From: Lingula anatina | Lineage: Eukaryota; Animalia; Brachiopoda | Reading direction: 5' to 3' | Assembly: GCA_051362555.1 (NCBI GenBank) | Contig: CM120641.1 | Coordinates: forward strand, 32,680,401 to 32,744,400 | DNA: 64,000 nucleotides | Shown: positions 1 to 64,000 of the stretch, piece by piece | How the letters are laid out: every line of letters begins with the position of its first letter | How positions within the stretch are numbered: position 1 is the first letter of the stretch | Position numbers and translations under genes: made by a program | Notes under the pieces: model-generated | Database searches by the model: none | What the model was told of the DNA's origin: nothing | Seen by the model: only the letters and a program-made list of their open reading frames with translations

Positions 1-639
1 TTCAGCTCTCTGACCACAAAACAAAATTGTTCACGGTACATTTTCTGTAGGGGTGGTTTTGGGGCATATATCCTTTTAATGTTTCTTTTTGCACTGGTCA
101 ATTGTATGTCAATGTTTTTCTCTTTTTAACAGTGGGTCTTGATGGCTTCAGAAATGTTTCTAATCAAATGTATTTATTTGCTTTTTGAGCACTTTTCTTA
201 ATTTTTTTTTTTTTGTTCTCTAATTAAAAAAAAAAGAATTTGTTTTCTCATACTAAATCTGATTTCAATGAAATGTCAGAGGAAAAGGCATACTCATCAT
301 GACTGTTGGCAAATCTTTTTTGTGGTTGTTGTATTTATAGCAATGGAATGGTCCCTACTTCCCCTGTATGTGCCATTTTTATTTTCTTTTGATTCTAACA
401 AAAAGATGCCAAGCTTTATGTTGTAGAAGATTTAAAATGGGAATACTTGCTACTACTAGTGTGATAACAATTACTGCACCTTGGTATATGTTGTTATTTA
501 CTTTTGGTTGTGGTAAACAAATGCATCATTCAATTTTTTTTACTGTGACAGCTTAACAGTAACATTTTCCAATAAAATGCATGCATATTTGGATTTGCAT
601 AAAAATGAAAGCACGGCGATTTTTCAGTAAGCGCAGTCA

Positions 640-910
640 GAACAGATGATCTGTGGACTAACTGATCTGCCGACCAAATATGGCTAGCCCCAGTGCTTAA
701 AAGCAGCATTATTTAATCTCCTGATGGTCTCCCTGCCTCCACATGTGCCATTTAACGGATTAACTCTCGGCTCCAAGGTTAGATTGCAAGGGCCCTGCAG
801 CGATGGTGTGTGTGGTGGCAGGAGGCCATCAGGAGATTAGTAAACACTGCTGTTAAATGAGTCAGCCATATTTAGTCCACAGATTTGTTAGTCCGCGGAT
901 CAGCTTGTTC
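640..910. mobile_element. Palindromic MITE-like element with nested inverted repeats in an EPG5 intron
   Basis: Outer arms gaacagatgatctgtggactaactgatctgccgaccaaatatggct (~640-685) and agccatatttagtccacagatttgttagtccgcggatcagcttgttc (~864-910) are imperfect reverse complements. Inner arms taatctcctgatggtctccctgcctccaca (from 714) and tgtggtggcaggaggccatcaggagatta (to 839) also pair. TSD not resolved. Confidence 0.65.
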
Positions 911-1298
911 AGTATGCCCTCAATATCAAAAAGAACACAGTCCCTTGTGAACTATGAAGAATATAACCCAGAACCTTATTTCCTTTCAGTGGGTCCTATT
1001 CTTGAGGTTCCCTTTGGACTGGCCTCTACTTGTTTATCAGTAGGCACAGTATGAAAATAGACTTTAGAATCTGTGTTTTGGCAGACAAAGCAGATGATGG
1101 AATGCTAGTACATTTTGAACATATCAGTTAGTTTTAATTGATCATTTTAAGCAATTAGATGAAATCTTGTTTCAGTAGAAGTGGATAAACAGTTAGTGAC
1201 ATATTCTTATTGTAATGGAGTGAAATAGGTTTTTCATTTTCTCTTGTTTAAAATTGGTGAAAACTATTTTTTATTTTCAATTTACTCTGACATTTCAG

Positions 1299-4200
1299 GT
1301 GTCCATGTATCTGTTCCGTGAATTGCCACTGTTTTTATGGGAGCTTACCAGTGAAGATCTTGAGACTATTCACCACTGGGTGTTGAACTTGCCATTGGTT
1401 TCCACAGAAAACCAGCTGGGGAGACTCATACTCAGCCGGCTCAATTATGGTCTAACCAAGCAGGTAGATAGTGTCTCTTCTTTGAACTTATTTGTGTGTT
1501 AATCCATCAAATTAACCATTTGATGTATATGAAAATATTATTGTATCTTTTATTGTTTGTATGGTCAGTAAAACCCTAGTAAGGTAGATATGCAAATTTT
1601 GACCTTGATGCAGATAACTTCTATATTTTTCTATAGCTCATTAATTCTTAATACCAAAACAAAGAGAATAGTGCCATACATAGTCATTTTAGCCAGTTCC
1701 TAATGCTAAGACTCCACTTGTTAAGCTACCTTAGAAAAATAAAATTCAGTTTAAAAATGATTGACTTCAGTAATATGTGAATATATTATAAGGGAAGGTA
1801 TTCAAAATAAAATGCCATTCATTTATAACTTAAAGCACATCTGTACCTGATGTCTCATTCTTATGTCCAATAATTTTCTTCAGGAAGATCGATTGTTCCT
1901 TGACATAGCATTCCATCGTAAGATAGCCATTTTGATAGTAGAATCGTACCTGAAGCAAGTGGCAGCAAAGGGGATGAGTGGGGTTATCACAGAAGGAGTC
2001 AAACAGGTGAACGATAATATCCTTAATATATACTAAATATGTGCTAAATTTGTTTTGGCAAACAAACAGGAGAGAAGAAAAATTTTTTTTTCATATTTTT
2101 CATAGAAATTAGGTGGAGAGAATAATCTGACTAACATTAAATTTGCAATAGCAATAAAAAATGTTTCATAAATTCAGAATTTGGATTAATTATGTTAAAA
2201 AGTGGTGTCAAAATGGACCAAAGGTTCGTTTATCATTGTTTGGATACAACTGTGTCGATGCCTAAAAAATTAAGATGTTTTACCTTTTAGGTGGCTTCTG
2301 TTGTTAGCCAACAGAAGACATCCCAGCAGCAGTTTCATGACTGGGCATGGGACACCATATTGAAACTGCGTCTCCACAAACATCAACAGCCCAGACCAGT
2401 GATGGGAGCCAATGAGGACCAGGGATTTGACCCTTGTGACTTATTTGACCCAGTTATGTTGGTGATCTCCAAGATGACTGACAACAATGGTGCTCTTGCA
2501 TGCTATGTTGCCACTGTGATGACAAAAATTGGACATAGGTAAGATTTGACCAGAAGTAAAGGGCAGCAGATGTGATACATGTGCTCGTCTACAAGGATAT
2601 GAATATAATATTTTTAATCAGAATGAATTAAGAGGCAAATTTTTTTTAAAAGTGACTCTAAAATTTAAATTCATTCAGTATTTACTGCAGCATGGAAATA
2701 TTGTTTTTTATACTATGAATTGAAGTTACAAATATTGTTGTTTTTCCAGTGTATCAGAGTTTTTGTCAGCGGGTCTCCCCAGACTGCAGTGCCTGGTACA
2801 GCAGCACCATTACACTGCAGTCATCCAAGTGCTATATGTGATTGTGCCTCTTTTTTATGACAATCCACAGCCATTGATCAAAAGTGAACTGTAAGTGAAT
2901 TTTTTATTTTTCATAAGAAATTTTTATGGATATATAATTGAAAAGATTTATTGTTTTTTGATATTTTCAGATTTGAAAACAGTTTTAATTATCTATTTTA
3001 TCCACAATTTTCAAACTGCATGTAAATTTAGTCCTTATTTTATTAATTATATAAAACTGAAACTAAAACTTGCCCCTTCAGCCAAGGTTTCATTTTTGTC
3101 ACAGCTTTAGCAGTCTTAGAGTTTTAAAAGACAAAGATAGACTATTATTTCATTTTCATTTGTAGAAAATATTTTTTAACCTCATCAGTTATAGACTAAA
3201 TGCTTTGGTAATGTTCCAGGTTCCAGACCATACTGCATTCCCTGCTGTCTGCAGACCAGACTTATGCTAAAATGGCCAAAAGCCTGCTGTACTCTGACTT
3301 CCCAGGGGAGATTGTCAAAATGCTGGCTTGTATGATACAGGTAAAGGTTTTAATCTGCCAAAGGCTTTGGAAGCCTGGTTTACATTTTCTAACATGGTTG
3401 ATAAGGGTTAATCCAGACGTTCAGGTCCAGTGCATGCTAACTTCTGCATTTTGCATTGGTGCCAACTTATCACAGTTATCATGATTTGTTGAACCCCTAG
3501 AAGGCCATGTGACATAGTATATATCATTTGTGATTAGCAGACTGGATTGTGTTCAACTGTCATTGAAGTTTGAATATGGTGGACATAATGGAAAATTGAA
3601 AGGGAAGAAACTGGTTGATGTTGGCTGTTAAATTCGGGCTTATAGGGGTTATATTCTTCACCTAACTAGCTGAAATGTTTGGTTGTGATATTTTTAGTGA
3701 TTCATTTCAAAATATGTCTGTAATCTTGAGTACATAAGATTTCACTGTGAAGCTGCAGTCTAGATAGCGTGAAGCATTAAATGGAATATATAAAAACAAC
3801 TGTATGTTTTATTTAGATTCTGGTTTTGACGTAAGGGCAAAAGCTATCACAACTTATCACTTGAAAATGAGAATGCCACTTACTACATTAGTTGCACATA
3901 TTAATTCAATTATATATATATATATATTTGGTGGGGCTAAAAAAACTTTATTTACCAGACCCAGATTAATGGTGCCTCAGCCATGTTGCCCTATTCTCCA
4001 CCAATGGTGATAGAGCTTTGGATGAACATGCTCACACAGAACACTGTTTGGTACCAAGACAGGTGACCTACCTTTACTCCTGTACAAGATATGATTTTTG
4101 TTCTTATTTAATGCCAGGTGCTTCAGCAATCCTCTGTAAGAGCCTTGTGTGGCAGTTTTCTTTTTTCATAAAACATCACACATTTAATTAGGATTCACGT

Positions 4201-7200
4201 ATTGGTTTAATGGAGATGTTTGAAAGATTGAGAGTATAAATCAGCACTTTAATAATGCCTTCTTATTTGTCAAACTTGAGTGTTTTATCTCTTTCAGGAA
4301 TGTGCAATATCTGATCAATTTTCTCATAAAGTCAGGACATAGCTGTAAAGGTGGAAAGGAAGTGATTGAGACTCTGATGTATAATCAGTACAAGGTAAAA
4401 CATTCTGTTATTCTCTAGTTTAAATGAATTGAAATCAGTGTATTTTATTACTTTGATCTTCTGTATGCAAACAGACTGAAATGCTGTCAATTTCTCACAA
4501 ATAGATCAAAGTCAGCTTTGATTGTTCGTTTGATCTCTTAATGTTGTAATGAGCAAAATTCGGAATGTTTAAGTAGAATAAAAATTGTCAAAGCTTTTAT
4601 AAGAGCATAAATGATCAATCACAAGCCGAAATATTTTCATACCTTCATCAGCCCAGGTTGGCCATATGCTAACGGTATGAAAATATTTCGGCTTTTGTTT
4701 GATAATTTTCATTTATGATCCAACTACCAAGCTAATGAACATCTTTGCTCTTTTATAAGAGCATTCGGTTACAACCTTAATATGGCCTTGCATGGTCACT
4801 CTGACATAATGTGTCATCAACACAATAATGAAGCTTCCAAATACCTTTGCAGATGTTCATTAAGAGTCAAGGCGGCCACAGTATGGTGTCATCCCTGGTC
4901 AGTTGGATAGCCACAGGCAGTGCTGGCATCCCTACCTTCCTGGAGGGTTCATCTCTGCCTGAGTTTCCCTGGCTGGCATACCACCTCCTCCATGCAGAGG
5001 AGCAGTACCAGCATGACTCCCATCTATGGCAGGTGGTGCAAATAGAACTCATCACAAAGCCTAAACTGACTGTGGATCAGGCAGTCAAGGTGGGTTCATA
5101 ATTAAGGGTGATTGAGTGATATGTGTTATGATGAAATTTTTTTCTATTTTTAGATTTAAATAATTACCAAAATTTGCAACTGGTATCTGCATTTTATTCA
5201 TGCTAAACAATTGGATACATTATCATTCTTTGGAGTCTGTAAGGGGAGGGATTCTCTCTTCTTAGATGAAGTTGACCATGCAGTGCCAATTCAAATTTGG
5301 AACTTACCTGATATACTTTAAGAACTAAATGTCTTTCAATGCATTAACATTTAACTCTTAAATCCGAATTTTTTGTATGGAAAGAGTATGCTTCTATATT
5401 CATATGTTCTTTGGTTGTAGAAAGCCATAACCAACTTAAAGATAGAAGGTAGTCTACCTGCCTCCAGACTGTGCATCTATCGCTGGGGTCAGCAGGCACT
5501 GGACACTGCAGTGGACCATCCTTTACTACCACTGCTCTGGCAGAGATTCTTCCAGCTGTACCTGGGCAGACCGGCTCATACTCCGGGGTAAGTATTCACT
5601 GGAAGAAGAAGTGGGACTCCTATTTTCACTGGGAGCCCTATTAAGCCTAGTATATTAAGAAAGCACACCATTATTCAAACTAGCCATGTTTGTTTTAGAG
5701 ATAAATTATACACTTTAATTTATTTACAAGAGTTTAACAAGAGATTAAGTGCAATGTTTACAGTTTGGGTGAATCATTTATTCCTGCAATAAAATTCTTC
5801 AGCTATGTTATGCAGTTAAAGTTACAATAATAATGATAATAATAACAATAATATCTTCAAACAACATTAGGAAATCAGAATTATTACATGTACCACAATG
5901 ACTTCAATATTTCAATGCCTCCTTTGGGACTACAGAACCAAATAGCCTCATTCATTACCATTCATAATGAAGGTGTCTTTGAAATGTTGAAATATTGGAA
6001 TGCAGATATCTTAATCTGATTTAAGCTGTTGTTTGAAGACAATGTCATTGTAACTTTGAAGATTTTTAAGGTTGTATTGTGGACTGTTGATCAGGTTACC
6101 AGAGAGAGGAGGTATAGGCCACAAGTTCTTTGAAAGTTCAGTCAACACCTCCTTGTTGAAAAGAATGAAGAAGAGGCTGAATGAGGCCACAGAACACCAC
6201 CACAAAGTTCTACAGGAACAAAGTCTGGAGACTGCAGGTACTTGGTCTTTTCTATTGTATTATTTTTTAAAAAAGAGAAGTAGCACACTAGTTTGGATTT
6301 TTTGGATTTTGCATTGTTCTTTTGTTTTCTATTCTAAGGACTGAATTAGGTCTTACGGTAATGGAATTTACTTCATGGTTTGATCTCTAAGACTTACGTA
6401 ATATGCCAAACAATTCGACCAAGATTAATTAATTAATTTCATGGAAATGTCAGTTTGGTCGAATTGATTAAAATACAGCAAATGGAAACCTTTGATATCG
6501 TCGGATTGTTAGGGGCATCTGCCAAAACGTCCATCTTTCCGGAAGTATTGCATTTTACCAGAAGTGTTACGCAAGATAAACCGCAATTTTCGCCTAACAT
6601 GTGTTCAGGCATGTTTTATCCTCCTGAAATCTTATTTTGCTGTGTATAATATGTGCTAACATTACTTAACATTAAAAAAGACGACAATTATAATTTTTAA
6701 TTATATATTTCCCTCACCTACGATCACTTTCATGATGCGCTTCACAAGTGGGACGAGTATTTCCCCGGAGACAGGTGTTGTAAACAAAGGCCGGTCACTT
6801 ATATTTGAAACCGGTAGCTTTAGTGGACTTAAACTAGTTATGTGATCTACGTACGCCCTTTTTGAATCTTAATATGACAACTGAAATCAACCGAATTGAA
6901 ATTTTTTACCAGTCTGAGATCAGTTGTTTTCAACCCGCAAGGTTTGCTCAGCGTCGAGGCGTAGACGTACGTACTTCCGAAGAAAATTCAATCACCCGTA
7001 TCAAAGAATACCAACTGGTACTCAAACAGAAATCAGTGTAACTTCAAATTACTATTAAGTATTTTATTTAAAAAGCATGTCATATAAAAACATATTGAGA
7101 AAAGGCAAAAAACGGAGCGTACCTGTGCCGATAGACATACAGTATTTTGCTGGCATTCTTCCGATTTTCTTACTTATATACTCTCGCTGTGCACAAACTA

Positions 7201-10200
7201 CGGTGCATATTGAAAACCCCACTGATACAACCCGAACTTACAAAAAGCATTTACTTGCCATAATTTTCACAATACAGGTGCATTTATAATTTGACGTGAG
7301 AATTGAGCACATGCAGAAATGAGAGACTGGTTTTATCTGGTCTGCTCCAGCATAGCGCAAACCACATGTTAATGAAGACGGTCCCATTTTGGAGGAGGGG
7401 TCACAGGAATGGAGTTCGTCGTGGATTACGCTAAATATTATCAACATTTCATGCATCTGGGGAATTAGAAAGTGACTCACAGGTAACGTAAATACCCAGT
7501 GGAACTCTCTATGAAGCTCCCATGGAGTTAAGGAAGACGTCATTTTTATTGTTGACAAATCAGTTATCCATGTAGGTGAACAGCGACACGTGTTCGTCAG
7601 ATTTTGACAGCGCGTGGTATTTGGCGCCAAGAAGTCTGGGCGGTCGATCCCGCTGATCTTTTGGCCGATTGTAGTAAATGTAAGATCTTGCGGTGTTGAC
7701 TTCAAGAACGTTTCTCCATCTGCATATATATTTCAATCGAACTTGAAAATAAATTGCTTATTCTTCCCGAACTTTTTATTGCTAGCAAATGCGATATATG
7801 GTCTATATGAAGGTGTTTACGACGTATTCTACCCACTGTCGATATTTGGTTTCATCCAGAATAGACCTTTTTTTAACCCACCCCCCCCCTCCCCAGTTAC
7901 GGGCGTGATGAATCAGTCAGCGAGGGCAAGTCTGCTTAATAGCAAAATTTGTATGTCTATAAGCACTATTATTGTCATCGGGGACAAAGGAAAAGACAGG
8001 TACGTCATGCTTCCAGATTAGATCTTCAATTAATTGTTTCTTTCTCATTGACGAGAGCTATTGAAAGGACAACAATTGACAAAGGGCCGAGGCATGCAGC
8101 ATCTATTTCACTGGCTTGAAAATTTACCGAGTCTTGTCGACGATGTGGTCGAACAATCGGAACAAGAAAAAAATTCTGTCCCATGATTTTGACGTATGGA
8201 CTAATTGTTTGAGCCCAGAAAAATTAATTTTATAAAATAATTTTTGTGGTCGGATTGACTGGGCCCGTCGAAATGCTTGGCACATAACCGTATTCACAAT
8301 TTTTTTCCAATTCTGTATTAAGAATTGGGAGTTCCAAACTTATGTCTCTAACTTCATGAGTGTTTTTCGTCACCATTTCAAGCAGATGAAGAGAGATCTG
8401 GTAGAGATGGTGAGGCAGAGGAGGAAGAGGAGGAGAATCTTTTGTTACATAATGTTGGCTACCAGAAAAGCAGAGAATTTCACCAAAGTCTAGTCAGGTA
8501 AAGCCTGGATTACTACGTGTGATCATCAGTGAGAATAAAACATTTATGCTTACTTTCATCAAACAGTATATCATTAACTGTAGAGAAAATGAAGGACTGA
8601 AATATATCTTTATATATGGAACCCAAAAGCCTGTTTATAGAAAATTATTCTGTGATCAGTTGTGGATACTTGTGATTTAGGGCATATTGCAGGAATTTCC
8701 AGGATTTATTTTCATCATGTTAGGGTCAAACATATGTGATATATATAATATGATATGCCTATTACTAATTGATTTGAACAATTAACTATCTCAGAAGTAA
8801 CACTTTTCTTTCAGTAGCATTGATACTCTTACACTGCACATTTTTAAGATGTAGTTTTTTTTTATGTGACAGGTATTACCAAACATTAGGTTTCTGGCTT
8901 GAGGAGCCCAGACTACATGACCCACATCTGTATCTACCAGGCCTTCCACCACAATATGATGCTGAGAGGCTTCTCAAGCTTTTTCAGAATCAGACAGTAG
9001 GTGTTATATGTAGAAATGTTTGATATTCATTTCTTTAAACCCTATGTAACTGGAAATTTAGATCAAGTTAGTACATCTTTGTTTAAGTTTATCCAGTTAC
9101 ATATCTTTAATTTATAAATATGCTTGGTCATAGTCATTGTAAAATGTACAAGAACAATAAATTAATTGTATCCTTGACTAGTTGTAAAAAGAAAAACGGT
9201 CTTTCCATTATCTTTTCTGCTTCCAAAATATTTGAAAATTCATGCAAGTATTCCTACTCATAATTGCATTATGTAACTGGATTGCATGGCATCATACATA
9301 CACACCTGCAAAAATTCTGAAGTTGTTAAAGTTTCTTTTGATTCAAGATCTGTGACTAAATTTTGTGACTAGATTTTTTCATTTTTTTATCAGTACCATT
9401 GGCCATTAAAGTTCATTCTATTGATTTCTATATTACTGTACTTTTCTAGGAACCTTGGGTTGAATTTCTTGACTCTGCTCAGTTAGATTATGAGTTGTCC
9501 CAGATGGTCAGTGAATGGGTGACCAAAATGTGTCCCAAGGCCAACTACAGGATGAGAAGGAACTCGATGATTGATGCTTATAACCCTCTTGCTGGTAAGT
9601 GGTTTGAACCACCTATGTGTAACTGAATAAATTCCATTGTTTCTTGCTACCAGATAATGTTCTTTGATTGTAGAGGCACAGCAGTATTCTTTCACTAAGA
9701 TTTTTTATATAAAAAAAAAAAGTTAAAAGAAAATGTGAATATAAAAAAGCATACCAAAATAAGTTTTCCCTTTACTACAGCTACAGAGAGAATTCTTGGT
9801 AGACTGCAGAGATATGAGCAGCCGCTCCCTCCACCGCCCCTGGTCCCCCTGAAAGCCCCTCTGCCGGATGTGAGTCCCAGCATACTGGGGGACAAGGACA
9901 CCCTCATCTACACCATCAGTGCTGACCTAGCGGGGCTGGTGGAATACTCAAAGTAAGTGCTATAGAATTAGAAGAAAGCACTCCAAGAATGCAGCCTTTT
10001 GTGAAGGCGTAGGACTGCAAATAATATTTATAATTTTAGGAGTCCCAGACTCATTCAAAATTGCACTTCTTTCTAACTTGAAAAACTGTCTATCCTAGCA
10101 GTCATCAGAATTTAGGAAAAACTTTTTGACAGGAGTGAAATACATACTATTTTTATTTGCTGAATGTCCATTAGACTGCAGAGTGAAGGCTTTTGCTATC

Positions 10201-10864
10201 AGACAAAGGTAACTCAGACTACAGTGACCAACACTGGTCAGTCACAGTCTAAACTGTCAGGAGACTTATGAGACTGCGTGCATGCCAATTAAAGTAATTT
10301 TTATCAAAATTTTTAAATAAAAAATAAGCTGTTGAGTAAATCATTGCACATGGCAAGGAATGATGGCATGTTCTCTGTCTCTTTATGTCAGGTTATTTAT
10401 GGCCTCTGTTTCGCAACATCTGGCACTGGACCTCAGTTATCAGGAGCTTCTGCCAAATCTGTACAGGAATGAACCAACCATGGTGAGTTGTGTTGTGAGT
10501 TTTAGGTCTAAAGGTAGTTGTGATTATTTAAAAACTTTGTTGACATGTTTGTTTCATTTTGTGTATTCATTTTATTTGAACTGCTGGAGTTATATATTAA
10601 TTTTTTTTCAAATTTTCAGAAAGAGATGTACATCAGCTGCAAGAGCACCTTCAGCCTGTCTCATAACTGTAAAGGACCCGCTTTTGTGACCGTCAGAGTA
10701 AATAAATAAATCTTGTTGTTTTCTATAAAAATCTTGGTTCAGTCCTGTATTAAGTGTTAGAGTTTATGTTGATCTTTTTACAGCCAGTAACACTCCTTAT
10801 GATTTATTCTGTGGAGTTACTGGAGAATTAAATTTAAGGCAGCAAGGCTAACAAAAATAAATGG

Positions 10865-10925
<61 letters not shown>

Positions 10926-13900
10926 ACCCATCATTTTTCAGTTTGAGGAGAAAAAGCGCAACGAGTCGGTGTACCAGAGAGTTGAAGAGAATCGCAGTGA
11001 GTGGAAGCAGCTGCTGGCTCAGTCCTCACAACCTCCACCTCAAAATATCTGCAGTGCTGCTGTTCATGTGGAGAATGTCATCATGTATGTATATATATCG
11101 ATATATTTAGAAAATACTTAGAATGTCTTGACTATAGCCACAAGCCTGGTTCAGTTTTGGTACGTCTTTGGTTTGTACCAGGATTGAACCAGTAGTCTTC
11201 ATTAGTGTTTGTATCAAGATCAGGCCTGTAAACTGTTTATGTTTTAGAATATTTATTAAATGCATGCACACTATTTTTGAAAGGAAAAGTGAAGTTAATT
11301 TGATTTATGTAGTTCATAAACACTTGATTGGACACAAGTGTTGTATATGTGGTTCATACAGATGTGAAATGTGCCCAGATAGATATTAAATTTGAACATT
11401 TACCTCGTACATTATATTGGATCCATGTGGAGAAATAGTGTGCAGTACATTAGGAAGGAACTCCAGAATACATCTTTTTTGATAATAAAATATGCCTAAT
11501 TTTCAAATTCCAGAGCCTTGATCAAAGAAGCACATTCTGAATCCCCTGTCCCTCCTCAGTATTCAAGTGTTGGATCAGCTTTGTTTTACCACATGGCATC
11601 CATGATTGGGGATGAAACGAAATATTATCCACCTACAAGGCAGTTCTTCTCATCTTGTATAGAGATTTTGGGACAGGTGCTTGTAAAAAAAAATTGGTCA
11701 TAGCTTATTAACAGCTAGGAACATTATCAAAAATGATAAAAATCTTAGTTTTCGTAGGTTTGGTTTAGACCTATGAATATTCAGTGATATGTGTGTTAAT
11801 AAATTACTTAAAAGAAATAGAAATTCATCAATATTGTTGCATTTGCTCAATTTTCTTTCAACTTTAGGAGTTCATTAGCCCCAATCCCAAAGAATCTCTT
11901 CCACTGTTGGAGACCATTTTGAAGAGCCCTTCACTAGGGGGTTTACTGGCCCCCCATTTCTTCCCCAATGCCTGCCCCGACACTTTTGTTCGCATGTATG
12001 AACAGGTGATTGATGCCTCAAAGAGCCATGGATGTGACGTCACCTTCATGTTACTGACCAAGGTAAGGCTCACATACAAAAATTTTGGTGCTAAAATCAT
12101 TTGGTTATTTATGCCTCCTCTGCCCTAGTAGTATAAGATTCAGTTAGTGACAAACACAATATATAGATGAATTGATACTTGGTCAGCTGCAACTACTTTT
12201 ATGCTTAATCCTAAGGCAAAACTTCTTTATTTTTTTATTGGGGTTCTTTAAAATTGTTGAATACAAACTCTGAAACATTTTAATCAATTGAAACATCCAA
12301 AATTCTCTTTTAGTTTTTAGTTCTTTAGTTTTCTTTTCTTTCTGGCAAAATTTCTGTTTCTGTCAGTTTTCTGCTTTTTCTTTCTCTCCTCTGGGAACAG
12401 TCTACAAGTATCCCCTAACCATCAGCCTTAATACATTACAAAATATTTTCCTAATAAATTATGTGATTATAAAAATGGAAGTATGAAGAAGGAAGACATT
12501 TTATTCTAGTTTGATGTCCCCCAGTGGCTAGGCAATGTAAGGCCTGTGCACTCAGAGAGAAGCCATCTTGTAGAGACCATAGGTAAAGCTTTGTGCCAGT
12601 GTGGTAGTGAACCAGCAGAGAATACACTCATGGTGTTTGAGGTAAGGACCTAAGAAGAGGGACAGATCTTGTGATCACCTGACCGTTGCAGGGGTTCATA
12701 GTTTGTTGCAGTGCAAAACTATATCTTCCTGGAATAGTTTTTTGTGTACAAAGTATTCTGATAATATACTGGTGAAGTAGGTTTTCACTTTGTTCCATGT
12801 GGAAAGATGATACAAAATTTAAATTTACCTGCAAGTTACAGGGTTTTGACTCTTTTTCAAAAATTCTTGATCACATGTATATGACTGATTCTCATGCCTT
12901 TCTGGTAAATTTTTTTTTCTCTCTTTTTCACTGTCATGAATTTAAATTTTCATTCTGACAATGGAACTGATGCGATTTGATAATTAAATAATGTAGATTT
13001 TGAATGACAAAAAACAATAAAGATCATATCAATGTTTAAGTTTTTTTTCTTTCTTTTTTTTTTTTCAGGTGTACAGATCACACCTGAAGAAGTTGACATC
13101 ATATGAGTTTCCTGACCAGTATGGGGATGTCTTGAAATTACTTCTCAATGGTGAGGGACATTTTCCTGATATCTGGTATCACTTTTAGAAATTAATCTTC
13201 TGTATATATCTATTGTCTAACCAGGGATTTATTTCTCTGAATAGAATTAATGTATCATAGAAAAGATGACTTCAGAAATTGCAGCTGATGCCAACATGAG
13301 GGCATATAATCATATGCATGGTCACACTCTGTTGAAAATATTGTATTTTATTCAATTTCACGTACATTTCTATCCTAGCCTCCAGCACAGGCAAACTATG
13401 TCCAAAGATCTGGGGAGATTTCCTGGAGAGCATTGGTTGTAAATATGTGAGACAAGAGGGTTTTGACCTGTCTTATGCTGACAACATGATGCATTCACAG
13501 GCACTCACCACCACAGCACAGGTGAAAACTGACATCTTCTCACTTCTGTTTCATGAGATCATTCTGTTAAGTGTATCTTCTTTAAGCCTAATATGTGAAA
13601 TTCTTCCAAATCAGTTACATATTTGCAGTAGTGTACCATTTTTTTCCTAAGATCAGCAATACATTTGCTTAAAGGTATTAATTATTTTTCTTTGTGATTA
13701 ACTAAAGTTAAATACCTGTTTTTTGTCCTTTCCTACATTAATCTCAGATAAGCTTTTGGGTGTAAAATCGGACCCTTTTCAACTTACATTGTTTTCTTTC
13801 AAACTCTCTTTTTTCCATACCTAGTAATATTTCACTTTCCCCACTGAACAAACATTTAATCTGATTTAACAGCTGCCTCAGAAATTAGTTCTGAAAAGCT

Positions 13901-16900
13901 TATTCAATGAGAAGATATTTGAATATTGTTTTAATTTATGCTGATCAGACCGTAAATAAAAGCTGACATAACAGAACTTTCAAAACATCTCAAATTATTA
14001 TATTACACATTGTCATATAATGCTTTTTCCTTTCCTTTTTTTTTAGTTCAAAGAGAGTATCGACTGGCTGTCTACTTACTTTATGAAGTTGAGGACCACC
14101 ACCCCCAGCTTGGCCTCATTTGGTCTGTACTCCCAGTGGAAGCCGTATGTGACCAACATCAGTGTGTTCCTGGGCTATCTGTGTGGCAGCCTGGTCCTCA
14201 AGACAGTGGGCAGTCTACAGGCTGGACAGGCTAATTTTAACCCACAGGAAGGTAAGGCAGGTCATATACTATGTTTTGATTTTAGATATCTGAGTTATGA
14301 TGTTTGCACAGATTAATTAAGAAAATTCAAGGCATACAATGCAGATAAACATGTTTCGTGTAATATCGGAACTGGAATATGATAAGTCAGTGGTTGGAGT
14401 TATTCCATCACAGTTTCCATTGTATAATAGTAAATTATATTACAATTATAAAGATATATTGGTTCATTCACATATTGGCAATGCAAATTCCAAAAACAGA
14501 ATGGTAATGCACCATTTGTATTTTTATTATATTATATTGTACAAGGTCATGATATGTACCAGTACAGAAATAAATTTGGAATTGAATATAAATGCTTCAC
14601 TTATCCTTACATTTTAATTTTTCACAATATATTAATTTTTTAGTATTTTCTTATTGTACTTTTTGACACGAGGTCAACCAACTTTTCAAAAAATTTCAAT
14701 CAGAATTTTAGGTACTACTTACAAAGCATTTTTGAGGGAGTTAAATGAGTAATTCGTGTCGTTCAAATTCAATGACTTACTATTGTATGAAATGTTTTCC
14801 ACAGGAGCCGAGTCTGTGTGGCAGGCCACAGTCCAAGTGTTTGCACCATGGCTGGAACCTTTACACAGAGACAACGGGGAAGTGCTGTGCCCATGGATTG
14901 TTGGAGATACCAACACAGCCTTTGACATGGTGGCCATGTTCACTGAGAGTGTGGCCTGCAACTTCAAGCAGTTTGAAGGTTTGGGCTGAATGCTTTTCAA
15001 GATTCCAGTTGAAATGTGATATTTTTGTATCGTATCATGTACATACATACCTGTAGATAGTATACGCTTTGTCCAAATGATGTACAAGGTGTTGTGGCAT
15101 ATATATTGTTCTGGGTGATAGTATATTTTCTCACACATGCACATGCATGTTATAGGTTTTGGCATACATTGTGTTTTCAGTTATTTAAATTTACAACAAA
15201 TTAGAATAACTTATAAATGTATCTTTTATAAAGAATTGAATATTAGAAATCCATTAGACAGCTCATACAACTCTGTAACTATGCACACCATTCCCCTTGA
15301 ACAAGTATATGCAGCTTTGTACTTTTACTTATATGCAGCTTTGTACTTTGTAATTCTAGGCTTCATCCCGCCCTTTGCCAGGAATGCCCTCACCCTGGTG
15401 TGGGAGTACTATGTGAAGGTGTTATCTGCAAAGAAAACCCCAGAACACATTCTACAAGTCTTCCATGCCAGACTGACTACACTTCAGTGGGGAAAGTTCC
15501 TGCCAGATCTGCAGACTTTAGAACTGATGGTCAAGGTAGGTTATGATTATTTAATATGGAGGTGTTTGTGCATTAGACTTGTGGTTTTTACTTTAAAGTA
15601 AATAGGTAGATATAGTGGTATATGAATACTTTAATTTTTGAAATAATTAACATGTAAGGCTTTTTTTGTGCGACAACACAATTTTCACTCAATTAACACT
15701 CAATTTTCTCCAAGAAGGTTCACGAACTGTGAATCTGGTCATCTGCCGATTAATTCAAGAATCTAAGCAGGGGTTGTTATGTGTTTGGACCTTATGGAAC
15801 AGAATAGAATAGAAAAGAATAACAATTTGTCCTCTCTGTTTCAGCTCCAGGCTGTGGGCACCAGGGAAAGCTTTGTATTCCTTGGGTTGGTCTTCACACA
15901 GATGCCTTGGCAAGATATCGTCAACTATTACCTCACACAGCAGCCTGTAGAGGGCACCACGGGACTCATGGCCATTTTGTTCCAGCTCCTGGTTCAAATG
16001 TCTCAAGAGAAAGGACTTATGGATGTGCAGGTACCGACCTGTGTGTTTCTGAAGTGACATGTAATTAATGAGTCCATGCACAAAGCACATAGACTCTTTC
16101 AAATATATAACTGTGAATTTATTTTTATAAAATGCATTTTGATTAAGTTTTGACCTCTCAGATTTTGATTCTGATGCTTTACTGGTTTCCAGCTTCTATT
16201 AACTATCAACATGTTACGAATACTATAATTTATCTTTATTTGAATAAGATATTACTTATTTTTATAAACCAATATTGTAATTTTTTCATATAAGAAATAT
16301 GACAGTAAGTCAGCCCATTTAATGAAACATTCATGTGACTACATGTGTATCTGACATATTGAGTACATATCAATCGTGAATTGGAATAGCTTAATTGAAT
16401 AAGTGAAAATGCATGTTTATGTATATTTCCAGGGTTCAGATTTGCCTAGGCTATTACTTTTAGCAGAATCATTTCCCTGGCATTTCTTGGATGCTGACAA
16501 CTTTAAGAGAGTATCTGACTGGTTCTTGCAGTATTGTGATCCTAAATGTGTCTTGGCAGAGAGGTCCTCAAACAGTGCAGTGGTCCTGAGGTGACGTGTG
16601 GAAAGTTATTAAAAAAAAAAACCTGATCCAGAAAATAGCTAATAGAATTTACATTGCTATCTACTGGAAGATAAATTTACAAGCAAAAAGCTTTTTGTCC
16701 GAACTTATTGTCTGAAGTGTTATGGAAAGGCCTACTACAGAAAAAAAATATCTGGTTATTATCATTGCTATGTACCAGAAGGTGATTTGCAAGAAAAAAA
16801 TTGTCAAAACTTGTTTTTCATTTGAAAGGCAAATGTGTATGTAACAAAATAAAATACTTGAGGCAGATTATTAAAGTGTAAAACTGCTTACTGGTAATTA

Positions 16901-19374
16901 AACGATCTATATATTGTCTAATTAAGTGTGCATGGGACTTATTTGAATGTCAGTGATTCCTATATTTTATATTTTCCGTCAGTAGCTGTAATAGTGTATT
17001 TATAATTTAATTATTCATTTATTACTGTATTTTACCAGGTTACTCAAGTCAGCGGCTGGGTTTGTGAGTGCTACAGGTAGCCCTCTTCACCCTGAAACTC
17101 CTCGCAAGAGGGCGCTGTATGTTCACTGTGTGGTAGAGCTGGTCTGCAAGTGCTCCCAAATGAAGGGAGTAGACCCAGAGAACTTCACAACTCTCATTTT
17201 AAATCTGCTCACGGAGGTGGAAACTGTGGTCAGCACCAGTGAGTATTGCCCACAGTTTGTCAGCTGGACTTTCTTTACCAAAATTTCTATGTTAAGAATT
17301 TAGTTTACAGTTAAAGATTCTTTTCCTATGTAAATTACAAAGATTTTCAGGCAGATTTTCCTGTGGATTGTCATTTCATTATTAAAGATATCTTTTTGGT
17401 TGTATTTTCTCAAAATCATTGTTTTAAAACACTTATTTCTTAAGAGTGTGGTAAGCCATTCTCTGTCATATTCCTCCAGTCCCAGATCTATCTGTCCAGT
17501 GGGAAGAGTCTGTCACCCTGTGCGTGGAGGTCCTCCAGTTGCTAAATAATTGTAACCCCCAGACGACCACGGTGACAGCAGTCCTGAGGAGTATCTGTCA
17601 GTGGATAGAGTCATCTCCATGCACAGTCCTCCTGCTGCCGCTGGTCACAGCAGGTTGCAGGTGCTTGGCCTCCATTGTGCACATGGTGCAAATCATTGAG
17701 AACTGCATGGATGCCTTCTTTAATTCTGGTGATTTTCATCTTTATGTATTTTCTGAATAAAAAATACTGCTTTATTTTTTTTTATTTTTTTATTTTTTTT
17801 TTTGTTTGAAAATTTATTTCATTCTCTGAATGATCTTTGTATAAGTTAATAATTAGAGTTCTTTGTGTTTGTATTTAAAACATCCAGCATGTAATAGTAA
17901 TTTATATTGGTATTTAGAAGATACAGCATTTCAAAATTTCATTAATTTTTTAAAAATTGAAATCATAATTAAAATTGTAAATAAATCTAGAAAGACATAA
18001 CAAGGTGAATTTTATATTTTATATACGTAAGTGTATTCCACACTTCCAGGCTTGGATCTGAGTGAAAGTTATGGGTGGGGTAGGCTGCTGTCAGCCATGC
18101 AGATACCAGAGTTGACGTTTCGGGAGTTTCTGGTGGAAAGTTTACGTCAGGGCAGCTATTTGACATTGTACGCGTATGTCCTGCAGCATTTACCAAAATG
18201 CCAGAGCCTTGATGAAGAAAATAGCCATATTGCTGGGATAGTGCAGTGGACTGCAACAGCCAAACCAACGTATGTATTATGATTGATTCTAAAGCGTGAC
18301 ATTTTGTCAGTTGTGTATTGTGCACAAATCTACTTGCACTTCACATATTCTATGATAAGCTTAATTATCCAGGTTTGCTAAATTAACAAAAATAAAGTTC
18401 TTAAAGTTTGAGGGAAGTCACCAGGTATATTCTGTTTGTTTGCAGTCCTCATATCTGATTTAATTCTATGCTTAGATATTCTTGTTGTTTTATGTTATTG
18501 TATTCCTTTAGCTGCAGATAAGTTTCAAGTACTAAATGATTATCAAACACATTTGTTTTCTCAGAAGTGAAAATGAAGCCAAGTTATTCCTGTGGTGGGG
18601 TAAGATCCTAGATCTGCTGCTACGGCAGATTGACTTTGGCGCCTCGCATGCCATTGTGATCAGATCTCTGAACAACTTCATCGCAGCACTCACCACACTG
18701 GGAGAAGATAAGATAAGTGCTGGACTACTGGGAGCTATAGGTCTTGGCAGGGCATCCAACTTGTCTGTTAGGTAAAGAGATTGAAAATTGTCACTTTCCT
18801 GATATTCCGAATTTAAATGCAATTTTGTCCAAGTAGTTTTAACAAAATGTGTATTTACAGTTGCATGTGTTGTATTATGCCCAGTATAGAAATAATTATT
18901 TATTGTGGTATAATTTTCTTTGTAAGAAAATGTAAAATATGAGGAAAGTAATTACTTTTACTTTTAAGTAGAAGTTTAAAAATTGTATAAGATACATATT
19001 CATTATGGTTAGTTTATAGTTTTTTGGTGGTATGAACCATTTTCTAAATTTACTTCGGTTTATCTCGCAGGTTCCGTTTAGTGGCAAGAAGTCTGTCTGC
19101 TTTCCTTCAAGCACAGATCGTGAAGAACAATGCTCTTAGACTCGTGCCCCATGACCATACTCCAGCCAATGTACAGCAAATTGTCACCTCCCTCAGAAAC
19201 CTCAAGACAAACAAGCAGTACACACCCCTCAAAGAGCAGATAGATTTTGCCTGTCAGTTTGTCAGCTCAAGAGGCAGGTGTTTGAGGGATGCCAAGTTCT
19301 TGTTAGCAGAGCTGACTGGGGTCCTGTTCCCAGAGAAAAGATACCTGGCTGTAGTTCAAAATCCTCAGCCATAA
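1299..19374 (+). CDS. EPG5: Ectopic P-granules autophagy protein 5 homolog, 3' portion (32 coding exons; 5' exons lie upstream of the window)
   Basis: GT-AG exons in continuous phase: 1299-1463, 1884-2006, 2291-2538, 2750-2890, 3220-3340, 3959-4062, 4298-4394, 4853-5089, 5421-5587, 6095-6237, 8386-8497, 8873-8996, 9450-9594, 9781-9952, 10392-10482, 10620-10697, 10942-11084, 11514-11676, 11868-12062, 12510-12641, 13069-13150, 13379-13521, 14047-14251, 14805-14978, 15360-15535, 15845-16030, 16433-16590, 17039-17238, 17480-17728, 18050-18269, 18565-18771, 19071-19374 (TAA). Peptides [51 protein letters not shown] and [37 protein letters not shown] match EPG5 motifs as recalled from vertebrate EPG5. 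Confidence 0.93.
4606..4716. repeat. Short palindromic (hairpin) element in an EPG5 intron
   Basis: aagccgaaatattttcatacc (~4624-4644) is the exact reverse complement of ggtatgaaaatatttcggctt (~4674-4694); outer cataaatga / tcatttatg also pair. Confidence 0.7.
6397..8290 (+). mobile_element. Degenerate Tc1/mariner-superfamily (pogo-like) DNA transposon, ~1.9 kb, in EPG5 intron 6238-8385
   Basis: CpG-rich block within CpG-poor DNA. Imperfect TIRs TA|CGTAATATGCCAAACAATTCGAC and (reverse complement) TA|CGGTTATGTGCCAAGCATTTCGAC, with TA on both sides. Interrupted + strand peptides resemble an HTH (ARFAQRRGVDVRT, ~6940-6980) and DDD motifs (HMQK*ETGFIW ~7308-7340; DVIFIVDKSVIH ~7536-7571; a frameshifted PAD about 33 codons later). 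Confidence 0.6.
10867..10923 (+). repeat. (AAT)19 microsatellite just upstream of EPG5 acceptor 10942
   Basis: Read directly from the sequence. Confidence 0.95.
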
Positions 19375-20332
19375 ATTGTATTTCGAACAGCAAGAGTTGA
19401 TGGTCTTATTTGGACATGATATTCTCTTTGATTGTTTTGTATGACAATATACATGTTGTATAGAGGTAGCATGTTTCATCAAAGGCATTGTATTCACATT
19501 ATTTTGTGCCGCATGTCTTGCCTGAAACAGGTCTTTGTTTACAAAATCAACAAAATTGAAGGCAAAAAATGAGATTTGATTGCATTACTTTATATTAAGT
19601 CCACAGCATGACTTAATTACTGGTACAGCAAATTGTACTGATTGTGTAGAAGCCATGATATTGAAAATGCTTACACACATTGTAGTGAAGCATGTGGCTG
19701 CTGTAATTGGATAAGATTGATAACTTCAAGTGCTTCTTAGCAGGCTCTCTACAAGAATTGAGTGATCTTGACTTGAAGGACCTAGCTCTTACTTTAAGAG
19801 GAATGGAGCACCATTGATTGAAAAATATTTACCTCTCTTTGCCTCTAAGCATTGTTTTTATATTGTTAATATTTTTTATCTTGAATGGTTGTGGTTAACC
19901 AAGCTTATTATTTTATTTAATTTTTTCATTAATAATTAGCGTTAGAAAATGTTAGAACATCGAGTTGGGGAGATTTTAATTTCCTCCCCATTTGCAGGCT
20001 GTGAATGGTTTCAAAGTACTGTTGATATACTTGGCATATGTACATATATTGATAATTCTGGGTCATGTGCCAGTGCACATTGCTTGTTTTTGTGTCTGGT
20101 CATGGAATATTGTGGGAAACTGGTGTAATGTGGGAAACTACATGTAGCTGTGCTTTGGGATGGTGACATTTAGAGTTTCAATGAAAGTACATATATTATT
20201 GCCATAACTTAAACCACTTGGCAGTTCGATACCCAAAACTGTTGAAAAACATTCTTATTTCATTAATTGTATACACTGAAAACTTGACATGGACCTTTAG
20301 AGGAGAGCTGCACTGTGGTTTATTTGATTTCC

Positions 20333-20574
20333 AGGTCATTCCACAAAAATGTGAACTTTTTAGCCACTTCTGTGATGCACACATTTTGTGTAACATTTGT
20401 ATATTTTAATATAATTCAGTCAGTTTTATACGACTTTTATTATGGGTGATTTCTTTATAGGAGGATGCTATAGCATTATTTAAAGCAGGTACAATGCAAA
20501 GTTATGTAAATGTTACACAAAATGTATGCATCACTGATGTGACTCAAATTTTTACTTTTTTTGTGGAATGACCT
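20333..20574. mobile_element. MITE with ~70-bp imperfect TIRs in the inferred EPG5 3'UTR
   Basis: aggtcattccacaaaaatgtgaactttttagccacttctgtgatgcacacattttgtgtaacattt pairs with aaatgttacacaaaatgtatgcatcactgatgtgactcaaatttttactttttttgtggaatgacct; a related copy lies at 59203-59444. Confidence 0.75.
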
Positions 20575-20925
20575 TTTCATAGGTTTTGAAACTGCTGTCT
20601 GGGAACCAATTTTTAATTAGTATAAAGAAGACCAAGATATTTCAAATGTGAATTACTGTTTCCAAAGATGACACATTTTGATGGGGTATCATTCGATCTG
20701 AAAATATTTTTACTCAAATTTTTTGTGCAATATGAACATGTGGTTATGGAGTAAATGTTATAAGAGATTCATGGAATGGAGCTTAAAGTGTTTATGTTTA
20801 ATGCTAAATATAGCAAATACAGATATTATCAAGTGGCAGACATTTCAATGGGCAACTGTGAGAGATTTATTGCCTTAAGTGTATGCCATCTACGGACTTT
20901 ATACCATGTAAATTCTAATTCATAA

Positions 20926-20931
20926 AATAAA
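20926..20931 (+). terminator. Candidate EPG5 polyadenylation signal AATAAA
   Basis: AATAAA followed by T/GT-rich sequence; strand base skew switches from T-rich to A-rich just downstream. Confidence 0.45.
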
Positions 20932-22867
20932 TATTTGTTGAAATGTTTTAAACGTTTCCTCATAAATGTAGCATAAAATTCATTTATTTGATAAAGAGAC
21001 GGCTGTCTACTGCTAGATTGATAAAAATATCACATCCAAAACCATGGAAACAATAAACCAAATGATAGGATTACTTGAAAAGTTGGTCTATTTGCATCTT
21101 ACATAAAATTTGTGTGAGATGACTCAATATAAATGGCTTGAAAATTTATATGTATCTTTGGTTATAAAAGTATAATAAAGCATTTAACACATTGTCAATT
21201 ACAAGTTTGCACATAGTTTTACATTGAATACTCCCACTTTGAATGGTTTTCAACTCGAACCATAAATAACAGCCAATGTGGTAATAGGATCCTGTTAAAG
21301 CAAAGCCAATGACATTTTCTGAATGGCATTTATACCTAAACTGTAATTACTCAATAAATTTGAACAAAACAATCAAAAAGCAATACTTCGCAATGTTGTT
21401 TTAAGTTTTGAAAAGTAAATTGGACTCGAGGCAAAGAGTACTTGTAACTAAAACTGATACATCCTTTAATAAAGAATTATTAGACCAAATGTTTGAAAGT
21501 TTTAAATAATTAGCCTTTGACATTTTCCCTAGCAACAATGAATCACTCATCGTAATCCTTTGATATCACCTACTAAGTTATTCTCTAATATCCATGTTTC
21601 GTCCTCAACACCTACGCTATTGGGTGGCGTACTGGTCCCACAGTAATAACAGCTGTATTAAGGGCAGTGGTTGGTGTTAATATGCCTGTTTGTAAAATAG
21701 CTCAAGGTGTGTGAAATATAAGTTTGTAAATGGCAATAATTACTATGAAGTTCAATAACTTCAGGAAAACCACGCCTGTGCTTGACACTTAGGATTCTTA
21801 TGGAAATCTTTACATTTTCAATTTGGATTTGTAATTTATTTTAAGATTAAAGCAAGAAACAAATGTCAAAAGTTCATAAAGGGTAATCATGCTTTTTAAA
21901 TTGTGGAACCCAGCCAGCACCAAACAATTACAAGTGATTGGAAATACTATGCTGCTTGAAGTCATTTTGGTGCAACTAGGCTATATGTAAGGGCGCACAA
22001 GAAGTGACTAAAAACCCACACATAGTTTTATTGCCAATTGTGTTTATCATTTTGGATGAAGGTTTTATAGAACATATTAGCATTTCCTGACATTTTTGAG
22101 GATGTGGTTCAAAATGTGACAAGAGTATTTTGACAGGGTATTTTTATGTGAAATTTCAGTTTAAATCTGACAACCCTAATCTTATAATTGCTGCCTGTCT
22201 GTACTATACGGTTTTAAACCTTAACATTAGTAGGCCTGTAGAGAATCTGCCATTGCACCAGTAATGATAGAGTGTAAAGAAAATGGAGGTTCCTGTAGAA
22301 AAGCTACAAACAAGCATCCCTGCAGACCCCTCCCCTCCCCCCCAAGAAAAAAAAAACTGCTATGCCTATGCACAATATGCATTTTTGTAAAGCCTCTTTG
22401 GACCAAAGCAAAATAAAAAAGTCCAACTTTTATTACAAATAAATGCTAATTACATTTAGTTAAACCAAAAATATTTTTTTATGTGTCAAATTTAAAGTAT
22501 TCAAATTATTGTTGTCAGATTAGACTTAATTCAAAAGGCTCATATTTTCATCAAAACTATCAACTGGCTTTCTATGAAGTGTAGGATCCTTCTGTTGACC
22601 ATATAGTCTTACATTTATACGTGGCAGAAGAAAAAAAAAATTAATGTCTGGTAAATAACATATACCAATAAATGGCATGTTATAATGTATTCTTCTTTCA
22701 TTTCAGTCATACACTTGTCCATCTAAATGACTTTGGATACCCCAACATTTTTAAAACTGTATTACAACTGCACTCCATCCTCTATTTACACCTTTATTGC
22801 ATTTATCCTGGTCTTTTCTAAGTAGTATGTTACAGATCAACACAAAATGATCAGCTGTATATATGGT

Positions 22868-25800
22868 TTACATATTACTAGGTGGTAGAGGGCGCTTGTG
22901 TAGTGAAGCTAAGTCCTTGTCTTCTCTCTCATCTGATGCTGTTGATCTTGGTTTTGGGGATAATTTGGCCACTTTTGCTGAAATGAAAGTAAATGATATC
23001 TTGAAGATTGTGAGGGTTATTCTTTCTTGTCCTCTGATCTCAACATCTAACCGCAGTCTACATGTTAAAGATTACGTAAACATCTCTCTCTATTCAGAAA
23101 ACATTATATGTTGTGAGAACACGCATGTATTATAACATGACCACAGTTGACCTTCAACTTCTCTTGGTAATAAAAAGTGAATCAATTTTAGTCATAAAAC
23201 AACTTTTTGTACCTCTGTTTTCAAAATCTTTGGCAATGTCCTTTAGGTTTATCCCATGGGCTTTGGCATATTTCACATCAGACAGTAATCTACTCTCCAC
23301 ATCCTCAATTACTGCAAAGTGAAATCAAATAAAGATAACTGATATTCATAAATTATATTCAATTATTTTGATTGAGAAAAAAGCCAGTTATTATATAAAC
23401 ACATATATTACATAAAGCACATCACTTTGTAAATCAATTATTGATATTCAACTGGATTTACATAATTATTCAAAGCAGTGAAGTTGAATGCTAAACGTTT
23501 ACTCACAATCATGCTTAAATGCCCCAAATCTACCCTCTGATATTTGGACTTCCCCTGATGGTTTACCAGCTGAAATAAAAAAGATTGGTACCTGAGCCAA
23601 ACGCATTAACACACTGGGCATTCTACGCAGACCACTGAACAATATTTTTTAATATAACCCAAATTAAAACAAAACAGTGAAAATGACATACATGTATCCA
23701 CAGACACTAAACAAGAAAGTGATGGTTATCATCACTATTCCATTTTAAGATAAATACACCCCATTTCCATAGATTAGATCGACCTACTTTAGATCGACCT
23801 AACTCCCTGGGGGTTCACGCTAAATAGCTGAAAGTTAATTACCCCGTTACAGCTTGTAATAGGTGGGACGGACATTTAAGTCGGATTATCTGAAAGTAAT
23901 CTAGTGAGACTCATCGCGGGGATAGATCGATCTAAAATTTATGGGAATAGAGCCATAGACACATTCCAGTAAACAAGTATCCAACTTTGAAATGTTTATA
24001 CTGTGATTGACTTTGTGAAATGTATACACTGTACCTGCCTTCAATTAACTTGCTATTTTATACAAATTCTCCATCTAAACAGTAAACATAGGTTCAGCTC
24101 TTTGTTTCACATTACAATTAATAAAATTTTCAAAAATGTTACAGAATTAGAAAATGTTAATTCCTGTTACCCAAAACAAATTAGATTTTCATTTTGATAA
24201 CATTTAACAAATCTCTACAATTGTACATATTGTATTAAAGAATACATGGGACAAAACACCGTGAAATGTACCTTTTTAGAAAATAAATCAATCATGCCAA
24301 TTTATAAATTCAACTTGCTTTTTCACCAAATTTTAGGAAAAAAAACCACAATTTGGCACTGGTGGTGTTAACATAGCAAAAATGTGTGTAAAAAATACAA
24401 AAATGATCAATAACTTTTTTTGGAAATAATCCATGCCACTGTTTAAGCTCAGGCTGCCTTTTTGTCAAATAAAATCACTCAAAAAATTCAAAGTAAAAGA
24501 AAAATACACTTTAGCAGTTATGATGCTAACAAATGAGTTGGATGGCAGCATTATTGGAAACAGTAAAAACAGACACTGGTAATCAGAATTTAGTATAAAA
24601 AATATCCAAATAATAATAACAAAAAAAAGAAGCAAATTTTATTCACCATTTTGGCAATTGCCTTGTTAATTTATAACAAAGTTAAATGAATAATTTATTA
24701 AAAGAGAGGGAAGTAGGTGTGGGAGCTCACTTTAGCCTAGGATTTTGGATCCTAGCTTTAGCCAATAAACTAAATCTGTCTGTAAATGATCTGCAACAGA
24801 CCCCTTCCCTGCTTTCTCAATCTTTATTACTTTTGCTAAATTATTATGCCTTACGTGTTTCAACTTTTCCAAGCTCACTCTCTGACCAAACTTTATCCAG
24901 AAAATGTCCTTTGTCCTTGGTCTCAGTTGGATTTGCAGGGACTTGAGGAATGTTTGGATCTGTCTTGATACTACCATGACTGTCTTTCTCAGGCTTGGTA
25001 CTATCGTCATGTAGAATTTCACCTAAGGAAGTCATAATCAATATAATTTTTTTTCATATTTTTTTTTTCATTTTTTTTAAATAGAAATTCAAAGGTATAA
25101 AAGACTAATCCATTTCCTTTACCTAATGTTAAAATTGTTATATGAAAATTAACTCTGTTAATGATACATTTACCTGGTAGTTACAAATAAGAATTCTGTG
25201 AAAAAAGGTTTTACTATTCCATTTATAAATGTAGTAAAATTTAATCTGTTTTAACTACAGCCAAGCAATACATGTACACCTGTTTGTTTAATAATATGTA
25301 CAAGAGGTGCACAGTTATTTATTCATATTATAATTCAAATCTGTTGCTCACCTTCTCTGTCTTTTGTATTATGGCCTGTTATTGCTTTTGTTATAATCAA
25401 CTGTCGAGCCGTTTGTAACTTTTCTTTGACATCCTGGAAATAATCATTTTTTTAAATATCCAAATTTCTAATGTTTTTAATAATCATTAATACTGAAATG
25501 CTTTTCCTTTCAATTTCAGGCATTATATCCTCTAAAAATACTTAATTATAGAGTGCTGCTAATCGCTCACTTTATACATTTTTATCACTCGGTTCTACCA
25601 CTAATTAGATGTGCTCAAACCAGCCTTCAACCTATATTGCTTGTTATTAAGCTGCCAGCACAAGACCTCATTCTGTCACAGCTTGTCAAAGAATGCACAC
25701 AACTTGTGTGCCCACCGCTAACCGGAGAATGAGCACTGCTACCACTGTACCACTTTGCTCAGCCAGTACAGGTGCATGTATACACATGAACTAGCCAAAA

Positions 25801-28800
25801 TGTATACTCTTGCATCAAGAAAATGCCAATAAGAACATGTGAGTACCATCTGTATTTATTTTTGAAGTGATGAAAATAAAAATGAAATCAAAAAAAAAAA
25901 TGTCTTCAACAGATTGCATTAATCTAAAAATTTAACCATACCTGTAAGAGGGCAACTTCTTCCGAAGTTAGTTTATTTAAAAAACTATAGACTTCATCAT
26001 CTTCACTTTTTTCTGTCTCTCCTTCCTGGCTTTGAGATTCAGTGGGAGGCACGGTGGCCAGTGGAAGGGGGGTTGTTACATCAGACTTCTTATCCCTGTT
26101 AAGCTGTTGTAACTGAAGAAAAAACATTGATCAACCATCTGAATCAGTTTCTTCTAAACAGTGCCTTGATTCAGAGTTCTATTTCTGGACTATCTGTCAC
26201 ATTTATACATGAACCAAAAGCTTTACATGACAACATGTGTGGAAGTAATTAGTCTGTGTTTTAGGTGTAGCTTATAATCCTTCAGCATTTCAACATAAAA
26301 ATGTAGGCTGTTGATTAGTTTGGGGGTGGGCCTAGGATTACCTCCTACAATTATAAAACAATCCTGAAATAACTTAGATCAATAATGGACATAGTCATAG
26401 TAAATTGTCAGCTTTTTACAACATCTAAATGACCATATCACTGCCATATCCTAAAAGCATGTTACAGTGAGGAATTCTCAAAAAAAAATCTCACATGCTT
26501 TCATGATTGCCATTTGTTCCACACTGCCTGTGGTAATAAATTTTTTTCCTAACTGCCATTTGCAGCTGTTGATTTGTATAAGCCAAAAACAATGTAGGGC
26601 AGAAATGTTGAACTTGCTGGATCTACTCACCAATGTTTGGAGGTTGGCCAGCTGAAAATTAAAAGAAAAACTGAGATTATATTTCATAAACGCCATGTCA
26701 GTATGCCACATTCAATTCTTACTCTCATGTTGTATGTGCATTAAATTTAGTGACCAAAAATAAAATACAATTATCAAATACCAGACAGGGTTTCATCATC
26801 ATTTAAGTTGTGGCTGAACAAATTTCATCAAAGTGTGAATAAATTTGTCCTTTGAAATATTGTAAAATAAAACTTATGTCACATATATATTAATATATTT
26901 ATCTCTCCTACCTTAGATTTAATGTCTTCTAGCTAGAAAAACATAAGACAAAAATCAATAAAAGTTGAATCAACAATTTGATTACTGTCATCCTGTCAGT
27001 ATTCAAAAATAAATAGTCCTTTCGTCGTTTCATTTTAATGTTTAAAAATATCAAATGTTCGTGTGGTTAAATATCTAATGTGCTTAAAAACCTTTCTCAA
27101 GGCTTCATTATAATTGCGCAATTGAGACCGATGCGATTAAATCATAAGAAAGTTGGCCTTTGGCATATTTGAATTTTGCCTAGCAGAAATTCAAAAATTA
27201 AAGTTTTTGAAAAAATTTCAGTCTTCCAAATTAAAAAAAAGAGAGAGAGAGAAGAGAAACATTTAAAAGTTATGAAGGTTTTTAAAGATAATTTCTTACC
27301 CCAACTCTCCCTACATTTTTAAAATCTAAATCATGGTTGTAAAATGGTAAAAAAATACCCATGTATGCTTAATTCCCATACTGTGCAAAATCATATAGTT
27401 TTGACCTTCAGAACTATGAGAGATGTCATCCACATTGAGAGTCATAACAAAACAACAATGCAATGATACAAAAGAATGCGTCAACACAATTAAAAAGAAA
27501 ACAACTGAGTTGACATGGCATTTATAACACCATCAAAAACTTGCGTCATTACATCAGTCACCATAACTGTAATTATAAAAAAGGTTAGGTTAATCTCATA
27601 GAAAACTTTTGCGCAGCAGTTCTCAAGATTCCAAACCATCTGCAAAATTGCAAAAAAAAAAAAAAAAATGCAAAATGCCATACACAATAAATATTCCATC
27701 ACTTTCCTAATAGACCCTTAAAGTGACAAGATTAACTTAAAGTCCTAGCAACTCCTCTGCTCCCCTTCCTACAGACCTGATAATGAATACAAACAGCTAT
27801 ATCAATGATACCAGATTAAGTATATATTAAGATGCTAAGTCAAGCCTCTCACAAGCAATGAAGTATGATTGCCATTTTTATCTTAAATGAGTTTACACAC
27901 ATCTCACATCTAAATATATATATTTTTATCTACCACAGGCTTTGCCAAAATCAATGAAAGTTACAAAAAGCAATCTTAAACCTTTAATTGTCACTCCCAA
28001 ACTTTTAAATGTCTAAAAGAATAAACTTTTAATCACACATGCAGTTTTCTCATGTTCTTGAATTACACTAAAATCCACACAATCACTTTATTTTTCTTTT
28101 TGTTCCAGCATAAAATATATATCCAGCCCCCCACCTTTGCAAGAAGTAGCCCAACAGTTACCATTTGGTAAAGGGGGGGGGGGGCTGGAGGGATAAATTC
28201 TTATACTCATATTTTTGCCCACCTCTCACTTCTTTTAATTCTGGATTCTCTAGTGGTATTTCACCATTTCACTTCACATAGCTAGATCTTAGCTGACTAT
28301 AACAACAGGCTTGAACAGAAGGGCTACATGGTTTTCTAAGAGTTGTTCTGCATTAAAAATAAAATTGCCCTTAGTTGAATCAGTTAATATTTACTATAAG
28401 GAAAAACAAACCCTTATAAGACTTATAATAAATGATGAAACTAACAGGAAATAAGTGATACACTGAATAAAAAAGAAATTTCCATAAGCCTGAGCTTTAG
28501 AGCAGTTCTGCTAGGAAAATGCCTGCAAAGAGGTTTAGTAAAAATCCCAGCACTTGATCTCCCCATTGTAAATATTGAACGGCTCCATCAATCAAAGTTC
28601 TGGCACACTACTTCAGCGCTGAGTATATGCAGAGTTCACATACAAACCTTGCACTCACTCATTCACTGCTGTAGTATATATATTGCCACCCTTACCTTCT
28701 TGTCTTCAACGGCTGAACTTTCGGGAACTGAAACACAGAAATAAAGATGTGAGGACTTAACTCAGAAAAGCATTTTTATAGATGGATGTCCTTCTAAGAA

Positions 28801-29062
28801 CAAAACGTTCAACGGTACAGGCATCCATCTCCCCCCCCCCCCCCCCACCCCCACCTCCTTCCCGTCCAGCCGTGTAAATTTACAGATTGGGGATTATTTA
28901 AGTGGATTATAACGACTTGATCCTGAAAGCCATGTTTGAGTCGCCTGTAATCGCTCTTTAAAAAGTAAAAAAGACGACTAAGAAAGATCTACCTGGTCCA
29001 CAAAACGCATTCTCAGCTGCAAGAAGCAAACCAAGTAAGAACAGATTAATCCAGTTCAACAT
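22868..29062 (-). CDS. Uncharacterised secreted protein, ~278 aa, hydrophilic and granin/prohormone-like; 10 coding exons
   Basis: Exons in minus-strand order: 29062-28993, 28727-28696, 26932-26912, 26651-26631, 26112-25942, 25433-25352, 25022-24855, 23569-23507, 23311-23213, 22977-22868 (TAA); phases are consistent and total 837 nt. The N-terminus MLNWINLFLLGLLLAAENAFC/GP is signal-peptide-like; dibasic sites KK, KK and KR; no Cys in the mature part. Confidence 0.72.
23757..23954 (+). mobile_element. Harbinger/Tourist-like MITE, AGATCGA family copy 1
   Basis: TIRs CACCCCATTTCCATAGAT / ATTTATGGGAATAGAGCC, ATA on both flanks, subterminal TAGATCGA repeats; closely similar to the inverted copy at 50824-51038. 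Confidence 0.85.
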
Positions 29063-29286
29063 GATGCTTCAGCCTGCCAAGACGAAGTGGTGTGTCTCTC
29101 TCGGTCAATTTAGTTGTGGTTACGTCTAATGTCCCAAGTATTTATGATGTTTCCAATATCGGTCGCGGTATAAGTGCGTACTCCTTATCGCTGCCCAACC
29201 TTTAATATAAGCACTGAACCCTTATCGTGGGCGCAGCGACAATCAAACTGGTCCCACCAGCCGGAAGCTTGGCAACTTTTAATACT

Positions 29287-29294
29287 TGACGTCA
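29287..29294. promoter_or_regulatory. Perfect CRE palindrome TGACGTCA in the CpG-containing promoter region of the secreted-protein gene
   Basis: TGACGTCA at 29287-29294, 225 bp upstream of the ATG; TATA-like TTATATTAAA on the minus strand at 29201-29210. Confidence 0.5.
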
Positions 29295-32260
29295 TAGTAA
29301 TAAGCGCTTGAGTTTTCATTCCAGAGTCAAAACAATTAAATCAGACTTTGCATTATGTGCCATTTAACAGTTTGAGTACCAAAAGTTTAGCTATATGGTT
29401 TTTAAAAAACTATATAAAATAAAGGTATTTTGCACACTTGTGGGATTGTTTTGCGGCAACTAAAATGAACCATGATCAATGCCATAGATGTTCCAGAACA
29501 ACACGACGCAATCGCGAACACAAGGATGGTCTTCTTTATTCAAAAGATGCATAATATAAGAAAACTCAGGGTTTGGAGAAAAGGTGGAGCAGCATCTGAA
29601 TTTAGTAAGGATTCTCCGAAAATGTTTTATTCGTTCAAACTTTTTACCTGCTGCTCCCCTATCCTATAAACCTGGAACCCGCTGTTGCCTCTATCCCAAA
29701 TGAGTTACAAAAATTATATAAAATATATATAGGTGGACCCTGTACCCCCCCTTTATTAGAATTGTTCAATGTTATTTTCTCAAAGTCTTGACCATGTTGA
29801 CATGTGTTCCTGGAAAACCATTTCAAGAATAATGCCAAAGAGTATAACGCTTTTCAAAACGGTAAATAATGGGTTTTCATTTGGCTTTCTTTCGTTTATC
29901 TGTCTATCTATTTATCTATATTGCTCTTAGTTGATGATCAGTTCTCAGCTTTGCCGCTGCCTAGATTGTTTCTTTTGGATAGAAAAATAAAATAGTTATT
30001 CAGAACTTCTCTGTTTGGTCTAGGAAATAATGTTCCCAAGTTGGAACCGCCGATTGATTCAGAACAGAGGGGTCGAATAACGTTGCGATAGCGTCATGAA
30101 ACGTGCCTTGTAGACAAAATATGTTTTCCATTTCTCCATGAACAACAACAAACACCCTTTCAGTTTTAAGTCGAAATCCTTAATAAGGAATGAAATTCCC
30201 ATCCCTGCTATGCCCATCATATGCTTACGCTCAGTACTGCAAGTACCCAAAATTTTATTTGTTATTTAAGGTCAACGATTTAACCATTTTTTTTTCACAA
30301 ACTTGATCTAGTGTCATCGAGAAGACGGTGTGGATCAGGGGAGCACACATATTCAGTTTATATATTGCAACTTAGAAATAGTAGACATGCCACATTAGAG
30401 CAATAAAAACAGTAAGACAGAAATCGTGGTTATAGGCTATTGTTTAGTTTGTTTTCCCAAATTGTAAATACCCTGCCAGGCAAAAAAAACGACTTTCTAC
30501 CAAAATATGGACTGTATTACACAGTACGGAATATCACTTTCCCAAACACATAGATGAAAGGAAGGGAATACATAGATATATTCCATTTGTTTTCTTTAAT
30601 CTGCTTCACAAATGGCATATTACATTCACTTTAAAGCAATTACCTATTTTTATAGAAGCACGTAAAGGAGTAAAATTTATGTTAAAAAAATTAAAAAGAT
30701 CACTTTTCTCTTATATTGTTTTAATGCAACAGATTCAAGGCAATATTCAACATCATACATACTTTGAAATGTGCAGTTTAAAAAGTATGTCAAATATATG
30801 ATATATATAAAAATTATTTAAACAGCCTGTCTGCACTATATATTTTCTCTGTATATCTGTATATTTTACATCCATATAAATACTATACACTATAATTCTC
30901 TGTATTTTCTTATAAGTGATGCATTGCAACAGTTACCGTTTATAAAAAAAAATTTTTCAACAGAAGTTGGTAAAGATATGTCATAATAACATTTTCAAAC
31001 ATTTTACACTATCAAATTTGGTATCGAAAGGCTGACTAATCAAATTTACATTACTGAGGATTCATTGTGAAGCACATGGACTGCTCATTATTTTCCTACG
31101 TGTGCTAAGGTAAAAGAAACCTGTGGTTCTTCTTCAGAATACAGACTTTGACATAACATTTCACATCATTTAGAAGAATATATTGGTGTTGAAACTTGCT
31201 ACATTATTGCTTCATATGAAGCAACCAGCTTATAGTCTGTTGAGCTCTATCTTTGTTTATTGCAGTTTGATTGCAATTAACCTCATCTGGTATCCTTCTA
31301 CTGGTTTACTTACAGATAGACAATTATAAAAGGTAACCCATCTTCAGGACAATAATATCATCTTCTGTTCAACAGTAAAAAAAATCAACATACATCTTTT
31401 TATTTAAAACTTTTTTCCCAAATGAACATAAGATCTTATCTTTTTTAATAAAATGCATCCAAACCAAATATACAAATTGGTTATATGTAAGATATTCAAA
31501 AATACTATGTAAAAATAATTCAATCTTTGCAAAAATCCTCTGCTGATAGCTTCAAGCCACTTTTAAATTAACTGCATGGACGGAGAAATACCCAGACAGC
31601 CTATTGTCTGGAAATAACTTTTCTATTGATATTTTTGTAAATATGCAACTTTACATGGGAACCATGCTTTTTGCTAGAAATCACAGTCTTCCTTTGTTCA
31701 ACTTTATACTTGTTCTTCACATTAAAAGAAAATCTTTTTCGTGACATTTTAAAATTCTTGAAAGAGACAGTAAGCCAATTGCACAAGCTTCTTTTGGCAT
31801 TTCACTGGACGGAGTGACTACAGTAAAATATACCAAATAACAAATACAAACAAATGACACACACAAACAGGGTCCTTGTTTAAATTTCATCCCATAATGA
31901 AAATCTAATATCTGTCTGAATTAGAGTCCAATTTAGTGTGTTTAAAATGACAAAAAAGGGGGAATCCAAGTGAATACCAAACTGAAGAATATACCTGGTC
32001 TGTAAACTCTATAGGTAATCTATACAATGTTCTCTTCATAGCATTGTTGTTGCTGTCAGCTGACAATAATTCAGTGAGAATGTTATTTTTGGTATTCTAT
32101 TCATAGATATAGATATATGTATAGTTATGACATGTCCATCTTCTAAATTGCCTCAAAGTCCTGTAACACTAATGACAGCTGAAAACAGCAAAAGATGGTC
32201 ACTGAGTACACCACTGCTCATCTTAGAGATAATATAAATGGATATCAGGGAAACTGCTGG

Positions 32261-32318
32261 TAACTATGACAACAGCTGTAGTAACTATGACAACAGGTTT
32301 TGTAACTCTGACAACAGT
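32261..32318. repeat. 21-bp tandem repeat x3 in the NEK 3'UTR
   Basis: taactatgacaacagctgtag / taactatgacaacaggttttg / taactctgacaacagt. Confidence 0.8.
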
Positions 32319-32423
32319 TGGTGAAAAGACAGACAGTTGATTATCAAGGAGATTACTGAACTCCTTGCTGCTCATAACTGAGGCAGGTAAGCACCAAAAG
32401 AGGTTTCGTGCGGCCATAGTGGC

Positions 32424-35400
32424 TCACTGCAGCACACAGATCTTGCTCTCCTTTTGCCCTGACTGGGACCGCCTTGACTGGGCACTCCTGGCACGCCCTG
32501 GGCTGGAGTCCCTGGAGTTCATCTTTACTTGGTCAGCCTGCACTTGGACTAGTTGTTGCTGAAAATACGGAGTTTTCCATATCTGGTAGTAATTTTTTTT
32601 AGAATTTTTTGCTCGTGCATTTATTGTCAGAATTTTTGTAGAATCTCAAGGAAATCTGCCTTCAATATCGTACAATTTATTTTTTGTGTACTACCAACAA
32701 TGACCATAAAATTTTTATTTTATTTGTTATAACTCCATCAGACGAATTCTCCAAGCTTACCTGCAGAGACATCACAATGTCATAATTAGCTTGCATTTTG
32801 TCACTTTGTTTTGAGAGTTCAGATCGTAGCAGCTTTATTTCAGATTGCAAACTTTGTTCCCTTTCCTATTGAAAAAAGAAAAAAAACAGGTAGGTTATAG
32901 AATTTAATACAACTTCCAATAAAACAGATAAAATATTTATACGAACTGAATTTAAAAAAGTCTACGTATTCACAGATATAAAATAAATCCTGAAAAAAAA
33001 AAAAGAATTGTTATAGAAACTTAAGAAGCTGAGACATTCAAAATTAAATAGATTTTTACATACTTTTGCAGCTTTCTCTGCCTGCTGCTTTAATATGGCC
33101 TGTTCAAGCTTATATTTATCTTCCATTTCTCTCAACCTTTCTTCTGTTCGTCTCTTCTCATCTTTTAGTCTTTCAAGTTCAGTCTGGAAAGAATATAGCA
33201 ATCTCATGACATCTCAATAATGCAATAGAACAATTCAGTTGAAATGGGGAATATCCTTGGATGTACACTTTCCAACCAATTTATTTTGTAAACTTTGAAC
33301 CATAACAAGACAGTTATTATCAGACTGTTTTTCATTCCTCATTTTCGCATTTTCCACATTTTCTTTACCAAAAATTAAATCAGATAATCGAATTTATAAG
33401 AAAATGAAACATAACGCAAGGAAATCATTTGATTAAACTTACACAACTGTGAAATTTTGCATTCTAATGGAAATTCATCGCAAATATTAAAAAATTGATT
33501 CTCAGGGATAAAAGTGTGATTCTGATCTGCTTACTGTTAGATTCTCCTCCCTCCTTTTGTAAGTGACTTCAGATAAAAATCCTCTTGGGGAAGGGGGTGC
33601 ATCCCGCCCTGACTCCGCTCTTAAAGAACACAAATTACAAAATTACATTCAATCTGATTATCAATCTCATATTATTCTTGATTGTTCCACAAAAAATTAT
33701 ATCATATGTTTAAAAAATCTACTTATTCACCTTTATAACTCAATAGCAAGATCACCATGCATCTTACTGCCATAAAAATATTCATCCTGACTCAATAAAC
33801 CATACAAACTACAGCATGCTACTTGTACTTACCCCTTGCCTCTGCCTTTCCCCACAGCTCTAGACCTCACTGACTTTGCTATCTGTGTAGACCCTACTCT
33901 GGTCTTGTATGGAGAGAGAGAAGCCTTCCTTGGCTGCTGTGCTGCTAGCTGGGCCCTAGACACTGGAGTGGGGTCAGATGCTTTTGGGGTCTTGGCAGCA
34001 CTAGAGAAAAAGAACAGGGAGAGCAGGCTTACACTAGGGATTTAAGATGGGAGGTCAAATACAGTACAATGCATGCAGATACATATTGCTACAGTAATAA
34101 TTCACTAAATCCAAACAAAATACATAGAGAAGTTTCCCCAAAACTATCTTTTGTTAGACACGTAATGCCAGCAACCTGCTACATGAGGCCAGTACAGTTT
34201 GCCCTGTAGTTAGCAAAATTCACCAATTCTTAGAAGTTAAAACTCAATGGACAAGCCCATAATGAAAACTCATCCTCAAAAATAAATAAATAAAATTTTC
34301 AAAAATTAATTAATAAAAAAAAAAGACTTTCCAGGGTATGCATGCTCCAAATTTTTATATGGAGTTAAGATGTCCCTTGTGCCAATAATTTTATCACTAC
34401 CTGATTGCTCCTTGTAGGTTATCACTGGAGCTACTACTAGACATGGGATCCACAGGGGTGAACTCCACACCGCTCTCCACTCCAGAAGAACTGCCACGCA
34501 CCTGGAGTGCATGTGGCCTATGGTCATCTTTGAATATCACAGACTCCTGTACAATTAAAAAAACAACATAGACTATATCATAAATCATTTTTCAAAGAAT
34601 AACACTACGTTTCTTTAGTGTTCCTTTGGGTAGTAATTTAAAAGCTACCAGGAAAGGTCTTGTTGAATCTCTCTTAGCCTAATATATCATTTGCCGTAAA
34701 TGATGTCCATTTTTTAAACAAAACAAACAAACAAAAAAAAACTAATTCTGTATACCCACCTTTAATTTCCCTCCATTCTTTTTGCTCCCTGTGCCACTCT
34801 TATCCACACTTTTCTTTTTATCTGGAAAAAATTTAAAAATTGTGGAAAAAATTATTGGAACTCAAGTATAATTATTTCAAAACATAATCTACCATTATGA
34901 CAATATTTCAATAAAATCCTACAAAGTCTTTAAAATGATTTTCCTCAGAATAATAAGTACATCGTAGAATTCTGTACCTGGTTTGAGGTCCTTGTTGACC
35001 TGAATACTAGACCTGGAAGAGTCCAGCATTTTTCCAGGAATATCCTCATCTGATTGGTCAGTTGTGTCATCTGGCTCATTACCATCTTTGATATCCATCT
35101 CTGAGAGAGCAAGCTCATTCTTTATCCAGGCAGGAATCTGAGGGAACATTGAAGATAACTATACATTTGTTGCAACCGTTAAAAATATTTTTCACATTAT
35201 AGTTTTTTAACAGTCATTTAGCCATGGTCTGTTTGCATCAACTGCTTTCCTGAAGTATGGAACAATTATACAATTCTTTCTATGTGTGTTTCTTGAATCT
35301 ACAGAAATGTAAAAAAACATATCATAATTATCCCAACTTCATTAAATGATTTAATATATTGATTCATTAAAGCATAGGTACTATTAGATGAGTAAAATAG

Positions 35401-36730
35401 AATTCAACGCATTATGTAAAAAGCACACTCTTGACAACATCAATAAGCTTTTGTAGCAAAACACCAGTACTGAGCTCTAGGCTGATGGCATCAAAAAATA
35501 AATAAAAAAAAATAATAATAAATCAAGACCTTGCAATGAAAGTGTCCACTTTTGTGCCAGCTAAATGATTATATGACATATCTATAAAACTAACAATGGA
35601 GACTACTTTTCTATACCCTATTCAATTCATTTAAGCAACACAAAATTTCGATTAAAGTTTTAAACTGGTAAAAAAGTAAGTTCTTTACAAAGAGGCTGAA
35701 CATGTTTTTCTACTGATGAGGCATGACAACTTGACCCATCTCCAAAGGGACTTGATCACACAACTGACTCGTTGATGTGAACTCCAGCAGCTAGGATATC
35801 ATGGTAGATGGGGCAGTGGAGTTGCAAAAGCTTGACACAGTTCAGAAAACATAGAGAGAGACTTCATACGTCTTGGGTAGAAAAACAGGTTTAGAAACAA
35901 TTTACTTTTCTACCACTATTACATAAAAGACACTGAAAAATCTATTTCACGAAAAGATAAAACAGTACATGTGCTAGTGTATATTAAAATGTGTTCGTTG
36001 AATCATTTCAAACACTCAAAAAATGCTAACACACACTAAAAAAGTCAGCTTACAACAGGTAGGTGCACTGAAAAGAAAACTGCAGCTCAAAAACTAGCTA
36101 TCAGAAAAAAAATGAATCCAATTAACTATCTACAACACCACAAGCCATCAAACAGTTGGATATTCACCACACTGTCTCCATGGTAATCTGTACTGCCAGC
36201 CACATTTCTACTGCTCTCGCAGACTTTACCTTCGCTGCCTGCCAAATGTTTCTATAAATAAGATAATAAACATTTGACTTGTACATGCTGAATGCAAAAA
36301 AACCAACAGCACCTGATATTCGTTTGTGGGAACACTATGCTGGAGTAGGCATACAATGTGCACTAAACCTTTATATAGTAAAAAATTCATATCCTGGAAC
36401 TTTCAGCAGTTTTCCCTTTACCACTGTGACAATGGGTTATCCTATCAAAAAACATTAAGGACATAATCTGCAAGTCCTTTTTCAAGCTCTATATATCTAA
36501 CTTTCAGTGTCAGAAGTGAAATTTACCATCCCTCATTTCCATTAGAAGAGTGACAACAAAATTAGAAACTTAGAACTCGAACTAGACAGATAAAGCGGCA
36601 ACAACACAGACATTTAACAAAAGCTCACTTTAATCAATCACCCTTCTTTTCAAACTCTACCTGCCCTCATTAATAAGAAAGTTTATTCGCAAATCTGAAG
36701 TAAATCAAATATATGATTTTTTGGGCATTT

Positions 36731-36768
<38 letters not shown>

Positions 36769-39700
36769 TAAATTTAGCATTAATGTGTAAAAAAACATAA
36801 ATAATCCAATAACTTTAGAAACAATAATCTGATCATGCTGTATTATGAACTCTGCCTACATTTTACCAAACAAAATCACAGAGTTAATATCAAGCAAAAC
36901 AAAAAATGATTGAGTAGTTATGAGCAAACCAATGTATCAGATATGACATCAACAACGATGACTTCGTGGTGGTGATGACACAAACAGATATAGAGAATTC
37001 AAAAATTTATATACACAGATATTTGAAGATAGATCTAAATTTTGTGAACAGTTTTAGATATGGTATACCTTGGTGATTAAGGGAAGTTTTAAAACTTCCA
37101 GGGAAATACATAAAGATTTAATGCTCATGGTGTGATTTTTATACTCAACATTTTTATATTCAACTTACAGTGCCATATGTGTCCATTTCTGAAGTTTCTG
37201 AGGAATATTCATCCACAGTATCCCTGCTGTATATTTTTTCAGGAACTTCCAATGTATTGGTGCTGATTCTTTTCCTGACATTATCAAGGAAAAATAAATG
37301 TTCGTAGTAAAACAATACTCTGTAAGCACATTGGGTGCAAATTCAAAAATAACACTTTTCATAAAGTGCAAATCAAATTACCATTATTTTTCTTCTTGCT
37401 AATTATATTCTCAAATAAAGAAAAAATTGGCTAAATATTTATCTTTTTTTTGTAGTTTGATTGTAGAATCTACAGGTTTCACTGAAGTCACTTCCTACCT
37501 AAATGACTTCTTTTTCTTCATTTTCTTCTTGGGTGGAGGGGCCGTTGTTTCAACCTGAACAAAGAGATTTTCACCGTGGCAACAAAAGTTAGACAGCAGT
37601 ACTGTATCTGCTGATGCACCATCAGAAGTAACATTGAGCCTGCAAAAATAAAGACAAAGAGTAAAAATAGAGTGGTTCAGAATCAATGCTGTGTTTATAC
37701 TACGCAAGTGCTTGAAGCTGGGACAATATGACATTCAGCTTTAAGAGAATTGAGGCAGATCTGAAAGGCAAATATATATAAAATCAAAAGTTCTAAAAAA
37801 ATTTTTTGGTTGAACATAGATAACAAATTACAAATGTGAAAATGAATTGAATCACCCTAAAATCTGACAGGTACCAGGCTAAACGTGGTATGAATATTGG
37901 TAGTAGTAGTAATAATCAGTTTATTTACACTACATATGTGTTAAAACCATTACCCACAAGAATTTGTGATAAGAAATAAACTGAAGGTTTCAAATGCAAA
38001 TAGGTATAAGCATAGATGTCCAAGTTTGTTGCAAGTCATAAATTTAATTTCACAGTTCAAAGCTAGTGTACAATTAAACATTTCACATGGAAATGGTAAT
38101 ACTTATTTCTTTATAAAGATTTCAAAATTCACTATTTAAAATGTAGTCCATTCATTCTTATTAAAACGTAAGGTGAAAATTCAAGTAACACAGTCTTAAA
38201 ACAGTGACAATAAGTTCAGTGTCCTAACAATAATTTTGTACCTTGATTCAATATAATCATGAAAAATATGGGTATATCAAAGACTCACATAAGTAAATGT
38301 GTTGGTTGTAGGACCAGGTCAGTCTCATCCTTATTCAGTTCTTTCTCTTTCTCCTGCTCCTTCTCACGTGTCTTGTCTCTGGCTGTTCCAGATCCACTGT
38401 TGGTGCCGGCACTGTTAAGGCGGCGTGGTGTGCTACCTAATTATAAGGCAATTAAAAAGATGCAGTGAGTCAGCTTTGGCCATTGTAATACACTAATTCA
38501 TAATTGGAAGATAGGAAAATACAGACGTGTCTTATATTTCTTAGCTTGTAATTTACACTCTTCTTCAGTGTTGATTTCACACTTTAGATTTTACATCATA
38601 AGATTTCTTGTTTAAATTCCAAATGTACAAATCAGCAATTAAGCCCTTCGCTGCACTTTCACGACTGTTTCTCACAATGTGAATAATTAAAGCAAAAACA
38701 TCAATAATAATACATCTGAAAGTTATCTTTTTCTGGAATAAAAAAAGTTTTTAGCATGTCATAAAATAGAATGTATAGTGTAATCCCATAGCTAAATACC
38801 ATAACTGTGACTAGGGTCTAAATTCACACAAAATTACCCCAACTTGCATGGAATGTACTGAATAAATGAATGAATTAATGATTACGAAAGTGAACTGCAT
38901 ATGTTTTTCTATAAACCTCTTCGCTTTCAGCCACTTACTGATAGGTCTAAATCCCCGAGATGTGCTTGTCCCACTATCATGGCTAGTATTGAGTAGGTCC
39001 TGAGATTGAGATACCACACTGTCATTACTCAGCTGACGGTCACTAAATGGAGGGACCACAGTGGACTCCACTGCAGTGGACCCAGCAGAACCTGGAATGA
39101 CCAGAGAAGTGAACTGACCCAGGTTAAAAAAAAAAAAAACAACTTAAGTCAGTTCCCTGGCTTAGGCTTCGTTCACATGGAAAGTCTATTTTCTAAAAAT
39201 CTATTTTCTATTTGCGGTATCTTATGATCACGGTCTGTGCCCTGAATATCCCGCGGCGTAATTACTGGCAGCGCGAGCCAGTTACTTATAGTAACTTATA
39301 GTAACTGGCTTGCGCTGCTTTAATGCAAAATATTTTTTTACCTTAAAGTTTAAAGCTAATCATTTAAATAACCTACCTCCCCTACTGGTGAGTGACAGTT
39401 TTTCCTGAGCAATTTCATTGGAACTGTTGAGGCTCTTCATACTGGACATACTAGGCTGCCGAGAGTGAGACGGTTTGCTGGAGTTAGGACGACTTGCATT
39501 TCCACTCTCTGAAGTTTTTGTGTCTGCAATGTCATTAATACTGTTGGTACTTCTCTGTGTGTCATCCATGGCGGTGGGCGGAGTTTTAAAGCGTGTTCCC
39601 CAAAAGTAGAATTCATTGTCTGAAGTACTGACTGCTGTATACATGTCACCACATCTTGCTCTCTAAAATCAGAAATGATTGACCCAAATTTCTTATATTA

Positions 39701-42700
39701 GGCAGGAAAAAGAGTGTACTGAGTGTCTCTTTTGCTGATGGTATATAGATTGGAAACGCAGAGACTGTAATGCAGAGACTGGAAAATTACATACACAAAC
39801 TGCGTGCAAAGTCACTATTTTTGAAGCTACAGTGAAAACACTGATAACATTAATTTTCTAGTTATTATTATTTAAATGTTTTAATATGGAACAGAGAGTT
39901 AAGGTTATTTCAATCATCCATTAATGAGAAAAAATCTTCAAGTAAAAATGAATTATACAATTGAGAGGTGGACACAGAATTTCATTTTTTCCCTTTCAAG
40001 ACCGTTTCACATAAATTATTAAATTGCTTCATAATTCTCACTCAATTTCACCAAACTCGCCACAAAGCTGTCTCAATCACAGACTCCAGCTCAATGGCTT
40101 ACCGAGACCACTTTCCCATCCATGGCTTTCACTTTGATTGGTGCATTTTGCTGCTTTGTGTTTCCTGTCCCCAGCTGACCCTCGGCATTCTTTCCAAACG
40201 TATACACATGCCCTGGCTCCACCAGGACTGCACTGTGCTTGGGACCCAAAGACGCATTGATCACTCGGTGGTTGGTGAGGGCTCGCACAATGGTAGGAGC
40301 CTTCACCTCTTCGACCTCAGTCTGAAAAGATTCACGGAAATATTGACTGCATTAATGAACCTAAACTTTTTTGCAAATAACCAAAGATCGAAATAAAGAT
40401 TGGAGTATTATAGAGTTATGCAGGTAAATCAACTTAGATATTTTTTGATACAATTATGTCTATGGCATCTATGTCATAGACTATACTGTATGAAATATGT
40501 TTTTTTACTCTTCAAGACTAAATATTCTTTTTTTTTCTGAATAAAAATGAACAATTGACATAAACAAGAATACTTACACAGAGAAAACAAGATTCCTAAA
40601 CATTCTCAAAGAGTGCATTCCCAGAGATTTAGATCGATCCAGAGATTTAGATTTAGATCGCCCTAACTCCCTGGGGGTTCACGCTAAATTGCAGTCAGCC
40701 AAGCGCGCACCATAGTTAATTACCCCCTTACAGCTTTTAGTAGGCGGGACAGACATTTAAGCTTGTTAAGCTGACACCAATCTAGTGAGACTCCCCAGGG
40801 GGATAGATCGATCTAAATATCTATGGGAATGGGGTCAAAGACTGACCTTTGCAAATATGTTCTTCATAGCCATGAGGAACCCCTGCCTGTTGTTAAGTCC
40901 CAGTTTATTGTATTCATTGTTCCCAAATGCCAGCACACTGCCCACATCTGTCAGTAGCATGGTGCCATCCACACCACAAAACACCTCCCGCACCATCATA
41001 GGTTCTGTGATTTTCACCTGCATGGGTTGGGCACTGAAAGGAGCAGAACAGAATCTAAAATCATCTCAGTACGGTTAGTTTCCTTCTTTTATTCTCTCTT
41101 TTCTTTTCTCTCTATCACTCATGAAAGAAAATTGAATATGAAAGACGAAATTTTTTTCATTTTTAATAATAACATTAGAACCCAAATGCTTATCAGATAT
41201 TATTACAACTAGTAAAACTAAAACCATTTGTTTCCTTAAAAGAACAAAAAGGCATATAAATTATCTTTTGCATCTTAAAAAAAAAAATTATTAAGTGAAA
41301 TAACTTTTTCATGGCCAATTGATGAAGACATTAAACATCATGCCTCACAGTCAAAAAGAATAAGAATAACCTTGGACCCAAAATATATCTTCTATCCTAG
41401 GAATAATACACTTTTTATCAACATCTTTATAATGATGACATTGGCATTTGACCTCTGACACTATCAGCCCTGAAGGTAGATGGCAGCACTGTGCCAGTAC
41501 GGGCCACAATCCTTACCAGTCCTCCTCATTGCCATGGCCTAGCCTGCCGTGACTGCCTTTGCCCCAGGAGAAGATCTCACCATCTCCACCCACCACGACC
41601 ACATGGTGCGGACCACAAGCCACTGAGGAGACGTCAACACTGAAATGAGAACAATTACATCAACACTAAAATGTACCTGAGGAGAAACTGTAGAATGTGT
41701 GAAATGTACCTGAGGAGAACCTGTAGAATGTGTAAACTGTACCTGAAGAGAGCTTCCATAATGTGTAAACTGTGCCTTAGGAAAACCTGTAGTAAACTGC
41801 ACCTGTGGGATTCCTGTAGAATGTGTAAAATGAACCTAAGAAGAGCCTGTAGAATGTGTAAACTGTACCCCAGAGCCTGTAGAATGTGTAAAATGTACCT
41901 GAGGAGAACCTGTAGTAAACTGCACCTGAGGAATGCCTGAAGAATGTGTAAAATGTACCTGAGGAAAACCTGTAGAATGTGTAAACTGTACCTGAGGAGA
42001 GTCTCTATAATGTGTAAACTGTACCTGAGGAGAACCTGTAGAATGTGTAAAATGTACCTGAGGAAAACCTGTAGAATGTGTAAACTGTACCTGAGGAGAG
42101 TCTCTATAATGTGTAAACTGTACCTGAGGAGAGCCTCTATAATGTGTAAACTGTACCTGAGGAGAAACTGTAGAATGTGTGAAATGTACCTGAGGAGAAC
42201 CTGTAGAATGTGTAAACTGTACCTGAAGAGAGCTTCCATAATGTGTAAACTGTGCCTAAGGAAAACCTGTATTAAACTGCACCTGTGGGATTCCTGTAGA
42301 ATGTGTAAAATGAACCTGAGGAGAGCCTGTAGAATGTGTAAACTGTACCCCAGAGCCTGTAGAATGTGTAAACTGTACCTCAGAGCCTGTAGAATGTGTA
42401 AAATGTACTTGAGGAGAACCTGTAGAATGTGTAAACCGTACCTGAGGAGAGCCTCTATAATGTGTAAACTGTACTTGAGGAGAGCCTCTATAATGTGTAA
42501 AATGTACCTGAGGAGAGCCTCTATAATGTGTAAAATGTACCTGAGCAGAACCTGTAGAATTTGTAAAATGTACCTGAGGAAAACCTATAGAATGTGTAAA
42601 CTGTACCTGAGGAGAGTCTCTATAATGTGTAAACTGTATCTGAGGAGAGTCTCTATAATGTGTAAACTGTATCTGAGGAGAGCCTCTATAATGTGTAAAG

Positions 42701-45700
42701 TGTATCTGAGGAGAAACTGTAGAATGTGTGAAATGTACCTGAGGAGAACCTGTAGAATGTGTAAACTGTACCTGAAGAGAGCTTCCATAAAGTGTAAACT
42801 GTGCCTGAGGAAAACCTGTAGTAAACTGCACCTGTGGGATTCCTGTAGAATATGTAAAATGAACCTGAGGAGAGCCTGTAGAATGTGTAAACTGTACCCC
42901 AGAGCCTGTAGAATGTGTAAAATGTACCTGAGGAGAACCTGTAGAATGTGTAAACTATACCTCAGAGCCTGTAGAATGTGTAAAATGTACTTGAGGAGAA
43001 CCTGTAGAATGTGTAAACCGTGCCTGAGGAGAGCCTCTATAATGTGTAAACTGTACCTGAGGAGAGCTTCTATAAGCCTTGGTCTGGAGTTGGAGTACCA
43101 GTCTCCGTGGCCCAGACAGCCATTAGAACCATCCCCACATGTCATGATGATGCCATTATCACTGGCAAATACACTGAAACAATCCCCACAGCACGCCCTG
43201 GAATAGGAGATACATCTTGAACACATCACTTTTTCACATCACTGAAATTTATAGAAAAAGAATTTACTGGGTTCAATGGTGGATCCAGATAAGAGGTGGG
43301 GAGGGGGGGGGGGGGGCATATGTTACACTTTAAAAATGCCCTCATCTATTGTTTCATATTTGTAAATGAAGCAGTCTTTATGCCCCCCCCCCCCCACACA
43401 CCCATAGCAAAATCTTTGATCTGTCAGTGAAGCTCTAAGATATGGAAGAAAAGTGTCAATGATTCAACTCTTTAGTAGCACACTTTTTAGTAACCTAGTA
43501 CCTTGTAATTGACTTCCCCTTTAGCGCCTCTACCATTTCTGGTTTAGTTAGAGACTCTTGATCACCATGTCCTAGCTGACCTTTGCCCCCTTCACCCCAT
43601 GTGTAAACTACTCTCTCATTGGTCACTACAATCACATGATCAGCACCAACAGCAATCTACGGGAAAATGAAAAGAGGAAAAAAAGGGTTGTTGTCATCAA
43701 AGACTTTATAACTTGTTCTGTATGTTATGAATTCATTTGTGACACGAATAATTTGCATTCATATGATTCTTATATCTTAGACTATTAAAAAAAGGTCAGC
43801 ATTTTATTACCACTGCAGTAGCTAATCCTGGGGCATTAATACTAATCATTAGGTAGAATTACTGGAAAATACATTAATCAAAGACCATGCTCACAAGGAT
43901 ATTAATTTAGACTAGAAATAGCAATTTTCCCTTTATAACCTATTCAAAACCACTGAGAAAAGAACAATCCATAAACCTCATTTCCAGGTGGAGTTTTATG
44001 TTACTCATTTTGTCATCTATATCCAATTTGAGGTTGACTCAAAATCTAGACAACAGAACTATAAAAAGGGTTTATGGATCAAAATTTAGTGAATGTTTTT
44101 TAATATGGTATATCTTGGTGATTAAGTAAAATGTGTTGAAATTTCATTTTTTGTTACTTTTAAAAAGGCCAAACGCTCACTCTGTGTCTTTTAATACCAT
44201 ACTGAGCAATTACGTTTTATATGACAGTTAGACTTAGAATGTGTATGTGTGAAAATGACGTAAACAACCCAGCAAAAAAATGTCTACCTCTCTTATCCTG
44301 ACTTTGGCTGGAAGATCAACTGGGTGAAGTTTCATGTCCCACGTCTCTAGGTAATATAAAACTGACCTGAAATAAAAAGACACACACTCTTAATTTTGTA
44401 TTCTCAAATAATTGACATATTGGAATTCTACTATAGAAATATTATCATTTATCGTTATTTATTAAATGCTACAAAAGACTGAACAGCACAGGCTTTTAAA
44501 AATATTTTAATTGAATGTTTAAAAACAAGCATAACACTCTATGAACAAGTATATCATAAAACCTTTTTTAATTTCTTGAAATCATCTTTCTGTATTTTTA
44601 CCAAATATATGTTACTATATGTCAGGGGTGATATTTGTTTGATTTAATGTCACAGGCAATACATGCCTGAATTTGACTCAAAAGACTAGTTACTGCTCTT
44701 AACACAGGAAATCTGATATTCATAAATATCACTTTCACCCCTTGAATGTTTGTGCAAAATAACTGCAGTTAAAATCAAATGGATGAAATCTGTTTCCTAG
44801 AACAAGAAAATATTTTTGCAACATCCCTAGTATATTATAATAATGTTAATAACATCATAATAAAGGAAACTTTATTTTCAAATCAAACTGCATCACTGTG
44901 TCACAATATCTATTTTCAGAAAAATCTACAAGAACACGACAATAGTAAAGAGGAAAAGGACACTTAATTAATATACAGAAAAATTTTGCTATAATAGTCA
45001 CTCAAATGAAAAAGAAGAAAACTATTTAAAGAGAAAAAACAAAGCCAATAAAAAGTATTTATCACATCATCATCACTTCAGTTGTTACATCACTTTACCT
45101 ATTTACTGCAGAGTTGCTACATGTAACAAAGACCAAACAGAATTACTTTCATTCCAATAAATAATTCATTTCCAGTAATAATGGTTAATTGTTTTCACTT
45201 AAGCAACTAATTCACTTTGGAGAGCTGTGATGAAAACAAATTTTGCTAGATTAAGAGCTAAAACGTTTTGGTCAGCTGTGCACTTATTCATTTCCTTTCA
45301 ATTAAAAGAAAAAGATAAAAACAAAAAGTTTTGAATAAAGGGTAAAAAGAAGACACCTGCTGAAACAATGCTTGGAGGCATTTTTTTTTAGAATATGGGT
45401 AAGTTAGTGCCAGTTAAAACATTCACAACACACAATCCATTTACCTATTATCCAGTGAATAGCTAACAAAGCAAAGCAAAAATGAAAATAAACATAACAA
45501 ACAAATTAAAGCTGTTACTTAAAGCACTTTTTATAAAATTCATGCATTTTAAATGAAATGCAACTTACAAAAATACATCAATTGTATGATTACATCGGAA
45601 AGGGTACTGTATTAATCTTCAAATGTTATTCAATAAATATAAATCTAATTATAGAATAACATAATATATTAAATATTTAAATTATTAACAGTTAGGCCAC

Positions 45701-47401
45701 ACTTTTTTAATTTTATGGATGACATCCTGCGCGCGCACGGATTTTCGCCCGTTCTCCAAAAAAAAAAAAAAAAAAAAAAGCCCCCCCCCAGCCCCCAACG
45801 AAGTCGGTTGTCGCAAACGTTGTTATTGAATTTGCAAGGAAATGAGCTTTCTGCGCATGCGTATTTTCGCCACGTGGAAATGCGGCCACTTTGCTGTCAA
45901 ATTCATCTCTAGGATTACTTTCAAATTACACAACAATAAAAGTCATAAAGAGAACGGGCGCCATCGTTTTGGATTGGTATGCCATTGATATTGGGCATGG
46001 AGATATATCACCTTTTTACAATTGTGCGAAAGGCTGGCGGCGGCCGAAACATTTCTGTGACATTCTGTATAAAGCAGCACATTAATACCAGGTTTTCTGT
46101 AGCGAAAGAAGGGTCGACAAGGGCGTCGAGGTATTTGGTGGGCTGAAGGTCGGACAGGCCACCTGACAGTTTAGCTGCTTCGTGTGAGTTGAAGTTGACA
46201 AAATGGCATCGTCTGAAATGACCTTTAATAGATTTGGTAGTATTAAGCATATCTTTGCATCATTTTTTAAACATTTCTGTGAAGTGTTCAAAATGTTTTA
46301 ATATTCTGAGAATACAAATAAAGACACACTGTTGATTGATATTTGTTTTATTGATTGCTATACCAAATGAATGCATGAAATAACCTTAAATAGATTTGGT
46401 AATATGAAGTATATCAATTCATGACTTTTTTTACATTTCTACGAAGTATTCACAATGCTTTAATATTTTGAGAGCATGGATAAAGACATATTGTTAGTTT
46501 GATATGTGTTTCTGTGGTTAAATTTGTGTTTCCAGCTGTGTACTGACAGCATTCCTTTACTTAAGCAGTTTTTTTTTTTTTTTGGACTGTTTTTTTTTTT
46601 TTCGCCCTCTCGCACCGATTTTGGGGTACTCAGAGGATGTCATCCATAAAAATAAAAAAGTGTGGCCTTATTCTATAACTAGAAATGTTATTTTCATAAT
46701 AGCCACAAGAATGCTTCAGCTGTTCAATTGAATAAAACAGACCAAGCATAACTGATCATGCACCAAAATAATCCACAGACCTTTAGTTGAATACAAGCAA
46801 AGCAGAGAATGCAACCCAAAGAATCCTAACAAGAGCATTCAGACTTGGATTCAATAAAACCAATGATTCTTTCAAATGCCACCAGATGTCATTAGCTCAC
46901 AGCTGGGACCAACCCTCTTCGCTCCCACCCCCCTCCCCCCAGACACTCCTTTGGACTTACATTTCAGCATTTTCCCTTTATCAACAAGAATTTTTCCTTT
47001 ATCAACAAAAAATCCCCTTTCCAAAAAATGCTGCAAGAGTTATATCTGTAAAGCTGCTTTTGAGTTCAAAAAAGTTTATTTTTACCATCATGAATCTCCC
47101 TATTGAGAGTGACTCAAAACCCTGAATTTTAGAACTTATAAACAAGCTTGTGAATCAAAATTTTGTGAACGATTTTGGATGTGATATACCTACAGTGATA
47201 AAAAGAAAAGTGTTGGAATTACCAAGAAAAACAAATTTTGCACTTAAATGTTTATCACTTAATGTGTGCTTTTAAAGATTCCATTATCTTAATGACAGCA
47301 GTAAGGATATTTCTGATTTAAGTTAGTCTAGCCCTGAATGCACCTTAGGTGTTAATCTGCCTTTTAAACAAAACCCTACATGTTATAACGATTACAAAAA
47401 A

Positions 47402-47433
<32 letters not shown>

Positions 47434-50400
47434 AAAAAAAAAAAAAAACTACTTGCTAGGCCTGGGTATTGGGCAAGATATAGAAATCAATACTTTGGTG
47501 TTGTTTGTGTTTACCTGGTTTTCTTCCTCAGCTTCATGGTACTGCTCTCAGTGGAGGTAGTGAGGTCGTCTTCTATGTCTGTTACAGGGTCAAGAAACCT
47601 CTCCATTAGCTGCACAACAACAAAAGAATCTTGATGATACAATGCTAAATAATGTTTTTTTTTTTTCTTTTTTTTTTGTAACTCTACAATAATCCCCTAC
47701 ATCTTCTATGCCTATTATAGGGTCAAGAAACCTCTTCATTAGCTGGACAACAACAAAACAATTCTAACTATACAATCATACACAATGTTTTTTTCTGTAA
47801 CTCAAAAATAATCTCCTTCACCCCCCCCACCTCCCCTCCCAAAAAAATCAATAAATATATAAATAAAATTCTCTCCATAACCATGTTAGTTTCTATAAAA
47901 TTTAAATAATGCTTTTTTTTCATAACTGCATGATCTCCATCCCCACCCTCAAAAAAATCTCATCATCATGTATTCTTTTATAAAAAAAAAAAATACTCTA
48001 CATAGCAGGAATCAGCGCTGAGACATTAAGACAAAACCCACCCGTCTGCATTGATTGAGATGTTAATCAAAGTGATTTTGTCATGCAGTATGAATCCAAA
48101 TGTTTTCAGCAAGATTAGGCTGAGCTTACTGGAGGAATTTTCTTATACATCAGTTCATATGCTGAAGGTCTGTACTGCGGCTCCTTCTCCAACATATCTC
48201 TGATGACAGCTTTGAACTCGGGACTGTAGTTGCCCTTCACTGGGGCAAATTGACCCTAAAAGATGACGAATTCAAGAAAGGAATAAATTCTCTCCGTTAA
48301 ATAAGCTTATAAAGTTTCATGCTTGCAAAGAAAAAATAATTACAATTTTGCATTTAAAGATAATGTCAGCCCATTTTGCATGATGCTTAGTTATTAGTAT
48401 GAGTATATCTTGCTGCCAATCAATAATTTGCAAGTTGACAAATGATTAATCTCCCTGACATCCTTAACGTATGAGCTACATTAAGCTAATCACATCTTAC
48501 TAGATATAAAACAATTCTTGGTATGAACCTATTGAGAAAATACTTTAAAGGACAACTCAGTGGGTTAGATTAATGTATAGAAGCAGGTTCTATGTAAAAC
48601 TTTGATCAGATTTGTGTTTTGGGAAATTGTTTATTATTATATGAATAAGTCTGGGTCACAAAAGTCCTGTTAAGACAACTAGAATAAAGAATTAGAAAAC
48701 GAAAACTATTTATCATGATTTCGGAGCACAGCCAGAAGTACTTCCGGCTCAAGGTCACGACCTCGATTTTCCCACGTTTACGACCAATCACAGCAGGCTT
48801 CAGTCAGAATGAGATAGACGTCACGACTACACAGCGAAACTTGTCAGACATGTAAGTGCCGCCTGTCCATCTTTTCGGTACATGTACCGATCAAAAACAG
48901 AAAACGTAAAGCCCAAAACGCTCTTATACACGTAACCAACTTTGTATGAGCACAAATATTGTCATTTATTGTGAACAGGATAATATGATAATCAGACACA
49001 CTTGAGACCTGTGAAGCGCATACTCACGTGTCGAGGAGTAGTTTCGCCATTGCCTCGTATGTGAGTCCTAACTCAGCTTTAAGTGTCCTCCACCGTCCCA
49101 CCTCCCTCCCAACATACACAGTCTGAGTGCTTCTTCGTCTGTCTCTAATTTTCTTTCGTATCTTTCGAACTGGAGTGGCTATTTTCTTTTGCCCCCTTTT
49201 GTCGCTCTCCTGTTCAGACTTGACGTGCGTCTGAGCCATGTTTGCTGTTTTGGCGCCAAATAGTAACATCCGGGTCTCAGCCGTAGTACTTCATTCATAG
49301 TAAACCGCGAGACTTAGCGAGAAATTGCGCGTTCTGAAGCCGTACTGTGAGGTGGTAGCTGAGTATTTAAGACGAGTCGTCTTTTATTATTTAATGGAAC
49401 TTAAAAACGGTATTAGGTAGCTTCATTTTCTGAACGGTTTTGGATAGGATATACCTTGGTTATTATGGGGAAATTAGTGAGTTTTCCAGGAAAATTCATT
49501 TTCGTGCTATTTTAAGGGTTTAACGCGCTGAGACTGTCTTTAAAGGTACATACGAACCGAGCATCGGTGGAGTGTGGATTCCCAGTAACACATGTAAACC
49601 ACTTCTACTAGATTCTTAAATGGCTCAAACAAATTCGACATGCCAAGGGATAAACTGAATAGATCACTCGATCAGCCATAAAAGACCTTTAGACTGCTCC
49701 TTTCTTTAAATTTATGGTTGTAAATTTAACCTACTTCCGTGACCTACTTTCCTACCCCATTGACATACAGCTTAGAATGCCAGCAGAAAAATCTGTTCAA
49801 ACATCATTTTCGGGTAAAATTAAACAATGCCTTTTGGTAATTCTCTTAGTTATACTACTTGAAACTATATGCTGGCATTTGGTTAGTTTTTGTGACAAAA
49901 AATTGACTTTGTATGCATCTTTAAGCTTCCTTTAGTTCAATGAACTCTCATTGAGGCCATTTCATTTGAACTAGTCTGAAATATTAAATACTCAGCTGTT
50001 CCAATAACTCAACAATTAGCACATATTTTCCTCACATTATTTGCTAATAAGAAAACACAGGACTGATTTCAAACCAGCACAGTTTTACATTTAAACTTTT
50101 CTCATCAGAATTTAAGTCACTAATAATGACATTTTTTTTACCTTCATAATTTTATTGACTAGTGCAGGAAGATTTGAACCCTCAAAGGTTTTCTGAAGAC
50201 AAGCCATTTCATAAAGAATACATCCCAAAGCCCATATGTCTGATTTGTCATTGTACGCCTTTCCTTCACACTGAAAATTAAGATAATATAATATAATATA
50301 ATATAATATAATATAATATAATATAATATAATATAATATAATATAATATAATATAATATAATATAATATAATATAATATAATATAATATAATATAATATA

Positions 50401-53400
50401 ATATAATATAATATAATATAATTATCAATGTCAGTTCTGCATAGGAATGTCTGTTAACCTATTACCATCAAATTTCATAGTCCATAAAATTCTGTGATCG
50501 AAAAAGGTAATCCCTTACAGTTAAATAATCAGAACTCTTGGCAATTACATCACGTAAAAATATTCATGAAGTACCAATTAGTTTCTTTCTATGCAATCAA
50601 ACTACTTGATAATTGCAAGCTCATTAAACAGACTCACCATTTCAGGACTAATATAATATGGGGTCCCCAATACTGTGTTTGCTTTGGCAGCTGTGGTCAT
50701 CATTTTAGAAATACCAAAATCCCCCATTTTTACAACACCTTCTTTAGTAAGGAAAACATTAGCCGTCTTAAGATCTCTGGAAATCATACAGCACATACAT
50801 GTATATAAACCCATTGCAAATAAGGCTCTATTCCCATAGATTTTAGATCGATCTATCCCCGCGGGGAGTCTCACTAGATTACTTTCAGATAATCCGACTT
50901 AAATGTCCGTCCCGCCTACTACAAGCTGTAAGGGGATAATTAACTTTCGTGTCCGCCTGGCTGACAGCTATTTAGCTTGAACCCCCAGGGAGTTAGGTCG
51001 ATCTAAAGTAGGTCGATCTAATCTATGGAAATGGGGTGTTAGAGAAAATATGTATATTTCTTTGTAATGAATGGAAAATATTACCGAAAGATATTCAATA
51101 AAAACATACATGATACCTTAATATTTAATTTTTTTTAGATTTGTACATACTTCATCTATTGCTTGTTTACATTTTTAATATTCACCTTTCTAAGCATAGT
51201 TAATAAACAAAGTAAAGGACAACAAATAAAAAGATGAAAAGAGCGGATAGATAAACTATTCTTCTTACAGTAATCGTCTTTAAATCATTTACAGAAATCA
51301 TTAGGAACTCTCAGACATGTTCCAGTAATGAGACATGTAGCAAAGGTCAATGATATAATACACACGTACAATTAACTATATTTCAGTTCCCCCATACACC
51401 AAATCAATGCAGTAAGATTTATATGAATATTACCTGTGCAATATATTGTGTTCATGTATGTGTCTTATGGCAGCAACCATTTGCTGAAACATGCCAAGGA
51501 TTTCTTTCTCTTCAAGCGGCTTTTCTTGAGAGCTCAAAAACTGAGCCAGTGTGCTGAAAACGGATACCAGATTTAAGGCAATATTATCTAATACAGGAGA
51601 AAAAGATATATAATTTAGCAAACAGAAACCTTTCCCACATTTATTATTAAATTAATCAATTAAAAACAATTAACAAACACTTTTTAACATGACCATAAAC
51701 ACATAAAAAATCACAAGGAGAAAATGCTGTGTCAGTGCAAAGAAAGGCTAATAACAGAGATTAATTGATGCATTAATTCAATGAACTTTCAAACCTACAA
51801 TTTACCATTTGCTAAAACAAATAATATAATGCACAGGTGCACTTACCCTCCATCTGCATATTCCATCTCAATCATGAGAGTGCCGTCCTCCTCAAAACTG
51901 TCATAGTAACTGATGATATTTGGGTGGTCCAGCATTGCCAGAACTTTCACCTAAAGGAAATGTGAAAGAAAAAAAAATCAAGTTGTAATCCTACAGATGT
52001 AAATATTACAAAGACATAAATCAATCCAATCTTTAATTCACACAAATTAATTCCTATGGCAAGATCAAACTTTAATTCACACAAATTAAATTCCATGACA
52101 AGATATGACAAATTAAATAAATAACTAAATAACTTCCACCAAGGTGATGCTGTAAAACTATGATATGTACAGTGATAATCAAACATTTTTCTTAGAAATA
52201 AACATGAAAAGACCTTATCTTCATTATTTAATATGTCAAATGTATTCATAGCATGTAATATATACTTAAAGCAGTTTTCATCTTTCGATATCTGTCTAAT
52301 GCAAAAAATCAACCAACAATATATAAAGACATGTGATGGAAGACATTTAAACAGCCAAATTTTCATTTAATAACTATTCAAATAAAAAAGAAACTGCCTT
52401 TGTTTTTGCAGTTCATGCTCGCAATAATTTGCCAATGACATAAAATTAACATTAACACCAGGTCTACAACATTTAAATATCATAAATAGGATAACCTGTA
52501 CTTGAACATCACAATGTTTCTTCCACTGGAACAAAGGCCTTAATTTTTATAGTGTGTGTTTTATCTTTCAGGACTCATATATGGTAAATAAATTGACATT
52601 TGTTACTTGGAGCCAAGTAATAAAATATTGAATTGGAACCACTATTTCATGTTGCAACTGTATAAATACTGGCTGCGAACATCACTTTATTGGCTGCAAA
52701 CAATTGGTGAGGTTAAGAACTGCTTTCATTCAGGTCTTTCAATGTTTAGATACAGGTTCTTTTTCGTGACTGCAAACTATTTTCTAAATGGCAGAAGATA
52801 CGAGAAGCTGTATGTCAGAGATCTGGAGCTTCCAATTTGAAAAAGAGAGCATTTTCTCCTATTTCTATAAGCTTATTGACACCAACACAAAGAATGTGAC
52901 TCAGCTATGATTGACAGAATTTCAGGCAGCAAATTTTATCAGTTGGCATGCTCACCCAATGCACATTTGATAATCTGACTGGATTTGCAGGCCAAAGTTA
53001 ACAACAAAATGCTCACGTTCAATTTTGATACAATCGGAACATGAAATTGTGATTCTAGGTCATTGATTTGTAAGTTAAAGTACCCTTTTCCTTTGGGAAT
53101 GGTATTTTAAAATCACCACTAGAGGGACACTTAGCACCCTGCAGCAGGCCGAGTGATTGGTCAGCCAGATCACGAGACATACTTGAAATCATTGGCAGAT
53201 AAAGCCTGGCAGCTGTTAGAGCTGGACATTGCATTAGGGCTCTTGTGCATATTTGCTTTTAATCAGCTTAAAGAATAAGTGTCGAAGATTTTCCCACCCC
53301 TCCCGTCCCTCATATGGGCGGAAGGCGCCTCTTACAATGACATTATGGTATTTATATGATTTGCGTACATGATGTTCACTCAGTATCAGATACTGATCCA

Positions 53401-56400
53401 TCTTTTTGTACTACAAAGGAATTTTGTACAGCTGTGCCTAGTAATATGGCTATCTGTACCTTAAGTTTTGCAATTCATTCACATATTGACATACTGTGTT
53501 AAAGAAGGGAATTTTGATCAGCTGCCCTTAATAATATTTCTATATGTATCTTAAGTGTTGCTATTCATTCACATACATGTTGATGTACTTTGTCTAAGTA
53601 GTTACTGTTGGTATAGTTATGCAACTTATTAACATAGTATTAATAAACACTAATTCACTGCTAAAAACTATTGCAATTTTGGTTATAAGGCACATCTTCA
53701 TCATACTAGTATACTTTGACAAGTTCTTCTCTGTTATTATGCTACACAGGACTTGACTCTTGACTCTCTCTCACAAGTTCTCCACAAATTCACTTCCTGC
53801 TGCTTATGAGAAAGTTACACAATTGGCTGCGCTGAGCATGTAACTTCCATATAACTCTTACGCAAAAGCCAATTAAGCTATCAAGGTGCAAGCGTGAGTC
53901 TTCTGTATGACTCTTGCGCAAAAAACAAACTATCAAGTTCTAGTGTGAAATTTCCATATAACTCTTACTTAAAAGACAAGCTATCATGGTGTCAACGTGA
54001 GATTTCCGTAAAACTCTACGCAAAAGCCAAGTTATAAAGCACTAGTGAGATTTCCATATAAATCTACCATAAAAGGCAAGCTATCAAGGTGCCAACTTGG
54101 GACTTCCGTAGTAACTAAAAAAAAGTAGCTATCAAATTGCCAATCTCCTCCCAAAAATACCATACAGCTGCACTGCTAAGACATAAAGCTTCATGTGAGA
54201 AAGCCTTACATATGTTAATCTTAGCTAATCCAGAGGCAAGAACGTAAAATTTAACAAGAACAGATCACTGCAATAACTTACCTCATTCAGTGCGAGTTGC
54301 CTCTCGCTAGCATTGAGGTCATGCATGTTAATCTCTTTCAATATAACTAAGGAATCGTCATCTTTCTTACGGTACAATACCGCTGTACCATAAGCACCTA
54401 AAAATATCAAATCAGAGGACTAGTTTTATATCTGACACAATTCATTTATCATACTTTCTTTTAGAATAAAGAAATATGACAATATGTATAATGTTATTTT
54501 CTATTTTAAAAAATGTACTTCTGTCATATAATTATATACCTTTCCCAACAGTCCTGATTTTTTCAAATCCAGACAGACTCTGTTGCCCCCACTTTTTAAG
54601 TTTATCTAATCTAAAGTAGAGCTCTCCTACGCAGGATCTGGAACAAAATATAAATAATATTCTAATCAAGTATAAGAATTAAAATAATTAATAATGAAAA
54701 GCAAACTATTTGATATCAATAATCTTATTATCACATCTAGGATGAATATTTATGGGATTGAGAGCAAATGCTCTATAGATCTAAGACCATTCAGAAAAGT
54801 AAAATTTGCAGCAATCATGAGAAATCAAGAAATATTTACCAATCACAAAACTCACTTTAATAAACATGCAACAATCCTTTGGGCTTTAAGTAAAGTTAAG
54901 AATTTACCTTAATTTGATACAAAAATTCTCGATAGTTTTACACAACTGGGTTAAATTATTTATCAGATTAAAAAATTGTTAAACTGCTCTGGCCAAGCTT
55001 ACACTGGAGTTTCGGAATCCACAGCAATCCTTTCCATAGGTATATCATTACCACTTATGTCTTTGGAAATGCCAACTGGGACCTGAAAAATAGCACAAGG
55101 GTAGTTAAGTATGGTCAGTTTCAGAGGTCTCTGCAAACAAACCTCTCTTTTCTCAGCATTCCACTGCCATTACTTGATTATATTTTCTACTTTAAATTCT
55201 TAAAATAATTCTGTCGCTATTAAATAGCCATTTGTGCCAATGCTAGTTGCTTACTTAATTTCCAACCAGTCAGAGAAGAATAAATGTTATTAATGTAAAA
55301 TGAAGCTGTTTGACTTGGAAAAAATAAACAGTTAGCAGTACAGAGCTCTTACCCCAACTAAATCTTCAATGATATTAGCAATGATTCCTCCATCTACATT
55401 CTGTGCAGTATTGCAGCCTAAGAAGTCCAGTCGAGAATTCACCCAGCTTTTGTCTAAATGGTTTGTTGACAGTGTTGTAAAAAATTCTCTTATGCTGGCA
55501 TGCTCTAGTATATTCTCCTTTGTCACAAGCTGAAAAAAGGGGGAATGCAATTGGCATGCTTTTCTCTTTCTCTCATAAACAATCTCAAAGTCTCCAAAAT
55601 TCTTGAATCTTCAAAGCATCATCTGCCAAAATGATCATTGGTAATTTTTTCAACCAGTTGTTTGAAATTATTTATCCCCTCAAGATGACAAATGGTTGAT
55701 AGGCAGTCAATGAAACGTTAAACTGAAGGACAGTAGTCCCTGTATCAGAGGACAAGCATTAGCTGACAAGTTGGTTGGAAACAAATATCTAATTCACAGA
55801 AATTCTAACTAAGACCCCATTCTCATACCTAGATCGATCTAGCAGGATCGACTCATCTCCGAGGGGTTTTCTCGCTAAATTGCATTCAGCATAAGCGGCT
55901 CTGATGATTGGCATGAAGCTATCATTAAAAGCTTCAGTAGGCATGCCATACATCTAAGTCACTTAATCCGAATGCAATTTGGTGAGAATCCCTTTGGAGA
56001 TGGGTCAATCCTGCTACCTTGATCTAAGCATGGGAATGGGGTCTAAAAGACTTTAAAATGACAATTTAACTTTCTTTAATTACTGACAAAACTGAAAACA
56101 TTTACATATAAACCACTTTAATTTTCAACCAATCAGAGTAGAATTATTGTTATAAACCCAAATTGAAATTATTCCCTTTAAAAACATCTTATTATTACTG
56201 TTACCTTTTCTTCTACCCCACAGAGATGAATACAGCGACCTGTGCTGTGCATGATAAGTGCTATACTTTCCACTTTTTTGGAACCAAGGCTCTGAGCAAC
56301 TAAGCCTGAAATTGCAGATCAAATTTGAGAATATTTCTAATTAAATCAACACATTTCAGTACCACAAAAAATATGTTATTTACAAATATTAATTACTAAC

Positions 56401-59400
56401 TTGAAGTTCTATCAATGATCAGCATTAAGACATCCCAGAATTACATTTAAAATTTAGTACTGAAAAAACATTACAGAAACATACTTAAACAACATATTCC
56501 ATTTGGCATATATGTGTTAAACATAATTTGTTACACAAACCTACCTAAAATACTGTCAAGTGTTGAGTTTTCATACTTATATTGCACAATGGTAACATTA
56601 GGAAGTAGAGCACTCTGCATGAGAGAACTATTCTTCACTTTGCTGGACACAATGAGTAGTCGAGGAATTTGGGTATCGGACTTCGTTTCCTGACCAGCAC
56701 CTGAAAAATAAACATTACATGAGATTGAACCTGTGTTCAATAGATTGGTAGTTAGATCATACAATCATAAGGTTACTGAACACAAGTTAGAATCTTCTTA
56801 TCGTTGTTAGCTTACTTGTATGACGAACTGGGTTGGAGGCCTTCATAAGACTGATGTGACCAGGAGTAGATGTTCTCCCTCACTGACCACTAGCTGGTAT
56901 AGTTTCTAAATACTAATATTTACAGTTATGACTCAATCTTTTCAATAAAATATGATCAGATACATAATATTAGATTTACAAAAATTATATTTCTATATAT
57001 TTTGTGGTGCTTTTCTTGCACAGAATAGAACTATTATAATAGCCTGTTTTTTTAATTTTGTTGCTACCACTCAGTAGGAATGTTTTTATTTTAAGAAATT
57101 ATGACTTAAAAAAATACAGTATCTGTACAGCTCACAATTTCCCTCCATAGAAAAGATTTCAAGATTTCAAAAAAAATTTCATTATTTCAGTATTTCAAAC
57201 GCTTTTTTATTTGTTTCTGATTCAGCTTCCTGACCAGCACCTGATAAATTAACTTTATATAACATTTTTAAAATAAAAAATTAATATTTCAACTTCTTGA
57301 CCAGCACCTGTAAATATAATTTTATATAAAGTTTTTAAATACTAATATATTACTACTTTTTGGTATCTGATTTTGCTTCTTGGTTAATCAGGCCCCGACA
57401 AATAAATCTTATGATAAATCTTAGTTATATACTAGTACTAATATTTCAACTTCTTGACCAGGACCTGAAAGATGAATGTTACATAAGGTTTTTAACACTA
57501 ATTATATCATTCCAATATGTTGTTTGAATTTAAGATTTTGTTGGCACTGTACAGTGTATGTCCTAGTTCTATATATCATACGAAATGGCACTGTTACGTC
57601 ATCAATTTGTTTTTTTCTCTTACCATCATAAAAGGCTCCAGTCTGACATCTGTATCCTATACAGAATATGTTCATCCTGCACTAATCATCTTGACAATCA
57701 ATATGTAAAATGTTCTATCAACCGAACCGAGAAAACAAACTGTAATTCTTAAATCAAATAGTTCTTCTCAAATACTAAGGGTTTCAAAGGCAACTCTCCT
57801 TGCACATGCTATGTGATACGTCATTCAGCAGCTTAACTTCAGTTTCTCTACCTCTACATATTAACACTTTTGCTTTTAGCATAACAAATTAGCATGATTT
57901 GTGCTACTAATGAGTTGAAATATAATACATATACAACACACTAATGAGCCAGCTGAGGTAGACAACCTTCTACCATATTATATACACATCTCCTCAATAT
58001 ACATTTCAATGTTGTGTTTTTTTTTTAATTAAGTTTAAAAAAAAAAGAAAAATCTGCAAGGAGGCATTGTGTCTCTAATTAAAAGAAAGCCTGTGCAAAA
58101 TGTTTTCATTCTTGGCAAATTGTAGAGCATATAACAACCTCGGAGGAAATGTACTTAGAAAGCTAGGTAACAAATAACTTGTTGCATACATTTATATGTT
58201 TGGGTGTTTGACATTAAATTTTTTCTGTATCAGTGATCACATTAATTGCCCATATCAATTTTTTTATGCCTTATCACTTTTGTATTTAAAATATACACAT
58301 TGATTATACACTTGTAATAATCAGTCTGTTTGTTTATTCAGGTTCTTCTTGTTGATTTTCACCAACGGAGACAGGCATTTGCAAAGTTTTGCTGCATGTT
58401 TATGCTGTTGTGCAGCACTTCACTGTTGCTGTATCTCTGTCTTTCCTATGTCTCTATATGTATCCTCTCTCATGAGACTTGTACCTCAGCAAACCCATTT
58501 ATTTACAAAATTGCATAAGGCAAAGGATTGCACACAAACACTTAATATGAAAATATTAAAATTATCTGAGTTTATCCCCAATAAAAAAAAAGTTACATCA
58601 ACAATTAATGGTTCAGTACACACAATCATTTTACAGTTCAAAGACTACTCTTCAAAATGACAAACACCAGCTAGTGTCCTATATCTTGAAAAAAAAGGCA
58701 CCTATATTTTAAAGAAAAAAATCTAATTAATGCATTCTGAGTAGGCCATAATATGACCTTATGATTCTTCACCATCAAAATGCATAAGCATTAGAGTCAC
58801 AAAGCAATGAGATGCTTGTTCCTGTGCTTTTGCAGACCCATAGCCAGAAAGTTTTCTGGGGCGGTTCATAATAACTGCCCTTTTTGTTGGGAAAAGATAC
58901 GCTCTGTGTAAAAAATTTGACTAAGGTGCATGAAGGTTTCATGGCAAAAGAACCACTTTTCCAGAAAAAGGACCCTCCCTTTGGAGGTTCTAAAGTGACA
59001 ATCACCTTAAATGAGTGACCTGAGAATGTCATATTGAGGTAACACACAATAGCAAGCCCTCAGCTACACACATCTTTGGAGCTTTTCAATTACTTGATCT
59101 TTTCAGTGGGGGGAAACTTGTGATCACTTTACACAAGAGTAATGACATACTGGGACGACACACGACCCCAGCTAACCTCTGGTGCATCCTAATAGTTATT
59201 CAAGGTCACTCCACAGGAATGTGAATATTTGGGTTGCATCAATGATGCTCTTGTTTTGTGTCATGTTTTTGCATAGTTTTGATTTGCCCTGTTATTGTCA
59301 CTGTTTTATACTAATGTGCCTCCAGTATGGAACGAAATCAACAGTTATCAAAAAGTAAAGTAAAACAGTAATGCAAATATTACGCAAAATCTGTTCATCA

Positions 59401-62088
59401 CTGATGTGACCAGAACATGCAATTATTTTTTGTAAAATGATCCTTTACTGATTAAATGCTGATACACACTGTGTCTATCGACAAAATCAAATGTAAGGTA
59501 GATAACAAAATCACTTTTGTATAGATGATCCAATGTGCCTTTTGAGATGAAGCAGATCCGGTTATTCCGTTTTTACACAGGACAAAGGGGGGGATTAGGG
59601 GCAATAAAAATTTTTCATAAATGTAATACATCAAGCAAAAATAGTGTTCTAAATCAGTAGCACACAGAAAAGATATTTTCTGATCAAATTTTTTTTTTTT
59701 TTGTGGATTCAACATTATATGGGTACAATATCATAAAAATAAAATACTTTATTTACTTATAGAGAGTATAATTGTTCACCTATCCTCCCCCAAAAAATAT
59801 CAGCCAGTCCATGTGAAAAAAATAGTGACACAGTAAATTGAGCCAAGGCAATACATACAGGTACATCGTGATTTCTGTGGGATAAATTGCGAACAATAAA
59901 CAGTGAACAACCAGGTGTTTTATCATGCAGGAAAAAGGTAAGTTTTTAAAAAAAAGTATATGCATATATAAACAGTACCAGTATGAGGAAAAAATTATAT
60001 CTATATGTATAGATTATAAGGCTTTCCTCCAGCCGTCATTTGGACAGCCGCTGGCCTCAAAAGACAGCCTGAATGGCTTATGGAAATAATTGGCTAATGA
60101 TAGTATATTTGTAGATTTGTAAATCAGTGACAACGCACCATTTAGAACTATTTTTATCATTATTATTTTAATAACTTAGAAGTGTTCAAAGTTCTCAAAT
60201 ACTTTAACTAGAATTATTTGGAAAAAGGGTGTCACCTCGAAAAATGTGCTTAATTACATGTCTGGTTCCTTTAAAGTAATAAGGCGAAATGCTAACACTA
60301 AAGAGTTGGCATTTTCAGGGGTCGAAGTGTTCAGGAAATCATACTTTCCATGCCAGGAAAAGTAATTTTGTAACTATATTACTTTCCCTGAAAAGAAATA
60401 AATTTCCGTGATAAAAAATCATTAAAACTGATCTCCCCGATTTTAAAATAGATTAATGTTTTTATTATGATAATAAATTATAAAGAAAAGATACAATGTG
60501 ACCTAGAAAATCTATATTTGCTGTTATGAAGTAAAAAATAATTGGAAGTATATGATGAGGCAGGTAATATGATCATCTTTATCTTGATGCTTTTCATATA
60601 TATAAGCAAATGGTGATGCTAGGAGACATTAGCAAGCAACAAAGATGATTTGTTTTCAAGATTTTTTATCCCAAATACTTGTAAAACGACTTGTCTGTCA
60701 GACAGTCCACCCTGCAACTTCTGATCCGATACAGTCATTATTGTCGAGATCTGTACTTCTGTTTCAGTTCTTTGGAAAAGAAGCCACCAATGGTGATTTC
60801 CTCACAGGTTTTTGTATTTCCCAGAACTTTTCAACTATTTGACATAGATTTTCCGATCTGGTAATAGCTTTCCCATGGAAAACCAAGAAATCAACTTTTT
60901 GACCCTTGACTTAGAAAAAACTCTTTGATGCCTCAGTCAATTTCATCTTATTTGAAGTTTTTTGGTGCAGAACATTTCATGTCACCTCATGTGATTTAAC
61001 AGTGCTGTTGTTGAGCACAAGGCTTTCCACTTAAACACTAGAGAGTGGAAGACTACTGTAATTTTCTTAAATTGCACATGGCATTTGATGACAGAAACAG
61101 GAGTCAAATTATATTTAGGGGTACCTGGACCTGTGTAGTATAAGAAACTATTTAACAAAAATGAAAATATTAAATATTTAATTTCCACTGGGAAAAATAA
61201 GTGTGGCTCTCTCTCATCAAACGCACATAAAAAACAACATAATAACATTATATAAACTAAAATAATTGTTATGCAAAGATGGTGGCAAGATTTTGCTTAA
61301 AAGGCCTACATTTGCTTAATAGGCCTAAGTCACAGACAGTCAAGTCAAACAAGAACCTCCTGTTGTTTTAATGCATTAACAGCACAGCAGTATAAGATTT
61401 CAATCTTTCAAAATTGAATAAATTAAATCAACTCAAACTATAATGAAGACGGTTATATGAATACACTTCTTGTATACAGCTTGCCCAAACATAAATACCC
61501 AGTAGGGGCTAGACTTTAATCTAAAAAGAAAAACACACGTCACCTCCTGCTCCTACTCCCCTAATCATTTTATTGACATTTTCAATTTCATACAAAATTC
61601 CTGCATACAAGCCAAATTGCTGATCTGGTTGGCAAGAATTCAAGGTTGACCCTATGATGGTACTCTAAACACAAAACAAAACAAGTCTACCTGAATGACA
61701 CATAAGCATTGTACTACGTGAACTGCATATGCGTTCGCACAATTGTATTTTTTTCACTTCACTAAAATGAAATCTCATAACATTCATGAAGTCTTGACAT
61801 GCAATATACTTGTTCTTCTATAGCACAGCAAATTCAATCAAATCATACGAGGACAAAATGTGCATATGTATCCGTTTCATATGAATCTGTTTCTAATGTT
61901 TCATTTACTATACGTCATGCCAATGAGCTACACACATGTACGCACGCACACGCACAAGCACACAGGTCATTGGTCAAGCAAAACAGCTTGTCCATCTGAG
62001 GGTTACGCTTAAATATAATCACTGATTTTTCTATGTCCTATCCACTGCTGCACTTAGAGAACTGTTACTGTGCACACTAAAAAAACTA

Positions 62089-62174
<86 letters not shown>

Positions 62175-63225
62175 CAAATGTGACCTGTTCCGAAAAAATT
62201 AATCACTAAATTTTCGCACAATGTGTTTTATAGCAAAATATTAAATATTTACCTCAGACTCAAATCTCATTGAGGCAATTAGTGAGATATAAGCATGACC
62301 TCATAAGAGTTTAAGTATTAACACAATTTTGTCATGAAATGAAAAAATTGTTTAATTATATTTAGAATAATAAGAGTTCTTCTTATTGTTTAGTACAAAT
62401 ACTAGTAATATAAGACCTTTTACATTCATATCTCCACTTTTTTCACTTTCAAGTGCAGTTTCTAGAGATAAGAACTCCAACCAATCTTCATCTGAAATGA
62501 CAACTTTTTAAACCTTGGCAGTCTGAAGGGCTGGCTATACTTCTTTTTGTCATATTTGAGACCCCTGTTAAGGTGTGTATAAAACATGTCTTAACACTAC
62601 CATACCCTAGTCACTCGCACATGATTGAAACACCAGATTTTGCCTGTCTCATTAACTTGATATCCTTACACTCGGGAAAATCTCAACTAATTCCATATAA
62701 AACCACCTACTCAGTATGCTGGGATTATATTCTGACTTGCTCAGCAAGTGATCGCCAATCATGATTAAGGTGCATCTAGCAAGTATGAGAGCTGCCAGCT
62801 CATGGTATTTAATATACTTACCATCATCAATATGATAAAAATAATAATAATTTACCTGTATCAGAGACATCTACTGCCTCATCAACAATATGAATCTCTT
62901 GCACTGGAGTGGAAGCAGACGCGACACTGGCATCACCTTCCCCATCTTTTCCTTTAGCACCTCCCTCACTGGTAGCAACATCCTGATCCATGCTTGACAT
63001 CTCTTCTCTTTTTTCTACACCTTGGTCATCTATGTTTTCTAACCTGCTGTTTGAAGTTCTGCTGTCAGTTTCTCCATGGCCACCGTCAGTTTGTTTGGCA
63101 ACTCGAGACTGCAAAGGGCTGTGTTTGTCCAGATCATTGCTAGGTGTAATGGTGTCACTGTCAGATGGTATGGGGGACAACTCTCTGCTACTGCTGTTGT
63201 AACTGTTGTTAGGAAGACTGCTCAT
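32424..63225 (-). CDS. NEK8/NEK9-family (NIMA-related, niki-like) Ser/Thr kinase, ~1509 aa: low-complexity N-terminus, DUF4347-like domain, kinase, RCC1 repeats, coiled coil, C-terminal CaaX (CVLQ)
   Basis: 32 phase-consistent exons: 63225-62856, 56700-56545, 56305-56205, 55529-55353, 55082-55003, 54637-54540, 54397-54282, 51950-51847, 51553-51434, 50776-50638, 50270-50142, 48255-48130, 47609-47515, 44366-44288, 43656-43502, 43197-43057, 41639-41517, 41033-40847, 40321-40103, 39662-39377, 39091-38939, 38436-38289, 37639-37499, 37274-37169, 35137-34978, 34821-34760, 34546-34401, 34000-33833, 33619-33535, 33183-33064, 32865-32761, 32558-32424 (TGA); total 4530 nt. Kinase motifs [32 protein letters not shown] and DIWALG are intact. 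RCC1 motifs include [27 protein letters not shown] and [15 protein letters not shown]; IPAWIKNEL resembles the NEK9 tail motif. The NEK8 versus NEK9 orthology cannot be resolved by eye. Confidence 0.9.
36735..36765 (+). repeat. (CA)n microsatellite
   Basis: Read directly from the sequence. Confidence 0.9.
39165..39318. mobile_element. Truncated Harbinger-like end plus a short near-perfect hairpin
   Basis: TTA|GGCTTCGTTCACATGG resembles a Harbinger TIR; gcagcgcgagccagttact...agtaactggcttgcgctgc forms a hairpin at 39268-39318; locally CpG-rich. Confidence 0.5.
40611..40836 (+). mobile_element. Harbinger/Tourist-like MITE, AGATCGA family copy 2
   Basis: GAGTGCATTCCCAGAGAT ... ATCTATGGGAATGGGGTC flanked by AAA on both sides; internal sequence aligns with copies 1 and 3. 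Confidence 0.85.
41671..43073 (-). repeat. 33-bp minisatellite with higher-order structure (43 copies plus the authentic junction), filling NEK intron 41640-43056; unit = last 17 nt of exon + first 16 nt of intron
   Basis: Minus-strand unit ATAGAGGCTCTCCTCAG|GTACAGTTTACACATT (variant CTACAGGTTCTCCTCAG|GTACATTTTACACATT). Unit lengths are 33, 30 or 27 nt. The marker variant acctgtgggattcc recurs at 41801, 42281 and 42830. Confidence 0.95.
45695..46667. mobile_element. Non-autonomous DNA transposon with TTA TSD and GG...CC ends (Zator or PIF/Harbinger type), 973 bp
   Basis: TTA|GGCCACACTTTTTTAATTTTATGGATGACATCC ... GGATGTCATCCATAAAAATAAAAAAGTGTGGCC|TTA: 33-bp TIR with one mismatch. Internal ~160-bp tandem duplication (~46216-46350 / ~46378-46512). 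Confidence 0.9.
47396..47448 (+). repeat. Poly(A) tract interrupted by one G
   Basis: Read directly from the sequence. Confidence 0.9.
47569..47815 (-). repeat. 133-bp-period tandem duplication of a NEK 3' splice site and exon start
   Basis: agggtcaagaaacctctccattagctgcacaacaacaaaa versus agggtcaagaaacctcttcattagctggacaacaacaaaa; exon-start positions 47609 and 47742. Confidence 0.85.
48549..49539. mobile_element. Kolobok-type non-autonomous DNA transposon, 991 bp, TTAA TSD
   Basis: TTAA|AGGACAACTCAGTGGGTTA ... TAACGCGCTGAGACTGTCT|TTAA (AG...CT ends, short imperfect TIRs); CpG-rich; contains a coding exon on the minus strand. Confidence 0.75.
49028..49239 (-). pseudogene. Orphan first coding exon inside the Kolobok-type element (ZNF653/ZNF692 N-terminal-like domain)
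   Basis: AAACATGGCT start; MAQTHVK...[43 protein letters not shown], ending at donor AC|gtgagt. No downstream exon identified. Confidence 0.6.
50283..50421 (+). repeat. (ATAAT)n pentanucleotide microsatellite, ~27-28 copies, abutting the acceptor of kinase exon 50270-50142
   Basis: Read directly from the sequence. Confidence 0.95.
50824..51038 (-). mobile_element. Harbinger/Tourist-like MITE, AGATCGA family copy 3 (inverted relative to copy 1)
   Basis: TAA|GGCTCTATTCCCATAGAT ... ATCTATGGAAATGGGGTG|TTA; reverse complement aligns closely to 23757-23954. Confidence 0.85.
53842..54140. repeat. Degenerate ~48-52-bp tandem repeat, about 6 copies
   Basis: Recurring ttccatataactcttacgcaaaag..aagctatcaaggtgc..cgtgag motif. 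Confidence 0.75.
54580..56670 (-). other. DUF4347-like (NSMF/ECT2L-type) domain-coding exons N-terminal to the kinase
   Basis: Spliced peptide [63 protein letters not shown]...[35 protein letters not shown]...ELYF follows the recalled DUF4347 pattern (IVFIDSRV...IHIVSHG...ILLYGCNVA...G...L..LTGADVAAS.D). Confidence 0.75.
55813..56043. mobile_element. Harbinger/Tourist-like MITE, diverged AGATCGA subfamily (copy 4)
   Basis: TAA|GACCCCATTCTCAT ... ATGGGAATGGGGTC|TAA: perfect TAA TSD, long imperfect palindrome. Confidence 0.85.
57209..57500 (-). repeat. Cluster of about four degenerate copies of the acceptor junction of NEK exon 56700-56545
   Basis: ttcctgaccagcacctga (authentic junction at 56700) recurs with junction positions 57240, 57307, ~57394 (degenerate) and 57464. 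Confidence 0.75.
59203..59444. mobile_element. Older MITE copy related to 20333-20574
   Basis: aggtcactccacaggaatgtgaatatttgggttgcatcaatgatgc ... catcactgatgtgaccagaacatgcaattattttttgtaaaatgatcct. Confidence 0.6.
62088..62171 (+). repeat. Compound (CT)n(CA)n microsatellite
   Basis: Read directly from the sequence. Confidence 0.95.
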
Positions 63226-64000
63226 CTCTCTCTTGTAGAGATGGTTTTTAAATGCTACCTCCAATTATGATCCATTCTTACACTGAAATATGAGAAGAAA
63301 AACATAAGCTTGAAAAATCTGACAAAACTGGATAATTTGGAGTTGGTGCTAGTTACAACATGTGTTGTCCACTGTATCCAACATATAAGAGCGTAATTAT
63401 ATCGAGGCGCAGCTGAGATATAATTTGCTCTTGTATGTTGCATACAGTGGACAAAGAGTACTGTAGTTGTAACTGACTTATACCACAGCTGGCACTTCGG
63501 ATAACAGAATGAACGCACCGAAGAGTACTAAAATACAGGCAAGCCTGTATGCAAAATACAAGTGCAATTATCCTATTGTTCGAATTGTCAGCTGTGGTAT
63601 AAATCAATATACATGTACTATATATACCTAGAATGGACAGAGACCTTTTTCTATATATCTCTCTTGTTGAGAATGAGAAGCATTTCTCTTCTTGTCATCA
63701 TACTCACTGATACGTCTTGAATTATTTACTAGTGTTTATTATGATCTGCCTAGTAAAGATGTGTGACAGTTACCTATATGGGTATATATATGTTCACAGC
63801 ATGGGTGATTACATAGAACCTGCCAATGATCCCACTCTGCTGCTGTGGTGGGGTGAGATAGTTACATTACGCCAGACAGTCAAATCGGATGTTTTCCCAC
63901 ACTGGCACAGGGGCTCATAGTTTAATTTTGAAAACTACTTTAGAAGCCCCTTATACTTCCATCCCAAAGTGACAATGCCAATTTAACTTAATTCAACTTG

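What the first reader, a model, noticed from the sequence alone, without database searches (positions are those of the whole stretch)
41640..43073. An intron built from 43 frame-preserving tandem copies of its own 5' splice junction
Seen: the 1417-nt NEK intron 41640-43056 has only 37 nt left after its last donor copy. The other 1380 nt are 43 copies of a unit made of the exon's last 17 nt plus the intron's first 16 nt (ATAGAGGCTCTCCTCAG|GTACAGTTTACACATT). Most copies keep CAG|GTACA, so dozens of near-identical donors compete for one acceptor. Every unit is 33, 30 or 27 nt, so all donors stay in the authentic phase. The exon frame reads through ~14 units ([22 protein letters not shown]) before the first stop at 42585. 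Many units also read pyrimidine tract-CAG|GT, an acceptor fused to a donor. Inference: the array could act as (a) a ladder of alternative donors inserting n x 9-11 aa into the RCC1 propeller, (b) a source of NMD isoforms when distal donors are used, or (c) a recursive-splicing ratchet array. It may also be a neutral expansion that survives because the first donor wins.
Basis: partly seen in the sequence, partly recalled or inferred. Interest (0 to 1): 0.85.

Follow-up and report, generated by a model that had tools for sequence, protein, structure and literature searches.

The report
Splice-donor minisatellite in brachiopod kinase intron
In a brachiopod kinase gene, a 33-base piece covering the end of an exon and its splice signal is repeated 43 times and fills almost the whole next intron, but the few RNA reads found use only the first signal, so it is likely a harmless repeat of a kind already known from several human genes.

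Summary
The array is real. Intron 16 (43056-41640, 1417 nt) of the Lingula anatina NEK/RCC1 kinase gene LOC106159131 is 43 units of 33, 30 or 27 nt plus a 37-nt tail, and unit-to-unit joins occur in another study's DNA. The proposed functions are not supported. All 7 sense reads that reached the donor stop at the first donor; the 3 with a listed partner join exon 17. No sense read lay on the first or last unit. The RefSeq protein has no insert. The sample is small (up to about 35% read-through not excluded) and the array interior was not tested. The open frame needs no selection: 1 stop seen, 1-2.4 expected. Only 20 of 43 copies keep CAG|GTACA; the second copy has GT>GC. The intron position is old. 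This is a new member of the junction-spanning minisatellites of human F7, CBS, LMNB2, PDGFA and 6-16, where the first donor dominates. The scan found this kind before: 16 notes in at least 10 other genomes. Minor extras: a weak hint (P about 0.08) of selection against donors near the exon, and a copied acceptor junction in the tail.

The parts
32427..63225 (-). Host gene: NEK-type kinase with DUF4347, kinase and RCC1-like domains, LOC106159131 of Lingula anatina, 32 coding exons
   Evidence: P0002 (XP_013390784.1) splices onto the window with 2 residue differences in 1509; Pfam
43057..43197 (-). Exon 16 (141 nt); its last 17 nt are the exon part of the repeat unit
   Evidence: both borders seen in RNA loose ends
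43051..43059 (-). Authentic donor CAG|GTACAG, the first of 44 donor positions and the only one seen used
   Evidence: 7 of 7 sense reads reaching it stop at 43057; 3 listed as joined to exon 17
41677..43073 (-). Junction-spanning minisatellite: exon end plus 43 units of 33/30/27 nt, built from three related multi-unit blocks (units 5-11, 22-28, 37-43)
   Evidence: unit-to-unit joins in DNA contigs of run X1
43018..43026 (-). Second donor copy, changed GT>GC; its paralogue in unit 20 keeps GT and is the best-scoring donor of the array
42639..42705 (-). Donor copies 12-14 with GT>AT (dead)
   Evidence: the unit 11/12 join with AT also stands in a contig of X1 (table 7, reverse complement read by eye)
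42585..42587 (-). The only stop codon of the exon frame inside the array (unit 15); donors 16-44 would give a premature stop
41640..41676 (-). 37-nt intron tail with the true acceptor and a branch-point-like A at -21 (41660)
   Evidence: branch point is a motif match only
41657..41673 (-). 17-nt copy of the acceptor junction, 26 nt upstream of the true one
   Evidence: 15 of 17 letters; 0.01 matches expected in shuffles of the window
41517..41639 (-). Exon 17 (123 nt)
   Evidence: RNA depth about 14 in X12, joined to exon 18 by 13 reads

Best explanation
Intron 16 is filled by a 43-unit minisatellite copied from its own exon/intron border, the spliced reads found use only the first donor, and the array is likely a neutral by-product of tandem duplication. 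Inferred history: a 33-nt piece (17 exon nt, 16 intron nt) of an old, conserved exon border was duplicated, diverged into variants, and grew by block duplications of 15-17 units; most of the earlier intron body was probably lost, since only 37 nt remain. Inferred mechanism: exon definition from the exon 16 acceptor picks the most upstream donor, as shown for human F7 intron 7, and the copies are cut out with the intron. The shared phase follows from a unit length that is a multiple of 3 and two in-frame deletions. Trace leakage to other copies is possible, and weak selection may have removed the nearest strong competitors (hint only).
For: RNA: sense reads reaching the donor (X12 2, X13 3, X14 2, read from the depth bins) all stop at 43057; the X13 loose end (3 reads) is the start of exon 17. 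No sense read on unit 1 in 3 of 3 runs; no read on unit 43 in 4 of 4 runs, of which only X12 (depth about 14) and X16 (about 2) cover exon 17. Sequence upstream of 36 of 43 copies is alike enough (31 nt or more at 90%) to have been laid on one of the two units offered. The one RefSeq protein has no insert, and most homologues read straight through the site. Intron position old: unspliced ORFs from other genomes leave homology at the same border (P0029/32/39, P0033, P0040, P0042). No sign of selection for an open frame: 1 stop seen, 1.1-2.4 expected, P(1 or fewer) 0.30-0.71. 29 of 43 copies lie behind the stop; of the 14 before it only 4 score as high as the true donor. Junction-spanning duplications also stand at the acceptors of introns 1, 12 and 16 of this gene. 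Precedent: F7, LMNB2 and PDGFA use only the first donor (PMC1557585).
Against: Only 7 informative reads from one study (P5), about 6% of each run read; 0 of 7 leaves up to 35% read-through, and starts may be duplicates. Poly(A) RNA under-reports NMD substrates. 21 of 43 copies score as high as or higher than the true donor on a matrix from this gene's other 30 introns. Both deletions in the array keep the frame, and the 6-nt one has only a 1-nt microhomology. In CBS and 6-16 two further copies are used. One opposite-orientation read pair in X12 does cover 29 nt of unit 1; it also runs 12 nt into intron 15, so it is unspliced at both ends (inferred from depth bins). The RNA individuals differ from the window by SNPs, so their arrays may differ.
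Confidence: 0.8

Rival explanations
1. Regulated ladder of alternative donors: donors 5, 10, 11 or 15 would add 43, 95, 106 or 150 residues inside the RCC1-like domain, and donors 16-44 would feed NMD and tune expression.
For: All donor positions in phase; frame open through 14 units; 21 of 43 copies score at least as the true donor; both deletions are multiples of 3; CBS and 6-16 use two extra copies. The site maps about six residues before the 'VACG' strand start, likely a connector between propeller blades (inferred and general RCC1 knowledge).
Against: 0 of 7 reads read through, no sense reads on units 1 or 43; no insert isoform in the protein collection; the nearest copies are the weak ones (2: GC; 3, 4: scores 4.3, 4.7; 12-14: AT); stop count as expected by chance; inserts would be hydrophobic repeats, and of the homologues printed only a Capitella gene model has a short (7-residue) insert there.
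Confidence: 0.1
2. Recursive splicing: internal AG|GT sites act as ratchet points and the intron is removed in steps.
For: 30 of 43 unit borders read AG|GT, several with acceptor scores near the true acceptor (up to 9.5 against 9.3). Human lariat data show recursive splicing in smaller introns too, mostly as a rare stochastic mode (PMC10156609, passages).
Against: In flies recursive sites sit mostly in introns over 40 kb and nearly all segments exceed 1 kb (PMC6110457, passages). The intron is 1.4 kb; steps of 33 nt and the final 37 nt are far below the shortest intron in this gene (142 nt). The acceptor-like look is inherited from the exon's own pyrimidine-rich end. The mature mRNA would be the same, so no function follows.
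Confidence: 0.04
3. The intron itself was born from the tandem duplication of an AG|GT-containing exon piece.
For: The array makes up 1380 of 1417 nt; the unit contains AG|GT.
Against: The letters after GT in the unit are not the start of exon 17, and other genomes break at the same codon position, as do two gene models (P0026, P0037).
Confidence: 0.02
4. The array is an assembly artefact.
For: Three near-identical blocks (222 nt, 5 mismatches between two of them) could be mis-joined, so the exact count of 43 is not verified.
Against: Contigs of run X1 hold unit-to-unit joins and rare unit variants also seen in the window, and their summed depth on one unit is 1217-1720 against 65.5 on the exon (rough, the tool says it is no copy number). 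X1 holds 0.67 of the words while non-array words are 36% of distinct 31-mers. 29 distinct units.
Confidence: 0.02

Closest known systems
Human F7 intron 7 37-bp VNTR (Borensztajn et al. 2006, PMC1557585; abstract, Introduction and Discussion read whole, passages of the reference list)
   Same: First unit spans the exon/intron border, so the donor is repeated down the intron; only the most upstream donor is used.
   Different: F7 has 5-9 identical copies of a 37-nt unit (not a multiple of 3) with 4 exon nt. Here there are 43 diverged copies with 17 exon nt, all in phase, filling 97% of the intron. Polymorphism and the scanning mechanism are shown for F7, not here.
Human CBS exon 13/intron 13 31-bp VNTR, c.1444_1467+7(16_21) (PMC2630376, passages; Yang et al. 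2000 seen as a title only in the reference list of PMC1557585; the paper was not held)
   Same: [quoted passage not shown]
   Different: CBS uses two extra copies at some level; its unit shifts the frame; 16-21 copies.
Human LMNB2 100-bp and PDGFA 81-bp intron repeats; interferon-inducible 6-16 minisatellite (seen only as described and cited in PMC1557585; originals for 6-16 and LMNB2 not held)
   Same: [quoted passage not shown]
   Different: Longer units and fewer copies in LMNB2 and PDGFA; 6-16 uses its three most proximal donors.
Recursive splice sites (ratchet points) of flies and humans (PMC6110457 and PMC10156609, passages)
   Same: AG|GT with upstream pyrimidines.
   Different: Known sites are single, conserved and mostly in long introns; here they are dense by-products of a repeat in a 1.4-kb intron, with no lariat evidence.

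Membership tests
Junction-spanning intronic minisatellites (F7 IVS7 / CBS / LMNB2 type) | Tandem array whose first unit spans an exon/intron border | tested here: met
   RNA allele makes the exon end identical to the unit's 17 nt
Junction-spanning intronic minisatellites (F7 IVS7 / CBS / LMNB2 type) | Donor sequence repeated down the intron as pseudo-sites | tested here: met
   36 of 43 copies keep GT, 10 incl. the true one read CAG|GTACAG
Junction-spanning intronic minisatellites (F7 IVS7 / CBS / LMNB2 type) | Splicing uses the first (or the first few) donors | tested here: met
   7 of 7 reads stop at the first donor; low depth, minor use not excluded
Junction-spanning intronic minisatellites (F7 IVS7 / CBS / LMNB2 type) | Copy number varies between individuals (VNTR) | tested here: inconclusive
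   X1 holds the array; one contig leaves the window's unit 1 at 43037, but no contig spans the array
Junction-spanning intronic minisatellites (F7 IVS7 / CBS / LMNB2 type) | Pseudo-sites become active when the first donor is mutated | not testable with these tools
   needs a minigene
Regulated alternative 5' splice-site array | Two or more donors seen in mRNA | tested here: not met
   0 of 7 reads; no sense reads on units 1 or 43; one RefSeq isoform; low power
Regulated alternative 5' splice-site array | Selection for an open reading frame in the insert | tested here: not met
   1 stop seen, 1.1-2.4 expected; two in-frame deletions remain a weak point in favour
Recursive splice sites | AG|GT with a strong upstream pyrimidine tract | tested here: met
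   30 of 43 borders AG|GT; scores up to 9.5 on a 30-intron matrix
Recursive splice sites | Long intron, segments over about 1 kb (typical, not absolute) | tested here: not met
   1417 nt, 33-nt spacing
Recursive splice sites | Lariat or intermediate reads at the internal site | not testable with these tools
Intron gain by tandem duplication | Intron absent at this position in relatives | tested here: not met
   same border in ORFs of other genomes

The most novel reading that the evidence does not exclude
The array is a length-variable, in-frame donor ladder under selection: in some tissues or alleles a minority of transcripts use donors 5-15 and insert 43-150 residues into the RCC1 propeller, while donors nearest the exon have been knocked out (copy 2 GT>GC, copies 12-14 GT>AT) and one stop in unit 15 caps the ladder and sends longer forms to NMD.
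Probability: 0.07. Interest if true: 0.65.

Novelty: new member of a known kind. Interest (0 to 1): 0.2.

Why it matters
As read here it adds a brachiopod case to a known oddity and suggests that first-donor preference, shown in mammalian cells for F7, also holds in a distant invertebrate against about 20 equally good copies. Because all copies are in phase and block paralogues give internal controls, it is a tidy natural test of whether selection removes competing donors near an exon. It would matter more only if several donors prove to be used.

Tried and rejected
No whole genome was held, so the genome-wide rate of such arrays could not be counted; only this gene's 31 introns served as background. 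X15, X16 and X18 barely cover the gene and gave no information on the junction. In one search an interspersed repeat at 40800-40840 drew most reads and pushed any loose end at 41639 out of the table (19 rows not shown); 6 reads cover 41633 in X12 and their partner is not listed. Study P2 may be the assembly's source and was left out of the artefact argument. The 421-residue open frame on the + strand was rejected as a repeat by-product: spliced reads come from the - strand gene. Proximal donors score lower than distal ones (mean 3.7 against 5.4, rank test P 0.03), but copies are not independent, so this was not taken as evidence; the event-based count is 2 of 8, P 0.08. The unit has no real match elsewhere in the window (best E 0.23). 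A paper search on Lingula (3 of 4 terms) gave nothing on this locus in the 15 rows listed; that is not a full check of print. Look-ups of earlier scan notes on this genome, its relatives and 'Lingula' returned nothing. No fold was run: it would not decide which donor is used.
Full report
Gene and intron. The exon upstream of the array matches one protein at 100%, LOC106159131 of Lingula anatina, 1509 residues, with DUF4347, kinase and RCC1-like domains. It splices onto the minus strand of the window as 32 coding exons, 63225-32427, with 2 residue differences. The finding is intron 16, 43056-41640, 1417 nt, phase 2. The other 30 introns are 142-6155 nt long.

Observation. The intron is 43 units (34 of 33 nt, 5 of 30, 4 of 27) and a 37-nt tail. 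All donor positions share the phase of the true donor. The exon frame first stops at 42587-42585 in unit 15, the only stop of that frame inside the array. The copies are more diverged than stated: 29 distinct units, 20 of 43 with CAG|GTACA, 36 with GT, 4 with GC, 3 with AT. Units 5-11, 22-28 and 37-43 are related blocks (222 nt, 5 mismatches between the first and last), which points to growth by block duplication (inference).

Is it real? Contigs of DNA run X1 hold unit-to-unit joins, including the rare variant of unit 16 and the AT donor of unit 12 (reverse complements read by eye), with summed depth 1217-1720 on one unit against 65.5 on the exon (a rough sign only). No contig spans the array, so the count of 43 is unverified.

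Age of the intron. The intron is therefore older than the array. The 37-nt tail is much shorter than any intron of the gene, so most of the earlier intron body was probably lost (inference).

Which donor is used? Reads were laid on two flanking stretches, each with one unit, not on the array interior. In one search (X12, X13, X14; 30 reads laid) the sense reads that reach the donor number 2, 3 and 2 by the depth bins, and all stop at 43057; the 3 in X13 continue into exon 17. No sense read covers unit 1. The only cover is one opposite-orientation pair in X12, about 43028-43209, which also enters intron 15 and so is unspliced. In one search, exon 17 has depth about 14 in X12 and the control junction to exon 18 has 13 reads from 9 starts, while unit 43 has depth 0 in all 4 runs; three of those runs barely cover the gene. 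Sequence before 36 of 43 copies is alike enough to have been laid on one of the two units. The one RefSeq protein, alone in its cluster, has no insert. Limits: 0 of 7 leaves up to 35% read-through, all from one study, in poly(A) RNA that hides NMD substrates.

Is the frame selected? Half of the unit is coding sequence read in its own frame. With 35-48 changes among the units, 1.1-2.4 stops are expected and 1 is seen (P 0.30-0.71). The phase rests on three events: the 33-nt unit, a 3-nt loss within CTC CTC-like sequence, and a 6-nt loss. Two in-frame deletions of two is mildly unusual, but the locus was picked for this property. 29 of 43 copies lie behind the stop; only 4 of the 14 before it match the true donor's score.

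A hint of selection against competitors. Unit 2 differs from its paralogue unit 20 by one change, GT>GC, and unit 20 has the best donor score of the array (8.7 against 6.2). Units 12-14 have GT>AT where their paralogues keep GT. That is 2 of 8 changes private to the first block hitting the GT, P about 0.08 (my count of events). It parallels the CBS case (title only) and argues against a ladder, but it is not significant.

Acceptor side. The tail holds a 17-nt copy of the acceptor junction 26 nt upstream of the true one (15 of 17; 0.01 expected by chance); the RNA allele at 41633 would make it 16 of 17. A branch-point-like A at -21 lies between the two AGs, which would explain why the upstream AG is skipped (inference). 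Introns 1 and 12 also carry upstream copies of their acceptor junctions (40 nt at 80-85%; 93 nt at 84%), so junction-spanning duplications are not rare in this gene.

Comparison. Minisatellites whose first unit spans an exon/intron border are described in human F7, CBS, LMNB2, PDGFA and 6-16; only the first donor, or the first three, are used, and for F7 an upstream-first selection was shown by mutagenesis (PMC1557585). I found this paper before looking at earlier scan notes; those list 16 such findings in at least 10 genomes, 8 shown, unchecked by me. Recursive splicing is typical of long introns but occurs rarely in smaller ones; nothing here tests it. PMC2812944 (one section) and PMC10078293 (passages) show that repeats at exon borders and repeats affecting splicing are common in humans. 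No supplements were read.

Verdict. Real, well described, and a new member of a known kind. Best reading: neutral minisatellite, first donor wins (0.8). Interest 0.2.

Noticed in passing
window 47702-47794 (- strand), intron 12: 93-nt copy (84%) of the intron 12/exon 13 acceptor junction, with 41 exon nt, 133 nt upstream of the annotated acceptor.
   Followed up: partly
window 57227-57490 (- strand), intron 1: Three degraded copies of the exon 2 acceptor junction about 540-770 nt upstream of the annotated acceptor; could be old duplicates or unannotated small exons.
   Followed up: partly
window 43028-43209: One opposite-orientation read pair in X12 spans exon 16 and enters both flanking introns: genomic DNA, antisense RNA or mis-stranded pre-mRNA.
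   Followed up: no
   Followed up: no
window 40800-40840, intron 18: A short interspersed repeat draws hundreds of RNA reads from other loci, on both strands.
   Followed up: no
window 43654-43656 and exon 28: The window differs from XP_013390784.1 at residues 631 and 1354.
   Followed up: no
window about 1200-19400 (+ strand): Exon-like open frames of another gene; 6 tried gave no Pfam hit. One resembles EPG5 by recall only.
   Followed up: partly
window 53845-54116: A second, degraded intronic minisatellite (period 51, 5.2 copies) in intron 7, not at a junction.
   Followed up: no
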